Shown: positions 1-64,000 of the stretch, in pieces
How the letters are laid out: each line of letters opens with the position of its first letter
Position numbering within the stretch: the stretch's first letter is position 1
The notes under the pieces: model-generated
The model's database searches: none
The model's input: only the letters and a program-made list of their open reading frames with translations
Told to the model about the DNA's origin: nothing
Program-made: the position numbers and the translations under genes
Assembly: GCA_041389025.1 (NCBI GenBank)
Contig: JAWKSP010000001.1
Span: forward strand, 128,002 to 192,001
Source of the DNA: Minisyncoccota bacterium
GTDB taxonomy: Bacteria; Patescibacteriota; Minisyncoccia; Phycocordibacterales; UBA918
Reading direction: 5' to 3'
Length of the DNA stretch: 64,000 nucleotides

Positions 1-1011
1 AGTCTCAGCTTCTTGTCCGGTGATACCAAGTGAGCTGTATACGTCGGCGAGAAGCAAGTGATTGTCTGTACCACCCCCCAAGAGCCTAATACCAGCCGTC
101 TTAAAGACTAGCTCCATGGCTTTGGCGTTTTTGAGAATCTGTTTGGTGTAATCCTGAAAAGCTGGAGTTAAAGCTTCACCAAAAGCTACTGCTTTTGCGG
201 CCACGATATGCATATGTGGTCCACCTTGCATCCCTGGAAAAACTGACCGATTGATTTTCTTAGCAATTTCCTCATCTTCTCGAACTAAAATCATTCCACC
301 ACGTGGTCCGCGAAGAGTCTTATGTGTAGTGGTGGTGATCACATCAAATCCTGCATCAAAAGGGTTTTTAGCTACCCCACCAGCTATCAACCCAGCAATA
401 TGTGCCATATCAGCCACAGTGTACGCTCCTACTTCTTTGGCAATTTCGACAAATTTAACATAATCAAGTTCACGACTATAAGCGGAAAATCCAGCCAAAA
501 TAATTTTTGGTTTCTCTTTAAGAGCCACTGCTCTTAACTCATCATAATCAATCTCACCAGTGTCGACGTTTTTCATTTTGTAGCGAACAAAATTGAAAAC
601 TTTATTGATGGCGGTAGTTGGATGTCCATGAGTTAAGTGCCCACCATGACCCAAATCCATACCCAAAACAGTATCACCTGGTTCCATTAAAGCAAAGTAC
701 ATTGCAACATTAGCATTAGCACCACCTAGAGGCTGTACATTAGCAAATTTGGCGTTAAATAATTTTTTAGCTCTTTCGATTGCAACTGTTTCTACTACGT
801 CGGTAAACTCTTGTCCCCCATAATAACGTCTTCCTGGATAACCTTCAGAATATTTATTTGTAAAAACAGAACCATTTGCTTCCAAGACGGCTCTGGACAC
901 GTAGTTTTCACTCGGTATCAACTCCACTCCTTTTAATTCTCTTTCTTCTTCCCCTACCAAAGCGTTGTAGATTTCTGAATCTTGATCTTTAATAAATTTA
1001 TATTCGTTCAT
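1..1011 (-). CDS. glyA: Serine hydroxymethyltransferase, partial: N-terminal ~337 aa in window, 3' end lies beyond position 1
   Basis: Minus-strand translation from ATG at 1009-1011 reads MNEYKFIKDQDSEIYNALVGEEEREKGVELIPSENY...HKTLRGPRGGMIL, canonical SHMT including the PLP-lysine motif region. Confidence 0.9.
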   Translation of the reverse strand, partial: MNEYKFIKDQDSEIYNALVGEEERELKGVELIPSENYVSRAVLEANGSVFTNKYSEGYPGRRYYGGQEFTDVVETVAIERAKKLFNAKFANVQPLGGANANVAMYFALMEPGDTVLGMDLGHGGHLTHGHPTTAINKVFNFVRYKMKNVDTGEIDYDELRAVALKEKPKIILAGFSAYSRELDYVKFVEIAKEVGAYTVADMAHIAGLIAGGVAKNPFDAGFDVITTTTHKTLRGPRGGMILVREDEEIAKKINRSVFPGMQGGPHMHIVAAKAVAFGEALTPAFQDYTKQILKNAKAMELVFKTAGIRLLGGGTDNHLLLADVYSSLGITGQEAET

Positions 1012-1123
1012 AATAAATAGCTTAAAAGTGATAAATTCTTATCTTAACTGAGTTTCGAACGAGTAAATTTAAATCATAGTAGTTTAAGGTTATTGATAAG
1101 GATTATAACACAACAAAAATAAT

Positions 1124-2131
1124 CTACTTTTTCTCAAAGCCACCGATATTGGCGATTGGAGCTCGTAAAGATGCGTGAGATTGATAATTTTCCAGAATAA
1201 TATCATCCAAAGTAAAGCTATCAATATCTTTAATATCAGGCTTCAGCTTTAGATTAGGAAAAGGTAGTGGTTCACGAGTCAGCTGTTCTTTTACTTGATC
1301 AAAATGATTTGAGTAAATATGCACATCTCCAAAAGTATGTACAAATTCTCCAGCTGGCAAATCTACTACCTGAGCCACCATCTTAAGAAGCAAAGCGTAG
1401 CTAGCGATATTGAAAGGTACCCCTAAAAATAAATCTCCTGAACGTTGATATAAGCCTAAGTTTAACTTGCCGTTAGCTACTTGAAACTGATACATAGTGT
1501 GACAAAAAGGTGGAACCTGTGACTGCTGCCCTTCAGAAGCCATATCATAGATAAAATCCGGATTCCAAGCACTAACTACATAAGATTTACGATCTGGTTT
1601 TTTCTTTAAACCTTCAATTACCCAAGCCAACTGATCAATTTCTCGACCATCTTTGGCTGGCCACCTCCGCCACATTCGACCGTAGATAGTGATTAAATCT
1701 CCCCATTTTTGTACAAACGGATCACTCTCTGGTAAAGAAGCAATCTTGGCAATAAATTCATCTTGCTCCATATCTTCAGCAGGAGCATTTTCAAGCGCCC
1801 ACATGTGATACATCTTCCAAGCCCATTCATCCCAAATATGATTATTAGCATCAATCAATGGTTTTAAATTAGAGCTACCAGACAAAAACCATAAAAGTTC
1901 AGTGGTAATCCCTCGCCAAAAAGTTTTTTTAGTAGTTAGCAACGGAAATCCATCTTCTAAATTAAATCTAATCTGCCGACCAAATACCGAACGTATAAAA
2001 GGTGGTTTCTCTCCATTTTTTTTATACTGCTCTAAAACAACATCATTAAAAAATAACTCCTTATCAGCTCCATTGTCTAAAATATCCTGCATTAAATCTA
2101 AATATTGATACTCTGGGTGTTTTTTTGACAT
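1124..2131 (-). CDS. thyA: Thymidylate synthase (ThyA)
   Basis: 335-aa ORF; contains PPCH-type motif (VPPFCHTMYQFQV) and SGDLFLGVPFNIASYALLL characteristic of ThyA; ATG start. Confidence 0.93.
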   Translation of the reverse strand: MSKKHPEYQYLDLMQDILDNGADKELFFNDVVLEQYKKNGEKPPFIRSVFGRQIRFNLEDGFPLLTTKKTFWRGITTELLWFLSGSSNLKPLIDANNHIWDEWAWKMYHMWALENAPAEDMEQDEFIAKIASLPESDPFVQKWGDLITIYGRMWRRWPAKDGREIDQLAWVIEGLKKKPDRKSYVVSAWNPDFIYDMASEGQQSQVPPFCHTMYQFQVANGKLNLGLYQRSGDLFLGVPFNIASYALLLKMVAQVVDLPAGEFVHTFGDVHIYSNHFDQVKEQLTREPLPFPNLKLKPDIKDIDSFTLDDIILENYQSHASLRAPIANIGGFEKK

Positions 2132-2157
2132 GATTTTAAAAGTTATTATTTTTATAA

Positions 2158-2703
2158 TTATTTCTTCGGCTCCGCAAAGTGGTTAGAATTTTCACTATCA
2201 TAGCGCCCGACCTCCTCGTAAGACTTGCTAGTTGACGAAGAAAGCTTGGCAAATAAAAGCTGAGCAATATGCATCCCCGGACGAAGAATAATCGGGATAT
2301 TACTAGCATTCACCAACTCAAAAGTCGGATAAAACTTATGCCCCGGATTAAAGAGCATGGCGGTATTGTGTACCACGAGCCCTATCCTCGCCAAGCTACT
2401 CTTGCCAGAAAGTAGAATTAGGTGCTCGTTATCGACTCCAATAAACTCTCGCTGCTTTCCCAGCACATTCTCCCCCGGATGAAGTACGAATTCATTATCA
2501 TCATCAATACTAAATTTTCGGGTAGAAGGATAGATTTTTCTAGCCGGATCAGACGCTTGTACTAAGTGTCTGTCCACCACCTCAAATTCATTACCTAAAG
2601 TTACATCGTAACTAGCTAGCTGAAGTTGTTCTTCGTTAAACGGCTCTATAGTCAAACTACCAGATTTTATTCCTTTAATAATATCTACATCCGAAAGAAA
2701 CAT
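2158..2703 (-). CDS. dcd: dCTP deaminase
   Basis: 181 aa with GKSSLARIGL and dUTPase-fold trimer motifs; immediately downstream of thyA on same strand. Confidence 0.85.
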   Translation of the reverse strand: MFLSDVDIIKGIKSGSLTIEPFNEEQLQLASYDVTLGNEFEVVDRHLVQASDPARKIYPSTRKFSIDDDNEFVLHPGENVLGKQREFIGVDNEHLILLSGKSSLARIGLVVHNTAMLFNPGHKFYPTFELVNASNIPIILRPGMHIAQLLFAKLSSSTSKSYEEVGRYDSENSNHFAEPKK

Positions 2704-2714
2704 AAAAAAATAAA

Positions 2715-3389
2715 TTACTCGACAGTAAAAGTCTTATCAGTACCATAATAATCAGGCCAGTTTTTATTATAAAAAGCAAACATGCGAGCTAGACGGTCTT
2801 GTGATAATTCCTCTACTCCAAGCTCAACCATTATAGCTTCCAGATTACCCTTAACTTTATCGAGACTATCTTCATCTTCGGTCACTGTCTCAAATTCCGC
2901 CAAATAACCATAGCCAGCGTTACAATCAATACATACCGACACATCTTTGTACTCGTATTCATTACGATCACGCGACCACTTAGCTTCGTATGCAAAGCCA
3001 GCCTCTAGTACCAGCTGATCAAGCTCGTCTAAAGTAACAGCCACCGGTTCTTCAAACTCCATTCTCGAGACAGTATTACTACTGGTACCCCCATCAATAG
3101 AAGCCTTTACTACCAATAAAACCTCGTCGTTCTTTTGTCGGCTACGTACAGAAAAGTCAGATCCCTTATCGGCAATCTTTTTAAACTTATCATGCTGTTC
3201 GCCAACAAATAAATGCTCGACTTTTTCGTAAAGTTTGTGTAAATCACCACCGGTAAAATAGTGGTTGAGTTGGCTATTATGAGCAGTTTTCTTGAAGTTT
3301 GGATCCAGAGACCGCATTTTTTCTACTAATTCATCCGCCTTAGCTTTTTCTCCAAGTAAACTCTTAATTTCTATTTCAAAGTGTGCCAT
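2715..3389 (-). CDS. CYTH-domain protein (CyaB/thiamine-triphosphatase-like fold), start taken at ATG 3389 rather than the TTG at 3413
   Basis: N-terminal HFEIEIKSL resembles the CYTH EXEXK motif; remainder not recognised; same operon as thyA-dcd. Confidence 0.45.
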   Translation of the reverse strand: MAHFEIEIKSLLGEKAKADELVEKMRSLDPNFKKTAHNSQLNHYFTGGDLHKLYEKVEHLFVGEQHDKFKKIADKGSDFSVRSRQKNDEVLLVVKASIDGGTSSNTVSRMEFEEPVAVTLDELDQLVLEAGFAYEAKWSRDRNEYEYKDVSVCIDCNAGYGYLAEFETVTEDEDSLDKVKGNLEAIMVELGVEELSQDRLARMFAFYNKNWPDYYGTDKTFTVE

Positions 3390-3465
3390 AGTAGATGAAT
3401 TATAACAGACCAAGCCGAGGAGAAAATGCGACAGTAATAAAAATCTATGCCATAATCAGAATATT

Positions 3466-3978
3466 ATGGAAAAACCTAAAGTACCAGTAGTGATAGTAGC
3501 GGCCATGAGTCAAGGAAAACACGTGATTGGTAAAGAAAATAAACTACTCTGGCATGCACCAGAAGATTTAAAACGTTTTAAATCTCTAACTCTAGGACAT
3601 CCAGTAATCATGGGAAGAAAAACCTTTGAGTCAATTATAGAAATACTGGGTAAACCCTTACCTGGCCGCACCAACATAGTTATTACCAGAAATCCTAATT
3701 ATCACCACGAAGGTATCATAACCACAACCTCGCTCGAAGAAGCTTTTGCGGTGGCTGAAAAAGAAAACCCTACCGAAATTCATATCGGTGGTGGTGCGGA
3801 AATTTACCGACAAGCTCTACCATATGTAGACCGCCTACATCTAACTTTTTTTGATGATGAACCAGAAGGCGACACTTTCTTCCCCGACTTTACCCAGGAT
3901 TTTGTCGAAACAAAAAAACACCCTTCGCAAGAATACGAAGGGTTGAAATATCAGTGGGTAGATTTTGAAAGAAAGTAA
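3466..3978 (+). CDS. folA: Dihydrofolate reductase
   Basis: 170 aa; VIVAAMSQGKHVIG...LLWHAPEDLKRFKSLTLGHPVIMGRKTFESI matches DHFR signature; divergent from the thyA operon. Confidence 0.88.
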   Translation: MEKPKVPVVIVAAMSQGKHVIGKENKLLWHAPEDLKRFKSLTLGHPVIMGRKTFESIIEILGKPLPGRTNIVITRNPNYHHEGIITTTSLEEAFAVAEKENPTEIHIGGGAEIYRQALPYVDRLHLTFFDDEPEGDTFFPDFTQDFVETKKHPSQEYEGLKYQWVDFERK

Positions 3979-3991
3979 GTTAATTCTAAAC

Positions 3992-4402
3992 TTAAATTAG
4001 ATTATTTTCAACCAAAATCTCTTTTATTGTTTTTCCATCAGGTTCAATACAAAAACCTAACTCTGCAAATTGTAATAAAATATCATCTGTAAAATCATAA
4101 AAATCATTTTCATGGACAAATTCTCGCTCCTTATCTTGCTCCATGTATACAAAAAGATATATCTTTTCTTGATATAAAAAATACTCATAATTAATTACCT
4201 TTAATTTTTCAAAAGAAGGATTCAAACTAGTACAAATTACCACACGACCAATCGATGGAATCATCTCTACAGGCCAAGGTAAACAAACAAGTACAGTTTC
4301 ACTATAAATATAATCATCAAGAACTTCAATATATTTTTGCGAAATTTTTTCAAAACTCACTGCAATACGTAAGTACACAGCAATATTTTTTGTATTCTTC
4401 AC
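3992..4402 (-). CDS. Hypothetical protein
   Basis: 136-aa ORF, no recognisable motif; sits where rplA would normally follow rplK. Confidence 0.3.
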   Translation of the reverse strand: MKNTKNIAVYLRIAVSFEKISQKYIEVLDDYIYSETVLVCLPWPVEMIPSIGRVVICTSLNPSFEKLKVINYEYFLYQEKIYLFVYMEQDKEREFVHENDFYDFTDDILLQFAELGFCIEPDGKTIKEILVENNLI

Positions 4403-4472
4403 GCTTCTCTCCTTGTATTTTTATACAACAAAAATTTAACACATAAATAGAATTTTTCAAGTGCAACACACC

Positions 4473-4500
4473 AAAGGCCGGCGCGTAGCGCCGACCTTTT
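4473..4500. terminator. GC-rich hairpin (GGCCGGCGC/GCGCCGACC, one mismatch) followed by TTTT; candidate terminator downstream of rplK
   Basis: Read directly from sequence. Confidence 0.4.
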
Positions 4501-4523
4501 GTGTTGCTATTTTAAAGAATCTA

Positions 4524-4949
4524 TTACCCTTCAACATTAACCCCCATTGAACGAGCAGTTCCCTCTACCGTCTTCATAGCAGCTTCAATTGAAGCAGCGT
4601 TTAGGTCAGGCATTTTTTCTTCCGCGATCTCTTTTACCTGAACTTTAGTCAGAGTACCAGCTCTTGAAACCTTATTTTTACCAGAACCTTTTGGTTTACC
4701 AAGTTTTTTCAAAATAAGACGTGACATCGGTGATACTTTAGTGATAAAAGTAAAACTTCGGTCATCATATACAGATATTTCTACCGGTACTATCTCACCC
4801 ATTTTCTCACGAGTTTGTTCGTTAAATTGGTTTACAAATTCACCAATATTGATACCAGCCTGTCCAAGTACCGGACCTAGTGGTGGAGCTGGAGTAGCCT
4901 TACCACCCACAGCCTGTACTTTAATCTTTTTTACTAATTTTTTTGCCAT
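4524..4949 (-). CDS. rplK: 50S ribosomal protein L11
   Basis: 141 aa; AVGGKATPAPPLGPVLGQAGINI...KTPP region is diagnostic of L11. Confidence 0.93.
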   Translation of the reverse strand: MAKKLVKKIKVQAVGGKATPAPPLGPVLGQAGINIGEFVNQFNEQTREKMGEIVPVEISVYDDRSFTFITKVSPMSRLILKKLGKPKGSGKNKVSRAGTLTKVQVKEIAEEKMPDLNAASIEAAMKTVEGTARSMGVNVEG

Positions 4950-5096
4950 GTTTTATTAAAATTAAGATTTTATTGTTATTTTGAGCAGTCCGTTCCATAA
5001 CCAGACTTCTCATTAGAAGCCCGCGTATCGTACAAGAAAAATACACTTTTTGCAAGAAAATAAAAACTAGCTAAAGTGCATTTCTCCAACAAGAGA

Positions 5097-5549
5097 TTAT
5101 TTTATATTGTCATAGCCACAGACAATTTCTGTATCATTTTCAAGTATACCACTATTAGAAAAAGTTACGTCGCACATGTAGCTTGGTAGGACATTCGCCT
5201 TAAACACAATATGCCAGCTGTTATCATTTGTTTCAGGTAAAACCAGCTTCTTAGCAGTTACCGTCCAATAAATCTCTGTATCGACAGCTTCAGCCCATCT
5301 ATTAAAAACCTTATTTTCTTCAACCATTTTAGTTTTAACTTCATCCAATGAAAAAGCCGTGTATATTGCTTCCATATTAGTTATTGGTGGGAAATTAGCC
5401 GGTTTTTTTTCCAAGGAAGACAAATCATAGATTTTCAACTCCTCAGTTTCAAAATTAGAAACAGAATCACTAGATAAATACGCCAAATATATTATTGTCG
5501 GAAATAAGATTAGTAATAATATTATTGTTGTTATTTTGTAGACACTCAC
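5097..5549 (-). CDS. Hypothetical membrane-anchored protein
   Basis: 150 aa, one N-terminal TM helix, inserted between nusG and rplK. Confidence 0.4.
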   Translation of the reverse strand: MSVYKITTIILLLILFPTIIYLAYLSSDSVSNFETEELKIYDLSSLEKKPANFPPITNMEAIYTAFSLDEVKTKMVEENKVFNRWAEAVDTEIYWTVTAKKLVLPETNDNSWHIVFKANVLPSYMCDVTFSNSGILENDTEIVCGYDNIK

Positions 5550-5573
5550 TATATTTTAATAGTTATTTGCTCA

Positions 5574-6119
5574 TTACACTTTCTTAACCTGCAAGAAATC
5601 TAGTTCCACCGGAGTCTCACGTCCAAACATTGAAACCAAGACCTTCACTTTTCCGCTCTTCTCATCTACCTCACCAATTCGTCCTTCCAAGTCCTTAAAC
5701 GGTCCGTCAACGATATTTACAATATCACCAGTCGCTAAATCGACTTTATGCTTGATAGTGTCAGTCGACATTTGTTTTACCAAGGCATCGTATTCTTCTT
5801 TAGTAAGAGGTACTGGCTGAGTCCCACTTCCTACAAAACCAGTCACTCGAGGAGTATTCCTAACTACATACCAAGACTCGTCATCTACAATCATCTCTAC
5901 CAAGACATATCCTGGATATACTCTTTCTTCTTCGATTACTCGCTTACCCCCCTTGACCCTAATTTTCTTTTCAGTCGGTACGATTACATTGAAAATCTTA
6001 TCGTTCATTCCAAGTGAGTCGATGCGTTGCTTAAGATTACGAGTTACTGCATTTTCATAACCAGAGTAAGTATGAATCGCATACCACTGTCTTTCTCCGG
6101 TACCTTTTTGTTTTGCCAT
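5574..6119 (-). CDS. nusG: Transcription termination/antitermination factor NusG
   Basis: 181 aa; WYAIHTYSGYENAV...KOW motif GDIVNIVDGPFKDLEGRIGEVD. Confidence 0.9.
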   Translation of the reverse strand: MAKQKGTGERQWYAIHTYSGYENAVTRNLKQRIDSLGMNDKIFNVIVPTEKKIRVKGGKRVIEEERVYPGYVLVEMIVDDESWYVVRNTPRVTGFVGSGTQPVPLTKEEYDALVKQMSTDTIKHKVDLATGDIVNIVDGPFKDLEGRIGEVDEKSGKVKVLVSMFGRETPVELDFLQVKKV

Positions 6120-6132
6120 AGAAAATATAAAA

Positions 6133-6321
6133 TTAAACTCGACCAGTAATAAACTGAATGCCTAGATTGAAAATGTAATCAAAAGCACCCAAAAATAGTG
6201 ACACTACTAAAGATATAACAATCACTAAAACTGTATAGAAAAAAGCTTGCTTTTGGGACGGCCAGCTAACCTGTTTCATTTCAGCGGCAGTATCGCGTAA
6301 ATAGTTACTAAAGTTGCTCAT
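6133..6321 (-). CDS. secE: Preprotein translocase subunit SecE, start taken at internal ATG
   Basis: 62 aa from MSNFSNYLRDTAAEMKQVSWPS with single C-terminal TM helix; canonical secE-nusG-rplK order. Confidence 0.7.
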   Translation of the reverse strand: MSNFSNYLRDTAAEMKQVSWPSQKQAFFYTVLVIVISLVVSLFLGAFDYIFNLGIQFITGRV

Positions 6322-6475
6322 ATAAATAATCTTACAAAATAAAAACGCCTCTGTGCGAATTGAACACATTATACTCCTGTTTTAAATATTGTCAAAAATC
6401 TTGCAAAACAACCTTAAACTCTAGCCAAATGTTTATATATGAATACAAACAAATTAAGTCCTAAGCTTAAAAGAA

Positions 6476-6512
6476 AAACAGAGTGGTCTTTAACCACTCT
6501 GTTTTTCTTTTT
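6476..6512. terminator. Intrinsic terminator hairpin (AAAACAGAGTGG/CCACTCTGTTTT) flanked by A/T runs, bidirectional
   Basis: Perfect 12-bp stem; separates the SIMPL/metzincin genes from the secE operon. Confidence 0.55.
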
Positions 6513-6531
6513 TAAGCTTTTATCACCCAAC

Positions 6532-7326
6532 CTATCGCACCTGATAAGTAATATTAACATTACTAGTCACAGTATTTTCTCCAGCGGCCACTGATACTGA
6601 ATCAAGACTGGCGTTTTTCACCATAGCTTCTTCTGCCATATCACCACCATAACCATAATATGGCATTGGACCATTTTCATTTTCATAGTAACCAACCATT
6701 TTTACCACACGCACTCCAAGCTCTGAGGCTAACGTCTTGGCTTTGGCTTTGGCATCAGCAATCGCTATAGCCCTAGCTTGCTCCTTTAAAATATCAGTGT
6801 CATCGATGGTGAATTGCAAACCACTGATATTGGTTGCACCAAAATCTCCCACTCCAGCCAATAACATACCCGCCTTATCCAAATCTCGCACCTTTACTGT
6901 TACCATTTGATTGACCTCAAAACCGTCCTGAACACGATTCGGTGAACAATACTGTCCTTCAACACAAAGCTGGTTTTCATAACGGTATTTTGGATTAAGA
7001 TTATAAAAACTAGTTTTTATATCTTTTTCTTCAACTCCGTTATTTTTTAGATAATCAAAAATAGTTTTTATTTTAGAGTCTGAAGCTTGTTGCGCGCTAC
7101 CAGCATCCTCGCCTTCAGCCATAACTGAAAAATTAAACTGGCCAATATCTGGGGTGGCTTTTACTTCTCCCGTTCCCAATACAGTGATAGTAGTTGGTCC
7201 ACTGTACATATATTTTGCCTGCTTTAATGTATAGCCAGCATACGCAATTAGAGATACTAAAAGTGCAATCAACACCAATGACCCTAAAGTACGATTTGTC
7301 TTTGAACTAAAAAAAGATGGTTCCAT
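6532..7326 (-). CDS. SIMPL-domain (DUF541, 26 kDa periplasmic immunogenic protein family) secreted protein
   Basis: 264 aa; N-terminal TM; ...GVGDFGATNISGLQFTIDDTDILKEQARAIAIADAKAKAKTLA matches SIMPL family. Confidence 0.65.
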   Translation of the reverse strand: MEPSFFSSKTNRTLGSLVLIALLVSLIAYAGYTLKQAKYMYSGPTTITVLGTGEVKATPDIGQFNFSVMAEGEDAGSAQQASDSKIKTIFDYLKNNGVEEKDIKTSFYNLNPKYRYENQLCVEGQYCSPNRVQDGFEVNQMVTVKVRDLDKAGMLLAGVGDFGATNISGLQFTIDDTDILKEQARAIAIADAKAKAKTLASELGVRVVKMVGYYENENGPMPYYGYGGDMAEEAMVKNASLDSVSVAAGENTVTSNVNITYQVR

Positions 7327-7362
7327 AAAAAATTAAATAAAATTGCTAAATTATTGATAAAT

Positions 7363-8316
7363 TTAAAATACTGAATTTATTAAGTACTTAACTTTATGAG
7401 AAAATCCTGTCCCATCACCACAGACTTCCACCAAAGCGACCTTGTCTGGTTCTGATAAAACTAAAGAACCGGATTCTTCATCCATTAAATAGTACATGAT
7501 AGATTCGTTACCTTCAACATGTTCTATTCCGAGTGAATGACCAAACTCATGCGCCAACACTCTTGATAGCTCTGTTTCATTACTGAATTTATAGATGTTT
7601 ATCCTTTCTCGCTTAAAATCTCCTTGGGTAAATACTTCTCGATTACCAAATATTTCATTGTATTCTTTAACATTTTGATTATACTTTTCTATCACCAAGT
7701 TTACCTCCTCTCCTTTCTTGTTTATATCATTAACTAAACTATTTAAGTTATTTTCCGCTATTATTAAATCTGACATTATTTCAGATAAATACTCTTGTTC
7801 TTTTTGTAACTCTTTATACTTGTTTTCAGGCGCTCCACCCTGACTGTTGTAGTCTTCAACTTTTTTGTTATAGGTAGCCAATCTGTTCTCATAAGTCCCG
7901 CGTTGTTTTTTGTATTCACTTTCAACCTTTTTATACTCTTCGTTCATTTGATTTACTTCTTCCAGTAATTCTTTACCGTATTTCTCTTCCTCGTCTAAAC
8001 TAATTCTCCACTCTTCTTCAGTTCGAACCAACTGCTGTCTTTCATCATAAATAAAATTTACCGTAAACTTAGAAGCAGGATCATAGATAAATAAGTCCCT
8101 GCCAGCCGTCTTTTCCCATAAAGCTTCAACTCTCTCAAGGATAACTTTGATTTCATCCTCTTCAATTTCAAACCGGTCATCTACACTACCAACACTGTAT
8201 TTAATTGGAGCCGGACAAATATTAGCTGAACTGGTGTACCAAAAACTGGTTACAGATATTAAAATAAAAATAATTGTAATAATTAACAGCTGTGGCATAT
8301 GTACGATATAAATCAT
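7363..8316 (-). CDS. Membrane-anchored metzincin (matrixin/M10-like) zinc metalloprotease with coiled-coil region; start ambiguous (GTG 8346 / ATG 8316 / ATG 8298)
   Basis: HEFGHSLGIEH (HEXXHXXGXXH) followed by Met-turn SIMYY; N-terminal TM; long K/E-rich coiled coil. Confidence 0.6.
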   Translation of the reverse strand: MIYIVHMPQLLIITIIFILISVTSFWYTSSANICPAPIKYSVGSVDDRFEIEEDEIKVILERVEALWEKTAGRDLFIYDPASKFTVNFIYDERQQLVRTEEEWRISLDEEEKYGKELLEEVNQMNEEYKKVESEYKKQRGTYENRLATYNKKVEDYNSQGGAPENKYKELQKEQEYLSEIMSDLIIAENNLNSLVNDINKKGEEVNLVIEKYNQNVKEYNEIFGNREVFTQGDFKRERINIYKFSNETELSRVLAHEFGHSLGIEHVEGNESIMYYLMDEESGSLVLSEPDKVALVEVCGDGTGFSHKVKYLINSVF

Positions 8317-8348
8317 ACCATTTTTTTGAGATAAGCCACCAAACACAA

Positions 8349-8408
8349 AAGCCTGATGGCGGGGACTGCGTTGTCGCGAAACGTAGTCCCTGCCATCAGG
8401 CTTTTCTT
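8349..8408. terminator. Long hairpin AAAGCCTGATGGC(A)GGGACT...AGTCCCTGCCATCAGGCTTTTC
   Basis: About 20-bp near-perfect inverted repeat with T-run; between 8675..8884 ORF and metzincin start. Confidence 0.4.
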
Positions 8409-8674
8409 ACGTATACATAATACACCGTCGAGTAACTTAAAATAGTTAGCTTTCAACAGTATCAAAAAAAATAAAAGCCGGTTGTTACACCGACTTTTGT
8501 ATGGATAAAAAAATAAAATCAGACTCTTCTTTTCCTTATTTGAAGACTTTTTTTAACATGTCTTTCTTTAACTCTTTCTTTTAACAGCATTACCTTTAGA
8601 GGAAAGCCAAAAAATCTTCTTTTGTATTTCTCTAAAAGAGCTAATGGGAATAGTAAGCTCATTATCACTCCCTC

Positions 8675-8884
8675 CTATTTATCTTCACCATAGACACTAG
8701 GTCTAATTTTTTGGTATTTAAAACCTATTTTGTCTTCAGGGTTTACTTGAGAATCAATATGAGAATCAACAGTAATTGGTCTACCTACGGTCTCATATCT
8801 TATTTTTTTAGTAGAATCGCCTTTAGAACTATCAGTTTCATCTATTTCTTCTTTCAACTTTTTTCTCCTTACTTCTTTGTACAA
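8675..8884 (-). CDS. Small hypothetical ORF (low confidence)
   Basis: 69 aa, K/E/D rich, no motif. Confidence 0.2.
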   Translation of the reverse strand: MYKEVRRKKLKEEIDETDSSKGDSTKKIRYETVGRPITVDSHIDSQVNPEDKIGFKYQKIRPSVYGEDK

Positions 8885-8964
8885 AAAACAGCCCTTACTA
8901 TAAATTTGTGCTTTGCTAAAGTCAAATCAATAATGAAAGTGGCGACCAACGGTCGCCACTTTCA

Positions 8965-10653
8965 TTATTGATTACTAATTTTCTTCTCAGTCAGTTTCTT
9001 TCTCACCATCTGTTGCGCTGCGTTCATACTGTGCTGGTAGTAAAGAGACTTAATTCCCTGCTTCCAAGCTTCAATATAAAGTTTATTGATATCTTTTACC
9101 GGTGTATCCGGTGCCACCATCACATTTAAAGATTGGCCCTGATCAAGATACTTTTGTCGATCAGCTGCTTGTTTTATTACTATTGATTGATCAATTTCAG
9201 CAAAAGTTCGATAAATTTCTCGCTCCTCTATTGATAAGAAATCCAAGTGTTGAACTGAACCATCATGATCACGAATACTATCCCAGATTTCTTTATTATC
9301 TTTACCTTTTTCTTCAAGTAGCTTTTTAAGGTTAGGATTTTTAATTGTCACCTTCATTTTAGCCACATCTTTTACGTAACAGTTAGACCAAATTGGTTCA
9401 ATCCCCTGTGAAACTTGTCCTAAAATAAAAGCTGATGAAGTATTAGGTGCAATTGCTAATAGCGTGGTATTTCTTCTTCCATAACCAGTCAATATTTCCG
9501 GCTCTCCAAGCTCTTTAGCTAATTCTTTTGTGGCTTTTTTCGCTTGTTCGTTAATAAGCTTAAAAACCTCCACATTTATCTCTTGTGCCTCTTTACTCTC
9601 AAAAGAGAGTTTTTTGGCTTGGAGAAGTGAATGCCAACCAAGCGTACCGAGACCAAGTGCTCGATTAGCTTTAGCAAAATTATAGGCTCGTTCCATGAAA
9701 GTAAAAGCTAGCCGCTTCTCTTTATCTTCACTATCACGCATTACTTCTAGTTTCTTGATAAAATCTTCCATCACTGCATCCAAAAAAGCAATCATAGTCT
9801 CAACTAAGTCGGTATCTTTCCAGTCATCATAATGTCTTAGATTAATAGAAGACAAACAACATACAAACGACCAATCATCATGAGATGGCAACATAATCTC
9901 ACTACACATGTTGCTAGCATAAATCTTCAATTTTTTATCTTTATAGACATCAACAGTGTTTTTATTGGCAGTATCTTGAAACATTATATATGGATATCCC
10001 ATTTCACCACGACGCTGAATTACCCTTGCCCAAATTGCTCTTTTTTCTTCATCACCAGCAATCATCTCTTCCAACCATTCATCAGTTACTGTTACACCGT
10101 GGGTTAGTTTTTGAATTGGATTGCCTTCAGTTCCGATATCAAGAAATTCCAAAATATCAGGATGTTCAATTGGTAAGTAGGGTGAGAAATGCCCTCGACG
10201 TACTGATCCTTGACTAACCACATCGACCAAAGTCTCAAACAATTGCATAAAATGTACCGCTCCAGAGGAACTTCCATTATCTCCGGATATACGAGATCCT
10301 CGTTCTCTTAAATCACCAAAATAGCCCGAGCAACCACCACCAAATTTACTTTGCATTCCTACCTCAGCATTAGTGTATAGAATGCCTCCCATATTGTCAG
10401 AAACATAAGAACCAAAACAACTAATCGGCAATCCTTTATCAATACCAAAATTTGACCAAACTGGAGAAGCTAAGGAAATCCAGCCTTTAGACATATAATC
10501 AACGAACTTATCAGCAAACCCTTTACGGTTTAGAAATTTCTCCGCCGCTTTAGCGATAACTTCAATTCTATCTTCAGCCGTTTGTCCTTCTGCCAGATAA
10601 CCCCGAGCAAGAAAACCTCGACTATTTTCATTCAACCAGTACCATGAATCCAT
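8965..10653 (-). CDS. nrdA: Class I ribonucleotide reductase large (alpha) subunit, short form without N-terminal ATP-cone
   Basis: 562 aa; active-site motif ASNMCSEI (NxCxE), ...GLGTLGWH..., C-terminal region; begins directly MDSWYW with no cone. Confidence 0.85.
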   Translation of the reverse strand: MDSWYWLNENSRGFLARGYLAEGQTAEDRIEVIAKAAEKFLNRKGFADKFVDYMSKGWISLASPVWSNFGIDKGLPISCFGSYVSDNMGGILYTNAEVGMQSKFGGGCSGYFGDLRERGSRISGDNGSSSGAVHFMQLFETLVDVVSQGSVRRGHFSPYLPIEHPDILEFLDIGTEGNPIQKLTHGVTVTDEWLEEMIAGDEEKRAIWARVIQRRGEMGYPYIMFQDTANKNTVDVYKDKKLKIYASNMCSEIMLPSHDDWSFVCCLSSINLRHYDDWKDTDLVETMIAFLDAVMEDFIKKLEVMRDSEDKEKRLAFTFMERAYNFAKANRALGLGTLGWHSLLQAKKLSFESKEAQEINVEVFKLINEQAKKATKELAKELGEPEILTGYGRRNTTLLAIAPNTSSAFILGQVSQGIEPIWSNCYVKDVAKMKVTIKNPNLKKLLEEKGKDNKEIWDSIRDHDGSVQHLDFLSIEEREIYRTFAEIDQSIVIKQAADRQKYLDQGQSLNVMVAPDTPVKDINKLYIEAWKQGIKSLYYQHSMNAAQQMVRKKLTEKKISNQ

Positions 10654-10674
10654 AAAAATAAATTAGATGTTAAA

Positions 10675-11988
10675 TCAGAATAAATCATCACTAGTTACAC
10701 TAGCACTACGCTTATTATAATTGATTGAGCGTTTATGGAAAAAGTCTACGTGTTTGGTAGCAATCACCTCATTATCAAACCAATCAGTTTCTTCAAGCAA
10801 AGCTTCGCTCACTTCAAAAATGCGAGGTAGCCCGATAGATGCCAAAGAATTATTCAGACGATTCTTTACAAATTCTTTTACATTAGTAGACGGCATAAAA
10901 TCTAGCTCACCTGCTTCATAAATCCAGTCAATAATCTCACTTTCCGCTTCATACGCTTCATAACAAGCATTTATGATCATTTCCTTACAATCTTCATCAA
11001 ACCACTCCGGATGTTCTTGTTTAATGATATTAATAACATCAATCCCAAACATACCATGAATATTTTCTTCTTTAGAAGTAGCTTCTACAGCGTTACTAAT
11101 CCCTTTTAGTAAGTTTTTATGCTTATTAAAAGACATTATTATTAAAAACTGTGAAAATAAAGAGACGTGCTCAATAAACAAAGAGAACAACAGGACCGAG
11201 TGCATATACTGACGATTCTCATCCGTTTTAGACAAAGTGATAGTCTTTTCCAAATAATTAATTCGTTTTTTAATAACCGGCACATCAGTAATCTTTTCAA
11301 ATTCTGAATTAAGACCGAGTATCTCTAAAAGGTGTGAATAAGCGTCCATATGTCTCGCTTCACTTTCAGCAAAAGTCACGCCAACTGCGCTAATTTCCGG
11401 CTTAGGCATTTTTTTGTAGATATCACCCCAAAATGTCTTTACTGCCACTTCTATCTGAGCAATAGCTAACATAGCGTTTTTAATAGCATTTCTCTCTGAC
11501 TCATTTACATTTACATGGAAATCATTGATATCACTGGTGTAATTGAACTCGGTATGAATCCAATATGAATGCCTGATTGAATTTACATATTCGTATAATT
11601 CAGGGTATTCATATGGTTTTAGGTTGATTCTTTTATGAAAAATATCTCTTTCTCGTAACTTTTTACGAGCATTACGATAAATGATATAGGCTTTGGCTGT
11701 CTCAAAATAATCTAACTCCATTAAAGACTGTTCTACTAAGTCTTGAATTTCCTCCACTGCCGGATAACCATCTATACATTTCTTAGACTTAGGATCATCA
11801 GCTGAAGCTGTAGCTGCTTGCACACACATTGCTACCGTTTTTTGGTGAGCTAAATCAGCTACTTTTTTAGCGTCCTCAGCCTTACCTTCACCACTTCCTT
11901 CCAAGGCTTTTAAAATAGCATTCTCAATTTTTGCAATATTAAAAGACTGAACTGAACCGTCTCTTTTTCGAATTTGCTTAATCTCCAT
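10675..11988 (-). CDS. nrdB: Class I RNR small (beta, R2) subunit with an N-terminal ATP-cone domain fused
   Basis: 437 aa; residues 1-~90 (MEIKQIRKRDGSVQSFNIAKIENAILKAL...) look like an ATP-cone; remainder has ferritin-like diiron motifs (ESERNAIKNAMLAIAQIEVAV..., FAESEARHMDAYSHL, ...EENIHGMFG). Confidence 0.8.
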   Translation of the reverse strand: MEIKQIRKRDGSVQSFNIAKIENAILKALEGSGEGKAEDAKKVADLAHQKTVAMCVQAATASADDPKSKKCIDGYPAVEEIQDLVEQSLMELDYFETAKAYIIYRNARKKLRERDIFHKRINLKPYEYPELYEYVNSIRHSYWIHTEFNYTSDINDFHVNVNESERNAIKNAMLAIAQIEVAVKTFWGDIYKKMPKPEISAVGVTFAESEARHMDAYSHLLEILGLNSEFEKITDVPVIKKRINYLEKTITLSKTDENRQYMHSVLLFSLFIEHVSLFSQFLIIMSFNKHKNLLKGISNAVEATSKEENIHGMFGIDVINIIKQEHPEWFDEDCKEMIINACYEAYEAESEIIDWIYEAGELDFMPSTNVKEFVKNRLNNSLASIGLPRIFEVSEALLEETDWFDNEVIATKHVDFFHKRSINYNKRSASVTSDDLF

Positions 11989-12352
11989 ACCAAACTAATT
12001 TCTAACAAAACTTAATAAATATTTTTAATTATTCCCATCATCAACACGTTGCTACAAAAAACACTCATTGATACTTTCTTTGGCGGTAGTGAGGTTAAAA
12101 GACTGTTGTTTCCATGTGTTAATGCACTTTTGATGTCAAAACACACGGTGGAGAAACACGTGCGTGACTAAATGATAACATTTTGTTATTAACATCATTT
12201 TTAAACCTTTTCCAAAAATAAGGTTATTTTTAATTTTTTTATGATTATTGTTTATAATAATGTGGATAACCTTAAACTTGTATTAATTTATGATAATTAT
12301 TTTTAATTTTGCCTAGTGTCTTAGATTTAAAATATGTTTTCTGATAATAAAA

Positions 12353-12385
12353 TACCCCGCCGGCAAAGCCGGCGGGGTATTTTTC
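12353..12385. terminator. Rho-independent terminator TACCCCGCCGGC-AAA-GCCGGCGGGGTA + TTTTT, downstream of mscL
   Basis: Perfect 12-bp GC-rich stem with flanking A/T runs. Confidence 0.65.
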
Positions 12386-12400
12386 TTACCTTTATTTAAA

Positions 12401-12787
12401 TTAGTTACGATTTTTTAAATTATCTCGAATTTCACGCAATAATACGACTTCTTCAGTTGGTTCTTTTGGTTTTTCTTCCTTTGCTTCTTCTTTTTTCTTA
12501 AGTTTACTTAGAGCTTTGATAGCTATAAAGATAGCAAAAGCAATTACAATAAAATCAAAAACACTCTGCAAAAAGACTCCATACTTGATTTCAGCATCAC
12601 CTAAAATAAAAGTAAAGCCGGTAAAATCAACCCCACCAAGCAACACACCGATCAATGGAGTCACAATATTCTCTACCAAAGAAGACACTATCTTACCGAA
12701 AGCGGCTCCAATAACTACCGCTACCGCCAAATCCATCACGTTACCCTTCATAGCAAAGGCTTTGAATTCATTGACAAAATTTTTCAT
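12401..12787 (-). CDS. mscL: Large-conductance mechanosensitive channel
   Basis: 128 aa; [31 protein letters not shown] diagnostic of MscL. Confidence 0.9.
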
Positions 12788-12838
12788 AATATACTTAACT
12801 TATCTTTATAAATAAGCTATTTATAACACCTTTTTTAA

Positions 12839-13993
12839 CTAATGTTTAGCCTCTTCATCAACCGGATGCGAACATATATGTACCCCATCTTCTTTTACTA
12901 TTTTGTCCTTAAAATACCAAGCTGCCATAGCAGTAGTAAGTGGTACCGCTAAAATAAGACCGATACTTCCCACCACAATTCTTAGTACTTCAGCTGCCAC
13001 AACCTCCTGATTAATAACCAAAAATATCGGTGACGCACCATAAGCAAAGAGTAATATCATCGGTAATGCCGCCCCAACATAAGCCAAAGCCAGAGTATTT
13101 ACCAAAGAACCAACATGATCCCGGCCGACCTTAATAGCTCTATTATAAAGTTCTTTGAATCCAAAAACAGCGTTGGCACTCTTTAATTCTTGTACTACCG
13201 AAGCTTGTGTAATAGAAACATCATCCAAAAGGCCTAAAAGACCGATAATAATACTACCGAGCAGTAGACCTGATAAATCCAAAGTACCACCAGTCGCGAA
13301 ATTTAAATAAACCGAAGCATCATCACCAAAACCAGTTAACTTCATCCACTTGACCCAAATCCAAGCAATTGCACAAGTAACAAAGACCGCAGAGAAAGTG
13401 CCCAAGAAAGTTATAAACACTCTTGGTTTAAAACCATGTGTAAAGAACAAGGTAACACTTAAAATCAGACCAGATATAGCTAAACTAGCCAAAGCTGGCG
13501 AATACCCTTTAAGTAAAGCTGGTACTAAAAGGAAAATAATAGCCAAGATACTAATAGCTAGACTGGTAATAGCTCTTAAACCTTGCCGACCAGATAACCA
13601 AATTATTAAAGCAAAAAATAGTATAACAATTGCCAACATCGGACCCCTCCTCTCTACATCCTTAAAGGTAAAATATTCAATTCCATCTACAGCAACCAAA
13701 CGATTAACAAAAATATCGTCACCAACCGACAAAACCATTAAATCATTTTCCAGATCCACCATTTCTCCAGTCCTCTCTCCGTCTTTTAGTTTTATTTTTA
13801 ACTCTTGAACCGTAGTTGAAGCACCAGTACCCATAATGTCTCGTTCGTATTGATTAGTAACCTCAATAACTTCAGCTTTAATTGTCTCTTGAAATTCTTG
13901 ATGCACTTCTTGAGCTAACAGTAGGGATGGTAGAGATAAAATAAGAAAAAATAATGTGAAAATAACTTTTTTTATGATAATTATTGATTGCAT
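12839..13993 (-). CDS. YibE/F-family polytopic membrane protein
   Basis: 384 aa, signal/TM N-terminus then ~8 TM helices; overall similarity to YibE/F family (family-level call from composition/motifs). Confidence 0.55.
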   Translation of the reverse strand: MQSIIIIKKVIFTLFFLILSLPSLLLAQEVHQEFQETIKAEVIEVTNQYERDIMGTGASTTVQELKIKLKDGERTGEMVDLENDLMVLSVGDDIFVNRLVAVDGIEYFTFKDVERRGPMLAIVILFFALIIWLSGRQGLRAITSLAISILAIIFLLVPALLKGYSPALASLAISGLILSVTLFFTHGFKPRVFITFLGTFSAVFVTCAIAWIWVKWMKLTGFGDDASVYLNFATGGTLDLSGLLLGSIIIGLLGLLDDVSITQASVVQELKSANAVFGFKELYNRAIKVGRDHVGSLVNTLALAYVGAALPMILLFAYGASPIFLVINQEVVAAEVLRIVVGSIGLILAVPLTTAMAAWYFKDKIVKEDGVHICSHPVDEEAKH

Positions 13994-14284
13994 GATTAAA
14001 TAAAATAATAATTGTTAGAAATTTAATTGAACTAATAGTTAAAAAAGAAAACGCGCTACATAAAAACCGACTCCTGCTCCTAAAGCAAAAACAAAAAATA
14101 GTGTGACCAGTAAAGCTTCTTGGTCCATAATCACTTTCAATTCTAACATCACCTCTTTTTGACAACAAGCTTTACCCTCGACTTTTTCTCAAAAAATAGG
14201 TATAACAGTGCATACTGTTAAGTAAACAGCACTTGGTAAGGGAGACGCGGCTCCGCCACGCCTCCCTCCTTTACCAAAAAACAT

Positions 14285-14360
14285 GGCGGCTATCGTATAA
14301 CGGCTATTACTCCAGTTTGTGGCACTGGTAATCTGGGTTCGATTCCCAGTAGTCGCCCCA
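14285..14360 (+). tRNA. tRNA-His (anticodon GTG) with genomically encoded G-1 and 3' CCA
   Basis: Cloverleaf: acceptor GCGGCTA/TAGTCGC with G-1:C73, anticodon loop TTGTGGC, T-loop TTCGATT, terminal CCA. Confidence 0.85.
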
Positions 14361-14430
14361 ATTTTAAAGCCTATCAAATAAGGGTTTTCTAGATACCCTG
14401 TCGAGAGGCTCGAACTGATATACTATATGC

Positions 14431-14751
14431 ATGGAAAGTTTTGATGGAAAAACAGAAGCGGGTTTTGAAAAGATCGAAAGAGAAATGAGAGAGCTACTCA
14501 CAAAAATTCGAGAGAGCATCGCCACTCAAAAAACTGAAAAAACAACTTGGTGGCTAAATAAAATGCAAGAATTCAAACATAAAGTTTACCAATACGAAGA
14601 TGAAGAAGATGTATGGAACTGTCTTGGTTATCACTTACTTTGGGGCAGTACTCCACCATACGAGCAAATAACCCGTGCTGATTTCCCACATCCTTATTCC
14701 ATTAAAGAATTTTTGCTAGATACTCAAGCTGAATTAGAAGAAACAGCGTAA
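14431..14751 (+). CDS. Hypothetical protein
   Basis: 106-aa ORF, no recognised domain. Confidence 0.35.
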   Translation: MESFDGKTEAGFEKIEREMRELLTKIRESIATQKTEKTTWWLNKMQEFKHKVYQYEDEEDVWNCLGYHLLWGSTPPYEQITRADFPHPYSIKEFLLDTQAELEETA

Positions 14752-14989
14752 CTATCTTAAGACTACAACCGGAATATGGATTGTCGAGTCACCCATCTTT
14801 TCAAAAACAGTTCGAACATCCTCTACGACGTCGCCCTACTGTCCTAGACACCTAGGAAACATAAAAAAATAACAACTTTTGGTTCCACTAAAGTATTAGG
14901 AGTCGGTTTTTGTGTATATGTGGACATTATACATTGTTTATTGTACCACCCTCCTTCAGATGGACCTTCAAAATAAACAGGAGATGACT

Positions 14990-15694
14990 ATGAGCAATAT
15001 CATACATTTTTCACCCAACATGAGTATAAAGGATGACCTTCTTCCCTTTCTTAACAAACACCTACATACAGCAGGTTGGACACTAGTTAGATTACAGCCA
15101 TCAGACAAAATCGAAACTGATTTACTGTTGATCTCTGCTCTTGCAGGACAGATGTTCGGAAATAATTTTGGATACCATGTACTTGACGCAAACAATGCAC
15201 ACGAGATACTTGCTATACACACCGAAGGTATTTCAAATGAAGACGGGATTATTCCCTATTTCGCCCTCGGTTACATCAGACCGTCGACTTAAGGTGGTCA
15301 AACAAGATTATTTGATGGACGGATTGCGGCAGAAAAGATCACAGCAACTCCTGAGTTATCAAATGTCTTGATTGAATATTCAGCTCTAGCCAACCCACAA
15401 TTAAGAGTACGTCATCCACTTGTAATTCCAGAGTATGGGAAAACGGTTCGTTATCGTTCCCAAGTGGAAACAAACACAGTTATAAATTCTGGTGTATTTT
15501 CTGTGAATGAAATGTATCGTCATGTAGACAAAATCATTCATGATAGCCTTATAGTGAGCCATCAATGGAATATAGGAGATTTACTCTTTGTAAATAACCT
15601 GATCACTCTACACGATCGACTTCCATTCATGGGTCAACGAAGAATGTTACGTGTGCGGTATAATGACAATCTCAACTTTCTTATAAGGTATTAA
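14990..15694 (+). pseudogene. TauD/TfdA-like Fe(II)/2-oxoglutarate dioxygenase interrupted by a single in-frame TAA at 15290-15292
   Basis: ORFs 14912..15292 and 15368..15694 are in the same frame; joined reading gives ...AIHTEGISNEDGIIPYFALGYIRPST*GGQTRLFDG...LHDRLPF...RRMLRV, the HxD/E...GGxT...H...R facial-triad layout of TauD family; AGGAG SD 6 nt before ATG 14990. Confidence 0.6.
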
Positions 15695-15697
15695 GAA

Positions 15698-16174
15698 ATG
15701 AAAATGAAACAAACAATCTATACCCTCATCATGCCGGTAGTAAAATTATATTGGCGTATCTTCAAACCACAATCATACGGAGTCAAAGTTGTTATTGTAC
15801 ACCCACATGATCAAAATAAGGTGCTGTTAGTTCGACATTCTTACGGAAATACTACACTCTGGAATATTCCAGGCGGTGGATTTAATCCCAAGAAAGAAAC
15901 TGCTTACTCAGCTATTTTACGCGAGGTTCAAGAAGAACTTGGTATTGATGTTTTCAACCTAAGAGAATTGGAAGAATACCACACAGGAGGCGAAGGGAAA
16001 AAAGATACCGTCACTTTATTTTCTGGGATAATAAAAAATCCCGAGAATATAAAGATCAATCCTGAAATATCAGCACTTGCTTGGGTAGAAATGAGCATAT
16101 TACGCGACCGAGGTGATGATGTCGCTAGAGTAGCAAGGCGAGCGGTTGAAAAAATCCTTACCTCAAACGTTTAA
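15698..16174 (+). CDS. NUDIX hydrolase
   Basis: 158 aa; Nudix box GGGFNPKKETAYSAILREVQEELGI (GX5EX7REUXEEXGU). Confidence 0.8.
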   Translation: MKMKQTIYTLIMPVVKLYWRIFKPQSYGVKVVIVHPHDQNKVLLVRHSYGNTTLWNIPGGGFNPKKETAYSAILREVQEELGIDVFNLRELEEYHTGGEGKKDTVTLFSGIIKNPENIKINPEISALAWVEMSILRDRGDDVARVARRAVEKILTSNV

Positions 16175-16451
16175 TCCTACCAAATTCAACAAGCCCTAGC
16201 CCTGCCAAATCAATTTGGTAGAGCTCTTTTACTTTTGGGCGACTAAAGAAGTGCCCTACGGCACTTCTGTCTGGGAATCGAAAAACGGTGATCGATATGA
16301 ATTTCAGAGCAGAGTAGAAAAATAAACTAGCTAAGTTAAGATCATAAATAATGAGTTTACGATTATATTCTTTAAAGAGAATAATTATTTGCAAAAATTT
16401 TATTCAGTTATATATTTTAATTAGATCAAACCCTACAGCGAGGTACAATAA

Positions 16452-16892
16452 ATGCCAGAAAGATACATTCTTCCTAAGCGAGAAGTAGTATTTATAAAGT
16501 CACTGAAGTATCATGGATTTCGAGTAACCAGAAAAAGGGGAAATCTAAAATATACAACCGGTTACATTATTCCATCAACCAAACGAGAGGATCATAGTGG
16601 TATTGATTTTTGGGTAAAAATGCCTAGAGATGAAAGGCTTTTTCCTGTACAAATTACTCAACGTGGTGTTAGTATTTTAAAAAAGTACCAAGGTTTTACA
16701 GAGGATAGATTTAAAATTTTAATTCTAGAGTCTGAGTCTAGGATTAGAAATAAAAGAAAGCGCTGTAAACAACACGGAATTGCTTTTGTTTTAGTCAGAG
16801 ACTACAGAGGTAGTAAAACAAACCCTAGGATTGCTTGGGGAGATATAAAAGCCTTACGCTATGCAATCGCCCACCTTAAGCGTTGGTTATGA
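16452..16892 (+). CDS. Hypothetical basic protein
   Basis: 146 aa, K/R rich, no motif. Confidence 0.35.
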   Translation: MPERYILPKREVVFIKSLKYHGFRVTRKRGNLKYTTGYIIPSTKREDHSGIDFWVKMPRDERLFPVQITQRGVSILKKYQGFTEDRFKILILESESRIRNKRKRCKQHGIAFVLVRDYRGSKTNPRIAWGDIKALRYAIAHLKRWL

Positions 16893-16926
16893 TTTTGGTA
16901 AAATCATAACCAACGCTTTATTTTTT
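16880..16926 (+). terminator. Intrinsic terminator (17-bp perfect stem GCGTTGGTTATGATTTT/AAAATCATAACCAACGC) + T-run; overlaps stop codon of 16452..16892
   Basis: Read from sequence. Confidence 0.6.
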
Positions 16927-16956
16927 ATGTTATTTATACTAACCTAAACTAACTCC

Positions 16957-17340
16957 ATGGATTTATTTATAATATTTTTGATCGGTTTTCTTTCCAGTTT
17001 CTTTGGTAATTTTGCCAGCGGGATAACTTCAACACTTTCACTGTCTGGTTTATTAGCTTTTGGTCTTCCGAGTCACACCGCCCTAGCCACTCACCGCCTT
17101 GGTTTGTTTGGATTTGATTTAGGAGGAATAAGAGAGTATGTCAAACATAATAAAATTGACTGGAGTTTAATACCTATACTTTCCTTAATCGGGATAGTCG
17201 CAGCTATTATTGGCTCAAACATTATTTTGTCAGTTGACCAAGAACTATTATCAAAACTATTAGGTATCGTAATACTATTTTTTATTCCCATAATGCTTCT
17301 AAAACCTCATCTGGGTTTAGTAAGCTGGAGAAATTTATGA
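16957..17340 (+). CDS. Small 4-TM membrane protein, half-size TauE/SafE (TSUP)-like
   Basis: 127 aa; four predicted TM helices; G-rich helix starts similar to TSUP repeat unit. Confidence 0.4.
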   Translation: MDLFIIFLIGFLSSFFGNFASGITSTLSLSGLLAFGLPSHTALATHRLGLFGFDLGGIREYVKHNKIDWSLIPILSLIGIVAAIIGSNIILSVDQELLSKLLGIVILFFIPIMLLKPHLGLVSWRNL

Positions 17341-17357
17341 GATATTTATAAAATAAT

Positions 17358-17789
17358 ATGTCAAAACAGATCATTTTAAAAACCAGTAAAAATAACAACA
17401 GCGTCGCTAAGTATATAAAAAATGTTCCGAAGGAGATGCAAAAGGATGCTAAGGTTCTGCTAAAATTATTTAAAGAAACAACCGGTACAAAAGCCGAGAT
17501 GTGGGGCGCCAGTATTATTGGTTTTGGTGAATACACTTACCACAGATCTAATGGATATGAAGGTAAATTCATGGCCACTGGCTTCTCAATTCGAAAATCC
17601 GGCCCTACCCTATACATCATGCCAGGTTATCAAGACTACTCAAAACTACTAGAAAAACTTGGTCCCCACAGACTTGGAAAATCTTGTCTGTATTTAAAAA
17701 ACCTTGAAGGAATTGATTTAAAAGTTATTGGTAAACTTATTAAACAAGGTTTGAAAGATTTGAAGAAGAAACATAAAGTAAAACTATAG
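17358..17789 (+). CDS. DUF1801 (YdhG-like) domain protein
   Basis: 143 aa; pattern ...AKYIKNVPKEMQKDAKVLLKLFKE...KFMATGFSIRKSGPTLYIM... typical of DUF1801. Confidence 0.45.
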   Translation: MSKQIILKTSKNNNSVAKYIKNVPKEMQKDAKVLLKLFKETTGTKAEMWGASIIGFGEYTYHRSNGYEGKFMATGFSIRKSGPTLYIMPGYQDYSKLLEKLGPHRLGKSCLYLKNLEGIDLKVIGKLIKQGLKDLKKKHKVKL

Positions 17790-17815
17790 TTTGTATAAAT
17801 TATTTTTTATATATA

Positions 17816-17841
17816 AAAAGGCCTCGCACGCGAGGCCTTTT
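17816..17841. terminator. Bidirectional terminator AAAAGGCCTCG-CACG-CGAGGCCTTTT
   Basis: Perfect 11-bp stem between convergent genes. Confidence 0.6.
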
Positions 17842-17881
17842 AACAAACCGCTAAAACGGTTGGTCCATGAAACAAATTACA

Positions 17882-18616
17882 TCAAACTCCGTATTTCCGC
17901 TGGTAAGCTTGAATCTTTCTCAAGATTTCACCAGTCTTACCATCACTACTTTCAACTGAAATTTGCTGTATCAAATCAGCAAAAGTAGCAATCGCCCGAA
18001 CAGGAATTTTGTTTTTATTTTCAAACTCCTGAACTGCAGATTTAGTGGTCCCAACTCCAGTTTCTTGCCGATCAAAAGCGATCACGCAACCGACAGGAGT
18101 ACCGCCATTGGCACAAATAATCTCCACAGCTTCATCTGAAGATATACCTGTTGTCATGGCGTCATCTAGAATCAGTGCGTTCTTCCCAGCAAGTGATGCT
18201 CCCACGATTGTTCCACCTTCAGCATGATCCTTCTTTTCTTTGCGATTGAAAGCATATCCAACATTTATACCATAGTCACTTTCTAGCAAGAGAGTAACTC
18301 CAACAACAAGAGGAATACCCTTGTATGCCGGTCCAAATAATACGTCAAAAGAAATATCTTCTCTGTCGCAAAGAGTAATAATAGTTTCGGTGTAAGCTTT
18401 TATAAGAACACCAAGAGTCACTCCATCATTGAACAGTCCAGAGTTAAAGAAATACGGAGACAACCTTTTACTTTTCAAGCTTATTCCTTCAGATGGAAAT
18501 TTCAACGCTTCAATTTTTATAGCGTAAGAAATAAAATCTCTCGCTGTACTAAATGTTTCTTGGGTATACAATCCTGAATTATTAAATCCATCGTCAGGAA
18601 GTTCTACTATAGACAT
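17882..18616 (-). CDS. pyrE: Orotate phosphoribosyltransferase (start at internal ATG, MSIVELPDD...)
   Basis: PRPP-binding motif ALILDDAMTTGISS and overall OPRTase similarity. Confidence 0.85.
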   Translation of the reverse strand: MSIVELPDDGFNNSGLYTQETFSTARDFISYAIKIEALKFPSEGISLKSKRLSPYFFNSGLFNDGVTLGVLIKAYTETIITLCDREDISFDVLFGPAYKGIPLVVGVTLLLESDYGINVGYAFNRKEKKDHAEGGTIVGASLAGKNALILDDAMTTGISSDEAVEIICANGGTPVGCVIAFDRQETGVGTTKSAVQEFENKNKIPVRAIATFADLIQQISVESSDGKTGEILRKIQAYQRKYGV

Positions 18617-18630
18617 AATTTCTCCTTTAT

Positions 18631-19368
18631 CTAAAGTGTAGCATTTATGCATTGGTTGAAATTTTGTAAGACAGCCAGTGGATCAGTGGCCTCAGTAATA
18701 GGTCGTCCAATCACCAAATAATTCGCTCCATTTTTAAGGGCGACCTCCGGTGTAGCGACTCGCTTTTGATCATCTCGGCTTCCGTCAGACAGACGAATTC
18801 CTGGTGTAACTAAAACAAAATTGTCGCCGACAACCTGTCTTACTACGGAAACTTCTTGCCCAGAACAAACAACTCCATCAAGACCAAAATCTTTAGCTAA
18901 TCTAGCTAAGCGAATCATAGGTAATGACGAGTCTTCAATTCCATTTTCGTTAATCAAGCTTATACCTACTCGCTTCATATCACCGACACTCATACTGGTT
19001 AGTATAGTGACTCCAATGATAAGTGGTTGTTTTTCTTTCTCAATACCACTTATTGAGTCAACAACTGTCCTCAACACTCTTTCTCCACCTAAAGTATGAA
19101 CGCTTACCATCCAAACTCCCAAATCAGTAGCTACTCGTACAGCTTTAGCTACGGTATTTGGAATATCGTGATATTTTAAGTCAAGAAAAATTTCAAAACC
19201 TAATCCCATCAAGTCCTTGACAATAGCAGGGCCTGAGGCGGTAAACAATTCCTTCCCAACTTTTAGACGGCACAGCTTTGGATCTAATCTTTTGGCCATA
19301 CTTACCGCTTCATTGTAGCTGGGAAAGTCCATCGCCACGATTATGCGTTTTTTATATTTAAGGTACAT
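18631..19368 (-). CDS. pyrF: Orotidine-5'-phosphate decarboxylase (start at MYLKYKKRIIVAMDF)
   Basis: IIVAMDF...LKVG...DLKYHDIPNTV catalytic motifs. Confidence 0.85.
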   Translation of the reverse strand: MYLKYKKRIIVAMDFPSYNEAVSMAKRLDPKLCRLKVGKELFTASGPAIVKDLMGLGFEIFLDLKYHDIPNTVAKAVRVATDLGVWMVSVHTLGGERVLRTVVDSISGIEKEKQPLIIGVTILTSMSVGDMKRVGISLINENGIEDSSLPMIRLARLAKDFGLDGVVCSGQEVSVVRQVVGDNFVLVTPGIRLSDGSRDDQKRVATPEVALKNGANYLVIGRPITEATDPLAVLQNFNQCINATL

Positions 19369-19420
19369 TAATAACCCTCCTAAAGTTATGTAACCAAAGT
19401 GCATATTGCCACATAAGACA

Positions 19421-19456
19421 AAAAAGTAAAAGGGCGACGGCTAAAGCCGTCGCCCT
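19421..19456. terminator. Terminator AGGGCGACGGC-TAAA-GCCGTCGCCCT with A/T runs, downstream of hsp20
   Basis: Perfect 11-bp stem. Confidence 0.55.
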
Positions 19457-19482
19457 GTTACTTCCTTCCCCCACTCTATCAA

Positions 19483-19902
19483 TTACCTCACCTGCACCTT
19501 AACTTTCTTCTCAGCTGCCTTTTCTCGTTTTGGCATTGTAATCTTAAGTACCCCATCTTTATATTCCGCTTCTACTTTTTCTTGTTCCACCATATCCGGT
19601 AGTTGCACGACTCGTTCAAATGAACCACGTCGAATCTCTTTGACGTAATGACTCTTTTCTTTCTTCTCTTGCATTTCTTCACGCCGACCGGAAATCCGCA
19701 AGTAATTATCCTCCACCTCTACATCAATATCATCTGCTTTCAAACCTGGAACGTTCATCTCGGCTACTAGATTTTGCCCGTCTTCATAAACATCAACTGC
19801 CATATCAAACCCCATCTGACCACCACGCGAAGATAAAGCCGGACTTAAATCTCTAAAAATTCGATCAAATTCATCAAACGGTTCCCATTTTATAAGTGAC
19901 AT
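19483..19902 (-). CDS. Hsp20/alpha-crystallin small heat-shock protein
   Basis: 139 aa; alpha-crystallin domain ...NLVAEMNVPGLKADDIDVEVEDNYLRISG...GVLKITMPK. Confidence 0.85.
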   Translation of the reverse strand: MSLIKWEPFDEFDRIFRDLSPALSSRGGQMGFDMAVDVYEDGQNLVAEMNVPGLKADDIDVEVEDNYLRISGRREEMQEKKEKSHYVKEIRRGSFERVVQLPDMVEQEKVEAEYKDGVLKITMPKREKAAEKKVKVQVR

Positions 19903-20000
19903 AAAATACTAACTTAAAATATCTGATAAACTATGGCCGACTTGCCATATAAATATTATACGCCTAAAAAATCTAGTTTCAAAAGGTGAAGTCGGCTTCT

Positions 20001-20882
20001 TTAAAATACGTTTAATCCCTTTAAATTATTTCGCAATCGTTGTCTTTCTTCAACAAAATCCGGTTCAGTATAAAAATATCTTATTTTTTGCTCTTCTATG
20101 CTATTACCGCTAGGTATCTCTCCTCGAACAAAAAATACAAAAGTTTCAGCCAGATCCTCATCCACACTGACTGTAGCGTAGTCGCTAACAAACCTATCTT
20201 CGTTATTATTGTAGTACTTGCTCGTGTATGAAAAACGATCTTTAATATCAACTTTTTCAACTGCCAATTGATTAGCAATATCGGCCTCGGTCCAAAATTT
20301 TTCCTTGTAATTCTTTTTAAAGGAAGGATATTTGGTTAGTAAAATATGTAAATATTCGTGTATATATAAATTCACAAAAGACTCGGTGTTTCTTCTATCA
20401 TTGGGTTGATAATTTTCCCGATTAACCCCAACGATCCAGCTAGTCATATTATTTATTGACTCCACATAGGCGCCAGTATCAATCTTCCCATCATAAAAAA
20501 TACGCCACTCACTCACCAAACCATCCACTTCATTCTCCCCTACCACCCCAACAAACAAATCAAAAAGTTTTTCATCATCACTTCGAACAAGTTTAGAGCC
20601 ATCAGAATTCACCAACTTTAAATCATCCACAAAATAAATCGCTTCGTACGGAAAAGTAAAAAATTTTGATTTATAAGGATCTCTAGTCGTATTGGTACTC
20701 GAAATAACCTCCAACCGTTGTTGCAACTCCAAAACTTCCTCCAATAAATTTTGTATTTTAAAGAGCAACTCAATCCTTTCTTCAGATGAAAGTTGGTTGT
20801 CGGCCTTTACTACATTTGGTATCACACTAAAAACCAAAATAAGACTAAAAATAATCAGTACGGCTGTTTGTTTGATTATCAT
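20001..20882 (-). CDS. Secreted/membrane-anchored hypothetical protein with HEYLH (HEXXH-like) motif; upstream ORF extension to 21065 probably not translated
   Basis: ATG at 20882 gives MIIKQTAVLIIFSLILVFSV signal/TM; HEYLH at ~residue 220. Confidence 0.4.
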   Translation of the reverse strand: MIIKQTAVLIIFSLILVFSVIPNVVKADNQLSSEERIELLFKIQNLLEEVLELQQRLEVISSTNTTRDPYKSKFFTFPYEAIYFVDDLKLVNSDGSKLVRSDDEKLFDLFVGVVGENEVDGLVSEWRIFYDGKIDTGAYVESINNMTSWIVGVNRENYQPNDRRNTESFVNLYIHEYLHILLTKYPSFKKNYKEKFWTEADIANQLAVEKVDIKDRFSYTSKYYNNNEDRFVSDYATVSVDEDLAETFVFFVRGEIPSGNSIEEQKIRYFYTEPDFVEERQRLRNNLKGLNVF

Positions 20883-21005
20883 ACAGGTATTATAACCTTG
20901 TTTTAAAATAGACGCTTTACGCAAAAGTTGTTTAGAATTTACTAAAACATACCTGAATCTACCCCCCCGCGACAAATTCAACAACCTAAACTGATTCCAG
21001 TCGTC

Positions 21006-21332
21006 TTGAAGTTGAAAGATATTTACCGCATATGGCAGGAATATCTGATATCTTTTCCTAAGCAAAACCGCTACACACTCGGTAACAAAATTGACGAAGT
21101 GTTTTTACTCGCTATCGAGTACTGCTTCTTAGCTAGTTACGCCAGCAAAGACACAAAGCTGATTCACCTTGAACGCTGTATATCACGAGTTGATTTGTTG
21201 AAATTGTTACTCCAACTAGCCTGGGAAATACACGCACTTGATACTAAAAAATACGCAGTGCTTGGAGAACAGTTACAAGAAGTTGGTCGGATGCTCGGTG
21301 GTTGGAAGAAAGGTATTGAAAGTAAACGATGA
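21006..21332 (+). CDS. Four-helix-bundle protein of the 23S-rRNA-IVS/Avd family; candidate DGR accessory variability determinant
   Basis: 108 aa; IWQEY...SFPKQNRYTLGNKIDE...LERCISRVDLLKLLLQLA...LQEVGRMLGGW matches the PF05635/TIGR02436 four-helix-bundle pattern; located 140 bp from TR. Confidence 0.6.
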   Translation: MKLKDIYRIWQEYLISFPKQNRYTLGNKIDEVFLLAIEYCFLASYASKDTKLIHLERCISRVDLLKLLLQLAWEIHALDTKKYAVLGEQLQEVGRMLGGWKKGIESKR

Positions 21333-21474
21333 AATGAAATGAAATTTATTCGTCCAGCAATTTCTTCTAGAAATGGAAGAAATTGCTGGACGTAAATTCG
21401 CAATATTCGCTTGCGCTCGTTTGCTCATTTAAAAAACTCCCCACCAAAGTGAGGAGAAAACTTTTGAGTTGCTT

Positions 21475-21573
21475 GAGAACACGGTTACCGTCATTCCACT
21501 GGTTAGCGTTAGCCGGATTGACGTTGACGTTCCAGTCGTCACCATTCCGATTGACGTTGACGTACAACACCTG
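21475..21573 (-). repeat. DGR template repeat (TR), 99 bp, adenine-rich on the minus (sense) strand
   Basis: 83/99 identity to VR; all 16 mismatches are TR-A (minus strand) versus non-A in VR. The overlapping 95-aa ORF (N-rich: NVNRNGDDWNVNVNPANANQWNDGNR) is an artefact of AAC codons. Confidence 0.8.
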
Positions 21574-21820
21574 TTCGTATGTGACACCACCCATCCGTAC
21601 CACCAGCATTTGATAGAAAACTAACAAACGCTTGTATTTTATGCAGGACATCAAAGTCCTCCAGATAGTATCACCAACTGCTTAATGTTTTTTTCAGATT
21701 TATACAAACTACACTCACCACAACCTTGATCATAGTGACTCTGAGTATTGCATGAAACCAAAACCCGCTGTCAAAGCCTTGACCGTGACATAATACGAAT
21801 TTCATTATTAGTATACAAAA

Positions 21821-21851
21821 GTCTCTTGAACACGCGAAGTATCCAAGAGAC
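21821..21851 (-). promoter_or_regulatory. Hairpin GTCTCTTG-(15 nt)-CAAGAGAC 48 bp downstream of VR 3' end
   Basis: 8-bp perfect stem; position analogous to the DGR stem-loop downstream of IMH. Confidence 0.4.
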
Positions 21852-21880
21852 GAAGGGTCAAAGGACCGAAGGACTCATGT

Positions 21881-22531
21881 CTAAGTGGCAGTTACCGAGA
21901 GAACACGGTAACCGTCACGCCACTGGCAAGCGAGAGCCGGACCGACGTAGACGCCCCAGTCGCCACCAATCCGAAAGACGTTGACGTACAACACCTGCTT
22001 CGAATTCTCCGGGTTACAGATGTAGCCAATATTGGCCTTGCCGTCGGTGTGCAGGTCGCCCGAACCATCCTCGGCATTATCGATCAACTGACCAATTATC
22101 AAATCCATCAGTGGAACCGAGTTGACGACTACGGCTTCACCCAGCTCACTGATAATCCCCGGCCTATCATCCGTATCAAGATCAGCCAGGGGTTCATTAA
22201 GATCACACCACTCAAGCGTTCGCTCTTTAGCCTCCGGCATTTCATAATCTTCTCCACCGAAAATCTTGTCCGCCATGCCGTAAAAGTAGACATTGCGATG
22301 TTTCAGTCGTTTCGGCTTTTTGACCGCTGACAGAGTGATGACGGTCGGGGCGGTGAGGCAAGATTTGATCGTCACCTCGGCACGACCTTGAAGAACAGGC
22401 AGGATTTTATACCACATGTCTTCATGGGCAAGTTTTGCCCATTCTGCTTGACCAGCACCAGCTTTACGACCAGTCACAACGACCTCGTGTATGAGGCCAA
22501 AATCTTTTCCAAATTCAGACGCACTGCTCAT
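21881..22531 (-). CDS. DGR variable (target) protein, FGE-sulfatase/C-type-lectin-fold-like, VR encodes the C-terminal ~33 aa
   Basis: 216 aa; ...ERTLEWCDLNEP... resembles FGE/CLec (WEWCxD); C-terminus NVFRIGGDWGVYVGPALACQWRDGYRVLS aligns with TR-encoded NVNRNGDDWNVNVNPANANQWNDGNRVL. Confidence 0.7.
   Translation of the reverse strand: MSSASEFGKDFGLIHEVVVTGRKAGAGQAEWAKLAHEDMWYKILPVLQGRAEVTIKSCLTAPTVITLSAVKKPKRLKHRNVYFYGMADKIFGGEDYEMPEAKERTLEWCDLNEPLADLDTDDRPGIISELGEAVVVNSVPLMDLIIGQLIDNAEDGSGDLHTDGKANIGYICNPENSKQVLYVNVFRIGGDWGVYVGPALACQWRDGYRVLSVTAT
21899..21997 (-). repeat. DGR variable repeat (VR) at 3' end of target gene
   Basis: See TR entry; VR ends 15 nt before the stop codon. Confidence 0.8.
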
Positions 22532-22589
22532 AGCAACACACCTCCTAATTATATTCGCCAGTGGGCTCCTAAGTTTTTAGGTTTTTAGG

Positions 22590-22641
22590 TTTACCATAGC
22601 TTCAAATCAACAAGAGTTTGCGGACTTAAAGCTATGGTAAA
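22590..22641. promoter_or_regulatory. 13-bp perfect inverted repeat TTTACCATAGCTT...AAGCTATGGTAAA (26-nt spacer) plus tandem GTTTTTAG x2, between relE-like stop and DGR target start
   Basis: Read from sequence; terminator or operator. Confidence 0.35.
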
Positions 22642-22713
22642 TATGAAAAGAACAACGCGTCAACTATAACACTTTTACTGTTATTAGTCAATACTTGCAA
22701 CCTGAATTCTCAC

Positions 22714-22968
22714 TCAATACAGCTGGCTATGAGTACCAATATTCACAAGCACCACAGTGTCGCTTTCTTTTTTGTAGTGGACTCTTATGTCACCAGTTAC
22801 ATCAATACTTCTTAAAATTTTGTACTTGCCTAAAAGTGTATGATTATTCAGAGAAGAGTGGAACTCGTCCTCTGAAAATTGCTGTATTACGATCTTGAAC
22901 TTTGCCTGAGTGCTTTTTGATTGTTTGGAAAAAGCTTTCTGAAACTTCTTATGAAAAACGATTTTCAT
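22714..22968 (-). CDS. RelE/YafQ-family type II toxin (mRNA interferase)
   Basis: 84 aa; ...LLGKYKILRSIDVTGDIRVHYKKESDTVVLVNIGTHSQLY typical RelE/ParE C-terminus; 1-nt gap to antitoxin gene. Confidence 0.7.
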   Translation of the reverse strand: MKIVFHKKFQKAFSKQSKSTQAKFKIVIQQFSEDEFHSSLNNHTLLGKYKILRSIDVTGDIRVHYKKESDTVVLVNIGTHSQLY

Positions 22969-22969
22969 A

Positions 22970-23242
22970 CTACTCTTGAAGTGCTTTCATAAGATCGGTG
23001 ACACTGGTAAAGGTTGGGGAAAGATTTCTACCTGCCTTGATATCACGCAAGATCTTCTCGTATTCCTTTTTTGTTTTCTCATTAAGCTCTGGTTCAACAC
23101 TGAGAACCAATCTTCGCTCGCGTATAAAATTCTTAAGCATACTGTTAACAACAGCACTGAAAGACACTCCCAGTTCACCCGCGAGTTTTGTTGCTTCTTT
23201 CTTTACTTCTTTATCTAATTTGATACTTGTTGTAGTCTTCAT
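22970..23242 (-). CDS. RelB/DinJ-family antitoxin (ribbon-helix-helix)
   Basis: 90 aa; TSIKLDKEVKKEATKLAGELGVSFSAVVNSMLKNFIRE matches DinJ N-terminal RHH. Confidence 0.65.
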   Translation of the reverse strand: MKTTTSIKLDKEVKKEATKLAGELGVSFSAVVNSMLKNFIRERRLVLSVEPELNEKTKKEYEKILRDIKAGRNLSPTFTSVTDLMKALQE

Positions 23243-23414
23243 ATACTACTTAGTATATAGTTTGTAATTTCTGTGTCAAGCGGCTTTGCTTTTGACCTAA
23301 TTTTTAATGAGCTTGCGACTATAAAAATGAAAATGCTCTTGTGGGGCAACTCCAGACGCAAGCAAAACTATTTGCTTGCTTCCTAGACACAAAAAGTCGG
23401 CTAAACTCCGACTT

Positions 23415-23568
23415 TATTTTGTGGGGTCAAGTTACTAAGTAAAATTTTTCACTACGTTCAAATTTTACTAAGTACTTGCTCCCCCGACTCGACCTTTTTC
23501 TTCTCTAGGAAGGAGAAGAAAACATGTCTCCGCCCGACACAAAGGTACGTAAGCCAAGCAGTTGGCTT
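23415..23568 (+). repeat. tRNA-trailer-associated repeat element, copy A (contains conserved hairpin 23496-23522 and CATGTCTCCGCCC box)
   Basis: About 75% identical to copies at 30887-31012 (inverted) and 35491-35650. Confidence 0.7.
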
Positions 23569-23573
23569 ACTAT

Positions 23574-23609
23574 AAAAACCGGCTATGATAATAATCACAG
23601 CCGGTTTTT
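23574..23609 (-). terminator. Terminator AAAAACCGGCT...AGCCGGTTTTT immediately 3' of tRNA-Leu
   Basis: 11-bp stem + T-run in tRNA sense. Confidence 0.55.
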
Positions 23610-23618
23610 ATACCTTTG

Positions 23619-23703
23619 TGTCCAGGACTGGAGTTGAACCAGCACGGGAATAATTCCCACTACCCCCTCAAGGTAGCGCGTCTACCAGTTTCGCCACCTG
23701 GAC
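23619..23703 (-). tRNA. tRNA-Leu (anticodon GAG), long variable arm, no encoded CCA
   Basis: Minus strand GTCCAGG...CTACC-TTGAGGG-GGTAG...variable arm TGGGAATTATTCCCGT...TTCAACT...CCTGGAC-A. Confidence 0.8.
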
Positions 23704-23770
23704 AGTTATGTCTCTATTTAGAAAATAAAGCCCCTGCATTATGCCTGAAAAGGTAAGTCACTTCAAGTTA

Positions 23771-23809
23771 AAAGGCCCACAAGCGAAGCTTGTGGGCCTT
23801 TTCTTTTTT
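23771..23809. terminator. Hairpin AAAGGCCCACAAGC-GAA-GCTTGTGGGCCTTT + T-run, downstream of rplS
   Basis: 14-bp perfect stem. Confidence 0.5.
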
Positions 23810-23818
23810 CTAAATCAA

Positions 23819-24403
23819 TTAGTCCTTCTTTTCTTCGGTCGTCTCTTCTCTTACCTCCTCTTTAACTTCATCTTTTGATTCTTCAGGAGTTTCTACCGCC
23901 TCAGCTTTAGCTACTTCTTCTTTGGCTTTCTCTTCAGCTTCTTTAGCTTCTTTCTCTTTTAGTTCCGCTTCCTCAAGAGCCTTGGCTTCAGCTGCCGCTC
24001 GCACCGCAGCTTCTGCTTCCGACTCAGTAGCCAAACTAAGAAATGAAGTTCGACGCATTTGTCGTTTAATCTCACGAGCCACCTTCTCACGGATGTAATA
24101 AAGCTTAGAGCGACGCACTTTAGCTCGCTTTACAATCTCAAGCTTGTCTATAAGTGGTGAATAAAGCGGGAAGATTTTTTCCACCCCGACACCACTGGCG
24201 ACTTTTCGTACTGTAAAAGTAGCTCCTGGCTCATCGCCATGCTTGCGGGCTAGCACCAAACCTTCAAAGATCTGAATACGAGTTTTACCCTTATCTTGAA
24301 TTTTTTGATGAACGCGCACAGTGTCTCCGGCACGAATACCCAGACCGCGTCGTTCCTCCATATTTACCGGTGAAATATTCACCCCTGTTACTGCTGTTTT
24401 CAT
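23819..24403 (-). CDS. rplS: 50S ribosomal protein L19 with ~75-aa acidic/lysine-rich C-terminal extension
   Basis: N-terminal 115 aa match L19 (GDTVRVHQKIQDKGKTRIQIFEGLVLARKHG...); tail is EAEAAVRAAAEAKALEEAELKEKEAKEAEEKAKEEV... Confidence 0.85.
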   Translation of the reverse strand: MKTAVTGVNISPVNMEERRGLGIRAGDTVRVHQKIQDKGKTRIQIFEGLVLARKHGDEPGATFTVRKVASGVGVEKIFPLYSPLIDKLEIVKRAKVRRSKLYYIREKVAREIKRQMRRTSFLSLATESEAEAAVRAAAEAKALEEAELKEKEAKEAEEKAKEEVAKAEAVETPEESKDEVKEEVREETTEEKKD

Positions 24404-24462
24404 ATAATTTATTACTAAACTCTAGAAGCGTTTAAGCGTGCCATAATCTACCACATACCTCT

Positions 24463-25239
24463 CTACTCTGCAATACGCTCGGCCGCTATTTCAAAATCAA
24501 TTGGTAAAGGAGCAATGAAACGCCTTTCTTCTCCATTTGGCAATGTAATCTCTAATATATGAGAGTGAAGTGCCAGTCTGGTTAATTCAAGGTTATTTGA
24601 ATCTTTCATTTTGTAATCAGCATAAAGCTCATCTCCGACAATCGGTCGATCAATCGCTCTTAAATGCACTCTTAGCTGATGAGTTCGACCTGTCTCTGGC
24701 TTTAGCTTAAGATAAGAAAAAGATTCACCCTCATATTCACCAACTCCGATTCTTTCAAAATGAGTAACAGCTGGTCGTAAAGTTCCTTTAGCTCCTTTTA
24801 AGGCTGAACGTTTTTTAAAATCCTTCGCACTACGACCAATCGGTCGATTGATAGTACCCCAACGGTCATGAATTCGTCCATACACAAAAGCTCGGTATTC
24901 TTTTTTTGCCAACCGATCGTGAAATTGAGCTTTAAGGAAAGCATGGGCTTCATTGGTCTTAGCCATAACCATCACCCCAGATGTCTCACGATCCAGTCGA
25001 TGCACCACCCCCGAACGCTCAAGTAAAGTACCGTCCGGTTTTTTTGACTCCTCCCCCACTCCTTTAGCGTCAGGGCACAAAGATAAAAACCAATCGACCA
25101 CCGTATCTTTGATACCAGAAGTCCAGTCCTCATGTACCAACATACCGTAAGGTTTATTGACCACCGCTACCGCTTCATCTTCATATAAAACAACCGGCGC
25201 CACCACCTTATCTACCAATTCGTCTTTTCCTTTTTCCAT
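24463..25239 (-). CDS. RluA-family pseudouridine synthase (start at MEKGKDEL...)
   Basis: HRLDRETSGVMVMAKT catalytic-Asp motif; overlaps uppS 3' end by ~30 nt. Confidence 0.75.
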   Translation of the reverse strand: MEKGKDELVDKVVAPVVLYEDEAVAVVNKPYGMLVHEDWTSGIKDTVVDWFLSLCPDAKGVGEESKKPDGTLLERSGVVHRLDRETSGVMVMAKTNEAHAFLKAQFHDRLAKKEYRAFVYGRIHDRWGTINRPIGRSAKDFKKRSALKGAKGTLRPAVTHFERIGVGEYEGESFSYLKLKPETGRTHQLRVHLRAIDRPIVGDELYADYKMKDSNNLELTRLALHSHILEITLPNGEERRFIAPLPIDFEIAAERIAE

Positions 25240-25900
25240 ATTGCTCAAGAATACCGACAAATTCAGTTTTTGTAAAAGCGGGCCAGTTGGTGTCAATAAA
25301 AAAGAATTCGCTGTAGACTGACTGCCAAGGTAAAAAGTTTGATAAACGATGTTCCCCACTGGTACGAATTATTATGTCTGGATCAGGCATACCGACAGTC
25401 CAAAGTAATTTTAAAAATTCTTCTTCTTTAATTTTCTTTCCTTGTTCGATCGCCTTGTTTACCGCCATCATTATTTCTGCTCGACCGCCATACGATATAG
25501 CCAACCAAACAGTAGTTTTGTATTTCATTTCTGTCACCTCCAATTCCCCAATCATTCTTTGGATATCATCAGGCAAATCGACTCGCCGACCAATTATTCT
25601 TACATTCACCTTTCGCTTCTCTGAATCTTCCTTAATTTTTCGCAACATCTGACGAAACAGATCCATTAAATAGCCAACCTCGGTTTTATCACGTTGCCAA
25701 TTCTCAGTTGAGAAAGCATAAAAAACACCGTGTGGAATTTCTTCCTCCACCAACCAATCCACCACATCCAAAAATTTCTCCTTACCAGCCAAATGACCGG
25801 CAAGAGTACTTTGTTCTCGCTCTTTGGCAAATCGTCGGTTACCATCCATAATGAAACCAACACATCGAACGCTGATCTTGGCTAAATTTTTATCACTCAT
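25208..25900 (-). CDS. uppS: Undecaprenyl-diphosphate synthase (cis-isoprenyl transferase)
   Basis: IMDGNRRFA...and C-terminal ...RTSGEHRLSNFLPWQSVYSEF motifs. Confidence 0.88.
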   Translation of the reverse strand: MSDKNLAKISVRCVGFIMDGNRRFAKEREQSTLAGHLAGKEKFLDVVDWLVEEEIPHGVFYAFSTENWQRDKTEVGYLMDLFRQMLRKIKEDSEKRKVNVRIIGRRVDLPDDIQRMIGELEVTEMKYKTTVWLAISYGGRAEIMMAVNKAIEQGKKIKEEEFLKLLWTVGMPDPDIIIRTSGEHRLSNFLPWQSVYSEFFFIDTNWPAFTKTEFVGILEQYGKRKRRIGR

Positions 25901-25903
25901 ACT

Positions 25904-26176
25904 TTAGTTCAACACCGAAAAATCATCGTAGGTTACCAAAGCAGTTCGCCACTCTACCGACACTCCCTCCACTTTCGCCAAAAGCGAACCTTCATGAAGA
26001 TACTCTACCAACTCTTTTAAACCGTCAGGTTCACCCTGTGCCACTACCAAGACCGAACCATCACTTTGATTCTTCACATAACCAACCAGTCCAAGCTCTC
26101 CAGCGGAATTTTGCACATAATCACGAAACCTCACGCCTTGTACCTTGCCGGTAACATTTGCTCTCATCTCAATCAT
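25904..26176 (-). CDS. acyP: Acylphosphatase
   Basis: 90 aa; VTGKVQGVRFRDYV...GYVKNQSDGSV signature. Confidence 0.8.
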   Translation of the reverse strand: MIEMRANVTGKVQGVRFRDYVQNSAGELGLVGYVKNQSDGSVLVVAQGEPDGLKELVEYLHEGSLLAKVEGVSVEWRTALVTYDDFSVLN

Positions 26177-26295
26177 AAATATAAGTGTCAGTATACAATT
26201 TTTGATTTAGATATTGAAATTATTTAAAAAAAATGTAGTATATAGCCTACTAACAGTTGCTACCTAGACGAAGTCGAAATTGTTACGTGAAAGAT

Positions 26296-26368
26296 GCGCG
26301 ATTAGCTCAGTTGGTAGAGCAGCTCGTTTACACCGAGAAGGTCGGGAGTTCAAGTCTCTCATCGCGCA
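26296..26368 (+). tRNA. tRNA-Val (anticodon TAC), no encoded CCA
   Basis: GCGCGAT-TA-GCTC-AGTTGGTA-GAGC...anticodon loop TTTACAC...GGGAG-TTCAAGT-CTCTC-ATCGCGC-A. Confidence 0.85.
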
Positions 26369-26689
26369 CATTAGATGGCCCGCTTTGCGGGCTTTTCTAA
26401 TGTGCGCGATAGCAAGCAAATTTCTTTGCTTGCGTGAGGACTTGAAAGACGGAGCGGTGAGGAAGAATGACGAACAAGCGAGTCGGCTATGAAAAAGCTG
26501 TGAACAACTAAAATATTAAGTTTTCTAACCCTTTCTATTTTTTGATAAGATATTATGAGAGACTTTGGCAACACGAAGGTAATCAAGTATCCTTCACACT
26601 TGGTTTCGTAACCCATGCGGCTATCCGTGCTAAAAGCACAAGGTGTCATACGTATTACGGGGTCTCAATCGGGGTCACGGTGTCACAGC

Positions 26690-27790
26690 ACCACCCTCGC
26701 TACGAGATCTCCACTCTTCGTGTTGCCAGAATCTCCCATATCAGAAAAGGTCCGAAAGGGCTCTTTCTTTTAACCAGATACCACATGATAGTGAGCATCT
26801 TTCGAGCTAAAGCAACTCCGAGCCACCTTAGAACCCTTTTTATCTTTGATTCTCGAATAGAATGTATATAACCTACCGGCTGAAGGTCTGATCTGACAGG
26901 CTGCTTCCACCATAATAGATCGCAGAAACGGTGAGCCTTTTCTGGTAATGTGTCCAAATCGCAACTTCCCTCCAGAAGAATGAGATGAGGATACTAATCC
27001 AGCGTAACTCGCTAACTGTTCTGGAGTCTTGAATCTTTCAAAATCTCCAACTTCAGCAATAATGGTTAGAGCGGTTAGTTCAGCTACACCAGGTATACTC
27101 ATCAATACCTTGGCACGTTCATCTATTTTAGCTTTTGATTTGATAATAACATCAAGTTCTTTGACTTCACTATTCACAAAATCAATGGTTTTTATTAATG
27201 ATTCAACCTCTTTTTATATAACTTATGGAAAACCTGATTCTTGATCCAGAGTTGTCCTTGTTTTCCAAACAGGTCAGTAACAGGACTTTCTAAACCATGT
27301 TTCCAGAGAATGCTATGGACTCGATTCTTAGTTCTGGTTCGTAAACGAATATAGAACATTCGCCAACGTACCAACTCACGCAGGTCTCTAACAGCCGGTG
27401 GTGCTAGGTATGCAGTGGCGATAAAATCTATACGAAGTAGTTCAGCGATAATTTCCGAGTCAACCTTATCGTGTTTAAGTCGACTTGCTGCAATAAGTTT
27501 AGTCTTAGCCGGATCTATCAGTTTAACTGTTATTCCAGTACTCTCCAGTACTTCAGCAAACCAACCCCATTGTGATACCGGTTCAATTCCGGCACATACT
27601 TTACTTATATTGATTGGTATCTGTTTTAGAGTAATAAGAGTATCTTGTTTGGTGGTTGGTACCTTACCTTGAAAAATTCTATTCTTATTTGAATCAATAA
27701 GTGTCCAATATCCGAAGGATTTATGCAGATCAATTCCTAAATAATATTCATTCATAGTACTAGTGTTACATTAATAATAATCAACTATTA
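26690..27790 (-). mobile_element. Degraded IS110-family insertion sequence (transposase split into three frames) adjacent to tRNA-Val
   Basis: 27195..27755 = DEDD N-terminal domain (LGIDLHKSFGYWTLID...); 26770..27177 = Transposase_20 core (LMSIPGVAELTALTIIAEVGDFERFKTPEQLASYAGL...); 26700..26957 = C-terminal tail in a third frame. Confidence 0.7.
26700..27755 (-). pseudogene. IS110-family transposase pseudogene (at least two frameshifts)
   Basis: As above. Confidence 0.65.
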
Positions 27791-28188
27791 ATATCGACCT
27801 ATGTATAGGCTAGCACTTTTTCATGACATCGGGGTCGTGAAAAATTTTTGAAGAAAATTTATTTGTGACCAAGTCTCTCATCGTATAACCTCACAACTCA
27901 ATACCTCCCCTTAAAATTTCAAAATACAACCTAGCAATCGCGGCTTGAGTCATTGGACTAAATTCTCCCTTCATTGCTTTTGTATACAGCTCCTCTACTG
28001 AATAATCTATTGTATCCAAAACCTCACCATCTGTTTCAGACACTTTCTTAAAATCTTTCACACAAAAAACTACTTGCTTAAAAAGTCAATAAACCACCCC
28101 GCACCACGAGCCTTAAACATCAACAAAAAAATGAACTCAGTAAAATGTTATGCTTAAAACATTATAAATTTGTATCTTAAGCTTAAGT

Positions 28189-30129
28189 TTGAATACAATA
28201 AAAATTGAAAATATGATAAACACTAATTGGTCAAAATATTATCTACCTAAACTTTCCAAGAACTTATTGTTTTCTACAATTATATTGAGTGTCGTTTTAG
28301 TTTTAGTTTTATCATTATTCATCTTACCCCAAAACGCGTCAGCTTCGACCGACAACCCCTCCTCTTACACCATAACATCGTATGATTATGTACCGGCCTT
28401 TAATGCTAAATTTTTTAATGGTGTTCCAGATATTTATCATCTTGATACAGTTACTATTCGTTATGAAACAGACAGCAACATGGATATCGTGCCACCGCCA
28501 GAAGTTAGTAATATTTTGGCTAGATTATATTATGTAAACAGTGATGGACAAAGACAAATTGAATATCAGTTTTTTGATATTGATCACTTATTTGTACCCG
28601 CACCTTATGTATGGACAAAAGCTGGGCAATATGAGGTGGACATATTTGGTTACACAAGCACATCAACTACCAGTGTATACCTAACAACCATGCAGTTTAA
28701 TGTAATCATAAATGGCGGACCATCTCCCACTTGTACCCTAACCGCCACTCCTGACACTATAGACCCTAACCAAAATCAAAGTGCTCTTTTAGAATGGAGC
28801 AGCACCAATGCCTCCACTACAATAATTGATCAAGGTGTCGGACCGGTGACCACTTCCGGATCAATATTAGTCTCACCCAATGCCACAACCACTTACACCG
28901 CTAATTTTACCGGACCAAACGGCACCAGTTCTTGTAGCGTGACAGTAAATGTGCCTAATCCAAAATTTATTCCACTTAACGAACAGGCGGCAAACTTAGC
29001 TCGTCAACTAGTTAATCATACTGAAGCCTATCTTTGGGGTGGTAAAGGTTGGGATTACGATCTAAGGGAATTCACTACTCCCGAGCGCATCCTATCCGGC
29101 TACACTTACTACAACCCAGATATAAAAGCTAAGGATACCGGCATAGGTGTAGACTGTTCAGGATTAATAACTTGGGCATTTAATCGTAGTTATAATGCCG
29201 TGGCCGGGTTTAATAATAATTTTATAAAGTATGTAAATGCTGACGGTATGTACCGAGACCATCAATCCGACCCAGTGAGCGAATCTGATCTTCTTCCTGG
29301 TGATACTCTTTCTTTTGATTGGGACAGTGATGGTTATATGGATCACGTGGCGATGTATGTCGGCGAAAGTGGTGGATATGATGTGGTTAATGCAGGAAGT
29401 CCAATAATTGGTATAGAAGAACAAATTAAAGATATTTATTCAAAAGTACCAGGTTTTGTTTCTTTCAGACGAATCCATCAAGCTGATACAAAGCTTGCCA
29501 TCAAAACTGGTTCACCGGTCGATTTGGAGATTATCGACCCTGACGGCAACACCTTATCCGCCGCCAGCACCATCCCTTCTGACGAAGAATACATTAGAGA
29601 AATTCCTAGTGAGATGTATTACCTCGAACTAGAGCAAGGTCACGATGGTCGCCCCGAAGACATAGTACTCTCACCCACAGCTAAAGATGGTGTATATACC
29701 ATAAAAGTTATTCCTGAAGCCGGAGCCGACCCAGCAGCCACCTACTCTTTAACTATAGAATTAAATGGTGTAGAAACAGTAGTTGCCAACAATGAAACTC
29801 TAGATACCATACCAGCTGAAGGTTTTGCTCTAAAATTGGCGGTTGGAGAAATCATCGGTCTTGATTCGACGGTTAAGGTTTTGCTTAGTGACCTATATCA
29901 GTCAGTTAGTAATCTAAACCTAAATTCAACACAACGTCAGAAAAACCTCCTATCAACGATTGAGTCGGCCATAAACTGGTTTGACAAAAACCGACCCGAT
30001 CAAATAGTCCGTAAACTCACAAAATTGCAAAATGATACCAATAGACATCTCGCCAATGAGCTCACAACCGAAGAATTAGCCAATATTATTCAGCAAATAG
30101 ATAACCTTCTGTTATTATTACAAGCATGA
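28189..30129 (+). CDS. Large secreted NlpC/P60-family cell-wall peptidase with N-terminal TM anchor and C-terminal PPC-like domain
   Basis: 646 aa; catalytic Cys in GVDCSGLITWAF and His in DHVAMYVGE; S/T/N-rich N-terminal region. Confidence 0.7.
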   Translation: MNTIKIENMINTNWSKYYLPKLSKNLLFSTIILSVVLVLVLSLFILPQNASASTDNPSSYTITSYDYVPAFNAKFFNGVPDIYHLDTVTIRYETDSNMDIVPPPEVSNILARLYYVNSDGQRQIEYQFFDIDHLFVPAPYVWTKAGQYEVDIFGYTSTSTTSVYLTTMQFNVIINGGPSPTCTLTATPDTIDPNQNQSALLEWSSTNASTTIIDQGVGPVTTSGSILVSPNATTTYTANFTGPNGTSSCSVTVNVPNPKFIPLNEQAANLARQLVNHTEAYLWGGKGWDYDLREFTTPERILSGYTYYNPDIKAKDTGIGVDCSGLITWAFNRSYNAVAGFNNNFIKYVNADGMYRDHQSDPVSESDLLPGDTLSFDWDSDGYMDHVAMYVGESGGYDVVNAGSPIIGIEEQIKDIYSKVPGFVSFRRIHQADTKLAIKTGSPVDLEIIDPDGNTLSAASTIPSDEEYIREIPSEMYYLELEQGHDGRPEDIVLSPTAKDGVYTIKVIPEAGADPAATYSLTIELNGVETVVANNETLDTIPAEGFALKLAVGEIIGLDSTVKVLLSDLYQSVSNLNLNSTQRQKNLLSTIESAINWFDKNRPDQIVRKLTKLQNDTNRHLANELTTEELANIIQQIDNLLLLLQA

Positions 30130-30710
30130 GATATTTTTTAGTTACCATTATACTTCTAGCCCTTGGAGTAGGTTATTACTGGTGGACATCAGTCACCACT
30201 CCAACCAATGAAGATAAAACAGATGTAGTATCAACTACCACTACCCAAAGCCAAAATCCTACTCCAGAAACTGAAACGACAACAAAATTAGACCACCAAG
30301 TCTACACCAATGATACGTGGGGTATTAAATTTAACTATCCAAATGATTGGGAGGTGTTAGCTAACACATTTAAAGCAGGGTCTAGCTTGTTCAATGTAAT
30401 AATACAACCAGAATCAAATGAGTCATTACCAAGACCTGTCTTTATAATAATAACCCCATCTGACTGGGGTAAAACAATGATTAAAAAATATCACGAAAAT
30501 GAAATCACTGATAGTGAATTAAAAACAGCAGGTCTTGAATACTTTAATTTTGAATCATCTGACATGGGAATACCGATACAAACTTACTTTATACCAATTA
30601 ACAACACCTACTGGATAAACATCTCCGGTAAAAAAGGCTATGAAACCGAACTCAACCAAGTTTTAGACTCACTAGAAATAACACCGGTTGAAATCAATAA
30701 CATTGAATAA
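30126..30710 (+). CDS. Hypothetical membrane-anchored protein (T/P-rich linker)
   Basis: 194 aa; overlaps preceding stop by 4 nt (operon). Confidence 0.35.
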   Translation: MRYFLVTIILLALGVGYYWWTSVTTPTNEDKTDVVSTTTTQSQNPTPETETTTKLDHQVYTNDTWGIKFNYPNDWEVLANTFKAGSSLFNVIIQPESNESLPRPVFIIITPSDWGKTMIKKYHENEITDSELKTAGLEYFNFESSDMGIPIQTYFIPINNTYWINISGKKGYETELNQVLDSLEITPVEINNIE

Positions 30711-30773
30711 AAATTCAATCTATTTCTACATATTCCCTCTTTTACATTTTTCTGTTATTCTAGCTCACACATT

Positions 30774-30845
30774 GCCCCCATAGTTCAATGGATAGAACAG
30801 GAGACTTCTAAGCTCTTGATGTGGGTTCGATTCCTGCTGGGGGCA
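30774..30845 (+). tRNA. Probable tRNA-Arg (anticodon TCT); atypical anticodon stem (one mismatch) and wobble-rich T-stem
   Basis: GCCCCCA-TA-GTTC-AATGGATA-GAAC...CTTCTAA...GTGGG-TTCGATT-CCTGC-TGGGGGC-A. Confidence 0.55.
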
Positions 30846-30855
30846 CAGCGTTAAG

Positions 30856-30881
30856 AAAAACAAAAACTGCTTTTTGTTTTT
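30856..30881 (+). terminator. A/T-only hairpin AAAAACAAAAA-CTGC-TTTTTGTTTTT directly after tRNA-Arg
   Basis: 11-bp perfect stem + T-run. Confidence 0.45.
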
Positions 30882-30886
30882 TAGCT

Positions 30887-31012
30887 GTGCCGGGCGGAGA
30901 CATGTTTTCTTCTCCTTCCCAGAGAAGAAAACAGTTGAGCCGGGGTCGCGAGCACTTAGTAGATTTCGCACGTAGTGCAGAAATATACTTAGTGACTCGT
31001 GACCACAAAATA
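30887..31012 (-). repeat. tRNA-trailer-associated repeat element, copy B (inverted relative to A/C; hairpin 30904-30932 GTTTTCTTCTC/GAGAAGAAAAC)
   Basis: Reverse complement aligns with copy C over ~125 bp. Confidence 0.7.
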
Positions 31013-31063
31013 GTGAGACTGACTTCAAGTGGCTGATCCCCCACCAATCTCGGTAAGTCTAGT

Positions 31064-31102
31064 AAAACAATAAAACCACTCGATTAAGTGGTTTTATTGT
31101 TT
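31064..31102. terminator. 16-bp perfect hairpin AAACAATAAAACCACT-CGATTA-AGTGGTTTTATTGTTT
   Basis: Read from sequence; downstream of the minus-strand pil gene cluster. Confidence 0.5.
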
Positions 31103-31305
31103 AAGCAATAGTATCAAAATGTTCTCGAACAGTTTTAACCTAATAGATCCAATAGATAGTTCCCTGAATAGCTTTCCAACCCTTTCCGAAGTTTTTCTTT
31201 TAAATACCTCTAGCTGTTGTTAAAAATGATGTTTCCTTACCCTTATATTTTATCTTTCCATTTGGCAATATTGTGCTATGAAAAAACTATGTAGAAATAC
31301 TTACT

Positions 31306-31797
31306 CTAAAAAGAGTTGGTTGGTAATAAAATTTCTCCGTCAATCACTGAATCCATATTAGGTGTATCTATATCGCCTTCTACCTCATCAACAGAAATAC
31401 TACTTGGTAAACCTTCAGTCGTTGTCGCACCAATCGAATTATCAAATTCATCCTCTATTGGAATCACTAAATCCTGATAGCCATTAACAGAAGCCTTTTT
31501 TAAATAATTATCATAAACCTCTTCCCTTTTACCAAAATAATCTACTACACTATCTACTAATTCTTTCTTATAGATAACACTATCAATAGCGATTTCAGAG
31601 TCTTTAGTGTCAATCATTCGATATTCTTGATAAGAATTAAAACTCCAAACACCACCAAGAATAAAGAGTAACAACCCTATGGTTACGCCTAAAAACCATT
31701 CTCTCTCTACATGCATTATATGATTATCAACAAACTTTCTCTTCCTTGGATGCAAGATACCATCTGCCATCTTTTTTATTTCTTCCTTATTTATCAT
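31306..31797 (-). CDS. Hypothetical single-TM protein downstream of pilO (start uncertain)
   Basis: One TM helix; same operon as pilMNO. Confidence 0.35.
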   Translation of the reverse strand: MINKEEIKKMADGILHPRKRKFVDNHIMHVEREWFLGVTIGLLLFILGGVWSFNSYQEYRMIDTKDSEIAIDSVIYKKELVDSVVDYFGKREEVYDNYLKKASVNGYQDLVIPIEDEFDNSIGATTTEGLPSSISVDEVEGDIDTPNMDSVIDGEILLPTNSF

Positions 31798-32321
31798 GGT
31801 GATTTTGTTGTTATGAAGGCTGTTATTGTTCCTTCCCAAAGACCTTCTTCTATCTCACTTAGAGTCAAGGCTTCGATATAAGAGTGATAAGGTAAATTTT
31901 CCATAACTTTAGTAAAATCAAGGACAGAATTCTTCTTGCCGCTATAAGCAAAAGTAGCCTTCACCGCTTCTTGATCACCAGCCTTACCCACCACACCATC
32001 TAAAGCTTTGGTCTGGAAAGTGAGTCCAAACTTTGGTGCTAAGGTCTCAATTTCACTCAAAAAAACAATGGTATCATCATTACCTTTAAGAAATTTCCTA
32101 CCCAACAACAGCCTTTCCTCCTCTGTCTCAGTCGCTGTTCTGGTAATATTTCTATAAGCTGCTTCTTTTTTATTATTCTCCTCCAAAAGACTGACCTTTT
32201 CCTCCAGACGATCACCTTGTTTGTTGATAAAAAATAAAAAGAAAGAAAATATACTAGCGGAAACAATCACTACTACGATAGAAATTATAAATACGTATTT
32301 TGTTTTATTGTTGATTCTCAT
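31794..32321 (-). CDS. pilO: PilO-like type IV pilus assembly protein
   Basis: 175 aa, N-terminal TM + coiled coil, position after pilN. Confidence 0.5.
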   Translation of the reverse strand: MRINNKTKYVFIISIVVVIVSASIFSFFLFFINKQGDRLEEKVSLLEENNKKEAAYRNITRTATETEEERLLLGRKFLKGNDDTIVFLSEIETLAPKFGLTFQTKALDGVVGKAGDQEAVKATFAYSGKKNSVLDFTKVMENLPYHSYIEALTLSEIEEGLWEGTITAFITTKSP

Positions 32322-32323
32322 AA

Positions 32324-32866
32324 CTAATTTTCTTGATCATTTAAAGTAACAGCGATAGAAAAGTCTATATCGCGATCTTTAGCTAAGTTTGAAATAGGTA
32401 AATCTACTTGACTAACTTTTGATAAAGATAATAAATTATTTCTAAAATCAGACAAATCTTGCCTAGTCTTGGCTTCACCCATAAGTTGAACCGAATTCAA
32501 CTTTAAATCTGATCGATTAAACTGCATACTACTAATGGACAAACCATTATTTTGAAGAGAGTTAAAACTATCAACTAAATCAGAAAACTTCTTAATACTT
32601 CTAAGATTAATCAACACTTGTGCTTGATTATTGGCTTTAACTAAAGATTGTTGCGCATTGTCAAAATCAGCAACTTTAGTAGCCATTTCATTTACCTTAT
32701 TTTCATAAACCCCAATTTGTGAATCAATCAACACATACACCGGAAGCAATAGAAGTGAAACTGAAATTAAAACCACACTAAGAATAAAAATCCAAACCGA
32801 AGTTACTCTGATCCAGTACTCAGTCACAACATTTTTCTTTGCTTCTGGTGGTAGTAGGTTAATCAT
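32324..32866 (-). CDS. pilN: Type IV pilus assembly protein PilN
   Basis: Starts MINLLPPEAKK (INLLP hallmark) then TM helix. Confidence 0.7.
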   Translation of the reverse strand: MINLLPPEAKKNVVTEYWIRVTSVWIFILSVVLISVSLLLLPVYVLIDSQIGVYENKVNEMATKVADFDNAQQSLVKANNQAQVLINLRSIKKFSDLVDSFNSLQNNGLSISSMQFNRSDLKLNSVQLMGEAKTRQDLSDFRNNLLSLSKVSQVDLPISNLAKDRDIDFSIAVTLNDQEN

Positions 32867-32870
32867 AATA

Positions 32871-33971
32871 TTAAACGGTATTTTTTATAGCTAAACCAAT
32901 CGCTGTAGCATAGCCATATGAATAGCGTTTTTCAATTGGTGGTATCATAAGCGAAGTGTCAAAAGCATTTTCCCAGACATTACCCCGAAAACAGGGCACT
33001 CCCAAAACCTCAGTCAAATAATCTGGCAACCCACGTAAATTAACACTACCACCACACATTACTATTCTTTTAATTTTTCTCGACTTATCTCCATCAGTCC
33101 TTTGGTGCCAGTATTGCATCCGTAAAGCAATTTCGTCTTTTATTATTGATACCACCTGTATAAGAGACTCAGCAATTCGATCGTCATTTATATCTCCCAC
33201 TAAACCATAGGTATTTTTTATATTAGTCAGTTCTTTTTCCGATGTATCATTGCCAAGAACTTTACGTAGAGCTTGTGAAAGTTGACCACCACCAACATCG
33301 ATAGTCGAAGTGTATAAAAGAGACTCTCCAATCACAATACCGACTCCGGTTCTAGTCTTACCAAAATCAATAAGCATTACCACATCATCCTCATAAGATT
33401 TTGATACAACCGAACGAGCCATTGCTTGGGCCTCAACTTCAAATGAAAGTGGGGTTAGACCAGCTTCAATACAAACCTCGTGATACTTCATTACAGTTTC
33501 TTTTTGATAAGCCGACACAACAATGTTAGTAACATTATTCTTTCCTTTATTTTCTAATACATCATAATCAAAAATTGCATCTCGAGCTGAAATTGGCACG
33601 TTTTCTTCCAACCTAAATTCCAACAAACTCCTGACTTCATCAGCCGGTACATCAGTTTTTATTTCTGTTTCAAAAATATAAGTTTTTTCTTCTGGTAAAG
33701 AGACTCTTATGTATTCTGCTCCGGTTTGTTTTTTAAACTCTTTCAATACGTTGACCATAGCCTTCTGATCAACAATCTCTCCTCTTTCTAAAACACTGCT
33801 TGGTATATCTATATCACCCCATTTATCTAAAATTCTAAACCGATCGGTTCGTAGCGACGGTTTAAAAGAAACATACTTCATAGAAGTATCCGATATATCA
33901 ACCCCTACTCCAGCCATAGACAGATAATTTGGTGGCGGTAAAATTTTTGAAAAAGCTGAAAAGACACTCAT
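32871..33971 (-). CDS. pilM: Type IV pilus assembly ATPase-like protein PilM (actin fold)
   Basis: 366 aa; ...VMLIDFGKTRTGVGIV...HVVVGGGG... actin-like motifs. Confidence 0.75.
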   Translation of the reverse strand: MSVFSAFSKILPPPNYLSMAGVGVDISDTSMKYVSFKPSLRTDRFRILDKWGDIDIPSSVLERGEIVDQKAMVNVLKEFKKQTGAEYIRVSLPEEKTYIFETEIKTDVPADEVRSLLEFRLEENVPISARDAIFDYDVLENKGKNNVTNIVVSAYQKETVMKYHEVCIEAGLTPLSFEVEAQAMARSVVSKSYEDDVVMLIDFGKTRTGVGIVIGESLLYTSTIDVGGGQLSQALRKVLGNDTSEKELTNIKNTYGLVGDINDDRIAESLIQVVSIIKDEIALRMQYWHQRTDGDKSRKIKRIVMCGGSVNLRGLPDYLTEVLGVPCFRGNVWENAFDTSLMIPPIEKRYSYGYATAIGLAIKNTV

Positions 33972-34014
33972 GTGTATAGTATACGCTGTTCACTCTCTAA
34001 TAATTGGCAAAAAC

Positions 34015-34617
34015 TCACAGTGTTAACCAAAGATAAACAGCTACCACAATTAGAGTAATAATTGTAATAGGATAGATATTGCCACGAGCAATTCTTACTG
34101 CGTCCTCTCCATATTTATAAGTTAGATAACCAGCTATACCATAACGAATTGATCGACCAATAAACACACCGATTAAAAACAAGATTAAATTACCTTTAAT
34201 TGCCCCTGCTGCCAAAGCAGCTAGAGTAAACGGTACTGGTGTAATTGCACCCACCAAACCAAGAGCAAAAGTACTATCACGAAATCGTTCAACTATATTA
34301 TAAAATTGACCAACTGAATCTGACGATAAAAAACCAAGAATGACATCAATAAAAAACGTTGCTGTTACATAAGCTATCACCCCACCAATAATAGAAGTGA
34401 AGGTAGTAACAATTACAGCTGTCACCACTCTTTTGCGGTGTAAAATTATATAAGCTACTAAAAAAGGATCAGTTATCAAAGGAATAAGGAGAACAGATTC
34501 AACAAAAGACACTATTCCCAAAAACCAAAGACCGTAACGTGAACCAAGCAAGCCGCGTGACCGTTTAGTTACTTCTTTCATCTCTTTATTTGGATTTGTG
34601 ATTGGTTCTAATGACAT
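34015..34617 (-). CDS. Polytopic membrane protein (YqaA/DedA-like, uncertain)
   Basis: 200 aa, ~5 TM helices. Confidence 0.3.
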   Translation of the reverse strand: MSLEPITNPNKEMKEVTKRSRGLLGSRYGLWFLGIVSFVESVLLIPLITDPFLVAYIILHRKRVVTAVIVTTFTSIIGGVIAYVTATFFIDVILGFLSSDSVGQFYNIVERFRDSTFALGLVGAITPVPFTLAALAAGAIKGNLILFLIGVFIGRSIRYGIAGYLTYKYGEDAVRIARGNIYPITIITLIVVAVYLWLTL

Positions 34618-34620
34618 TTT

Positions 34621-34953
34621 TTATTTAGCACTGGCACCAGATTCAATTTTTATTTGTGGCACAAGTAAGCTAAAAGAATCTTCTGTGCTAGTTGCCAAAA
34701 TCATACCATGACTCATAAGGCCTTTTATTTTTCTTGGTTCTAAATTGGTAATAAAAGGACATTGCACTTCTACCAAAGATTGCGGGTCTTCAAAATAAGT
34801 ACGAATACCGGAGATTATTTGTCTCAACTCTTCTTCCCCAACATCTACCATTAATTTTAAAAGACGATCTGCTTCCGGTACCACCTCAACTGATTTAATT
34901 GTACCGATTTTTATTTCTATCTTTGCGAAATCATCATAAGTTATATATTCCAT
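34621..34953 (-). CDS. tRNA-binding domain protein (CsaA/Myf-type OB fold)
   Basis: 110 aa; KIEIKIGTIKSVEVVPEADRLLKLMVDVGEE...GLMSHGMILA typical. Confidence 0.7.
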   Translation of the reverse strand: MEYITYDDFAKIEIKIGTIKSVEVVPEADRLLKLMVDVGEEELRQIISGIRTYFEDPQSLVEVQCPFITNLEPRKIKGLMSHGMILATSTEDSFSLLVPQIKIESGASAK

Positions 34954-34973
34954 AATTTTTTATTTAAATTAGC

Positions 34974-35351
34974 TTATCTTCTGCTTAAAAAACCTTCCAA
35001 TATCAAAGCCGCTGCTGAAGCATCAGTCATATTATTTCTCCCTTGTGTACGAATAGCTGCTTGAGTAGTAAATTGCTCTGGCTCGAGATGAATTGGTAAA
35101 CCAGTCTCTAAAGTCAGATCTGTTATTAATTCTTCTACCAATTTATGTATTTCATTAGCCTTTCCCTTCTTATCAACCGAGTGTCCAACAACAATCTCTC
35201 CAACTTGCCTTTCGTTAATTAAACTAATTATTTTATCAAATAACTTTTTGTCATTATCAATAACCGCATGAGGAAAAGCCATTTTTCCCATTTCATCACT
35301 AAGCGAAATCCCTACTCGCTTAGTACCATAATCAATCCCCAAATATCTCAT
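34974..35351 (-). CDS. ruvX: Holliday-junction resolvase-like YqgF/RuvX
   Basis: MRYLGIDYGTKRVGISLSD... diagnostic N-terminus. Confidence 0.8.
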   Translation of the reverse strand: MRYLGIDYGTKRVGISLSDEMGKMAFPHAVIDNDKKLFDKIISLINERQVGEIVVGHSVDKKGKANEIHKLVEELITDLTLETGLPIHLEPEQFTTQAAIRTQGRNNMTDASAAALILEGFLSRR

Positions 35352-35490
35352 AACTTAAAGAATAGCACGTGATTTTGTAGGTAGGCAAATTATCAGACGT
35401 AAATAAACCAAGATTAATTTATAATAGAAAACCAAGCAGTTGGCTTTCTAAAATGAAAATATATGATAAATTAATTTATCTATCAGATAC

Positions 35491-35650
35491 ATTCAGATAC
35501 ATTTTGTGGTCACGAATCACTAAGTATATTTGTTCGTCTTCGACTCCAAATATACTAAGTGTTCTCGACCCCAGCTCGACTGTTTTTCTGCCTAGAAAAA
35601 GGCAGAAAAACATGTCTCCGCCCAGCACAAAAGTACGAAAGCCAAGCAGT
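35491..35650 (+). repeat. tRNA-trailer-associated repeat element, copy C (hairpin 35572-35601 GTTTTTCTGCC/GGCAGAAAAAC). Flanked by a 28-bp direct repeat CCAAGCAGTTGGCTTTCTAAAATGAAAA (35432-35459 and 35632-35659)
   Basis: Alignment with copies A and B; compensatory stem substitutions relative to A/B. Confidence 0.7.
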
Positions 35651-35727
35651 TGGCTTTCTAAAATGAAAACATTGGTGACATAGTCACCAATGTTTTCATT
35701 TTACTTTTGTGCTCCCGCCAGGAATCG

Positions 35728-35919
35728 AAACTTACAGTTTCAGTACCCTGATTGGTTATTTTATTTCGTTTCACTCATAAAATATCTCAATCAGGCTTCG
35801 ATTCGTGCAACGGATTTTTCTTTCATTATCATTACAGAAAAATCCTGCACCTGCCGCTCGCACAAAAGTAAAATCGGCATTTAGCCGATTTTACTTTTGT
35901 GCTCCCGCCAGGAATCGAA
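35728..35919 (-). repeat. 31-bp direct repeat comprising the 3' 20 nt of tRNA-Arg plus 11 nt of trailer (35889-35919 and 35728-35758), att-like duplication
   Basis: Exact repeat TTTTACTTTTGTGCTCCCGCCAGGAATCGAA; also a 43-bp perfect palindrome at 35652-35694. Confidence 0.6.
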
Positions 35920-35971
35920 CCTGGAGCACTGGTACCGCAAACCAATATTTTATCCATTAAACTACGGGAGC
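35900..35971 (-). tRNA. tRNA-Arg (anticodon GCG as read), no encoded CCA
   Basis: Minus strand GCTCCCG-TA-GTTT-AATGGATA-AAAT...TTGGT-TTGCGGT-ACCAG...CAGGT-TCGATTC-CTGGC-GGGAGC-A. Confidence 0.65.
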
Positions 35972-36071
35972 AAAAACTGCGAAGCTAGCCTTTTAGAATA
36001 AAGCATACCGTAAACTTCATCATTAGAAATGATGATCATGATGGTAACCAGCTTCGCCTCCGCATAATACA

Positions 36072-36560
36072 TTAAAATCCAAAATTTTCCAGTAATCGCA
36101 TGAAGGCGGATTCTTCTAGATGTTCTTCTTTAAGGTTACTTTTTACTAAAAATTCAATCTCATCAATATGATCTATCGGTAAAGGAATGACCATAATTGG
36201 TGCAAAGTGCCGTTTAGTCAACACTAATAAATGTGGTCCTTTAGGATCATCCTCATCAATATAAAAAGATTTTAAGGTAGAATAAGGATGTAACTGGTCC
36301 TCAACTTTAATTCCTCTAACTGTAACCGCATATGGTACGATCGAAGGCTTTCGTATCGCCAATACCGTTAAGACCAATCCTGATACTATTATAAGTAAAG
36401 CTAAAAGAGTGTTTTCAAATAAAAGAGCCGCAACAACCAAAGCTATAATTATCAGAGCAAAGGAAAAATACCAATCCCCTCCCTTCTTTTTATACTCATA
36501 TTCAGGTGCTTCCCAAGCAATTGATCGTGATACTTTTTTTTCTGTTTGATCAGTTTCCAT
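36072..36560 (-). CDS. Hypothetical two-TM membrane protein (start at METDQTEK; the longer ORF to 36788 runs antisense through tRNA-Ser)
   Basis: N-terminal 76 aa of the long ORF (GGERGIRTLDTRKRMAVFKTAAFNHSAISP) is antisense tRNA translation. Confidence 0.4.
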   Translation of the reverse strand: METDQTEKKVSRSIAWEAPEYEYKKKGGDWYFSFALIIIALVVAALLFENTLLALLIIVSGLVLTVLAIRKPSIVPYAVTVRGIKVEDQLHPYSTLKSFYIDEDDPKGPHLLVLTKRHFAPIMVIPLPIDHIDEIEFLVKSNLKEEHLEESAFMRLLENFGF

Positions 36561-36684
36561 GTCTAAAATTATATCATGCAAAGGTGTACATTTTACAGGT
36601 AATTTGGTAGTATCTGTTGCTAACAGGACTAAGTTACACCTGTTTAAAAAGAAGAAAATACTTAATGAGTATTTTAATAAAAAC

Positions 36685-36771
36685 GGAGAGATGGCTGAGT
36701 GGTTGAAGGCAGCGGTCTTGAAAACCGCCATACGTTTACGCGTATCGAGGGTTCGAATCCCTCTCTCTCCG
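36685..36771 (+). tRNA. tRNA-Ser (anticodon TGA), long variable arm
   Basis: GGAGAGA-TG-GCTGAGTGGTTGAAGGC-A-GCGGT-CTTGAAA-ACCGC-variable arm-GAGGG-TTCGAAT-CCCTC-TCTCTCC-G. Confidence 0.85.
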
Positions 36772-37113
36772 CCGTTTAGAGCTAGCATGAGACACTATGT
36801 CTGGTGCTAGTTTTGTTTATGATATTTGTATGAATAAAAAGACATTATAATTACTAACAGATTTACATACACACCAAAAAGCCCAAGCAGCGATAAAGAA
36901 TTTTTCCAAGCCCTATCATTATTTGTAATTAATGTTGAATATGAGATATAAATAGCTGATATTGTATGTAGACCAGTTCTGAAACCATTGCACTTTTGAA
37001 GTGCTACAAACGCTCACATAACAGCGGTTGATTTTATACCTGTTTTTCTTGATAAAGAAAAACAGAGGCTTACTGTAGTAAATCTATTTATAGAATTGGG
37101 AAATAAAATTAAA

Positions 37114-37608
37114 CTAATCACCATCCAAATAACTATCAAAGTAAATGGAGTGACAAGTATAGCCACTAGGATTCTTCTGTAAGTAGTCTTGATGGTATTC
37201 TTCAGCCGGCCAAAAGCGGTCAAAATGTTCTAAAGTAGTAATCACCGGATCTGACCAACGACCAGATTCATTTACAATTTCAATCATTTCCTCAGCCACT
37301 TTTCTCTGCTCTTCGTTGGCATAAAAAATCGCGCTACGATAGCTGGTACCTTTATCATTTCCTTGTTGATTTAAGGTAGTTGGATTATGAATTTGAAAAA
37401 AGAAATCTAATATTTTTTTATAATTAGTTTTTTCTGGATCATAAGTTATTTCAATCGCTTCAGCGTGTCCAGGATGATTTTCGTAAGTAGGATTATCATT
37501 TTTTCCTCCGGTGTAACCAACTTCCGTGTCGACTACGCCGACTTGGGAGCGAATAAGGTCTTCCATACCCCAGAAACACCCGCCTGCTAATATTATTTTT
37601 TTATTCAT
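37114..37608 (-). CDS. msrA: Peptide methionine-S-sulfoxide reductase
   Basis: [13 protein letters not shown]... GCFWG motif. Confidence 0.9.
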
Positions 37609-37719
37609 GATAGTGAAGTTTTATTTATAATTCTTCCACTTCTTACAAAAGGCAATACACTTTGTTACTAATTTGCTTTAGACACTTAAAAGCTACCAAT
37701 CACTGACGCTACAAAAAAA

Positions 37720-38124
37720 CTAGGTTGTTTCGTGACTTAAGCAAACACCATTTATACAATAACGATCATGCCGACCAAAATTTCTCTCCCCATCCCCTTT
37801 TCGCTCTGGTCCATCAGGAAAAACATGACCTAGATGAGCGTCACATTTAGCACACCTAACTTCTGTTCGACGCATACCATGACTATCGTCAGGTATCATT
37901 TTAACCGCCTCTTTACTTACCGGTTCGGTAAAAGATGGCCAGCCAGTACCAGAATCAAACTTAGTCTCCCCCTTAAAAAGTGAGGCTCCGCAAACAGCAC
38001 AATGAAAAATTCCTTCTTTATCTGCAAAAAGTAAGTCACTGGAATTAGGCGCCTCAGTCCCGCCCTCGCGTGCTATCCGATATAACTCTGGATTTTCTTT
38101 TTTTAATGTTTCATCATCCTTCAT
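37720..38124 (-). CDS. msrB: Peptide methionine-R-sulfoxide reductase
   Basis: CAVCGASLF...GWPSF...RTEVRCAKCDAHLGHVFPDGP SelR motifs. Confidence 0.88.
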   Translation of the reverse strand: MKDDETLKKENPELYRIAREGGTEAPNSSDLLFADKEGIFHCAVCGASLFKGETKFDSGTGWPSFTEPVSKEAVKMIPDDSHGMRRTEVRCAKCDAHLGHVFPDGPERKGDGERNFGRHDRYCINGVCLSHETT

Positions 38125-38244
38125 AAAATACTGATTAATATCTATTATGTTTTTTATATAATACTAGTTAAGCTAATTAAATTCCATTTCTAATGGTAGT
38201 AAATCAAGAGAATAATAAAAAAGTGTTATAATCTAGCCTGTCTT

Positions 38245-39198
38245 ATGAAAATATTTAAAAATAGCTGGTTATTAGGGTTAATTACCATAAGCCTACCATT
38301 TACTACCTCAGCCGCTTGGCTGGACAACAAACCAGTCAAAGATATTCCTGTACCAGTTTTGTTTGGAATAGATTTAAACAAACTAATTCCTGATTTTGGT
38401 GACTCACGTGGTGGAGGGACTCGATTACACGAAGGTCAAGATATGCGCGCACCTAAAGGGACTCCGATTATCTCACCAACAGATGCTATAGTCAGAAAAA
38501 CCGGAGAAGAAAATAGCGCAGGTAAATTTGTCTATACCGATAACCCAGGTGGAGAGAATTTCAGATATATGCACTTAGATACAATAGAAGTTAAAGTTGG
38601 TGATAAGTTAAAAGCTGGAGACTTAATCGGTACTGTCGGCGACACAGGAAATGCACCAGATGGTGTTTATCATTTACACTTTGAGATAAGAAAAGACCGA
38701 AAAGCGACCGATCCTTTTCCTAGACTCGTAGACAGCTATAACCTAAAAGAAAAAATGGCTTTACTTGATAGTATTTTTGACGATATAAAAGATGAAGATG
38801 GACTAGCAGAAATTTTGGTAAGTAATTTTTCAGACCTGTTTCAGATTGCTCTAAATGAAAATTATGATTTACCCAGAGAACTAGAAAAAGAGTTAACTAA
38901 CCAGAAAATTACCTCCACAGCAGATTTATTAAAAACACTAAATGAATTAATAGACAAAATCCCTATATTACTAAACATGGAATTAAATATTGGTGATGAA
39001 AACATTGCTGTTTCCCTTCTACAAACCTATTTAATATTTTCAAGTAATGGCCCAAACAAAGAACTATTAGCCAACACTGGAGCTACTGGTTACTTTGGAC
39101 CTTTAACCAAAGACGCCATGGTTGAATATCAAAAAAATAATAGCTTACCTCTCACTGGCATCTACGACCAAAACACTCGTTTAAAAATGATTAAATAA
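38245..39198 (+). CDS. Secreted M23-family peptidoglycan endopeptidase with C-terminal peptidoglycan-binding-like domain
   Basis: HEGQDM (HxxxD) and YHLHFEIR (HxH) M23 motifs; signal peptide. Confidence 0.75.
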   Translation: MKIFKNSWLLGLITISLPFTTSAAWLDNKPVKDIPVPVLFGIDLNKLIPDFGDSRGGGTRLHEGQDMRAPKGTPIISPTDAIVRKTGEENSAGKFVYTDNPGGENFRYMHLDTIEVKVGDKLKAGDLIGTVGDTGNAPDGVYHLHFEIRKDRKATDPFPRLVDSYNLKEKMALLDSIFDDIKDEDGLAEILVSNFSDLFQIALNENYDLPRELEKELTNQKITSTADLLKTLNELIDKIPILLNMELNIGDENIAVSLLQTYLIFSSNGPNKELLANTGATGYFGPLTKDAMVEYQKNNSLPLTGIYDQNTRLKMIK

Positions 39199-39206
39199 AA
39201 AAACAA

Positions 39207-39232
39207 CCGACTGTCTGACAGTCGGTCTTCTA
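39207..39232 (+). terminator. Hairpin CCGACTGTC-T-GACAGTCGG after M23 gene
   Basis: 9-bp stem; weak T-run. Confidence 0.4.
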
Positions 39233-39261
39233 AATTTATTCATCTCAAACTCTTTATTCGC

Positions 39262-39870
39262 TTAAGTTTTCCTTACCAAGGCCAAGTATTGATCCCAAGG
39301 TAAGACAGAGTGGCAAACGTGCTTATCTACTTGAGCCACAAAGGTTTGCTCTAGTGCCCAACTTGGTTTATTTTTAACCTTTTCGGGGTTGTAATAAAAA
39401 ACCGCATCTGGGCAAGGGTTTTTAGACTTGCCAGACAAAACCTTTAAAACGATACCAGCAATTTTGTTATAGGTATCTCTGTCAATCGGTTTTATTAAAG
39501 ACAGTTGACAAATACCGTCATACTCACAAGGCATGTGGGCACGTTTTTGGTTTTGTTGTAAAGCGACTTCCAAAACAGTATTTGGAAAACGGTCACTATT
39601 TACTCGGTTTAGTACGTTGTGTACAACCATTGCCTGCCCGAGCTCGCTCTCACCTCGTGCCTCAACATATGTGAGTAAAACCAACATATGTACATCAGCT
39701 ATTGCATGTCCATACAAATTCAATCTCTCAACTTCTTCAGCTGAATAAGCTTTCTCTTCAACCGAAGTAGAGTCTAAAGAATTAAATTTATACGGCTCCT
39801 CAAACCAAGCCACCAAAGCAAAGATTAAGGTAACAATAAAAAGAACTGGGATAAAATACGTAATTTTCAC
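39262..39870 (-). CDS. SleB/CwlJ-like cell-wall hydrolase (Hydrolase_2 family)
   Basis: VEARGESELGQAMVVHNVLNRV motif; N-terminal TM. Confidence 0.6.
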   Translation of the reverse strand: MKITYFIPVLFIVTLIFALVAWFEEPYKFNSLDSTSVEEKAYSAEEVERLNLYGHAIADVHMLVLLTYVEARGESELGQAMVVHNVLNRVNSDRFPNTVLEVALQQNQKRAHMPCEYDGICQLSLIKPIDRDTYNKIAGIVLKVLSGKSKNPCPDAVFYYNPEKVKNKPSWALEQTFVAQVDKHVCHSVLPWDQYLALVRKT

Positions 39871-39928
39871 TACACTCTCCTCATTTAAAATTTAGAAGTA
39901 TTAAATGATAACATGAAACACAATTTTG

Positions 39929-40624
39929 TCAATGTTGGGGTATCTGCCCGTCTTTGCCCCTTTGTTTTCTAAGGGAAAGCTTTCTAAATACCCTAGGTGC
40001 AAATGGTATTCTTTGTCGTCTTTTCATCCACGAAAATCCTAGCAAAGCTACTACCAAGGCCCCGGCTCCATTAAAGATAAAGTCCCACATCGTATCTGGT
40101 AAACCAGTTTCTTGCATATTGTATCCAAACAAAGTATCTACCATATACTCATATATCTCCCAGACCACCGATATGGCAAGTGAAAAACAAATTGCAAAAA
40201 AAGCAATGAAACCCGGACTCATGGTAAGTTTGTCAGACTTTCTGGCGTTTAGTATATAAACCAACACAAACCCTACTGCTCCGAGCAATATACCGGATTG
40301 AATATGTAACCCAACATCCCACCAATAAAATCTTTCATAGAAATTGTGTAAACTGCCTAAAAAAAGAGACAGAAATATAAATACGACAATGGCAAAATCT
40401 ATTTCAAAAGGTAGGTAAAAACGATACTGTTGTTTCAGAAAAGGTGGTAACAACATTAAAAGAAGAATGAAAGTCGCACTAATAGCCGACTCCCATTCAC
40501 CCCACAGCAAAAACACTGGGGCTGATAAAGCTACGAAAGCGCGCATGCCAAAATAGATATACAAAGCTAATTTACTTTGTTTTTTTTCAGCTGAAACTTC
40601 TTTACTCATAACTGCATTATACAA
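39929..40624 (-). CDS. Hypothetical polytopic membrane protein
   Basis: 231 aa, ~6 TM helices. Confidence 0.35.
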   Translation of the reverse strand: MYNAVMSKEVSAEKKQSKLALYIYFGMRAFVALSAPVFLLWGEWESAISATFILLLMLLPPFLKQQYRFYLPFEIDFAIVVFIFLSLFLGSLHNFYERFYWWDVGLHIQSGILLGAVGFVLVYILNARKSDKLTMSPGFIAFFAICFSLAISVVWEIYEYMVDTLFGYNMQETGLPDTMWDFIFNGAGALVVALLGFSWMKRRQRIPFAPRVFRKLSLRKQRGKDGQIPQH

Positions 40625-40687
40625 ATAATTTAATTATTTACTATAAAACCAGCAACTTCTACAGAAATATGTTTTAATCATATCGTT

Positions 40688-41332
40688 ATGAAAAGTGGTT
40701 TCTTTGACTTTATAAAAATAATATTAATTGCAATATTTTTTATTATAGCTTTACTTATTACCAATTTTTTTCAAACAGAGATTTCTGCTTATTTGGATTT
40801 TGGTTATTGGGGTATGATTTTTTATGTACTGTTAGGGATTACAGCTACCGTTTTGGCTCCCATCAGTACGATTCCTCTAATACCGGTTGCTACCGCTTTA
40901 TGGGGCGCGTTCATTACAGCCACACTTAGTGTTATTGCTTGGTCGATCGGTGCTGTCATAGCTTTTGTATTAGCCAGAAATTACGGTAAGCCAATATTAA
41001 AAAAATATGTAGATATAAAAAAAGTTTCCCAATACGAAAATTTGTTTGGTGAAAAATATATTTTTTGGAATATTGTGTTATTAAGAATGATGATTCCGGT
41101 AGATATCTTGAGCTACGCTATCGGATTATTTTCTTCAATCAATTTAAGGAGTTATATTATGGCCACCATAATCGGTATTACTCCTTTTGCTTTCGTTTTA
41201 GCCTATTTACCCGATATGGATTTATCTAAACAAATACCAATTGGTATATTTATAATTTTTATAGCTTTTCTGGGTTATAAAAAAATGTTAAATCAAAATA
41301 AAAATTCATCACCTACCATGGATGAAAATTAA
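40688..41332 (+). CDS. TVP38/TMEM64 (DedA-related) family membrane protein
   Basis: TVLAPISTIPLIPVATALWGAFITATLSVIAWSIGAVIAFVLARNYGKPIL motif pattern. Confidence 0.5.
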   Translation: MKSGFFDFIKIILIAIFFIIALLITNFFQTEISAYLDFGYWGMIFYVLLGITATVLAPISTIPLIPVATALWGAFITATLSVIAWSIGAVIAFVLARNYGKPILKKYVDIKKVSQYENLFGEKYIFWNIVLLRMMIPVDILSYAIGLFSSINLRSYIMATIIGITPFAFVLAYLPDMDLSKQIPIGIFIIFIAFLGYKKMLNQNKNSSPTMDEN

Positions 41333-41352
41333 CCTAAACAAATAACTCTTTA

Positions 41353-42711
41353 CTACCGTCCAACTTCATTAGCGTTTCCAATATCTAACGGTGGGTAAAA
41401 ATTAACAATAAGATTATCCGTACTCAATCTGGCAGTTAACCAAGAAGTAACAACTTCTCCCTCTTCAAGATTTAAAGGAATAGTACTGGTAGCATATACC
41501 AAAGCCACCAAAGCCTCTTTGTCTAACCCTTCTTCTTCAAGATTGCCGTAAGACACGTCGCCGATAGCGATATTTGTTACTTTATTATTTATTGATCTAG
41601 CTTCATCCAATAATCGAGCTGGACTCTGAAAAGACTGCCTTTCACTCTCAAGCTTTGCTTCCATTGCCAATAATTTTTCATCGTCACTTCTAACCTCCTT
41701 TAGCACCTCCTGCCACTCTTCTTCAGTTAACGAAAAACCGTCCTGCCTGATTCTTAACTCAATACCATTTAAACCAAAATCTAACAACCTGTCTTCAAAT
41801 CCATTGATCTGGTCCTCGGTAAAACGGTCACTAAGAAAAGCTAGTTCAATAAATTTTGGTTCTGTATTATATGAAATATTTTTATAGACAATTACATACC
41901 CTTTATTCTCAAATACAGTTTCTATAAACTTAATTGAATTTTGATTAAAATTATTTTGATCGACAAACGTAACTGCTAGATAAATAGCTGGAATAGTGAT
42001 GATAAAAATTATAGCGGTTATTATATTTCTCACCTGTTTTTTCTTATTTTCATCAGGGTATTCTTTTTTGGGTAAATTCAAATATTTAGCTACTAATAAA
42101 GCTGAGAGGCAAATGAAAATACTGTTTATTAAAAATAAATACAACGCTCCAAAAATAAATTTTGGTTGCAAAGTTCCGAGACCATAACCGACCGTACATA
42201 AAGGCGGCATCAAAGCTGTGGCAATCGCTACTCCTGGAATAACATTACTTTGTTTCACGCGACTAACTCCAATAAAACCGGCAATACCACCAAAGATAGC
42301 TATCAATACATCAAAGATAGTTGGTTGAGTGCGTGCTAAAAGTTCAGACTGAGCATTGCTGATCGGAGAAATAGCAAAGTATATAGAAGAAATAACAATA
42401 CTAATTATAACTAGAGTAAGAAGATTACGAAACGAACGACGCATTAGACCCCAATCATTTATAGAAAGTGCTAGTCCAATGCTAACAATCGGACCCATCA
42501 AAGGTGATATAAGCATAGCTCCGATAATTACTGGAATGGAGTTTATGTTCAAACCAATTGAAGCTAAACCAATAGCAAACACCAGTGTCCAGAAACGAGC
42601 TGAACTGAAATCAGCGTCATCTTTTATATTTTCAATTATAGTTTGCTTCTCCTCAGCACCTTCACGTAAGTTGAACAATTTTTTTAAAAAAGAATTTACT
42701 TGTTGTTCCAT
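41353..42711 (-). CDS. DUF389-domain membrane protein
   Basis: 452 aa; ...IGAMLISPLMGPI...GIAGFIGVS...ATALMPPL... conserved blocks of DUF389/TIGR00341. Confidence 0.5.
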   Translation of the reverse strand: MEQQVNSFLKKLFNLREGAEEKQTIIENIKDDADFSSARFWTLVFAIGLASIGLNINSIPVIIGAMLISPLMGPIVSIGLALSINDWGLMRRSFRNLLTLVIISIVISSIYFAISPISNAQSELLARTQPTIFDVLIAIFGGIAGFIGVSRVKQSNVIPGVAIATALMPPLCTVGYGLGTLQPKFIFGALYLFLINSIFICLSALLVAKYLNLPKKEYPDENKKKQVRNIITAIIFIITIPAIYLAVTFVDQNNFNQNSIKFIETVFENKGYVIVYKNISYNTEPKFIELAFLSDRFTEDQINGFEDRLLDFGLNGIELRIRQDGFSLTEEEWQEVLKEVRSDDEKLLAMEAKLESERQSFQSPARLLDEARSINNKVTNIAIGDVSYGNLEEEGLDKEALVALVYATSTIPLNLEEGEVVTSWLTARLSTDNLIVNFYPPLDIGNANEVGR

Positions 42712-42738
42712 ATTTTAGTTAATAAATAAAAGTATATA

Positions 42739-44052
42739 TCAACTTTGCAAAATTTTCTTGGTTTCAATCTTATAAGATTCTACATTTGGCTGATCAAATG
42801 GATTAACATTGAGTAATTTACCTAGATACATTACCTCCACCATCTTAAACTGCATAAAGGCACCGAGCTCGTAAGGATTCAGCGTTTCGAGTTGAATCTC
42901 CATAAAAGGTAGCTGTTTATTATTGTAGGCAATTTTTGTCCCTTCCAAAATTGCCGACATGATATCTGCAACAGAAGAATCATTTATCATTTCAACCACT
43001 GAAGAAAAAGTACGATTTTCTGGAATCTTAACATCATTTGACTTATCTATACTGTAAATAAAAGTAGTTATTTTATCATCTGGACCACCAAGATAAAGTT
43101 GTCCAACCGAGTGAAGATCAGTAGATCCGATAGAGACTGTCGGAGTGAGTCCAGCCCGAACTACTTTTCCGTCTTTATCATATTCTTTTCCAATACTTTC
43201 ACCTAAAAGTTGCCGATACCACTTCCCTAAAGATTCCAATTCACTATTAAAAATAAAATTATCATTGATAATTTTTCCGGACTCAAACGCATTTGCTAAA
43301 ATAGTGGCTGATTGAACTGCTGGATTTTTAAAAAAATCAATTTCCAAACATATTTCTCTCATATCACGCGCACCTTTTTGAAAACTTTCAATATCAAAGC
43401 CTAGTGCCGCCAAAGGAAACATACCAACCGCTGAAAAAACCGAGTAACGCCCACCAACTTTTTCCGGTAAAGTTAATGTTGTAAGTTTTTTTTCAATTGA
43501 TACCTGCCAATATTTTGAATTTTCATCTGTTATAACCACTAAACGATTCAATGAAGTATCTCCAAACTTTTGTAAAAAAGTATTTTGTAAAATTTCAGTA
43601 TTGGCAATAGTTTCAGTCGTACCACCTGATTTGCTAATAGTGACCAATAAATATTCTTCAGTTGACTTAATAGTCGGAATCAACTCATCAATATATATAC
43701 GTAAAACTTTGGTGTTTGTAGTATCAACAAAAATCATCTTCGGTCTAGCTTGCTCCAGTACATCTTCTGTCTCATAAAGGGCATCATACACTGCTTTTGT
43801 CCCCAAGTTTGAACCGCCGATACCGACAATAAATATATACCGTAGCTTTTCATTTGTTTTTTCAGCCACCATTTGTTTTACCACTGATAATAATTCATCA
43901 TTAAAAGGAAGGTTGATAGACGACTCATCAGCTTCGTAAGTATTTTTTTTAGCAATCTCTTTTAAGTCTTCAATATAAGGAACAAGTGTCTTTGCCCTAG
44001 AAAAAACTGAGTCCTGATTTACAGCTTCTGATGTTTTGAAAAAAAATTTCAT
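42739..44052 (-). CDS. pgi: Glucose-6-phosphate isomerase
   Basis: 437 aa; YIFIVGIGGSNLGTKAV and ...KSGGTTET... SIS-domain motifs. Confidence 0.8.
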   Translation of the reverse strand: MKFFFKTSEAVNQDSVFSRAKTLVPYIEDLKEIAKKNTYEADESSINLPFNDELLSVVKQMVAEKTNEKLRYIFIVGIGGSNLGTKAVYDALYETEDVLEQARPKMIFVDTTNTKVLRIYIDELIPTIKSTEEYLLVTISKSGGTTETIANTEILQNTFLQKFGDTSLNRLVVITDENSKYWQVSIEKKLTTLTLPEKVGGRYSVFSAVGMFPLAALGFDIESFQKGARDMREICLEIDFFKNPAVQSATILANAFESGKIINDNFIFNSELESLGKWYRQLLGESIGKEYDKDGKVVRAGLTPTVSIGSTDLHSVGQLYLGGPDDKITTFIYSIDKSNDVKIPENRTFSSVVEMINDSSVADIMSAILEGTKIAYNNKQLPFMEIQLETLNPYELGAFMQFKMVEVMYLGKLLNVNPFDQPNVESYKIETKKILQS

Positions 44053-44072
44053 ACTAAAAAAATTAATAACCC

Positions 44073-45341
44073 TTACAATCTTCCTCGCCCTTTTTCGGCT
44101 TCAATAATTCTGTTTATCGCTAAACGATAGCTTTGTTTTCTTAAGTCAGTCAAATCCTGATTACTTTCTTGAATTACTTTTTTAAACGCCATCACCAATC
44201 TTGATTCCAACTCAGAATAAACTTTCTCTATTGTCCAATAATCATTAGTACTATTCTGTATCCACTCAAAGTAGCTTACCATAACCCCACCGGCGTTAGC
44301 GATAATATCTGGTATTATCACCACACCGTTATCTTCCAACACCTCATCCGCCTCAGCAGTAATAGGATCATTGGCTAATTCTAAAATAACTCTGGCTTTT
44401 ATCTCACGAGCATTATTGTTGGTAATTTGATGAGAAATCGCTGCTGGCACCAACACATCAACATCAAGTAAAAGTAATTCTTCATTAGTGATTTCTTTAG
44501 CCTTATAACCTTCGGGCAGAGCACCAATTTTTTCACTTTTAAGAAGAGTCTCAATGTCTAAACCATTTTGATTATATATACCTTTTTTAGAATCACTCAC
44601 CGCCACCACCTTCGCTCCCCACTCGTACAGTATCTTCACAACATGCAAACCAACATTACCAAAACCCTGTACCGCCACAGTGGTATTTTTTATGTCTTTT
44701 CTAATATGCTCTAAATAAGTCTTTAAAATATAAGCTCCACCAAGTGAAGTGGCCTCTGTTCGTCCCGCAGAACCACCAAGTAAAACAGATTTACCGGTAA
44801 TAATCCCTGGAACAAAATAACCTCTGATTTTAGCATACTCATCAGCCATGTAGCCCATAATGGTCGAGTTGGTATTTACATCAGGAGCTGGAATGTCTGT
44901 TCTCTCTCCAATAAAAGGATGTACTTCACGAATAAAACTTCGTGATAATCGCTCTACTTCATTTCTAGTTAGAGTACGCGGATCAACCTCCACTCCACCC
45001 TTAGCTCCGCCAAAAGGGATATTGACTAAAGAACATTTCAAAGCCATAAGAAAAGCTAGATTTTTAACCTCTTGTAGATGTACATCGGAATGAAAACGGA
45101 TACCGCCCTTTCCCGGACCTAAAGCATCATTATAAAGAACACGATAGGCATTGAAAGTTTTTACCTCACCTGAATCCATGCGAATCGGTACAGCAAAAGT
45201 TAAGGTGCGCTTAGGACGATGTAGTAAATCAATCTCGGCTTCTGAATATTGATCAGTAGTCAAAATTTTATTAAGTCGTTGTCGACAATCGCCACAAATA
45301 TTATTGTCTTCAATGGTTTGAGTAGTAGTGAGTTTAGTCAT
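44073..45341 (-). CDS. gdhA: Glutamate dehydrogenase
   Basis: GGAKGGV..., GFGNVGLH... Rossmann motif, K-G-G catalytic region. Confidence 0.88.
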   Translation of the reverse strand: MTKLTTTQTIEDNNICGDCRQRLNKILTTDQYSEAEIDLLHRPKRTLTFAVPIRMDSGEVKTFNAYRVLYNDALGPGKGGIRFHSDVHLQEVKNLAFLMALKCSLVNIPFGGAKGGVEVDPRTLTRNEVERLSRSFIREVHPFIGERTDIPAPDVNTNSTIMGYMADEYAKIRGYFVPGIITGKSVLLGGSAGRTEATSLGGAYILKTYLEHIRKDIKNTTVAVQGFGNVGLHVVKILYEWGAKVVAVSDSKKGIYNQNGLDIETLLKSEKIGALPEGYKAKEITNEELLLLDVDVLVPAAISHQITNNNAREIKARVILELANDPITAEADEVLEDNGVVIIPDIIANAGGVMVSYFEWIQNSTNDYWTIEKVYSELESRLVMAFKKVIQESNQDLTDLRKQSYRLAINRIIEAEKGRGRL

Positions 45342-45451
45342 AATTTGTTTACTAAATAATAAATAATATTTTTATAAATTCATGTATAAAGTTAATTGTT
45401 TCATTTTACCATTCATGTTAGTATTTAAGCAATCACGCAAATAATTAACCA

Positions 45452-45772
45452 ATGACTGAGAAAATTGGCCTAACAAAAATCAAACAAAATCTTAACTCCT
45501 CTGAGGCGGATATGATTTTAACTGATATTTTCAAACTACTTGGTGACAAAAACCGTTATCGGATTATGAAAATAATATCTGAAGATAAGGAGCTTTGTGT
45601 TGGGGACTTAGCTAAGATTCTCGACACTTCCATGTCGGCTGTATCCCAACATTTACGCATATTGGAAATGTCCGGACTAATTGAAGGTAATAGACGCGGG
45701 CAGTCGATGTGTTACAAACCTCTCCTCACCCACCCTAAAATTAAAGAAGTGTTAAAATTAATGAAACAATAA
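45452..45772 (+). CDS. ArsR/SmtB-family transcriptional regulator
   Basis: LCVGDLAKILDTSMSAVSQHLRILEMSGLI wHTH. Confidence 0.7.
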   Translation: MTEKIGLTKIKQNLNSSEADMILTDIFKLLGDKNRYRIMKIISEDKELCVGDLAKILDTSMSAVSQHLRILEMSGLIEGNRRGQSMCYKPLLTHPKIKEVLKLMKQ

Positions 45773-45804
45773 TTCTTATAATAAGGATAATTTTAAATTA
45801 CATT

Positions 45805-45863
45805 AAAACAAGAACATAATAAGACCGCGAGCAAAGCTCGCGGTCTTATTATGTTCTTGTTTT
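45805..45863. terminator. 28-bp perfect palindrome AAAACAAGAACATAATAAGACCGCGAGC-AAA-GCTCGCGGTCTTATTATGTTCTTGTTTT between convergent arsR-like and creD
   Basis: Read from sequence. Confidence 0.6.
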
Positions 45864-45870
45864 AATAATA

Positions 45871-47214
45871 CTACCGACCACCAACCGAATACCAATCCAA
45901 ATTCCTAGTGATATACATTACTATCGCCAATACTCCAAACAACAGTACCGAACCAAACAATAATGAATACTGATCCAATTGCAGAAGAATGTACAAGTAA
46001 CCATAGAGAGCGGTAAGCAAAGCTAATATAGACAACGCACGCTTCTTTAACTTAAGTACACTAAAACAGTAGCCAGTGATAAGTAACGTTGTCGCCAAAG
46101 CCGCTGTCACATAAGCCGCCACAAACCCAATAATTTCAGCAAACGAAAGCAAGAGTAGATAGAAGAGAGCGATCGCCAACCCTACCAGCAAGTACTGCAC
46201 TGGATGGATACGTAGCCCAGCCAATATCTCATACATAAAGAAAGTTAAGAACGTCAAACTGATAAAAAGAATTGAGTACTTGGTTGAACGATCAACCATA
46301 GTATAAAAATCAACTTCTTGATAAAGACCAACCCCAAATGTTTTAGACAAAAGAACATCAGGATTTATTGTTGCCGAATTACCAATCCACGATTGTGGTA
46401 AATTCTTTCCGTAAGAAGTGATTTTCCAAGTAGCTGAAAAACCATTTTCATTAATACTTCTCTCCTCCGGTAAAAATTCACCAATGAAACTAGGCGTATT
46501 CCAATCAGAATTTATGGTCACATCAGTGTTTTCTCCGAGTGGCAAAAAAGATATTTCTCTACTTCCTTTCAGCGGGAAATCAAAGGAAAAAGGATAACTA
46601 GTCTGACCTGGATCAATCTTCACCTCCGCATGCACACCACTATTATTAATAATTGAAAAGTTCGAAGCCGGTAGTAGCTGGTATTTATTTTCATTTAGGA
46701 CAAGGTCAAACATTGACGATATTCCTCTCGGATCAGAAACATTAATAGAGACAACTGCCTTATCCCAAAGTATTCTAGAATCTGCACCCACCTCTTTATT
46801 GATATTTGATAAATCAAAATTACCAGCCCCGCTAACGGTCGTGGTGTAGACCGGAGTATCATACACTCCTCTAGTTAAAAGTTTGGCGGCAACCTGACTG
46901 TCATAAGAAAGATTTTGTGGCAACAAAGTCAAAATAACTGTACTCACACCCCTTTCTCCAGTAGGTGTTATGCTCGTCTTTTCAACCGGAATAGTCAGCA
47001 CCGGACCAGCAATAGTCTGTGGCCGACTCCACTGTTCTGAGATTTGCGCCGAAACTTCCCTTTGTCTATCTTCCCTATCTTGAATCACTCCCCAGACAAA
47101 CTGAGTAGCGATCCAAGCCACCCCCATCAAAATAGCTAAGGTGAGTAATTTTTTAGTTAATCCATTATCACCCCTACGGTCATTTGTATTATTTACATTT
47201 TCGTTCATATTCAT
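45871..47214 (-). CDS. creD: CreD-family inner-membrane protein
   Basis: 447 aa; C-terminal HPVQYLLVGLAIALFYLLLLSFAE... block typical of CreD. Confidence 0.7.
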   Translation of the reverse strand: MNMNENVNNTNDRRGDNGLTKKLLTLAILMGVAWIATQFVWGVIQDREDRQREVSAQISEQWSRPQTIAGPVLTIPVEKTSITPTGERGVSTVILTLLPQNLSYDSQVAAKLLTRGVYDTPVYTTTVSGAGNFDLSNINKEVGADSRILWDKAVVSINVSDPRGISSMFDLVLNENKYQLLPASNFSIINNSGVHAEVKIDPGQTSYPFSFDFPLKGSREISFLPLGENTDVTINSDWNTPSFIGEFLPEERSINENGFSATWKITSYGKNLPQSWIGNSATINPDVLLSKTFGVGLYQEVDFYTMVDRSTKYSILFISLTFLTFFMYEILAGLRIHPVQYLLVGLAIALFYLLLLSFAEIIGFVAAYVTAALATTLLITGYCFSVLKLKKRALSILALLTALYGYLYILLQLDQYSLLFGSVLLFGVLAIVMYITRNLDWYSVGGR

Positions 47215-47289
47215 AGTCGTTCATTATTTAAGGTTTTTATACCTTTCTATTACTAAACTATACCCAAATTAGTTACTGACTAAATTTGT

Positions 47290-47625
47290 GATTATTTTTT
47301 TGATTGATTGTATCGTACTTATTATCTATCCTCGTACCACCATAAGGTTGGTAGTTTAGTAACTGATTTAAGTATCCGGTTTGATCGGTAACTTTGGTAG
47401 TAGAGTTTAAGTGATCTTGGTGGTTGTAGTATGTCTTGGGTGCTGGTGTATCTGCTTCTATGGTAGCTACTAGAGTATGGTTGGTGTAGATGTGTTTGGT
47501 AATGTTCCCATTCTTTAGTTCGTAGTTGGAGAATGGGTAGAGGGTGGTGTTGGTACCGGTGGTTTTGGAGACTCTTTGACCGGTGTGGTCGTAGGTGTAG
47601 GTGGTGGTGTTAGATACCTCGATTT
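47290..47625 (-). repeat. Truncated Rhs core-repeat remnant (no toxin tip), 4th copy of the 3' core homology
   Basis: About 95% identical to 54980-55270, 49460-49750, 51670-51950. Confidence 0.75.
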
Positions 47626-48011
47626 TGTTTTATTGGTCTATGTACATGTACACCACCTCCTACATAAGGATCATAATACTTTTCACACTCAAAGCATTTC
47701 CATCCACCTCTACTATTCCAACGTTGAAGATGTATATGTTTTTTTGAACCATCAAGACATTTTTGACAAAACGGCACATTATCTCCCTTCTTCCAATACA
47801 ACCCGTTCTTTAAGACAAAATCATGTTTAGTAGCAAGTTCCAACTTCAGAGCCTGATTTTCTTCTTTTAGAGCAATATTCTCATCTTTAATTGAAACAAT
47901 AAACTCACGCAAGCTTACTATCTTTTCTTGCAGATCAAGAGTTGCTGATTTTTTAACCAGCTCGGTGATACTTTCCAATATTGACTTTGCTTCTGAAAAA
48001 TTCAAATTCAT
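47610..48011 (-). CDS. Coiled-coil + zinc-ribbon hypothetical protein
   Basis: CQKC...CFEC pairs. Confidence 0.35.
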   Translation of the reverse strand: MNLNFSEAKSILESITELVKKSATLDLQEKIVSLREFIVSIKDENIALKEENQALKLELATKHDFVLKNGLYWKKGDNVPFCQKCLDGSKKHIHLQRWNSRGGWKCFECEKYYDPYVGGGVHVHRPIKQNRGI

Positions 48012-48055
48012 GTTTTTATATTTTACTATCTACATATATTTACCTCAACTTAACA

Positions 48056-48352
48056 CTACCACTTTAACCTTTCTTTCAACTCCAAAACCCTATCTGAAAG
48101 TAACAAAAAAATATCATTTTTAAATTCAGTATTACAACCAAAGGATTCAATAAAAATACCAGTGAGTTTTTCTGTGAAAATTACTTTTTCATTATCCTCC
48201 TTTAGCAAAGAGACTATTTTGATTACCTCATCATAATACTCATCACCCGGTGCCCCGCCTCCGATTAAGTTGACTGGATCTAATTCATTGACAATCTCGT
48301 GAATGTTTTTAAATACAATTTTATATAAATTCATACAACACAATTGAATCAA
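48056..48352 (-). CDS. Hypothetical small protein, candidate immunity protein for orphan CT at 48653..49396
   Basis: Position only. Confidence 0.35.
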   Translation of the reverse strand: MIQLCCMNLYKIVFKNIHEIVNELDPVNLIGGGAPGDEYYDEVIKIVSLLKEDNEKVIFTEKLTGIFIESFGCNTEFKNDIFLLLSDRVLELKERLKW

Positions 48353-48711
48353 TCGCTTTCAAACTTTGCAAACTCATGCATTTTAATCTTTGTTAAAAAC
48401 TCAACAAGGTTGTCGATGTCCGATTTTGAATCTTTTGAAGAGATTTCATCCTTCAATCGTTTAAGTTCTTCAACAACAAAGGTAATTTGAATTTCATTGA
48501 AATATGTATCCTGATTAGGGTCTACACATCTCAAGAGTGGATATTTTGATAAATCACGTGCATCATTCCACATTTCTTCAATCAGGAAATCATACCTATT
48601 ACCTACTTCTAATCTGTTTTGGTTTTCATCTATTTTTACTAATTTCATACGTTTATTTTTCTTTATTATTGTAACGAGGCTTGCCCGGATGCGCTGTAAC
48701 CAAATCACCAT
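48349..48711 (-). CDS. Hypothetical small protein, candidate immunity protein
   Basis: Immediately downstream of orphan CT, overlapping stop/start. Confidence 0.4.
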   Translation of the reverse strand: MVIWLQRIRASLVTIIKKNKRMKLVKIDENQNRLEVGNRYDFLIEEMWNDARDLSKYPLLRCVDPNQDTYFNEIQITFVVEELKRLKDEISSKDSKSDIDNLVEFLTKIKMHEFAKFESD

Positions 48712-49805
48712 TTTTTCTTGTAACCACTGTTACAACATTAGTGCCTTTACCAGATACCGCATCATATCCTATAGAACGATCCAACTCTACAGATCTAACT
48801 ATATTTCCATTTTTCTGTAAGACACCCTTTTGTCCATTAACGCTTTTTATTAGACTTGTAATTTCATCGGCGTTATTAAAATAACTATCTTTACCAAGAC
48901 TAAACTCACTTCCACCTATAGTATGTCTATTTAATACATGATTTTTCCTACTCTGAGAAATACTTACATTCGAAGCAGTTCTTAATGAACCAGTAGTAAC
49001 ATTCTTCACAACCTTCCCGCCACTCATCGACATACCTACCACAAAAGCTTTCTCTCCCACAGAAGCATTTGGATCTGCTAAGGTAGCTACACTGTCTCCC
49101 ACACTGCTACTTAGTAAAGCGCTATTTGTTATCGCAATACTGGCCGCTATTATTTCAGGTGCATAAATAACCAATGGTGCGGCAGCAAACCAAAAGAACT
49201 CCCCACCCTCATCAACATACTTAATCGGATTATTCGCCGTATAACTATAAGTGTTTTGTGACTGTGGACTCTTTAGATAATAACCTAATTTATTGTTGGT
49301 TTTATCTTGGACTGTTTTCCAATCTCCTAGAGCTAACGACACCGGATCCTGAGAAGTGAAGCGACCAGTATCCCCTGACTGGTAGCGTGCACCCATATAG
49401 GAAAGACTAGTCTCCTCATCATAATCATGCCCTGTATACCTCTTAGTTTGATTGATTGTATCGTACTTATTATCTATCCTCGTACCACCATAAGGTTGGT
49501 AGTTTAGTAACTGATTTAAGTATCCGGTTTGATCGGTAACTTTGGTAGTAGAGTTTAAGTGATCTTGGTGGTTGTAGTATGTCTTGGGGGCTGGTGTATC
49601 TGCTTCTATGGTAGCGACTAGAGTATGGTTGGTGTAGATGTGTTTGGTAATGTTTCCATTCTTTAGTTCGTAGTTGGAGAATGGGTAGAGGGTGGTGTTG
49701 GTACCGGTGGTTTTGGAGACTCTTTGACCGGTGTGGTCGTAGGTGTATGAAGTGGTTATTCCTGCTTTTGTGGACTCAGTTAGTTCGTTGCGGTGGTTCC
49801 AGGTG
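48653..49805 (-). pseudogene. Orphan Rhs C-terminal cassette: ~480-bp core-repeat fragment (49325-49805) + distinct toxin tip ORF 48653..49396 (begins MGARYQSGDTGRFTSQDPVSLALG)
   Basis: Core fragment nearly identical to 54855-55325 of the main rhs gene; tip contains ...NHVLNRHTIGG... putative nuclease-like motif. Confidence 0.7.
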
Positions 49806-49809
49806 TTCC

Positions 49810-50433
49810 TTATTTTTTATCTAACACGCTCTCACATTCACCACCAACACCTATATAATTTAACTCATTATTATTTTCATTGTCAGAAATAAACCAATAT
49901 CTTATAAAACCAACAAAAAAACTTACAGACAATAACAAAATACTAACTATTAGATGAGGAATTCCAATAAAAATAATAAAATAATAATTAGTAATAAATG
50001 TTATAAAGAAAATAACGATCAAAATATCAGTTATTTTGTGAAAAAATACTGATTTATAATAATTTTCTTTGAGTATTCTATTTACTTCCATTTTATCTAA
50101 CGAAATAGTTGTATTTTTTGAAATAAAATTTATACGCTTTGTGGACAAAGTATAAGTAACTATCGCACCAAGCAAAAAAGGAAACACCCAAATCAAAAAA
50201 TATTTTACAGCTTCATCTTTAACAATAGGCATCAGAGTAAATAGTCCTGCAATAGTAATTAACACACCTTGTCTAAGAGTAAAATCAGATAGATATCTTT
50301 CAATACGAATATTTTCCTCAGCATAAGATACAGAGTCATTATCATCAATCAATTCACCTAATGCGTTTAAACTTAATACACCAACTTCATGTTGAAGCTT
50401 ATTTATCTTAATCATTAATTCTTCCTTGTTCAT
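49810..50433 (-). CDS. Hypothetical multi-TM protein (candidate immunity for CT at 50888..51427)
   Basis: 207 aa, 4 TM. Confidence 0.35.
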   Translation of the reverse strand: MNKEELMIKINKLQHEVGVLSLNALGELIDDNDSVSYAEENIRIERYLSDFTLRQGVLITIAGLFTLMPIVKDEAVKYFLIWVFPFLLGAIVTYTLSTKRINFISKNTTISLDKMEVNRILKENYYKSVFFHKITDILIVIFFITFITNYYFIIFIGIPHLIVSILLLSVSFFVGFIRYWFISDNENNNELNYIGVGGECESVLDKK

Positions 50434-50483
50434 ACACCCAGGTTATACGTTTACATTATAATCTACAAAAATTATAGTTTATA

Positions 50484-50882
50484 TTATTTACCATAAACTA
50501 AAGTGTTGAATTTAGACCAAACACTATCTTGAGAACCATTTTCTATATGCTTCTGACACCATACGTAAGGGAATATCGTCTTTCCATTAGTCAATGTTAC
50601 AGGAAAAGTATCTTTGCCAAATTCTTGATGATCTCTAGACATGTCTATAAAAAAACCTTTTTTTTCAATAACTCTTGAGATATACATAGCCATTTCGAGA
50701 GCAATACCATTTAACCCTTCATTGTTGCCAGTTTGCATAAAATCATCATGGACAAGAGATAATATTTCATCAACATGTTTTATAGACTCTACTGAATAAT
50801 CAAGCTTATAGTCAAAATCTTTACCAATTTCAACAGCTAATTCCACTAACTTCTCTCTCATTTTTTGTAATTCTTTTTCCAT
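50484..50882 (-). CDS. Hypothetical protein (candidate immunity)
   Basis: 132 aa directly downstream of orphan CT. Confidence 0.4.
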   Translation of the reverse strand: MEKELQKMREKLVELAVEIGKDFDYKLDYSVESIKHVDEILSLVHDDFMQTGNNEGLNGIALEMAMYISRVIEKKGFFIDMSRDHQEFGKDTFPVTLTNGKTIFPYVWCQKHIENGSQDSVWSKFNTLVYGK

Positions 50883-50887
50883 AATTA

Positions 50888-51955
50888 TTACTGGTTTAAT
50901 TCCTTTCTTGTTACTTTTGCACCTGTGTTATCTAGAGATTGTTGTAGTGGCTTTGATAATTTTGTAGTAGGTCTGGTAATTAATTCCATTGTGTAGCCGT
51001 TTTGTTTTGAGTATTCAGTAAAAGCACGTAGCTGAGCTGTATTTGATTGATACTTTACATTTTTTACTTCTTGCAACGTTTTTGTTTGATGATTCAAACC
51101 ATCAGGTATTCGTTGCTTACCATTTCCTTTAATCAAATCTGGTATCTTCTCTGTATTTTTTTGTATACCAGACACAACTTCACCTATAGACCCTTTTCTC
51201 CTTACGTCAGCCAACTTATCGGCAACATTTCCAACAACCTTCCCTCCCGCCTTCACTTCTCCCGCAGGACTAGCAAACAAAGCAACAGCGATAGCTTTGT
51301 CTCCCAAAGAAGCATTCGGGTCAGAAACAGTTTGTCCGGTAGTATATGCATCATAAGCTGTTAACCCAGCCATCACTGCAGCTATAGCTAACGGGATAAT
51401 GTTTCCGTTAGGATCTGAAATAATCATTGGATTATTTCTAGCGTAACTATAAGTATTAAACTGCTGAGGATCTCTAAGGAATACATCTAACGGTCGACTG
51501 TATGTATCTTCCCAACTTTGTGCACCTAGGTCAAGGTTAGCTTGGTCTTGACTGGTAAATCTGGCAGTCTGTCCATTTTCATAACGACTACCTAGATAGT
51601 TTAATCCAGTCTCTTCATCTTTGGTTTCACCTAGATACTGACGGTGTTGGTTTATGCTTCCATACTGTTCATCAATTCTAGTGTCTCCAAACGGTTGATA
51701 GCTTAGTAACTGATTAAGGTAACCATCTTTGTCGGTGACAGCATTGGTAGAGTTTAAGTGATCTTGGTGGTTGTAGTATGTCTTGGGGGCTGGTGTATCT
51801 GCTTCTATGGTAGCGACTAGAGTATGGTTGGTGTAGATGTGTTTGGTAATGTTTCCATTCTTTAGTTCATAGTTGGAGAATGGGTAGAGGGTGGTGTTGG
51901 TACCGGTGGTTTTGGAGACTCTTTGACCGGTGTGGTCATAGGTGTATTTTACTTA
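50888..51955 (-). pseudogene. Orphan Rhs C-terminal cassette: core fragment (51660-51955) + distinct toxin tip ORF 50888..51427
   Basis: Core homology to main rhs; tip unrelated to the other two tips. Confidence 0.65.
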
Positions 51956-51957
51956 TA

Positions 51958-52398
51958 TTACTTAATATCGGTAACTGGCTTCACTTCAACATTTTTACCA
52001 GTAAACTCAGTGTTTACACGACGAGTAAGACGACTATCGTCAGTGAACACAACAATTTGCTCTGTCGGATCAAACAGTCTCTCAATCTTTTGGATAGTAA
52101 ACATATCCAATACAGTATGAATAGTGGCAAGAATAGAAATATCACCAAAGCCAGTCATGTTAAAAAATGATCTACCTCCATGGATATTAAGCATACGTTT
52201 ATAGTGATTTAAGTATAACACTTCGTCAAATTCATCAATAACAACAATCTCTGATATTCCTACCGGAATACTTTGACTATGAACAAGCTGTGCCAACTCA
52301 ACCTCTTCGATTACATCAGGCACTAAATAATAATCCTCAGTCAGAGAGATTTGTCTATCAAAAATATAAGAAACGCCATTTGTGTCAATTAAATTCAT
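51958..52398 (-). CDS. PIN-domain protein (VapC-like nuclease)
   Basis: MNLIDTNGVSYIF (Asp5), ...IVVFTDDSRL (Asp cluster); 4-nt ATGA overlap with upstream gene. Confidence 0.6.
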   Translation of the reverse strand: MNLIDTNGVSYIFDRQISLTEDYYLVPDVIEEVELAQLVHSQSIPVGISEIVVIDEFDEVLYLNHYKRMLNIHGGRSFFNMTGFGDISILATIHTVLDMFTIQKIERLFDPTEQIVVFTDDSRLTRRVNTEFTGKNVEVKPVTDIK

Positions 52399-53592
52399 AT
52401 ACCAAGTTCTTTTCGATACTTACGAAACCCTTTCTTATTTACAGCACCGAAAATCAAGTACTGTGCTTGTGTACTTGATAGAGTCTTTGAACGGATACCA
52501 GTATTTATTGTCTTAAATGATTTACTACCACAAAACTTTCTCACTGACGTAGAAATATTTGGTGACCTAGCATGATTTTTTGTCTTCTTAGATATAAATG
52601 GAGGAGGTTTTAAAGTTTCAAATTCTTTCTTAGTCAGAATTCCTCTCATACGAAGCGTAATAATGAGTGCCAATGGAGATACTTTAAACTTCAAAGCAAG
52701 TTGGTCTCTCTTTGTAGTAGTAACTTCTCGTCCACGTAGTTTTTCAGTCTCATTCACAGGCATAAGTAGTTCAGCTGTAATGGCGTGGATTCGTGCTGAC
52801 ATTTTTTGTGATTTCATAAGCTTTGCTTTGAAATTTTTCTCAAGTACATAGTCGTATTGATCAAGCCCAATTACCACCAAAAGATAAACAAGTGTGTAAA
52901 TCTGACGACTCTCAACTTCGTCAGGATTAACTTCACTCGGAAGAAAAACAAACGGAATTTTGTCATCTTTGATAGCAAAACCGCTAGTGTTTTTATACAC
53001 ATCATTACCAACCACTTGGTGATTAGGTAGAATCTTGTTTGTCAGTACACCACGAGAGACATTGACTGATTTTTTGATTAACTTTTTCAATCAGATATTC
53101 GAGAGCCGTTCCCTTTCCTGTATAATTCCAGAATTTATCTCGGTCTATTTCAAAGTGTGTCAGGATTTTATTGACTGCATTTTGCAGTCTTAGTCCCTTA
53201 AGTGAACCACAAAAAGGATTTAGTGGTAACGTACTAACTGAAGTGATGTAGTTCTGCTGACGAATAAGTCGATCAATGATGCGTTTAGAAGTAACATCGC
53301 CAGCACCTTTACGCTTCGCAACAAGCTTTCTTGACACCTTATGCTGACGCTGTGCCTCAATATGATTAATGGTGGTATTAAGATTAGCTGGTGTCAGGAG
53401 AAACATCTGCCACGGAATAAGAATTTTCTCGCTTTCCTCCCTAAGTTCGTACAGTTCTATGCTGCCAGTAGCGAACGCCTTTTGAAATACTGGTCTACTT
53501 ACTAGCTCCTCTTCTGGATACAGCTTAAGAACACGTTCGACAACGCCATCATAAATCTCTGTTGAACTTGTTCCATTAATAACAACCCACAT
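52395..53592 (-). CDS. Hypothetical ~410-aa protein apparently split by a frameshift at an A6 run (ORFs 53023..53592 and 52395..53090)
   Basis: The two ORFs overlap by 68 nt in different frames across CAAAAAATCAG; C-terminal part has a weak ImmA/IrrE-like helix (SPLALIITLRMRGIL). Confidence 0.4.
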
Positions 53593-53751
53593 ATGAGGTC
53601 TTCGTTTGATTTAAGTACTTGGCGTTTATTCGTCATAGCACACAATAAAACTAGCATAAGTAAACAAATTTTTACAGCCTGACTCAGACAATCACGGGGT
53701 TAGATCAAGAATTGTCTATTATCAGACCATAGAAAAGGAATTAATTGAAAG

Positions 53752-54219
53752 TTATCTGGTAGAATTCACTAACTTTGTAATTTTTAATTCAACTGAACCT
53801 GCCCCCATCATATTATCTTGAGGATACATCTTTAACTCAGAATTTTCATTTAAGTCATACTTAACTTCCTTAACAAACTTCATTGTTACGTCATCATAGT
53901 AAGATAAAAAAATCAAACCAGCCTCATCGTCTATTCTCATCAATGGCGGCATAGTCCATTTTTCTCTATCCCAGTTTTCAATCTTTTTAACCACTGACCA
54001 AGAATTCTCAATTAAACCTAAATCACCAAATTTTCCAACTAGAATTGCTTTTTCTGGTTCTAATTTACTTAAATCAGCGTCTGGTTGAAAAAAGTAACCA
54101 AAGATTTTACCTTTTCTATCCATTCTAGCTATAACCCCATATCCATTTCTTCCTGAATCATCACGAAGTGGAACACTAACTATGTCTCCTTCCGAATAAT
54201 TAATTTTTGCATCTTTCAT
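53752..54219 (-). CDS. Hypothetical protein, candidate cognate immunity protein for the Rhs C-terminal toxin
   Basis: 155 aa, starts 19 nt after rhs stop. Confidence 0.45.
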   Translation of the reverse strand: MKDAKINYSEGDIVSVPLRDDSGRNGYGVIARMDRKGKIFGYFFQPDADLSKLEPEKAILVGKFGDLGLIENSWSVVKKIENWDREKWTMPPLMRIDDEAGLIFLSYYDDVTMKFVKEVKYDLNENSELKMYPQDNMMGAGSVELKITKLVNSTR

Positions 54220-54237
54220 ATAGCTAATATATCAGAT

Positions 54238-57200
54238 TTAATTAGCCGCGTCTTCGTATTCTTTCTTACGAGGATTCTGGTTACTAATCGGTTGCTGCTT
54301 GTTCAAGCCTCCATTTTCATATTTAGCCTCTGGATGTTGATCATAGATCTTTTGTTCTTGACCTCGTTGCGTTGCGTAATCATCTGTTCTTCTGTTAACC
54401 TCAAAATCATAATCTCTTGTTTCAGGATTTCGCGCATGTTCGTATTCACGTCTCTCAAGATTATTGGTTCTACCAGTTCTTACAACCTTTCCTGTTTCAC
54501 TGTCGATGAGTTTATATGTTCCACCCACAGCTTCAACAGCCTCATCACTATACTGAGCAACCCTCCTTAATGATCCAACTCCTACAACTCCAGGCACAAG
54601 TGCTCCACCAGCATCAAGAGCCAGGTTAGTTGCTTCACCCCTTACATCACCACCAGTCAGAATTGCTTCACCTAGTTTATAAGCACTGTAAGCCGTGAAT
54701 CCAACATCAACAACGATATCTAACCATTCTCCATTTTTATCTTGATATTTGAGTGGGTTGTTAGCTGTGTAACTATAAGTATTTTGGGCTTGTGGGTTTT
54801 TTAGATAGATATCTACTGTTGAATCCATTTTATCTCTCATCAGCCCAGGACTACCCAAAGCTAACGACACCGGATCCTGAGAAGTGAAGCGACCAGTATC
54901 CCCTGACTGGTAGCGTGCACCCATATAGGAAAGACTAGTCTCCTCATCATAATCATGCCCTGTATACCTCTTAGTTTGATTGATTGTATCGTACTTATTA
55001 TCTATCCTCGTACCACCATAAGGTTGGTAGTTTAGTAACTGATTTAAGTATCCGGTTTGATCGGTAACTTTGGTAGTAGAGTTTAAGTGATCTTGGTGGT
55101 TGTAGTATGTCTTGGGGGCTGGTGTATCTGCTTCTATGGTAGCGACTAGAGTATGGTTGGTGTAGATGTGTTTGGTAATGTTTCCATTCTTTAGTTCATA
55201 GTTGGAGAATGGGTAGAGGGTGGTGTTGGTACCGGTGGTTTTGGAGACTCTTTGACCGGTGTGGTCATAGGTGTATGAAGTGGTTATTCCTGCTTTTGTG
55301 GACTCAGTTAGTTCGTTGCGGTAGTTCCAGGTATTAGTAGTACTACCGTCTGTTAGGAGGTTACCGTTTTGGTCATAGGTGTGGGTGGTACCTCCGATGG
55401 CGGTGGCAGCGTGTGGGTTGGCGTAGTTGGTACCAGTGTCTCCTTGGTAGGAGTATGTTCCTTGATCTGATTTAGTAAGGATGTTTCCTATACTGTTGTA
55501 TGAGTAGGTTTCACTGTATGGGGTGGTGCTGGCGCCCGTGGTTGAGGCGGAAGTCAGGCGATATAGATCATCGTAGGTGTAGGTAATAGTACCAGCAGAG
55601 TCTGTCTCACTATTGTCTATTATTTGAGTAATGTTACCGACAGTGTCGTAGGTGTAGGTGAGATTTTGGACATTCTCAACAAAGATTGGAAGAGTTGGAG
55701 TGGTGGTACTGGTGGTAGTACCGGCCGCTAATGAGAAAGTAGCCGTCTCAGTACTCCACTCTCCTTCTGTGTCACTGTCATCCCAGAATTTTATACGCCA
55801 GTGGTAGGTGGTGCTGGAAGCTAGTGGTAAACCACCATATGTGATGTCGGCAGTTCTGTTTCCTGCTGTTACTTGACTGACTAGCGCAGTCTTTGTACTA
55901 TCCCAAATATTGTTGGTGAAAGCAGTTGAAGTTGATACTTGGAGTTGGTAATGAGTTGCCGTATCTCCTGTATCTGGGTCATTGTATATAGCTGTGAATT
56001 CTGGTGTGTTGTCGGTGATATCTGTCGGATTGGTTTGTCCTTCTGTTTCAAGAAGTGTTGGTGCAGTTGGGGTGGCGTTGGTTGGTGGTGGAGGTATATT
56101 TCCTGTTTCATAAGTTGCATATATTGAATGTAAGGCGTGACCAGCATCAGTACACGATGGACTGTTTGGTGCTAAAAAACTATTAGTATGGTCAAATATT
56201 TCATGTACACCATAAGCAAAATCTAGCTTAATATCAGGATAACCCTTAGACACTATGGTAAGAGCATAGTTTGTATTTGGATTAATTGACACAGGTATTT
56301 CAAAAACACTTTCCGTCCAAGCAAAATTTGTTGGAATATTTGCAGACACACCAACTCCATCAGACACAATTCCACAGGTATTTGTATCTATTACAACTCC
56401 TTTGAATTTATCATTGCTGTAATACTTTCTTGTAAAAAAATTTATACCAGTGACAGTAGTAGCGTCTGACGGACTAGTGTATACATTGCCAATCATCCAA
56501 TTATGTCCAACATAATCCGTATAGGCACCAACAGAAGTATTGCCAAAAGTCGGATCCACAACCACTGGATAAGTTGCTGTTTCTAAGAAGTTTTGTGGGA
56601 CAGTAACAGAGAGCATTCCCTCTTTATAATCTAATTCTCCCCATACCTCTTCACCATTGGCGTCTTTAATTTTTGGTCTATATATATGATAGACTTTTCC
56701 GGTAGCATAATTTATCTCTCCTTTTACATGATTCTTCTTAGTCTTGTGGTATACCGCATAACTACCAACTATATTTTCTGCTCGCTCCAGGGTTACTCTA
56801 CCACCCTCATCAATACACTTCGTTTCCGTACAAATCTCTCCTTCTCCAAACAACCCTTCAAGTGAAACTGGTTGATAAAAGAAATCAAGATCCTCATATC
56901 CATCAATTTCAAACTCAAATACATTGGTGTCCGGTTTTTCGTCCAAAATCACTTCGATTTCAAACCCTCCATCTTCCATTTGCTCAGTGGCAGGCAACGG
57001 ATAAGCATGTATTCTTTCTTTCTTGTCTTTGTCTTTCCATTCAACTACATCAGTTCCTAAAATATTTTCCCCTTGCCCTTTTACTTTGTTGTATCTAACA
57101 CCAAGATCAATTTCTCCTTTCCATTTGTGAAGACGTACCTCGGGATGGGTTTTCTTTAGAATAACTTTATCTTTGTTCTTATTATTTTGTATTAAAAATA

Positions 57201-60200
57201 AGCTATCATCACCTTCAATGTACTTACTTTTCTTATCTGAGTTATTAATTTTATCTATTACATCTAAAATTATGGATGTTTTTGTCTCTGGTAAGAAAGT
57301 CCTATTTGTATTAGGTTCATGTACAGATACAGTATAATTCTCGTCAGTGGAGGTAGATATTATTTCGATACTTTCTGACACACCAATAGTTGTAATCAAC
57401 TCTTCAACGTACATATCTTCATCAGTAACCACTGACCCAGTTCCAGCCGAAGTGGTAGTAGTTGCAGTATCAGATAGTGATGTAGTAATGTCGGAAGAAG
57501 TAGCGATTGGCTCATCCACTGTTTCTACCACCATCTCTTCTTCGGTTGACGGAGCTATAGAGTCAGTAGTCAAAGCATCTAGCTCAGCCTCTATGGTAGC
57601 CAACTCTTCACCCCCATTACCGGTACCGTAAGTACTGGTAGCAGTAGTGAGGATATTTTTCAATCGGTACAGTTCGGTCGCGTCATAAGTACGAGTAGTT
57701 ATAGAGCCGTTGCCGTATTCGATATTTTCCATCTGACCATGCGGCCCATAATCAATATCACTGACGATATTTGCAAAAGTTCCCCCACTCTCTCTTTGTT
57801 CCACTTTGTCTACCTGACCACCTTTATTAAAGATGTACTTAACTTCTGAGTTATCTGGATAAGTAATGAGTGTTTGGTTGCCTTGGCGATCATACTGGTA
57901 GCTAGTGGTATAGGTATTACTATTTATTGTTTTAGCTTCTGAAGCCAAAAGATTATTTGGAGTATAAGTGTAGTTAGTGGTAGCCGAAGAATTAACGGCG
58001 GTACAAAGCTGTCCCACGCCACCCGTACAAGTGTCGTAGGTATAAGTAATTTCTGTACCAGCTTGTCCGGTGTAGTTCTCGGTCAACTGACGATTGAGAG
58101 CGTCGTAGGTGTAGTTGGTAGTCTGACTCTCTGGATCAGTCTTGCTGGTTAGGTTGCCGGCATTATCGTAAGCAAAAGTCCAAGTACCAAAAGTACTATC
58201 ACTCGGTGCATGCAAGTCCTCCAAGCTAGTACGCCGACCAAGCGAGTCATAACTTATATTTCGCACATTACCTTCCGCATCAGTTATCTTGGTCAAGTTA
58301 CCAAGATTATTCCAAGTGTAGCCTGTGGTATATGAATTGGTTCCTTCGTTTTCAGTCACGGCTACCAGTCGACCAAAAGCATCATATTGGAATTTCTTAT
58401 CGTTGCCAGCGGTATCGGTAACAATTTCTTTCCATTGGTCATAAACTGTTTCAGTTGTACCGACCACAGTCTCCACTGAAGACACCCTGCCAACCGGATC
58501 ATAGTTGAAAATACTTAAAAGATTATTGTTGGTAGTAGGTACACTTCTTGCTGAACCGGTATCAAAATACCGTAAAGACTCTTTGGCCAAAAGACCATTA
58601 TCACCATAAACGTAATCTTTCACTACATACTGATTACTTTCTTCCGCTTCTTGTCTTTCTTGTATCTTTCGACCAAAACCATCCAAGAATGTGTATGAAT
58701 TTTTAACCAAACTGCTGTTTAGATAATTTTTCTTTTGCACGCTGACACTGCCAACCGTATCGGTGTAGACATACTCAGTTTGTACTACCGGAGCGCCGGT
58801 CTGTGGGTCAGGTAATGTAACAGTAAGTGGTCGGCCAAATCCATCGTAAGTAGTGGCAAAAATATTTCCATTAGCGTCGGTAGTAGTCGCTACTTGCCCG
58901 GAAGAATAATCATACTCATACTGTGTAGTCTGGTTGAGAGAGTTGGTGACACTGGTCGGATATAAGTTGTATGCATCGTAAGTGTAGTTAGTGGTGTTAC
59001 CGTTTGGATCAGTCTCGGCTGTTACTAGCCCTAGACTGTTGTATGTCCATTGTTTGTTTATATAGTTGCTACCACCTAACCAATTTTCTTCTTTGGTCTT
59101 ATTACCTAGAGTAACCGTACCAAGTGGTTGGTTATCGTAGTAGAAGAGAGACTCTTGGACTTTGGTGCCGGAGTTGTCGGTCAAGGTTTGTTTGGATGGT
59201 AGTACCATACCGCTAGCATTAGTAGCATACTCAATAGTCGTTACTTGTTTGTCGGTACCAGTATCTGAGAAAGTGCCATCAGAATTACCATTCACCTCTC
59301 CCCACTCGGTTTTTGTGAGAAGTGAGCCGTTGGTGTTGTTGTATGTATAGCTGTTGGCCGAAGCTTTTTTGTCGCTATCACCATCGTAATCAAGCTTAAG
59401 GTCACTCTCTAATTTTAAAAATATATTTCCACCACTAAGTGAAGTGGTAGAAAAATTGTTATGAGAGAGTGCATAAATATTATCTGAAAAATCGTTTACT
59501 TCACTACGATACACTTGGCCGATCAAAAACTCGCCATCTACCCTCTCTTCAGATGTGGTTGAGACCCCGTTTCCTTGATGGTAATAATTTACTTCTTTGT
59601 TTAAACTGGTGATCTTAGAGACTTCACCAAAACCAGAAAACTTGCGTTCGTATATATTATCTGCATCGTAATAAAAATCAGCTTTTTTATAATCATAAAC
59701 CTCAATTTGTACATCACCAAAATTTGAACTCATCTCCTTACTGGTTACCACCACGGGGTTAAATCTTGGTTTTCCAATTTCTTGATAATTCACCCGTCCA
59801 TCTTCCAAATAACCACTATATGAAACTTCAATATTTCCAGATTTTGAAGAAGAAATAAGAGAAAGTTGATCGGGAACAATTTGATCATTTAATTTTACCG
59901 AACCACCACTTGTATGCACTTCATATAAATCATTGAATTCCAAATCCAAGATATCAACAATAGTATCTCCGTCTATATCTACAAAAGCTTTTCCATAGTT
60001 ATGACCACTATAACTATGAGTTAAGAAAAAAGGTAAAGAATAACTTTCTTTTTTCCAACCATTTCCGGTATTAATGTATGTTTCAGCAAACTGCTGACCA
60101 CTATAATACAGTGATTTAACTATATCGGGTAATCTATCACCATTAATATCAACTAAATTATAACCTGTATTAGGAGAACCAGTACTTTTTATGTAAAAAT

Positions 60201-62064
60201 CCACAGGTAAAATCCAATCGGAACTGGTAGCCCAACCATTTCCGGTATTAAGATACACGATTCTTTCGTCTATTTCTGGATTAAATTCTTTTCTATCATC
60301 CTTATAACCTCTAACAGCATCAATTAACCCATCACCGTTAACATCTATCAATCTAGTACCCATATCTGAAAAACTTTTCCATCCGTATCTACTAGATTTA
60401 TTCCCTAAAGGAACCGGAAAATATAATTCTGAATCTTCCCAACCCTGACCGTTATTTAATGCTACTGATGATCTTATATTTTCAGGAACAGAACCATTCT
60501 CAAGCGAAATAAACTCAGAGGTTATGATGTCTGGTAACCCATCACCGTTCACATCTGCGAATGTTCTTGCTGAGTTTGCAAACTTAGAATCAGGATAATA
60601 CCACCAAGTAAAAGACAATAATCCAGTCCAATTTGTATCTTTTACAAAACCACTGCCATTGTTTATATAGACACCGTATTGCTCCAAAGGATACCAAGAA
60701 GGGTATTCATAGTATGAAGAAGGTCCGTCGTAGGCTACTACTATGTCGTCTAACCCATCACCGTTCACATCTATCAATCTAGTGCCCATATCGATATATT
60801 GTGTAGGGTTACTTGTGTTGTCTTTTTCTCTAATCGAGAAAGGCACCTTGATATCATCCCAACTCCAATCAACATCATAATCCCATTGTCCGCCACCTTT
60901 ATTTATATGTACTCTTCTAACCAAATGATTCTCCCATGGATATTGATCACGATCAAAGAAGTGGTAGTATCTAACAACATCAATTAATCCGTCTCCATTT
61001 AAATCGCCAAACCTTACTCCGGTATCTTTAGAATTTAAAGGTTCCGGAAAGTTTTCATATTCCGTACTATTCGACCAATCAGGCAATTTAACACCACCAT
61101 ACTCAAAAATAGTTTCCGGTAAAATAACCTCACCTGATTCTCCGTAACCTTTCTCAGTTATACCTAACAACAAAATTCTACTCTCATTTATACCTTCACC
61201 AAATCGTAAATCATAGCTTCTTACTTTTTCATCATTAACGTAAACGCCTATACCTGAAACGTTGTATTTTCTTGTGACTTTAAAGTTTTTATCATATGAA
61301 GTAAATGGAGTTGTGCTTGTCGCCAATGAAAACTTGACCTCGAAAATATCACTATAAGAAATACTTTCTGGATATATCGAGCCGTTACTTTTTACATATG
61401 TATAATTTGTAACATTTCCGTCTTTATCTTCCACTTTTTCTAGCATCCATTTAGCAACCTCGTTTTCGTTACCAGTATTACTTTGACGAGAATTGTCAGT
61501 TAGACCAAAGTAATATTTATTTCCACTTTTATCTCTAACCTCCCAAACATTATCCAGAAAAATATAGGATAAAAAATCTCCTCTCTCTATTCTAGACACA
61601 AATGTGGTTGAGTCGTTAGTAGGAAACAATTCCCCTGATAAGGACGAATAAAAAGTTGATGACGCAATATACAATTTATCAACACCTCTTTTGTTTATAG
61701 TTTCAATAAAAGGTATAGAGGACTTCCAACCATAACCAAACACATCAACGTCACTTGCTTGCTGATTATTGTATGTAAGTTTTAACATTGGTGTATATTG
61801 ACCTCTCCCTTCAGGAAAAGAAAAGTCATATTTATATTCAAAAGCACCGGTAGATAAATTTATCGTTCCACTATTTAGAAAACTTATATCTCTTGACGGT
61901 ATATTGGTAACAAAACCATCTTCATTTGTGTACACGTCAGCTGATGCAAAATTTTCTAAAGGTATAGCAAAAAATAAAAACACAAGCATAAGGCTTGTGT
62001 TTTTATAAAGAAAATTAAAAAACTTACTTTCGGTTTTTGGTTTGGTTAAACAGAAAAAATTCAT
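54238..62064 (-). CDS. Rhs/YD-repeat polymorphic toxin (2608 aa): signal peptide, FG-GAP/VCBS-like Ca-binding repeats, YD repeats, P/T-rich linker + FN3-like domain, Rhs core ending ...GRFTSQDPVSLALG, C-terminal GIY-YIG-like nuclease tip
   Basis: Repeated xDxNGDGLxDxV motifs; dozens of YD repeats (YTYDxxGNL...); core ...YMGARYQSGDTGRFTSQDPV; tip GTYKLIDSETGKVVRTGRTNNLERREYEH fits GIY-x10-YIG...R...E/H pattern. Confidence 0.85.
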   Translation of the reverse strand: MNFFCLTKPKTESKFFNFLYKNTSLMLVFLFFAIPLENFASADVYTNEDGFVTNIPSRDISFLNSGTINLSTGAFEYKYDFSFPEGRGQYTPMLKLTYNNQQASDVDVFGYGWKSSIPFIETINKRGVDKLYIASSTFYSSLSGELFPTNDSTTFVSRIERGDFLSYIFLDNVWEVRDKSGNKYYFGLTDNSRQSNTGNENEVAKWMLEKVEDKDGNVTNYTYVKSNGSIYPESISYSDIFEVKFSLATSTTPFTSYDKNFKVTRKYNVSGIGVYVNDEKVRSYDLRFGEGINESRILLLGITEKGYGESGEVILPETIFEYGGVKLPDWSNSTEYENFPEPLNSKDTGVRFGDLNGDGLIDVVRYYHFFDRDQYPWENHLVRRVHINKGGGQWDYDVDWSWDDIKVPFSIREKDNTSNPTQYIDMGTRLIDVNGDGLDDIVVAYDGPSSYYEYPSWYPLEQYGVYINNGSGFVKDTNWTGLLSFTWWYYPDSKFANSARTFADVNGDGLPDIITSEFISLENGSVPENIRSSVALNNGQGWEDSELYFPVPLGNKSSRYGWKSFSDMGTRLIDVNGDGLIDAVRGYKDDRKEFNPEIDERIVYLNTGNGWATSSDWILPVDFYIKSTGSPNTGYNLVDINGDRLPDIVKSLYYSGQQFAETYINTGNGWKKESYSLPFFLTHSYSGHNYGKAFVDIDGDTIVDILDLEFNDLYEVHTSGGSVKLNDQIVPDQLSLISSSKSGNIEVSYSGYLEDGRVNYQEIGKPRFNPVVVTSKEMSSNFGDVQIEVYDYKKADFYYDADNIYERKFSGFGEVSKITSLNKEVNYYHQGNGVSTTSEERVDGEFLIGQVYRSEVNDFSDNIYALSHNNFSTTSLSGGNIFLKLESDLKLDYDGDSDKKASANSYTYNNTNGSLLTKTEWGEVNGNSDGTFSDTGTDKQVTTIEYATNASGMVLPSKQTLTDNSGTKVQESLFYYDNQPLGTVTLGNKTKEENWLGGSNYINKQWTYNSLGLVTAETDPNGNTTNYTYDAYNLYPTSVTNSLNQTTQYEYDYSSGQVATTTDANGNIFATTYDGFGRPLTVTLPDPQTGAPVVQTEYVYTDTVGSVSVQKKNYLNSSLVKNSYTFLDGFGRKIQERQEAEESNQYVVKDYVYGDNGLLAKESLRYFDTGSARSVPTTNNNLLSIFNYDPVGRVSSVETVVGTTETVYDQWKEIVTDTAGNDKKFQYDAFGRLVAVTENEGTNSYTTGYTWNNLGNLTKITDAEGNVRNISYDSLGRRTSLEDLHAPSDSTFGTWTFAYDNAGNLTSKTDPESQTTNYTYDALNRQLTENYTGQAGTEITYTYDTCTGGVGQLCTAVNSSATTNYTYTPNNLLASEAKTINSNTYTTSYQYDRQGNQTLITYPDNSEVKYIFNKGGQVDKVEQRESGGTFANIVSDIDYGPHGQMENIEYGNGSITTRTYDATELYRLKNILTTATSTYGTGNGGEELATIEAELDALTTDSIAPSTEEEMVVETVDEPIATSSDITTSLSDTATTTTSAGTGSVVTDEDMYVEELITTIGVSESIEIISTSTDENYTVSVHEPNTNRTFLPETKTSIILDVIDKINNSDKKSKYIEGDDSLFLIQNNKNKDKVILKKTHPEVRLHKWKGEIDLGVRYNKVKGQGENILGTDVVEWKDKDKKERIHAYPLPATEQMEDGGFEIEVILDEKPDTNVFEFEIDGYEDLDFFYQPVSLEGLFGEGEICTETKCIDEGGRVTLERAENIVGSYAVYHKTKKNHVKGEINYATGKVYHIYRPKIKDANGEEVWGELDYKEGMLSVTVPQNFLETATYPVVVDPTFGNTSVGAYTDYVGHNWMIGNVYTSPSDATTVTGINFFTRKYYSNDKFKGVVIDTNTCGIVSDGVGVSANIPTNFAWTESVFEIPVSINPNTNYALTIVSKGYPDIKLDFAYGVHEIFDHTNSFLAPNSPSCTDAGHALHSIYATYETGNIPPPPTNATPTAPTLLETEGQTNPTDITDNTPEFTAIYNDPDTGDTATHYQLQVSTSTAFTNNIWDSTKTALVSQVTAGNRTADITYGGLPLASSTTYHWRIKFWDDSDTEGEWSTETATFSLAAGTTTSTTTPTLPIFVENVQNLTYTYDTVGNITQIIDNSETDSAGTITYTYDDLYRLTSASTTGASTTPYSETYSYNSIGNILTKSDQGTYSYQGDTGTNYANPHAATAIGGTTHTYDQNGNLLTDGSTTNTWNYRNELTESTKAGITTSYTYDHTGQRVSKTTGTNTTLYPFSNYELKNGNITKHIYTNHTLVATIEADTPAPKTYYNHQDHLNSTTKVTDQTGYLNQLLNYQPYGGTRIDNKYDTINQTKRYTGHDYDEETSLSYMGARYQSGDTGRFTSQDPVSLALGSPGLMRDKMDSTVDIYLKNPQAQNTYSYTANNPLKYQDKNGEWLDIVVDVGFTAYSAYKLGEAILTGGDVRGEATNLALDAGGALVPGVVGVGSLRRVAQYSDEAVEAVGGTYKLIDSETGKVVRTGRTNNLERREYEHARNPETRDYDFEVNRRTDDYATQRGQEQKIYDQHPEAKYENGGLNKQQPISNQNPRKKEYEDAAN

Positions 62065-62250
62065 ACAAAAAATAAACGTTAAGATATGTTAATTATTTAG
62101 AATGATAACAAATTATTTTATATAGTTAACACAACAACTCATTTACACAACACCTTACAAATAATACAAAATTCCGACACAAACTTTTATAAAAGCCATT
62201 CTCAGCCCCAGTTAAAGATGCTAAGCTAAACGAATAATCTAGTGTTTTAT

Positions 62251-63168
62251 ATGGCAAAACTTTACAATCAGGCGTTTTTGAAGGACAAGATTATACCGAT
62301 TCATGAGGCTAGTTTAAACATAGCTAGTTCGGCGGTTTTATACGGTCTTAGTGTTTACACTGTTTTCCCGATTATTGTTAAAGAAAATAAACTGTATGCT
62401 TTTAGATTAAAGGATCATTATCGCCGTTTGGTAAATTCAGCTAAGATAATTGGCTTAGACGACATTACAAAAAATTGGTCTTATGAAAAATTTTTAGAGG
62501 TGGTAAAAGACTTAGCCAAAGCCAACGATATAAAAGAAGAAGTTTTTGTTCGTACCACCATTCATGTCGATGAACTACTCCCCGGCACTCGCTCTCGTGG
62601 ACTGTCCACCGATCTTAGTATTTTTATCTATGAAGCTAAGCCAATAGTGCCGCAAGACGGCATGCGACTAAAGACCAGTGTCTGGCGCCGTATACCCGAC
62701 TACTCTATTCCATCGCGAGCTAAAGTAAACGGAGCTTATGTAAACTCGGTTTTAGCTAAGCAAGACGCACTGGATAGCGGTTATGATGATTGCATTTTTC
62801 TAGATGTTGATGGACACGTTTGCGAACTAAGTGCAGCCAACATTTTTTTGATAAAAAATAACATCCTCATTACTCCCGATACCGCCAGTGATTTACTGGA
62901 AGGAATAAACCGTCGCACCGTACTTGAATTGGCCAAAAAGGAAAATTTGGAATACGAGCTTAGAACCATTGATCTAACCGAACTCTACACCGCCGATGAA
63001 ATATTTGTTTGTGGCACTTCTTCGTATTTAGCACCGGTAAAAGAAGTGGACGCCAGAAAAATTGGCGATGGCGAAACTGGTAAAGTCACCGAAAGATTAC
63101 GAGATCTTTATCTTAAAACTTTACGCGGAGAGTTGGATCTAAGAAAAAATATGACAGAGTTGAGTTAA
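62251..63168 (+). CDS. Class IV aminotransferase (branched-chain amino acid / D-amino acid aminotransferase)
   Basis: Fold-type IV PLP motifs ...EAKV (Lys)...; start taken at ATG 62251 (ORF track start 62242 is GTG). Confidence 0.7.
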   Translation: MAKLYNQAFLKDKIIPIHEASLNIASSAVLYGLSVYTVFPIIVKENKLYAFRLKDHYRRLVNSAKIIGLDDITKNWSYEKFLEVVKDLAKANDIKEEVFVRTTIHVDELLPGTRSRGLSTDLSIFIYEAKPIVPQDGMRLKTSVWRRIPDYSIPSRAKVNGAYVNSVLAKQDALDSGYDDCIFLDVDGHVCELSAANIFLIKNNILITPDTASDLLEGINRRTVLELAKKENLEYELRTIDLTELYTADEIFVCGTSSYLAPVKEVDARKIGDGETGKVTERLRDLYLKTLRGELDLRKNMTELS

Positions 63169-63193
63169 GATGTTAAGAATCAGATACATTATT

Positions 63194-64000
63194 TTATTTT
63201 TTGTGTTTATCTAGAGCTAACTCAATTAGTTTATCTACCAGTTCTATATTTGATACACCACTGACCTCCCACAGTTTTGTATACATACTCAAAGAAGTAA
63301 ATCCTGGAATAGTGTTTATCTCATTGACGTAAAGGGAACCGTCTTTACATAAAAAGAAATCAATCCGACCAAAACCAGCACTATTTAATACTTTAAAAAC
63401 ATTAACTGCCATGTCCTGAATCTGTTTAATTTTAGCTTTAGAAAGTTTAATTGGTGCAATTAAACTCACTCCGTTTTCATTCAAATACTTTGCTTCATAT
63501 GAATAAAATTTATGAGACGTCTTGTCTGTTACAATTTCTCCTAGCAAAGAAACAGTAGGGTTATCATTACCCAGCACAGAACATTCAATTTCTCTACCCT
63601 CAATGTATTCTTCCACGATTACTTTGGTATCGTAAAGAAAAGCTTTTTCTATACCTACTTTATAATCCATCTCATTATCAGCCTTGGATATACCAATTGA
63701 TGAACCTTGATTCGCTGGTTTTATAAATAAAGGCAATCCAAGTTTTTTCTTAACCTCTGCAAAAGCAACCGTCTTAATATTTTTATGTAAAACAAAAAAT
63801 TTACCTACCGGTAATCCAGCTTCACGTAACAACCTTTTCATTATATCCTTATCCATACCAACCGCACTACCCAAAACCCCAGAACCAACAAAAGGTATAT
63901 CTAACATTCTCAACAAACCTTGAATAGTTCCATCTTCACCATACAGACCATGCAAAACAGGAAAAACAACATCGAATTTATGCTTTATAATGTTGTCACC
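63194..64000 (-). CDS. ddl: D-alanine--D-alanine ligase, C-terminal ~265 aa; N-terminus beyond window end
   Basis: ATP-grasp motifs HGLYGEDGTIQGLLRMLDIPFVGSG...; reading frame open to 64000. Confidence 0.85.
   Translation of the reverse strand, partial: GDNIIKHKFDVVFPVLHGLYGEDGTIQGLLRMLDIPFVGSGVLGSAVGMDKDIMKRLLREAGLPVGKFFVLHKNIKTVAFAEVKKKLGLPLFIKPANQGSSIGISKADNEMDYKVGIEKAFLYDTKVIVEEYIEGREIECSVLGNDNPTVSLLGEIVTDKTSHKFYSYEAKYLNENGVSLIAPIKLSKAKIKQIQDMAVNVFKVLNSAGFGRIDFFLCKDGSLYVNEINTIPGFTSLSMYTKLWEVSGVSNIELVDKLIELALDKHKK

Follow-up and report, generated by a model that had tools for sequence, protein, structure and literature searches.

The 64-kb stretch of DNA analysed here (64,000 nucleotides, hereafter the window) carries a diversity-generating retroelement (DGR) of a type widespread in Patescibacteria (candidate phyla radiation, CPR), from which only the gene for the reverse transcriptase (RT) is gone. 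Its template repeat (TR) and variable repeat (VR) were certainly produced by DGR mutagenic retrohoming, and the most likely reading, held with moderate confidence, is that the RT gene was recently deleted and the VR has been frozen since. A preliminary description of the locus had called it a DGR. The adenine-mutagenesis reading contained in that claim is upheld by the statistics of the repeat pair, by an adjacent gene for the accessory protein Avd and by homology to dozens of complete cassettes, while completeness is not, the RT being missing.

The TR (21475-21573, minus strand) contains 26 adenines and 10 AAY codons, six of them AAC and four AAT, and the VR (21899-21997, minus strand) covers codons 179-211 of a 216-codon target ORF. 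The preliminary description had reported two 99-bp repeats identical at 83 of 99 positions, with all 16 mismatches at adenines of the lower copy, and both statements proved correct. In fact, the pair is a gap-free direct repeat of 99 nt, with starts 424 nt apart, and tabulation of the mismatches on the minus strand places 16 of 16 at an A of the TR, for which the VR has T in seven cases, G in seven and C in two. Mismatches at non-adenine positions at a comparable rate had been named in advance as the observation that would speak against a DGR; none of the 73 non-A positions of the TR differs from the VR, and the probability that 16 random mismatch positions would all fall on A, in a TR with 26 A among 99 positions, is 4.7e-12 (hypergeometric). 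Since these 16 differences are specific for adenine, it follows that DGR mutagenesis has occurred at this locus. DGRs are recognized by mismatches lying (almost) all at TR adenines, as is the case here, and by a VR in the 3' end of the target gene with changes at codon positions 1 and 2; in the window, each of the 16 changes affects codon position 1 or 2 in the ORF at 21881-22531 on the minus strand. The upper copy had also been taken as the last 99 nt of its gene, of which the 3'-end location holds but the literal end does not, five codons (SVTAT) and the stop codon coming after the VR.

Ten codons are altered in the VR, nine for Asn and one for Asp, which have become F, I, G, G, Y, G, L, C, R and Y. 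With its adenines randomised, the TR has a theoretical repertoire of ~10^15 protein variants and no stop codon can be reached. When every A of the TR was replaced by N, the resulting pattern matched only the TR and VR copies in the window and nothing in shuffled sequences, and a search of genome and metagenome contig collections with the same pattern gave no other copy. Scoring which tolerates changes at A extends the pair to ~104 nt (21472-21575 and 21896-21999), with 19 A-mismatches.

The target gene (21881..22531, minus strand) is an intact ORF encoding 216 aa, and its product is 100% identical to the NCBI hypothetical protein R3B60_00770 from a Candidatus Paceibacterota MAG. The N-terminal helical domain is conserved (MSSASEFGKD..TGRKAG..W.KLAH), while the C-terminal domain carries the VR, the C-terminal parts being variable across the target family. 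Foldseek against the PDB gave no match for the fold, and the protein has no match in Pfam or NCBIfam. In the 5' region of the gene, a consensus scan pointed to a promoter-like site (22663..22691, minus strand; TTGACT-17-TATAGT with an extended TG, 10 of 12 matches), which is a pattern match only. Between this site and the target start codon lies an inverted repeat, a 32-nt imperfect palindrome without assigned strand (22582..22649, core TTTACCATAGC...GCTATGGTAAA), which is conserved ahead of the target in the related locus L011 (81% over 53 nt); a similar palindrome is also found upstream of the target orthologue in locus L001. Among 63 loci of the target family sampled from metagenomes, a complete cassette follows downstream in seven (L058, L059, L066, L070, L071, L103 and L108), a TR without a complete RT is present in three (L085, L089 and L101), and many have no DGR parts at all. 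The closest target orthologues, in L001 and L002 (~50% identity, syntenic neighbourhood), gave no ancestral state for the locus, as the 10 kb around them contain neither a TR nor an Avd or RT.

The comparison with complete cassettes was based on 44 related loci from species-representative genomes, retrieved with the window Avd, 41 of which were not cut by a contig end. Their layout consists of an RT on the minus strand, a divergent Avd on the plus strand, a TR (minus) ~40 nt past the Avd stop codon, a spacer of ~330 nt and a VR at the 3' end of a minus-strand gene for a protein of some 170-260 aa. The RT can be regarded as fixed in position, since in 40 of the 41 evaluable relatives it lies 50-80 nt upstream of Avd, in divergent orientation. 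TR/VR pairs were present in 39 of the 44 loci, with 7-24 A-mismatches each, and the number of non-A mismatches in the 36 RT-bearing pairs was 0 in 25, 1 in six, 2 in four and 6 in one. The whole-cassette alignment comprised 39 loci, all parts of the cassette in the window except the RT aligning to 38 relatives.

The window thus has the order of parts and the non-coding homology of a CPR-type cassette, the RT itself being absent. The likeness extends to the order and orientation of target and VR, TR, convergent Avd and RT position, and to a homologous leader RNA, CTTNG array and terminator hairpin; the TR-VR offset is 424 nt, compared with 434-513 nt in 39 relatives. The lack of an RT gene is the difference from these cassettes, and the N-terminal domain of the target also differs from that of the closest Avd relatives. 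According to Wu et al. 2018, 90% of CPR DGRs have a single architecture, B3 (PMC5758913), and the layout of the cassette in the window is probably this one. The clade to which the element belongs is extremely common in Patescibacteria and of a known type.

The DGR of Bordetella phage BPP-1 (mtd, avd, TR, brt), the prototype for the mechanism, resembles that of the window in the adenine-specific transfer from TR to VR into the 3' end of a gene for a ligand-binding protein, in the presence of an Avd accessory protein and in the AAY-rich TR codons, which yield no stops in either system. Nevertheless, in BPP-1 avd and TR share a strand, avd being the upstream one, and an RNA element required for priming (Sp) is situated between TR and brt, whereas in the window Avd is convergent with the TR, ~45 nt including a terminator hairpin come after the TR, a structured leader of 240 nt precedes it, and there is no RT.

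The Avd gene of the window (21006..21332, plus strand, convergent with the TR) has a TTG start and encodes 108 aa. As expected of a DGR accessory gene, its product matches Pfam PF22296 (bAvd) with 54.4 bits, above the cutoff of 40, and it reaches 66.7 bits with NCBIfam DivGenRetAVD (NF033474), under the equivalog cutoff of 80. No annotated protein is on record for it. It is up to 93% identical to the Avds of Patescibacteria, where these are abundant. Compared with the closest sampled relative, L006, dN/dS is 0.043, the same as between RT-linked Avds. Between the body of Avd and the hairpin on the 3' side of the TR there is a 105-nt insert without assigned strand (21327..21431), which contains a perfect hairpin of 14-16 bp and replaces the last six Avd residues (KNSPPK) with R. 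The possibility that this insert was a sign of decay was rejected; because L009 and L012 carry it too, complete with a covarying hairpin, and have intact RTs, it is regarded as a variant of the cassette.

The non-coding parts of the cassette are equally well preserved. Upstream of the TR on the minus strand there is a structured leader of the TR RNA (21578..21809, ~240 nt, 8 helices), defined by covariation in 34 cassettes, which includes a long-range helix closing just before the TR and two hairpins whose loops are of the GGUYAMGGCU type. RNAalifold on these 34 cassettes gave 52 leader pairs, 45 of them with compensatory changes. The cells of the leader alignment were paired in 92.6% of cases, compared with 42-49% in controls where the partners had been slid by 1 to 3 columns, and the covariation score was 0.785 versus at most 0.21 in the slid controls, the observed values being reached in none of 500 shuffles. 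The leader in the window retains 50 of the 52 pairs, on a par with the best RT-bearing cassettes, and an HMM of the leader built without the window found in it a full-length, single-copy match (E=2e-27).

Neither the window nor any of 17 related loci contains a match to an Rfam family at threshold. The scores for RT-7 (RF03028; 27.3 bits against a gathering threshold of 116.8) and RT-9 (RF03080; 25.3 against 46.1) both fall far short of that threshold. The likeness to RT-7 and RT-9 is that the leader modules CAGAGU...GGUCAAGGC...GAGUGU and GGUYAMGGCU align to their 5' hairpins; the difference is that only single hairpin modules match, the whole 8-helix leader not being an Rfam family. For the RT-n motifs, Weinberg et al. 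2017 speculated about a function in retrons or DGRs, and they assigned RT-10 to the DGR of BPP-1 (PMC5737381).

On the other side of the TR, 18 nt 3' of it, an 8-bp hairpin (CTCCTCAC/GTGGGGAG) followed by a U-run resembles a terminator (21431..21456, minus strand) and overlaps the ancestral Avd stop codon on the opposite strand. A hairpin with UUUU is found at the equivalent place in almost all cassettes (38 of 39 extracted tails), with stems of 8-13 bp and varying sequences. Immediately 5' of the leader, the alignment of the 34 cassettes revealed an extended -10 box for a separate TR-RNA transcript (21810..21817, minus strand; TGTATACT). It is a TAnnnT hexamer preceded by TG, the T, A and T of which are invariant in all 34; from its sequence it is the putative promoter of the TR RNA.

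The target gene is followed by elements of its own. Beginning 10 nt past its stop codon, five tandem 8-nt units carry a CTTNG motif (21835..21871, minus strand), an array unique in the window (3 overlapping pattern matches versus 0.21 expected). The motif recurs at the equivalent place behind the VR of 20 related loci, among them L085 and L089, which lack an RT. We consider it a putative cis element for target recognition or termination. A pattern scan also showed a terminator-like hairpin with a T-run past the target gene (21821..21851, minus strand), and at the equivalent position the relatives have GC-rich hairpins, variable among them, ahead of a T-run.

The absence of the RT from this setting is sharply delimited. 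Homology of the window to complete cassettes spans 20944-21326 and 21432-21678, and on the RT side it stops at ~20944, which is the position of the RT start codon. What is left there (20944..21005, without assigned strand) is by homology a remnant of the divergent Avd/RT intergenic region, including its conserved poly-C tract. The usual place of the RT is taken by a gene unrelated to DGRs (20001..20882, minus strand) for a signal-peptide protein, which has a weak HExxH metallopeptidase-like match (Peptidase_Mx1, 19 bits, under the cutoff) and a second, similarly weak one. The longer ORF at 20001-21065 on the minus strand was examined as a possible hiding place of an RT N-terminus and rejected, as it has no similarity to RTs and the probable real start is the Met at 20882, before the signal peptide.

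Further searches for an RT covered the 64 kb of the window, out of a genome of ~0.6 Mb. No ORF of the window has a YxDD motif; tblastn against the window with three RTs, taken from cassettes with 82-88% Avd identity, gave noise only; an unfiltered profile HMM of 60 RTs of the clade had a best match of E=0.37 in the six-frame translation of the window; and the 20 longest other ORFs in it all have unrelated Pfam assignments. The other long ORFs correspond to housekeeping functions (thymidylate synthase, ribonucleotide reductase, PyrF, PilM, glutamate dehydrogenase, Ddl and others). An RT encoded in the cassette, as in a complete DGR, was thus not found within the 64-kb window. A profile search of proteins returned at least 8000 RT homologues at E<=1e-10, the best 120 of which were examined for their source contig; no protein of the source contig was found among these best 120 RT homologues or among the best 120 Avd homologues listed, which is weak evidence.

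The mechanism proposed for this family would start with the transcription of a separate RNA of ~375 nt, with predicted boundaries and comprising its own -10 box, the 240-nt leader, in which a role in the TR RNA is presumed, the 99-nt TR and the terminator hairpin. In complete cassettes, RT and Avd would copy the TR into cDNA with misincorporation opposite adenines, and this cDNA would replace the VR at the 3' end of the target, so that as many as 16 codons of a possibly lectin-like C-terminal surface would be rewritten. In the lineage of the window, the RT gene would later have been removed from its fixed place beside Avd, where the unrelated secreted-protein gene now follows, and the VR would be frozen unless it is served in trans by an RT encoded at another place in the genome.

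Both the deletion as an event and the present inactivity of the DGR in the window are suggested, in this most likely reading, by comparison with the relatives. The loss of the RT would be evolutionarily recent because every other part of the cassette is still intact; we estimate that it took place less than ~3% of neutral divergence ago. A point against this reading is that, apart from the RT, there is no decay, the -10 box and the terminator being intact and the selection on Avd unrelaxed. Similar cassettes are decaying independently, which supports a deletion of the RT: in L101 (18 A-mismatches and no other) Avd is intact, and only residues 7-51 of the RT are left, followed by hrcA-grpE-dnaK; in L011 the RT is absent and the target truncated, with 2 non-A mismatches; and in L006 the RT is split and the non-A mismatches number 6. 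Inactivation was also common in the set of Wu et al., who excluded over half of their candidate DGRs on that ground (PMC5758913).

A second explanation, possible but in our judgement doubtful, is that the module is a functional RT-less satellite, in which an RT encoded elsewhere (a second cassette of this family could supply it) copies the TR RNA in trans, so that the VR would still be diversified. The intact and constrained state of all non-RT parts of the window is in line with such a service, and clean A-only TR/VR pairs recur without an RT: L085 has 19 A-mismatches and no other, and L089 has 18 and one other, both with neither Avd nor RT, and L101 belongs with them. Such clean pairs are, nevertheless, equally expected soon after the loss of an RT. 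Over five RT-less modules, the non-A mismatches number 0, 0, 0, 1 and 2; these counts match those of the RT-bearing cassettes and fit continued activity as well as recent loss. A more direct hint comes from L012, where a second module without an RT (leader, TR2, VR2 and only a fragment of Avd) directly adjoins a complete RT/Avd cassette, its TR2 and VR2 differing by 7 A-mismatches and no other. Genomes with two cassettes of the family do exist, L042 and L044 coming from one MAG and L046 being a tandem pair, but they make up only ~5% of those sampled.

As regards precedents for action at a distance, a plasmid-borne avd-TR-brt experiment with the Bordetella phage DGR demonstrated that avd, TR and brt act in trans (cited in PMC5758913), and remote DGR targets have been documented in Trichodesmium (PMC8867640). 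The trans explanation is plausible because in such systems the RT need not adjoin the VR that it rewrites. However, in these examples only the VRs are remote and the TR remains with the RT, whereas for the window and the second module of L012 a distant RT would have to use a separate TR RNA. It also counts against a service in trans that there is no RT within 21 kb on one side and 42 kb on the other, and that the source contig is absent among the best 120 Avd and RT homologues listed.

It is improbable that the organism has a complete cassette and that the RT disappeared through an assembly or binning artefact, that is, a strain collapse or a mis-join at the Avd/RT intergenic region. The source is indeed a metagenome-assembled genome, the breakpoint lies in a conserved intergenic segment with a poly-C tract, and a fragment of an IS110-type transposase 5 kb away points to local rearrangement. 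Against this, the source contig is long (622,966 bp), unambiguous sequence runs into an intact signal-peptide gene 61 nt past the breakpoint, and comparable losses of the RT are found in independent assemblies (L011, L085, L089 and L101). Finally, the explanation that the 3' end of the gene underwent an ordinary segmental duplication followed by normal mutation, with no retroelement involved, has in its favour the existence of the repeat alone and is refuted, in agreement with the preliminary description, by the confinement of 16 of 16 differences to the A of one copy (P=4.7e-12), by the adjacent Avd and by the homology of the flanks to dozens of DGR cassettes, so that we give it practically no credence.

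As a DGR, the element in the window is an ordinary one, its clade having thousands of members in Patescibacteria; to our knowledge, no experimental model is available for this clade. What the comparison adds is that the TR of an abundant clade lies in a discrete predicted transcript with a large leader, for which covariation gives strong support, and a terminator hairpin, and that a periodic CTTNG array is situated past the VR. The leader, the hairpin and the array provide handles for work on priming and target recognition.

With respect to the recent deletion of the RT, which we favour, the window represents a clean case, the RT gene alone being gone while all the rest of the cassette is pristine. 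Alongside four further RT-less modules, among them the one adjoining a complete cassette, it raises a testable question: do the RTs of CPR DGRs serve several template RNAs in trans? We put forward only tentatively, as less likely than simple loss, the idea that RT-less modules of TR RNA and target, with or without Avd, are functional satellites of CPR DGRs and that one distant RT reads several structured TR RNAs; the candidate examples would be the window, L085, L089, L101 and the second module of L012. If this were true, one enzyme would diversify several unrelated genes by means of separate templates, and DGR surveys anchored on the RT would systematically miss such modules and undercount the genes that are diversified.

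Besides the window cassette, the same target family includes three more that have no complete reverse transcriptase (RT), all of them on JGI metagenome contigs, and each presents a clean pair of template and variable repeats (TR and VR) differing only at template adenines. Two of these (L085, 6001-7075, and L089, 2656-3726) are also devoid of Avd, while the third (L101, 752-2539) has retained Avd together with an RT stub of 45 residues, after which hrcA-grpE-dnaK come next. In the related locus L020, from a candidate division Kazan MAG (METB01000001.1), the RT match at 2618-3181 is confined to residues 1-188 out of about 335, and this may represent a further truncated RT; despite this partial match, its TR/VR pair is clean, with 24 mismatches at adenines and 0 elsewhere.

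In the Candidatus Kaiserbacteria MAG contig JAYVHQ010000018.1 (L012), an extra TR-RNA/VR module (7737-8827) directly adjoins a complete RT/Avd/TR1/VR1 cassette. This second module consists of a leader (8236-7996), a template repeat (7992-7878), a variable repeat (8429-8315) in the terminal part of a 172-aa ORF, and a mere fragment of Avd (7747-7845). The 7 mismatches between its two repeats all fall at adenines, with 0 at other positions, and the two templates of this locus may be served by one RT.

Several non-coding elements accompany these genes. In the window, Avd and the TR terminator are separated by a 105-nt insert (21327-21431), which holds a 14-16 bp perfect hairpin. The insert is shared with the two RT-bearing cassettes L009 and L012, the changes in its stem being compensatory; it is an optional structured module. 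On the 3' side of the target gene, five tandem 8-nt CTTNG units (window 21835-21871, minus strand) begin 10 nt past the stop codon. This array is found at the same position in 20 related loci, no further copy being present elsewhere in the window, and is possibly a target-recognition or termination element. In the 5' region, the palindrome TTTACCATAGC...GCTATGGTAAA (window 22582-22649; L011, 7420-7472; L001, about 9899-9950) is conserved in target-family genes, including the DGR-less orthologue of L001, and could be an operator or a 5'-UTR hairpin.

As regards the neighbourhood, the target gene is directly preceded on its upstream side by a toxin-antitoxin pair (22714-23242, minus strand), made up of a YafQ-type toxin of 84 aa and a RelB-type antitoxin of 90 aa. 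A 186-aa ORF 5 kb from the cassette (27195-27755, minus strand) matches the N-terminal DEDD domain alone of IS110-family transposases and is probably a truncated IS copy. A very long ORF of 2608 aa (54238-62064, minus strand) occupies a region with a raised G+C of 0.42, against about 0.35.

Finally, the target orthologue of L001 is located between perfect 50-nt direct repeats (9792-9841 and 10738-10787), the former being the 3' end of a YibE_F gene, and the syntenic junction in the window, between YibE_F (12839-13993) and ribonucleotide reductase (10675-11988), carries no target-type gene. Taken together, the flanking repeats and the lack of such a gene at that junction suggest that the target gene itself is an inserted or mobile unit.

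Follow-up and report, generated by a model that had tools for sequence, protein, structure and literature searches.

The 64,000-nt stretch of Minisyncoccota DNA analyzed here (the window) contains a previously undescribed family of tRNA-end inserts, non-coding elements of approximately 170 to 210 nt that lie between the discriminator/CA of a tRNA gene and its native trailer and terminator or, rarely, at the 3' end of a protein gene. In our estimate, there is about an even chance that the family is a non-autonomous, structure-dependent insertion element that is specific to tRNA 3' ends and is read within the tRNA transcript. The unit runs from the tRNA end through a terminator-like hairpin (T1), a hairpin with a CUGC loop (h2), a 12- to 13-nt segment (AS) that is complementary to tRNA positions 70 to 73 and the first 8 trailer nucleotides, and two helices (P2 and P3) to a short terminal repeat of the tRNA end.

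Copies in the window and at related loci

The three copies located by the original prediction (A, B, and C) all exist, and their cores show pairwise identities of 73 to 77%, in agreement with the estimate of about 75%; a repeat search of the window aligned A with B over 127 nt at 82%. A covariance model built from the three copies and scanned over the window recovered them at 144 to 153 bits, with the next-best match, an unrelated palindrome, scoring 29 bits. Exactly three occurrences of the box GGGCGGAGACATG were found, and allowing two mismatches added none (0.34 expected by chance). A conserved box had been described and is real, but the form given for it, CATGTCTCCGCCC, is the complement of the functional tRNA-sense strand. 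The compensatory change noticed in the 10- to 11-bp hairpin of copy C is also genuine; the three copies have 12 compensated pairs in all, this one included. The proposed unit length of about 125 to 160 bp did not hold, as the real unit is about 200 nt long and starts at the tRNA 3' end; the terminator-like hairpin, the second hairpin, and the tRNA-complementary segment were all absent from the earlier description. Likewise, A, B, and C are the intact copies, but two further ones had been missed, a decayed copy and copy D, together with the insertion sequence (IS) that targets the element and splits copy D. As stated originally, tRNA-Leu(GAG), tRNA-Arg(TCT), and tRNA-Arg(GCG), identified by ARAGORN, each lie upstream of their own copy on the same strand. 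No integrase, reverse transcriptase, or HUH enzyme was found among window ORFs of at least 100 amino acids (aa).

Table 1. Positions in the window of the tRNA-end inserts, their parts, and their host tRNAs
Feature	Position	Strand	Basis
T2, displaced native tRNA-Leu terminator, 3' of copy A	23393..23415	-	Terminator scan, empty sites
Copy A, whole insert, first trailer base to terminal CACAAAAT repeat	23416..23617	-	
Copy A P3, long helix, ACUUAGUA / UACUUAGU, conserved U-U mismatch and G-U pair	23423..23485	-	
Copy A P2, helix with invariant GGCGGAGACAUG box and pyrimidine-rich loop	23486..23535	-	RNAalifold
Copy A AS, GTACCTTTGTGTC	23536..23548	-	Complementarity to tRNA end, P0 covariation
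Copy A h2, 8-bp hairpin, CUGC tetraloop	23550..23569	-	
Copy A T1, long terminator-like hairpin, flanking A and T runs	23571..23612	-	Sequence, predicted fold
tRNA-Leu(GAG), host of copy A	23618..23703	-	ARAGORN; Rfam tRNA, 48.6 bits
tRNA-Val(TAC), host of copy D	26296..26369	+	ARAGORN, Rfam
Copy D 5' part, T1 through P2 up to ...GCGAGTCGG	26370..26486	+	Sequence; comparison with L009, L001
Copy D inverted tRNA end	26396-26410	+	
Copy D h2	26411-26433	+	
Copy D second antisense segment	26434-26446	+	
IS110-family insertion sequence splitting copy D	26487..27829	-	Pfam DEDD_Tnp_IS110, Transposase_20
Copy D 3' part, shortened P3, then 13-nt direct repeat	27830..27883	+	Sequence
tRNA-Arg(TCT), host of copy B	30774..30846	+	ARAGORN, Rfam
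Copy B	30847..31013	+	Covariance model, 153 bits
Copy B leader and A/T-only h2, CTGC loop	30850-30882	+	
Copy B AS	30883-30891	+	
Copy B P2	30892-30941	+	
Copy B P3	30942-31004	+	
Copy B terminal repeat	31005-31013	+	
Partial repeat of T1 tail and h2, 3' of copy C	35427..35459	-	Direct repeat, 94% identical, 210-nt spacing
Copy C, starting from pseudo-tRNA end	35498..35713	-	Covariance model, 144 bits
Copy C terminal repeat	35498-35507	-	
Copy C P3	35508-35572	-	
Copy C P2	35573-35623	-	
Copy C AS	35624-35636	-	
Copy C h2	35638-35657	-	
Copy C T1	35660-35702	-	
Copy C S1	35702-35713	-	
Decayed "long-repeat" copy, between tRNA-Arg(GCG) and copy C	35698..35898	-	Covariance model, 21-22 bits
tRNA-Arg(GCG), host of decayed copy and copy C	35899..35971	-	ARAGORN, Rfam

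The boundaries of copy A were set by comparison with empty tRNA-Leu sites, and the trailer of one of these (L019), CAAAATAAAAAG, matches the sequence following copy A. The whole copy A region has a predicted fold of -105 kcal/mol (z = -11.5), and insert-free tRNAs bear the same style of hairpin as its T1. The partner of its AS, tRNA positions 70 to 73 with 8 trailer bases, lies at 23611-23622, and the TTGTG of the AS is also complementary to CACAA at the insert 3' end. In the decayed copy, the tRNA 3' end is present in inverted form at 35850-35878 and again, with the trailer, as a direct repeat at 35698-35730, itself part of a 34/35-identical repeat (35698-35732); the copy also has two hairpins, and the same arrangement is conserved at locus L011. 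The partial repeat on the other side of copy C is probably a remnant of another unit. The junction of P2 with P3, a conserved site, is where the IS110-family element interrupts copy D. Two ORFs (27195-27755 and 26770-27177) hold the pieces of its broken transposase, and the IS is 78% identical to one at locus L014 that has the same right junction (CATGACAT joined to CGGGGTCG). The 13-nt repeat of the tRNA-Val 3' end that closes copy D, AAGTCTCTCATCG, is also present at 26352-26364.

Related copies were found at 14 other Patescibacteria loci, in Patescibacteria, Saccharibacteria, and Parcubacteria MAGs and in metagenome contigs, giving 19 covariance-model matches (17 distinct) of 50 to 153 bits. 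Nearly all copies lie 55 to 70 nt 3' of a same-strand tRNA, and 13 different tRNA species serve as hosts. The predicted tRNA association holds for the 17 distinct sequences from the 14 other loci. At L001 to L011, each copy sits behind a same-strand tRNA. The wording "always" was too strong, as 15 of the 17 arrays examined follow a tRNA, but 2 follow protein genes, rpsI at L012 and an unnamed gene at L014. Tandem arrays occur at L007, L009, and L010, and decayed copies include the one adjoining copy C, the L023 tRNA-Leu copy, and copy 2 of L007. Copy B and copy Y of L010 share an identical 50-nt leader behind different tRNAs in different genomes.

Fold, covariation, and pairing with the tRNA end

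Covariation was counted in model-fitted alignments and in S1 segments cut out by position. In the main helices, 90.8% of cells are paired, and the predicted covariation was confirmed in the 17 distinct sequences, where both partners changed in 32 of 49 pairs. This number was reached by none of 500 shuffles, which overstate the significance because the sequences are related, and slid controls were 34 to 43% paired. Individually, 95% of P2 (helix 3) and 92% of P3 (helix 4) are paired, and two-sided changes affect 10 of 15 pairs in P2 and 15 of 22 in P3. P0, the helix between AS and the tRNA end, is 99% paired (two-sided changes in 8 of 12 pairs), h2 in nine loci is 100% paired (7 of 8), and P0 and h2 together have 99.4% of cells paired (15 of 20). 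P3 contains a conserved purine-purine pair and a pair at columns 91-155 that is G-U in 13 of the 17 sequences. On the tRNA-sense strand, there are 40 G-U cells versus 6 A-C cells, and the sense fold is predicted to be more stable than the antisense fold by 9 kcal/mol. These sequence comparisons indicate that the structure is maintained by selection on the tRNA-sense strand.

The segment paired with AS starts at tRNA position 70 in every case. Nine copies have an AS that covers positions 70 to 73 and the trailer, and in these the helix with the copy's own tRNA end is 8 to 13 bp long; with other tRNA ends, it averages 5.6 bp. The match of AS to bases 70 to 72 of each different tRNA was counted against the mobile-element reading.

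Insertion at tRNA 3' ends and competing explanations

At the orthologous L19-tRNA-Leu(GAG) site, the insert is present in the window and at L003, L020, and L023 and absent at L018, L019, L021, L022, L025, and L026. The trailer of the empty sites matches what follows copy A, i.e., the native trailer reappears 3' of the insert. This reappearance, together with presence and absence at orthologous tRNA sites, identifies the element as an insertion and supports the mobile element at tRNA 3' flanks, one of three readings that had been offered. The tRNA-end direct repeats range from 4 to 35 nt, which matches no single known transposition chemistry. Another reading, a structured tRNA-trailer RNA, is supported by the covariation and the selection on the tRNA-sense strand, and the two are probably aspects of one thing. 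The element may act single stranded in the tRNA sense, most simply as a read-through RNA from the tRNA promoter. AS would then be an internal guide, clamping the tRNA end to the left end of the element (P0) or, alternatively, clamping its right end (helix P1), and this clamping would define the junctions at which insertion takes place and the tRNA-element co-transcript is cut. A protein supplied in trans may bind the invariant P2/P3 boxes. T1 looks like an efficient terminator, and P0, P2, and P3 would need read-through to be present as RNA.

Orthologous copies are 73 to 83% identical with compensated helices in genomes whose proteins are only 27 to 82% identical, and such conservation is more in keeping with a host-selected RNA than with a selfish repeat. 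A domesticated host RNA, either a fixed tRNA-trailer domain or a small RNA gene using the tRNA promoter, is possible, although we rate it well below the insertion element. The helix of AS with the tRNA end, stacked on the 18- to 20-bp T1, would be a processing stem, e.g., for RNase III. Two products would result from cutting, a freed tRNA 3' end and a stable P2-P3 RNA of 130 nt with a protein-binding or regulatory role, and mobility would be historical only. Same-tRNA copies, such as A and L003, and C and L011, are 80 to 83% identical and compensated in syntenic but divergent genomes; P0 covaries, with G-U intermediates solely in the RNA sense; and the conserved G-U and purine-purine pairs of P3 also favor such an RNA, as does the pyrimidine-rich P2 loop, which at L011 is CCUCCUUA and resembles the 16S rRNA 3' end. 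In addition, the pseudo-tRNA 3' end behind tRNA-Arg(GCG) is identical to the tRNA at 20 to 21 of 21 positions in two genomes (their proteins are 42 to 59% identical). However, occupancy of the orthologous tRNA-Leu sites is patchy among close relatives (4 occupied, 6 empty), decayed copies exist, and one copy is tolerated with an IS inside; inserts are found on only some tRNAs with no relation to whether CCA is encoded, and the same subtype occurs behind different tRNAs.

The strand specificity of the structure, which tolerates G-T pairs, could also be that of DNA hairpins bound by a Y1 (HUH) transposase encoded elsewhere, which would make the element a derivative of an IS200/IS605- or REP-type transposon of single-stranded DNA, an explanation that we consider unlikely. 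AS, directly 5' of the P2 foot, would be a guide pairing with the flanking target (P0) and with the element's own 3' end (P1), and insertion would occur 3' of the target in the exposed non-template strand of the tRNA gene. Consistent with this, the left flank and the right end are both CACA (CGCA behind tRNA-Trp), any terminal inverted repeats are at most 5 bp long, the orientation tracks the target strand and not the direction of replication, and a survey reports TnpB-like genes, which are IS605-family components, in Patescibacteria (PMC13011429). Yet the left hairpin is unlike the right one, the guide has 12 to 13 nt instead of 4, such chemistry is not expected to leave direct repeats as long as 35 nt, no Y1 transposase lies within the 64 kb, and Rfam, which gave no match for the element, gave none with its IS605-related RNA models. 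The third reading offered originally, attachment sites, is the weakest of the three, and we hold it to be quite improbable that the copies are integrase scars, i.e., collapsed attL/attR arms of phages, plasmids, or islands at tRNA 3' ends. The tandem arrays, the flanking direct repeats (13 to 35 nt in "long-repeat" copies, where they begin in the T-loop as with classical tRNA integrases), and the motif ACTTAGT, present twice about 34 bp apart and taken as protein-binding sites in double-stranded DNA, agree with scars. Against them, the halves of a copy never enclose an integrase or cargo, the sole interruption being the IS110-family element with its own ends; three motif patterns had no match in 2.9 million viral contigs; compensatory changes and a one-strand G-U excess in covarying helices are unexpected in duplex protein-binding sites; and an att arm has no reason to match the tRNA bases left of the junction, as AS does. 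A small protein gene on the opposite strand, starting ATG TCT CCG CCC (MSPP...) behind a Shine-Dalgarno-like GGAGG in a hairpin loop, is hardly credible. The ATG and first four codons are invariant, and most copies have a purine-rich stretch 8 to 12 nt upstream, but these "conserved codons" are merely the complement of the invariant RNA box. The ORF varies from 10 to 52 aa with no conserved end and no conservation past residues 4 to 9, its frame runs through the hairpins into the antisense of the tRNA, and the wobble-pair bias favors the other strand.

Comparison with known systems

The insertion element shares with REP/BIME, REPIN, ERIC, and Correia-type repeats a non-coding, strongly folded unit of about 100 to 200 nt, a fixed orientation at the 3' ends of transcription units, and a copy number that varies between relatives. 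IS621 and its relatives insert in REP sequences, and both kinds of repeat are landing sites of IS110-family elements. Unlike REP-type repeats, the element occurs almost exclusively at tRNA 3' ends, contains a segment complementary to the individual tRNA end, brings its own terminator hairpin, and ends in a tRNA-end repeat, and no RAYT-type gene was seen. In IS608, target choice is directed by a transposon-borne guide. IS200/IS605 transposons and the element have in common single-strand-specific hairpins, a short sequence 5' of the hairpin foot that pairs with the left flank or the element's own right end, and insertion that occurs 3' of a short target and leaves no duplication of fixed length, but they differ in guide length (12 to 13 nt here, not 4), in the dissimilar hairpins at the ends of the element, in its repeats of up to 35 nt, and in the lack of a Y1 transposase in the window. 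Islands and prophages integrated in tRNA genes (attL/attR) likewise use the tRNA 3' end, have flanking direct repeats, and accrete in tandem, whereas the element is about 200 nt long without integrase or cargo, holds an inverted copy of the tRNA end, and has a conserved, covarying, strand-specific structure.

The bridge (seek) RNA of IS110-family elements is a non-coding RNA of 130 to 200 nt with two stem-loops and complementarity to the DNA target (PMC11208160), and the element resembles it in all of these respects. However, copies A, B, and C have no adjoining recombinase, and no loop-borne two-sided guides like those of bridge RNA were identified in the element. Because the one such IS in the window is inserted into a copy, the family is the target of the IS110-family element and not its RNA. 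Group I introns, common in Patescibacteria tRNA genes (PMC13011429), have a guide (P1/P10) that, like AS, is an internal segment pairing with the upstream "exon" end or alternatively with the other boundary. Unlike these introns, the element lies after the tRNA and not inside it, has no catalytic core, matched no Rfam intron model, and did not show the conserved U-G pair at the junction. Some non-coding RNAs are linked to tRNAs and released by tRNA processing, such as bacterial 3' external transcribed spacers and the products of plant tRNA-snoRNA genes. Like them, the element places a small RNA directly behind a same-strand tRNA, where it can use the promoter and processing enzymes of the tRNA, but here a terminator-like hairpin separates the tRNA from the element RNA, and the element is an insertion with presence/absence polymorphism that pairs with the tRNA end.

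Copies behind tRNA genes and their relatives

The repeats of the window are noncoding insertions at tRNA 3' ends whose structure is conserved in the tRNA sense and whose internal segment is matched to the end of the tRNA. Six tRNA genes were located in the window by ARAGORN, and the three intact inserts, copies A, B, and C, all lie downstream of one of them and on its strand, in agreement with the original prediction of repeats placed 3' of tRNA genes in a fixed orientation. The shared sequence family that it proposed was recovered by a repeat search, in which A and B matched over 127 nt at 82% identity, with shorter matches of A and B to C. The conserved box, GGGCGGAGACATG, which is the complement of the CATGTCTCCGCCC first reported, occurs exactly three times in the window when two mismatches are permitted, with 0.34 occurrences expected by chance. 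A covariance model built from A, B, and C, as had been suggested, scored these copies at 144 to 153 bits and gave no comparable score elsewhere in the 64 kb. With its filters off, the model returned only hairpin noise in the window beyond these copies and a weak, decayed copy adjoining C. Copy D, which lies behind tRNA-Val(TAC) and is split by an insertion sequence (IS), was recognized by eye and not by the model. The neighbors of A, B, and C are ordinary chromosomal and housekeeping genes, including those for L19, a pseudouridine synthase, UppS, acylphosphatase, PilM/N, RuvX, and MsrA/B. L19 and the product of the N-terminal transposase ORF are each 100% identical to proteins of a Candidatus Paceibacterota MAG, which places the window in a Patescibacteria (CPR) chromosome.

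Other features also lie in the window. A type II toxin-antitoxin pair, with a RelB-like antitoxin and a YafQ-like toxin, is situated just past the distal end of copy A. Farther along, a perfect 31-nt inverted repeat with a 3-nt loop separates an ArsR-type regulator gene from a CreD-like gene and is probably a bidirectional terminator. An RHS polymorphic-toxin locus encodes a 2,608-aa RHS/FG-GAP/SpvB protein, downstream of which are small ORFs, including those for a Tox-REase-7 toxin and an Imm26 immunity protein. This locus contains four copies of a 300-nt repeat, two of them 99% identical, and looks like an array of displaced toxin-tip cassettes.

Features of the window and of comparison loci (window coordinates unless a locus is named)
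Feature	Coordinates	Strand	Remark
tRNA-Leu(GAG), host of A	23618-23703	-	ARAGORN
tRNA-Arg(TCT), host of B	30774-30846	+	ARAGORN
tRNA-Arg(GCG), host of C	35899-35971	-	ARAGORN
P2 apical loop (example)	23505-23515	-	
P2 apical loop, L011	about 1640-1652		
tRNA-Val(TAC) copy, L023	445-560	-	
Direct repeat of tRNA 3' segment	35698-35732 with 35888-35922		34/35 identical
Direct repeat of tRNA 3' segment	26352-26364 with 27871-27883		copy D
Direct repeat of tRNA 3' segment, L010			19 nt
Direct repeat of tRNA 3' segment, L020			17 nt
Partial unit	35427-35459		
IS110-family element	26487-27829	-	1.34 kb; splits copy D
Transposase ORFs of this element	27195-27755; 26770-27177		
3' noncoding region of this element	26554-26740		
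IS in L014	about 3722-5046		
Type II toxin-antitoxin pair	22714-23242	-	
RelB-like antitoxin	22970-23242		
YafQ-like toxin	22714-22968		
ArsR-type regulator gene	45452-45772		
31-nt inverted repeat	45802-45866		3-nt loop
CreD-like gene	45871-47214		
RHS locus	47178-62064		
RHS/FG-GAP/SpvB protein	54238-62064	-	2,608 aa
Tox-REase-7 toxin	50888-51427		
Imm26 immunity protein	53752-54219		
300-nt repeat, two of four copies	49326-49625; 54854-55153		99% identical

When one genome from each of 185,579 species was searched for the pattern GGCGGAGACATG...CTTAGT...CTTAGT, four loci were recovered, all in Patescibacteria, Saccharibacteria, or Parcubacteria MAGs, and the same pattern was found at nine loci among metagenome contigs. 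Viral contigs gave zero matches to this pattern and to two other patterns, and no phage source was found among them. The covariance model identified 19 copies, 17 of them distinct, with scores of 50 to 153 bits, and additional copies (L014, L020, and L023/L024) came from loci retrieved by their neighboring proteins. The host tRNAs are Leu-GAG, Arg-TCT, Arg-GCG, Ala-TGC, Tyr-GTA, Val-GAC, Val-TAC, Trp-CCA, Glu-CTC, and Ile-TAT. The expectation that every copy abuts a tRNA gene was borne out by the first copies of loci L001 to L011, which are on the strand of the tRNA at a distance of 54 to 72 nt, except in L011, where an intervening decayed copy widens the gap to 220 nt. It failed for two copies behind protein genes, one (L012) 3' of the rpsI stop codon on the same strand and the other (L014) 3' of an unnamed protein gene. 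A second tandem copy is present in L007, L009, and L010. L006 and L007 are near-identical contigs of a tRNA-Trp locus with one and two tandem copies, respectively, and the tandem junction in L007 joins GTGACC at the end of one helix (P3, described below) to GTGACC inside a hairpin (h2), which suggests that the copy number changed by recombination at this 6-nt homology.

Architecture of the insert and its match to the tRNA end

The three copies in the original prediction are real, and comparison of the flanks of all copies showed that the actual unit is larger than the extent assigned to them. Read on the tRNA-sense strand, the tRNA 3' end is followed by about eight trailer bases ending in GTA and then by T1, a terminator-like, perfect hairpin of 18 to 20 bp between A and T runs. 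The bases TAG precede h2, an 8-bp hairpin with a CUGC loop, and next comes the tRNA-complementary segment, AS, of 12 to 13 nt. Two helices follow: P2, which contains the invariant GGCGGAGACAUG box and whose internal loop is purine rich, and the long P3, with ACUUAGUA and UACUUAGU and a conserved U-U mismatch, G-U pair, and A-G pair. The tRNA end is then briefly repeated, as CACA... or, at tRNA-Trp, as CGCA, and a second terminator, T2, completes the unit. Insert-free tRNAs in L003 are followed by a T1-like long hairpin only, and this hairpin is therefore the normal tRNA terminator style of the lineage. Such tRNA 3' hairpins, typical of these genomes (L003, positions 700 to 900; tRNA-Leu of L018, L019, L021, and L025; T1 of the window), are 15 to 20 bp long and nearly perfect, and their flanking A and T runs pair with each other. 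They are far beyond the typical length of intrinsic terminators and long enough to be substrates of double-strand RNases. The predicted fold of locus A (237 nt; -105 kcal/mol, z = -11.5) reproduces exactly these domains, and that of the complementary strand is 9 kcal/mol less stable. The apical loop of P2 is pyrimidine rich in most copies (CUCCUUCCUA), although not in L002, L004, or L009, and in L011 it reads CCUCCUUA, identical to the 3' end of 16S rRNA; judged from these sequences, the loop could pair with ribosome-binding sites.

The complement of AS comprises tRNA positions 70 to 73 and the next eight bases, in a constant register. The tRNA end with its trailer and the corresponding AS read GACACAAAGGTA and GTACCTTTGTGTC in A, GACACAACGGTA and GTACCGTTGTGTC in L003, TCCACCACCGTA and GTACGGTGGTGGA in L002, and CCCGCCAAGGTA and GTACCTTGGCGGG in L006. 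In nine such copies, the longest helix formed by AS is 8 to 13 bp with the copy's own tRNA end versus a mean of 5.6 bp with other tRNA ends. When the helix of AS with the tRNA end and trailer, P0, was aligned together with h2 for nine loci, with the tRNA-end segments excised by position and not by search, 99.4% of cells were paired and both sides had changed in 15 of the 20 pairs; the non-Watson-Crick pairs are solely G-U, in the tRNA sense. The TTGTG of AS is alternatively complementary to CACAA at the 3' end of the element, forming the helix P1 (84% paired; 4/5 pairs compensated). The apparent junction is to the right of tRNA bases 70 to 72, which AS also matches.

More divergent copies form a second type, in which h2 splits an extended antisense copy of the last 18 to 23 nt of the tRNA and the tRNA 3' end is directly repeated over a longer stretch (13 to 35 nt). 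This type includes copy D, the copy adjoining C, L010-X (one of the copies within L010), L020, L004, and the tRNA-Val copies of L001 and L023. In the L023 tRNA-Val copy, the antisense segment extends over the final 23 nt of the tRNA, with the CCA that the genome encodes (TGGTAGCGCGATGAGAGATTTGAA), and bears a formal likeness to a retroviral primer-binding site; the complement of CCA is absent from other copies. Target-primed copying was considered as the source of the inverted copy of the tRNA end and rejected, since the order of the parts is incompatible with it. Behind tRNA-Arg(GCG), two divergent genomes retain a pseudo-tRNA 3' end that hardly differs from the tRNA.

The covariation that the original prediction had seen in one hairpin extends through the core of the element. 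Across the 17 distinct cores, 90.8% of cells are paired and 32 of the 49 pairs are altered on both sides, in an alignment that was fitted to the model and contains related sequences. None of 500 shuffles reached any of five measures, and sliding the partners by one to three columns lowered the pairing to 34 to 43%. On the tRNA-sense strand there are 40 G-U cells and 6 A-C cells, an A-C cell on one strand being G-U on the opposite one. This asymmetry is spread over about 15 different columns, and the pair at columns 91 and 155 is G-U in 13 of the 17 sequences. By these sequence comparisons, the structure of the element is under selection, and on the tRNA-sense strand.

Occupied and empty sites and an IS110-family element

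The gene order AcyP-UppS-RluA-L19-tRNA-Leu(GAG) of the window is conserved as a syntenic block in many relatives. At its tRNA-Leu site, the window and L003 have elements of the same type, L020 has one of the other type, and the element of L023 is decayed; the site is empty in L018, L019, L021, L022, L025, and L026. The trailer of the empty site in L019, GGGCA/CAAAATAAAAAG, recurs after copy A as CCCCA/CAAAATAAAG, followed by T2; therefore, the native trailer and terminator were displaced downstream by insertion at the last bases of the tRNA. Copy B, behind tRNA-Arg(TCT), and L010-Y, behind a tRNA-Ile array, share an identical 50-nt leader that starts directly after ...GCACA, and the same subtype thus reached two different tRNAs. 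Tandem arrays and nested remnants, including the copy adjoining C, a partial unit, and the X-Y-X' arrangement of L010, suggest that insertion at this kind of site recurred. Orthologous copies are nevertheless well conserved, at 83% (A and L003) and 80% (C and L011) identity, and their neighboring proteins are 57 to 82% and 42 to 59% identical, respectively. The flanking direct repeats range from 4 nt (B and L005) to 35 nt (the copy adjoining C), without a fixed-length duplication.

The element that splits copy D belongs to the IS110 family and carries its transposase in two ORFs. Copy D is broken at the conserved P2/P3 junction (...GCGAGTCGG/CGGGGTCG...), and an IS in L014, 78% identical, is inserted into another copy and shares the right junction, CATGACAT/CGGGGTCG. 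The IS has subterminal inverted repeats (ATGAAAAAG and CTTTTTCAT), and its apparent target site is GCGAGNCGG/GGTCG. Its 3' noncoding region is structured, with 25-nt closing arms of 88% complementarity (repeat I24), and contains CGGGGTC twice and CCCTCGC, which match both flanks of the insertion site. Both ISs retain TTACGGGGTCTCAAT and CCCTCGC in this region, and one of the two CGGGGTC stretches is conserved in the L014 copy of the IS. Stretches matching both sides of the target are expected of a bridge or seek RNA (PMC11208160), for which this region is a candidate. Given the shared junction in copy D and L014 and the target-matching stretches, the insert family appears to be the natural target of this IS. 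Such a target is of interest because IS110-family elements are being developed as programmable recombinases. The inserts themselves were also considered as internally deleted IS110 elements; this was rejected, as the IS has its own subterminal inverted repeats and, in two unrelated loci, is bordered by P2 and P3 halves that are intact.

Alternative explanations and known classes

There is about an even chance that the insert is a mobile, structure-dependent element. Such an element would act as a single strand in the tRNA sense, in the simplest case as an RNA made by read-through of T1. Consensus scans of both strands revealed no promoter consistent across A, B, and C. AS may be an internal guide that either joins the tRNA end to the left end of the element (P0) or holds the right end (P1), and clamping in this way would set the junctions. 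The invariant boxes of P2 and P3 may bind a factor supplied in trans. A domesticated trailer RNA is a possible explanation of smaller weight; if the match of AS directs processing of the tRNA precursor, it would add a new level of tRNA maturation to minimal-genome organisms. The pairing may serve insertion, which would be a selfish role, processing of the joint transcript of tRNA and element, which would be a host role, or both. Derivation from a single-stranded-DNA transposon is improbable. The hairpins at both ends and the one-strand bias (40 G-U, or G-T, versus 6 A-C) resemble IS200/IS605-type elements. As for the guide of such elements, AS is placed 5' of P2 and can pair with the left flank (P0) and with the right end (P1), at a length of 12 to 13 nt and as a single guide for both ends. 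No Y1 (HUH) enzyme, integrase, resolvase, or reverse transcriptase was detected in the window ORFs of 100 aa or more. That the inserts are att scars is more doubtful still. At both insert ends the tRNA 3' segment is directly repeated, as in tRNA-integrating islands and prophages, but the inserts are only 170 to 210 nt long and have no ORF, integrase, or cargo between the repeats, and the Phage_integrase, Resolvase, and Recombinase families were not detected in window ORFs of that size. A small ORF can hardly be the explanation, since the antisense frames opening with ATG TCT CCG CCC encode 10 to 52 aa and share only MSPP, with no conserved length and nothing conserved past the invariant box.

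For the mobile element, a further and rather unlikely step is that base pairing selects the insertion site, AS being the reprogrammable internal guide of a protein-less element of about 200 nt. AS would then form base pairs at the tRNA 3' end, where the tRNA-sense strand is exposed, and with both ends of the element itself, serving as a splint at the junctions for cutting and joining, carried out either by the RNA or by an enzyme of the host or one acting in trans. tRNA genes are classic landing sites of integrating elements, and the known cases, to our knowledge, depend on integrases that recognize the tRNA gene as duplex DNA. Guided insertion, if true, would make this the smallest guided mobile element known, with a new and very compact nucleic-acid-guided mode of tRNA-gene targeting, distinct from integrases, IS110 bridge RNAs, and CRISPR-associated transposons.

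The element lies outside any described family found and is more structured and more specific than originally predicted. Rfam 15 detected only tRNAs in the window at the gathering threshold, and at E values up to 10 it gave only noise on the copies between 23000 and 36500, with no family and no intron match. The literature searched, including that on tRNA introns of Patescibacteria, held no description of this insert family. Hammerhead, hairpin, k-turn, 5S, SRP, retron, and Y RNA folds do not fit; there are no conserved unpaired junction bases, and Rfam was negative. Unlike a group I intron, the element has only two helices after its guide-like segment. It differs from retron noncoding RNAs in that no reverse transcriptase was detected in the window ORFs of 100 aa or more and from IS110 bridge RNAs in that A, B, and C are flanked by housekeeping genes and not within a DEDD recombinase element. 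Terminal inverted repeats of a classical MITE (at least about 10 bp) were not found in the copies, whose core is closed just by TTGTG...CACAA (5 bp); unlike a MITE derived from a DDE element, the ends are otherwise unrelated, and there is no fixed-length target-site duplication. The family defines an unannotated RNA that genome annotation of these bacteria currently misses, and it explains several "pseudo-tRNA 3' end" fragments. Several Patescibacteria lineages carry this 200-nt, gene-less element exactly at tRNA 3' ends, with a sequence matched to the last bases of each tRNA. Nearest to it in kind are small structured intergenic repeats and nonautonomous insertion elements, from which it differs by its specificity for tRNA ends and its matched internal segment.

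Follow-up and report, generated by a model that had tools for sequence, protein, structure and literature searches.

What are the partial copies of an rhs gene that lie behind the gene itself? In the window analysed here, a 64-kb stretch (64,000 nucleotides) of CPR/Patescibacteria DNA, the 3' part of the core of a large rhs gene recurs three times downstream of that gene and in the same orientation, giving four copies in total. We read the locus as an rhs polymorphic-toxin gene followed by an array of displaced orphan rhs-CT/immunity cassettes, and assign this reading a probability of about 85%. The layout of spare tips behind a main Rhs gene is already well known in other bacteria, and what we describe is a classic orphan rhs-CT/rhsI array; new here are the phylum and the absence of T6SS hallmarks.

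[quoted passage not shown]

The main gene (54238..62064, on the minus strand like every feature described below) is an ORF of 2608 aa that runs from a signal-peptide-like N-terminus through SpvB and FG-GAP repeats, RHS/YD repeats interrupted by an Ig/fn3-like insert, and the core to a C-terminal tip. Pfam matches include RHS_repeat (1.4e-33), FG-GAP_3 (2.8e-14), SpvB (1e-8) and Ig_Rha78A_N (3e-14), and TIGR03696, the Rhs-associated core domain, recognises the core (50.3 bits; cut-off 32.5 bits). The nearest solved chains in a PDB sequence search are Rhs and teneurin-like cocoons. The N-terminus, MNFF...LMLVFLFFAIPLENFASA, reads as a signal peptide, and the cocoon protein is probably exported by Sec; no PAAR, VgrG or TcA was found within the window.

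The main tip (54238..54723), comprising 161 aa after NNPLKYQDKNGEW, is a putative GIY-YIG-like nuclease. The Pfam GIY-YIG match is sub-threshold (E 0.06) and a PDB sequence search returned no match; a homologue (52% over 71 aa, E 6e-13) is C-terminal in a protein annotated as RHS and encoded on a plasmid of Methylosinus trichosporium. Its candidate immunity gene (53752..54219) lies 18 nt past the rhs stop, matches Pfam Imm26 (5.3e-7, 30.3 bits vs a cut-off of 23.3) and is named 'Imm26 family immunity protein' by NCBI (MEZ4103844.1). Three more ORFs, spanning 51958..53592, belong to this cassette and gave no matches in Pfam or NCBIfam: 53023..53592 and 52395..53090, which share 68 nt and could represent a single split gene, and 51958..52398. 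The second of them matches phrog_2439 'transcriptional regulator' (1.8e-5) and PADLOC RmrA (1.5e-3).

The first-pass annotation had proposed four copies of the core 3' end and suggested comparing the region with itself. A blastn self-comparison recovered the repeats on the same strand and placed all boundaries within ~10 nt of those proposed, save the high end of the last copy (47608 rather than 47625); a separate repeat search found the same four-copy family. The repeated stretch of the main gene is 54859..55335, and its counterparts are the core fragments of orphan 1 (51663..51947 vs main 54992-55276, 90.2% over 285 nt, 3e-109), orphan 2 (49331..49807 vs 54859-55335, 99.2% over 477 nt, E 0) and orphan 3 (47299..47608 vs 54975-55284, 97.4% over 310 nt, 6e-150). 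A block of 201 nt (55076-55276) is common to all four at 97-100% identity. The near-identity of orphan 2 to the main gene, also claimed earlier, thus holds, with four mismatches by blastn and five in an alignment spanning one base more, and orphan 3 resembles orphan 2 (49447-49756) at 98.1% over its 310 nt. Identity to the main core does not fall with distance: orphan 2 is closer in sequence than the nearer orphan 1, and serial displacement from one donor would therefore need donors of two core types or gene conversion.

Two orphan tips and a bare remnant

The orphans are tightly packed in the orientation of the main gene, lack a canonical start codon and a delivery region, and each begin with a core stub no more than 10 nt past the stop of the preceding ORF. 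The tip ORFs reported earlier, 50888..51427 and 48653..49396 (the latter beginning MGARYQSGDTGRFTSQDPV), are present on the minus strand, but the open frames extend beyond these ATGs and upstream through the core, reaching 51952 in the first case (354 aa) and 49816 in the second (387 aa). That these two copies carry different toxin tips was borne out. TIGR03696 scores of 46.2 bits (orphan 1) and 53.3 bits (orphan 2) place both, like the main gene, above the cut-off.

The open frame of orphan 1 (50888..51952) comprises a core fragment, a linker and a Tox-REase-7 tip, the last matching all 84 positions of the Pfam profile (1-84 of 84; 1.4e-23). Its core fragment begins 10 nt past the stop of ORF 51958..52398. 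There is no ATG, GTG or TTG ahead of codon 175 (ATG at 51427), and the PGAP model (MEZ 'putative toxin', P0158, 320 aa) was forced to an ATT start at 51850. The core is a mosaic: 201 of 201 positions are identical to the main gene (51747-51947 = 55076-55276), followed by 65 of 101 (Fisher p = 5e-20), such that identity falls abruptly to 64% below 51747, where a different core allele is found. Judged from the alignment, this change from 100% to 64% is a recombination breakpoint, which is a new detail. In another organism, a close relative of the orphan 1 core and tip, with the same core type, is part of a protein whose Rhs core is longer (P0159); a further protein, P0160, is a mosaic relative.

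A candidate immunity gene for orphan 1 (50484..50882, 132 aa) is assigned by its position 5 nt past the toxin stop. Self-matches aside, only two homologues were detected, each on a short contig; on one of these contigs (L016) an upstream fragment ends ...GATVVRKELKDD, resembling the end of tip 1 in a weak match (E 0.029). The second ORF of the cassette (49810..50433) encodes a hydrophobic, membrane-protein-like product of 207 aa with no family matches in Pfam, NCBIfam, PADLOC or PHROG searches, and its stop codon sits 2 nt ahead of the orphan 2 core fragment.

Orphan 2 (48653..49816) likewise joins a core fragment and linker to a toxin tip (48653-49198). No ATG, GTG or TTG precedes codon 140, the first canonical start being the internal ATG at 49396, and the PGAP model (MEZ4103837.1) uses an ATA start at 49813. 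The tip matches no Pfam family, Ntox50 being sub-threshold (18.4 bits vs 22.2), and its 458 homologues invariably occupy the C-terminus, in some cases of proteins 1000-3800 aa long; four of the large carriers that we scanned comprise a CdiA (TPS + haemagglutinin) as well as Rhs and DUF6443 proteins. Its profile matches MafB2 (8hhj_B, E 1e-3), and an AF2 model (pLDDT 91) has 8hhj_B and 9v8i_B as top Foldseek matches. All invariant family residues are kept, and the two invariant histidines lie in the HxxxxH region that can be aligned with MafB2-CT (8hhj) and YxiD-CT (9v8i), although identity is only ~24%, the TM-score ~0.45-0.5 and the Foldseek E ~2e-3. The predicted domain is closest to the MafB2-CT/YxiD-CT type of RNase-fold toxin, whose RNase activities have been reported (PMC9970974, PMC12700104). 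The three tips of the locus are three different predicted toxin domains, GIY-YIG-like, Tox-REase-7 DNase-type and MafB2/YxiD-like RNase-type, as the matches above support.

Small downstream genes had been proposed as immunity genes, one or two for each orphan; this count fits orphan 1, but orphan 2 is followed by three small ORFs, and beyond position it is for orphan 2 that the assignment gains evidence. The ORF 4 nt past its toxin stop (48349..48648, 99 aa from an internal Met, the longest version extending to 48711) is homologous to the ORFs directly 3' of two related toxins on other contigs, P0004 (L009 4263-4559; blastp 4.5e-10) and P0002 (L011; 5e-5), which supports a toxin/immunity pair. 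As far as tested, the encoded protein shows no relationship to MafI2 or YxxD. Two more ORFs (within 47610..48352) follow at 48056..48352 (98 aa) and 47610..48011 (133 aa); the latter matches phrog_1244 (unknown function, 8.6e-7), and its stop codon sits 1 nt ahead of the orphan 3 core fragment.

Orphan 3 is, as previously described, a bare remnant: a 310-nt core stub with neither tip nor immunity gene, in which the reading frame runs ...DTINQ and then KNNHKFSQ-stop, ending 85 nt upstream of the creD start. It has two C variants in common with orphan 2 and three private substitutions.

Origin of the array and tip switching

The array probably grew by serial C-terminal displacement, in which incoming DNA (a tip and its immunity gene behind a core 3' end) would recombine into the resident core and push the old tip downstream together with a stub of that core. 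The 201/201 block of orphan 1 and the subsequent drop to 64% would be the footprint of such a crossover, and its divergent core half matches the core type that accompanies the same tip in another organism. Immunity genes kept in the array might protect the cell from neighbours deploying those tips. If the main core recombined with one of the orphan stubs in a RecA-type exchange, 3.3 or 5.5 kb would be lost and an in-frame Rhs of 2615 or 2627 aa with an orphan tip would result; simulated crossovers of the main gene with either orphan gave full-length chimeras, all in frame. From the breakpoint, these crossovers and the Salmonella precedent, where main-orphan recombination was shown experimentally to lead to expression of the orphan toxin (Koskiniemi et al., 2014; PMC3967940), we infer recombinational tip switching at this locus. 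A recent exchange between orphan 2 and the main gene, as suggested earlier, is plausible; duplication during cassette insertion or later gene conversion would account for the identical tracts equally well.

It is possible, if rather doubtful, that the orphans are instead a fossil record, the inert remains of earlier tip replacements that are never redeployed, with any selection acting on the immunity genes as an array against neighbours. The missing start codons and delivery regions fit this view, as do the decay of orphan 3 to a stub and the geometry of the locus, in which recombination with orphan 1 or 2 would delete the Imm26 gene of the main tip and expose the recombinant to its siblings; Vibrio cholerae is also described as keeping immunity-gene arrays once effectors are displaced (PMC5361080). 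However, both toxin frames remain open throughout (354 and 387 codons), the domain match of tip 1 is full-length and tip 2 has every invariant residue of its family. Direct repeats of 201-477 nt at 99-100% identity offer ample substrate for homologous recombination, every simulated crossover keeps the frame, and in the Salmonella experiment main-orphan fusions both arise and are selected (PMC3967940).

That the orphans are expressed from internal starts (ATG 49396 and ATG 51427), as intracellular toxin-antitoxin-like modules with their immunity genes, we consider improbable. Orphan 2 does have an in-frame ATG at its MGARYQ site, and a GAGGAG motif lies ~15 nt upstream of it; another ATG is present where tip 1 begins, and the Salmonella rhs orphan is reported as a toxin-antitoxin-like module (PMC7043789). 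Yet the main gene contains the same orphan 2 ATG and upstream sequence, which are thus merely core sequence, the Shine-Dalgarno motif is poorly spaced, and promoter-like sites number 41 vs 54 in shuffled sequence, in a scan that does not model CPR promoters. Least credible by far is an assembly artefact in which strain variants of one rhs 3' end were concatenated, even though the source is a metagenome-assembled genome and near-identical (97-100%) repeats of 300-480 nt are of a sort that confuses short-read assemblers. Both flanks of every copy are unique, the copies differ in specific substitutions and end points, and the contig measures 623 kb. Moreover, each copy joins mid-core sequence 1-10 nt past the stop of an unrelated ORF, a junction absent from any single-tip strain that no assembly-graph path could therefore make, and the same layout occurs on independent CPR contigs (L019, L002).

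Relation to known systems

Displaced orphan cassettes of this kind have their closest counterparts in the orphan rhs-CT/rhsI modules (Poole et al., 2011; PMC3150448) of Dickeya dadantii rhsC, Yersinia pseudotuberculosis and Salmonella Typhimurium LT2 (PMC3150448, PMC3967940). In both cases a full-length rhs is followed by same-orientation fragments that combine a core 3' piece with a different tip and a small immunity ORF and are devoid of initiation and export signals; the tips are found on full-length carriers elsewhere, and the shared core homology permits recombination arming the main gene with an orphan tip. Here, however, the host is a CPR/Patescibacteria MAG rather than a proteobacterium, a PAAR/VgrG/T6SS context is absent, and the N-terminus resembles a Sec signal ahead of SpvB and FG-GAP. 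The core ends in DPVSL...NNPxxxxDxxGE instead of the classic PxxxxDPxGL, two to four ORFs follow each tip instead of one, and the core stubs start within 10 nt of the preceding ORF stop, unlike those of enterobacteria.

WapA of Bacillus subtilis and Streptococcus suis (PMC12704120), representing the Sec-dependent polymorphic toxins of Gram-positive bacteria, is similar in its signal peptide, YD/Rhs repeats, polymorphic C-terminal toxin, downstream immunity gene and T6SS independence, but the SpvB, FG-GAP and Ig/fn3 insert of the main protein are closer to TcB, and a Pfam scan of it detects no cell-wall-binding repeats. The Tc toxin TcB-TcC cocoon (SpvB, FG-GAP propeller, RHS shell and hypervariable C-terminal toxin) shares with it, in this order, SpvB, FG-GAP, RHS repeats, the Rhs core and a variable tip, and the single chain of ~2600 aa resembles a TcB-TcC fusion. 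In contrast to that system, the window holds no TcA-like gene, the main protein comes closest in PDB sequence searches to antibacterial Rhs and teneurin-like proteins rather than to TcB or TcC, and the tips, accompanied by immunity genes, are predicted antibacterial domains of nuclease type.

Within CPR genomes, an Rhs/YD protein of ~2500 aa with an adjoining immunity gene is known from 'T. rhizospherense' (Saccharibacteria), mentioned in passing as one toxin and one immunity gene, with no orphan array (Starr et al., 2018; PMC6031116). A scan of JGI metagenomes gave a closest match of only 64% protein identity. A main Rhs gene accompanied by an orphan or remnant is found on other CPR contigs, namely L019, L002 and L021.

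The main rhs gene and its downstream core copies

The region is dominated by an rhs gene on the minus strand (54238..62064), the 2608-amino-acid product of which combines SpvB, FG-GAP and RHS repeat domains with an Ig-like insert (Pfam; RHS_repeat, 1.4e-33) and scores above threshold for the Rhs-associated core (TIGR03696, 50.3 bits against a cut-off of 32.5), with the motif variant DPVSL...NNPLKYQDKNGEW and the core end sequence ...YMGARYQSGDTGRFTSQDPVSLALG...NTYSYTANNPLKYQDKNGEW. Judged by eye, its N-terminus resembles a Sec signal peptide. A Pfam scan of the whole protein detected neither a PAAR nor a VgrG domain, on which grounds we rejected a T6SS effector; this sets the array, carried on an Rhs protein of the Sec/SpvB/FG-GAP type in a CPR genome, apart from T6SS-type Rhs loci. 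SpvB, FG-GAP and RHS are together traits of the Tc toxin BC component, which works with a TcA translocator; the PDB matches are Rhs/teneurin-like proteins, the closest solved relatives by sequence being antibacterial Rhs proteins and teneurin-like cocoons, and there is no TcA-like large ORF within the 64-kb window. The array is flanked by an aminotransferase gene and Ddl on one side and by CreD, ArsR, GDH and PGI on the other. A 33-nt hairpin followed by a T-run (61974-62006) is embedded in the 5' part of the main coding sequence, at approximately codons 20-30 in the signal-peptide region, and could be either a chance occurrence or an attenuator-like element.

The first-pass annotation had described an array of orphan Rhs toxin/immunity cassettes with four copies of the 3' core sequence, and a blastn self-comparison of 44000-64000 recovered these as direct repeats, with three copies downstream of the main gene, all in the same orientation and matching with E-values from 1e-101 to 0. 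The copy of orphan 1 (51663-51947) is 90.2% identical to main-gene positions 54992-55276 over 285 nt, that of orphan 2 (49331-49807) is 99.2% identical to 54859-55335 over 477 nt, and that of orphan 3 (47299-47608) is 97.4% identical to 54975-55284 and 98.1% identical to orphan 2 (49447-49756), in both cases over 310 nt. A search with find_repeats gave the same four copies, spaced 2148, 2199 and 3329 nt apart. The copies thus lie where they had been placed, with ends within about 10 nt; for orphan 3 this holds at the low end, while the high end was found at 47608 and not at 47625. The locus, with its main gene, two start-less cassettes and a remnant, supports the earlier interpretation as a classic orphan rhs-CT/immunity array.

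Repeats of this kind could also arise if strain variants with a single tip each had been concatenated during assembly, and we rejected this explanation since the junctions are unique. Every core copy has its own flanks, the copies differ from each other in end points and substitutions, and junctions between an ORF stop and the middle of a core could not result from merging strain variants that each carried one tip. The array furthermore resides on a long contig (622,966 bp), and the same design is found on independent contigs.

The copies differ in fine structure. A 201-nt block (main gene 55076-55276; alignment A1) is common to all four with 97-100% identity, and within it orphan 1 is identical to the main gene at 201 of 201 positions. 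Past the block its identity falls suddenly to 65 of 101 positions and lower, approximately 64% (Fisher p = 5e-20), so the overall 90% identity of orphan 1 reflects a mosaic of two parts that meet at a sharp breakpoint (51747/51746), and beyond this point orphan 1 carries another core allele (…STNA.TD.DGYLN…PFGDTRI…DQANLDLGAQSWE…FLRDPQQ…ARNNP). Between orphan 2 and the main gene, 4-5 of 477 nt are different, and orphan 3 has two variants in common with orphan 2 and three private ones. Orphans 1 and 3 begin at the identical 5' end point (…|TACACCTA…, YTYDHTGQ), and the 5' end of orphan 2 is NTWNHRNEL. All genes are packed on one strand, and each stub, i.e. the core fragment with which an orphan begins, starts 1-10 nt past the stop codon that ends the ORF before it. 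Between 47750 and 50750, the orphan tips and small ORFs have a GC content of 26-33%, against 41-48% in the Rhs core stubs, and the sign of the GC skew reverses at every stub, a pattern in keeping with cassettes that are of foreign origin or evolve fast.

Start-less reading frames, toxin tips and candidate immunity genes

Translation in the frame of the main gene gives an open frame of 354 aa for orphan 1 (51952 to 50888) and one of 387 aa for orphan 2 (49816 to 48653), and both frames exceed the TIGR03696 cut-off. The ATG-defined ORFs originally assigned to them (50888..51427 and 48653..49396) do exist, and their coordinates hold to about 10 nt; the full frames are, however, longer and run through the core fragment. 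No ATG, GTG or TTG start occurs before codon 175 in orphan 1 or codon 140 in orphan 2, and the NCBI models begin at forced starts, ATT 51850 for orphan 1 (P0158, 'putative toxin') and ATA 49813 for orphan 2 (MEZ4103837.1, 'RHS repeat-associated core domain-containing protein'). Both orphans are located downstream on the same strand and retain core 3' sequence without the N-terminal delivery region. They are thus devoid of initiation and export signals, as is the orphan of Salmonella (PMC3967940). Orphan 3 remains in frame through ...DTINQ, continues as KNNHKFSQ and then stops, without a tip, 85 nt ahead of the creD start codon, and was thus rightly regarded as a bare remnant.

A scan for promoters and terminators inside the array gave nothing beyond shuffled expectation. 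Outside it, a 65-nt near-perfect palindrome (45802-45866) with a 20-bp stem and T-runs on both strands separates creD (45871..47214, minus strand) from a convergent arsR-like gene (45452..45772, plus strand), and looks like a bidirectional terminator.

The orphan tips are distinct from one another, as had been proposed, and both differ from the GIY-YIG-like tip of the main protein. The C-terminal domain of orphan 1, tip 1, is a Tox-REase-7 domain (PF15649; 1.4e-23, 83.4 bits against a cut-off of 25), and the match spans the whole profile (positions 1-84 of 84). The corresponding domain of orphan 2, tip 2 (48653-49198), did not score over the cut-off for any Pfam family, including Ntox50 (PF15542; 18.4 bits against 22.2, E 0.0038), which was rejected, and a word-indexed homologue search returned nothing. 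An exhaustive HMMER search, in contrast, retrieved 458 relatives, and the domain was C-terminal in all matches listed. The largest carrier is a CdiA protein of 3814 aa (P0005), and the four large carriers that were scanned include CdiA (TPS and haemagglutinin repeats), a DUF6443 protein and Rhs proteins. Such a C-terminal position on varied large carriers is what marks a domain as a polymorphic toxin.

A profile built from 22 tip 2 sequences matches the MafB2 toxin (8hhj_B, E 1e-3). A single-sequence AF2 model was discarded (pLDDT 34) and the alignment-based model used instead (pLDDT 91, pTM 0.83); its two top Foldseek matches are MafB2-CT (8hhj_B) and YxiD-CT (9v8i_B), both demonstrated by experiment to be RNase toxins (PMC9970974, PMC12700104). 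The tip in the window keeps every invariant column of its family, two histidines included. Judged by profile and predicted fold, tip 2 fits better as an unmodelled relative of the MafB2-CT/YxiD-CT fold than as a member of Ntox50.

The 161-residue tip of the main protein matched GIY-YIG below threshold in Pfam (E 0.06) and had no match among PDB sequences; it recurs C-terminally in an annotated RHS protein that is encoded on a Methylosinus plasmid (52% over 71 aa, E 6e-13). Its predicted immunity gene (53752..54219) belongs to the Imm26 family according to Pfam, in agreement with the NCBI name, and begins 18 nt past the main gene, so that family membership itself identifies this neighbour as a putative immunity partner.

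Small immunity genes had also been suggested to follow each orphan tip. For orphan 2 this is backed by conserved adjacency: the ORF 48349..48648, taken from an internal Met start, lies 4 nt past the toxin stop and is homologous to ORFs located directly after two related toxins on other contigs (L009, blastp 4.5e-10; L011, 5e-5), which supports the view that it and tip 2 are cognate. The orphan 1 candidate (50484..50882, 132 aa) is placed by position, with a weak hint from one locus on a short contig (L016) and just two non-self homologues, both on short contigs. The remaining small ORFs are 49810..50433, which is membrane-like and without family assignment, and 48056..48352 and 47610..48011 of the orphan 2 cassette, without function assignment; searches of the small ORFs against PADLOC, PHROGs and NCBIfam gave essentially no matches.

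Between the Imm26 gene and orphan 1 are three minus-strand ORFs (51958-53592) without assignable function, which may be an unrelated small module carried within the main cassette. Two of them, 53023..53592 and 52395..53090, have 68 nt in common and are possibly a single split gene; ORF 52395..53090 has weak matches to phrog_2439 'transcriptional regulator' (1.8e-5) and to PADLOC RmrA (1.5e-3). The third, 51958..52398 (146 aa), has no family match, and its N-terminus (MNLIDTNG...) is PIN-like by eye only.

Proposed cassette displacement and tip switching

Orphan Rhs cassettes are a textbook device by which bacteria store and swap toxin/immunity specificities. The present array was most likely built by serial displacement of C-termini. 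The orphan 1 breakpoint fits a crossover in which the resident core was kept and duplicated up to column 329 of alignment A1, past which the old and incoming cassettes differ in sequence. Simple age ordering does not account for the order of stub identities; with orphan 2 at 99% and the distal part of orphan 1 at 64%, either donors of two core types or later gene conversion is required. The retained immunity genes may protect against neighbours that use the orphan tips.

Were the main core to undergo homologous recombination with a stub, 3329 bp (orphan 1) or 5528 bp (orphan 2) would be lost. The simulated chimeras are in frame, with 2615 aa when carrying tip 1 and 2627 aa when carrying tip 2; simulated recombination with orphan 3 yields a tip-less protein of 2371 aa. 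Recombination between main gene and orphan with tip switching has been shown in Salmonella (PMC3967940), and the sharp orphan 1 breakpoint together with these chimeras leads us to infer that tips may likewise be switched at this array.

A bolder view is that the CPR core blocks …NTWNYRNEL… and …YTYDHTGQRVSKTTGT… might act as standard recombination handles for an integron-like cassette exchange that would arm a Sec-exported, T6SS-independent cocoon. The blocks flanking every cassette might then allow stub, tip and immunity genes to be swapped whole between the arrays of different lineages, possibly by homology-based double recombination, and the TcB/TcC-like cocoon might be used by the episymbiont against rival epibionts or its host. 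Hints in this direction are the stubs 1-10 nt after stop codons, the equal 5' ends of orphans 1 and 3, and unrelated CPR fragments that begin at the same motifs. Each of these would arise just as readily if ordinary displacement were followed by the deletion bias of small genomes, and we consider such an exchange system improbable.

Both orphan tips recur on larger carriers elsewhere, tip 2 on the CdiA, Rhs and DUF6443 proteins and tip 1 on P0159, a protein fragment from another organism. The latter combines the core allele found in orphan 1 past its breakpoint with the same REase-7 tip, and its core extends approximately 80 aa further upstream. P0160 (450 aa, from a 5.3-kb ENA contig) is a mosaic at the protein level, in which an orphan-1-type core is followed by a segment of the main/orphan-2 type, an orphan-2-like linker (DPVSLALGDWKTVQDKT) and yet another toxin domain, which suggests frequent recombination in the core 3' end and linker of this gene pool.

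Related loci and the wider window

Among species-representative genomes, the nearest Rhs cores are from Saccharibacteria and Parcubacteria MAGs (up to 71% protein identity), and the closest in JGI metagenomes is 64% identical. The loci of the closest cores (L001, L004 and L007) contain one core copy each, and none of the fetched loci contains any of the flanking genes of the window or shows synteny with it. A groundwater contig (L019; ERZ1292629, 123 kb, GC 36%) carries at 3169-12943 a full-length homologue of the main Rhs protein plus one orphan core with a tip, the stub being 74% identical (9975-10253 versus 12027-12293); this is a second CPR-type case of the main-plus-orphan layout, in a locus with fragmented source gene calls and 100 N. 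In a Parcubacteria MAG (L002; JBJOQE010000063.1), a 129-nt core piece (3590-3718 / 7036-7164, 98% identical) recurs 3.4 kb downstream of the Rhs gene as a bare stub similar to orphan 3. By eye, the Rhs tip of that locus is HNH-like and the ORF in between (5655..6329) is IS200/Y1-type transposase-like. Tip genes occur in tandem on a further CPR-type contig (L021), and many proteins of 300-580 aa from Patescibacteria sources consist of a YD-shell piece with varied toxin domains. At 10001-12748 of another fetched locus (L017; ENA ERZ930069, 121-kb contig), a stand-alone Rhs-CT fragment of 408 aa precedes small ORFs, among which is a CdiI_3-family immunity gene. The fragment adjoins a type I restriction-modification system, and the 10 kb upstream of it contain no full-length Rhs.

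Finding a clean, intact array in a genome of roughly 0.6 Mb or more (623-kb contig) indicates that CPR/Patescibacteria devote about 15 kb to such warfare, and the same logic of displacement and recombination appears to operate in CPR without a T6SS. One paper on a Saccharibacteria genome mentions in passing a large Rhs toxin next to an immunity gene and does not describe orphan arrays (PMC6031116). In the literature searched, the coverage of which is incomplete, CPR orphan arrays were not described, and given that single mention the array represents a modest extension that leaves the understanding of Rhs systems unchanged. It adds the orphan 1 breakpoint, the start-less orphans, and tip 2 as a MafB2/YxiD-like family with a conserved putative immunity partner. 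The locus thereby supplies two candidate toxin/immunity pairs, with a REase-7 tip of DNase type and a MafB2/YxiD-like tip of presumed RNase type, along with an unmodelled toxin family with 458 relatives and one new candidate immunity family with conserved adjacency.

Elsewhere, the window encodes the type IV pilus protein PilM (32871..33971), secreted peptidoglycan hydrolase-like proteins (NlpC/P60, 28189..30129; M23 with a PG-binding domain, 38245..39198) and six scattered tRNA genes (14286-36773), all of which are typical content of CPR episymbiont genomes.
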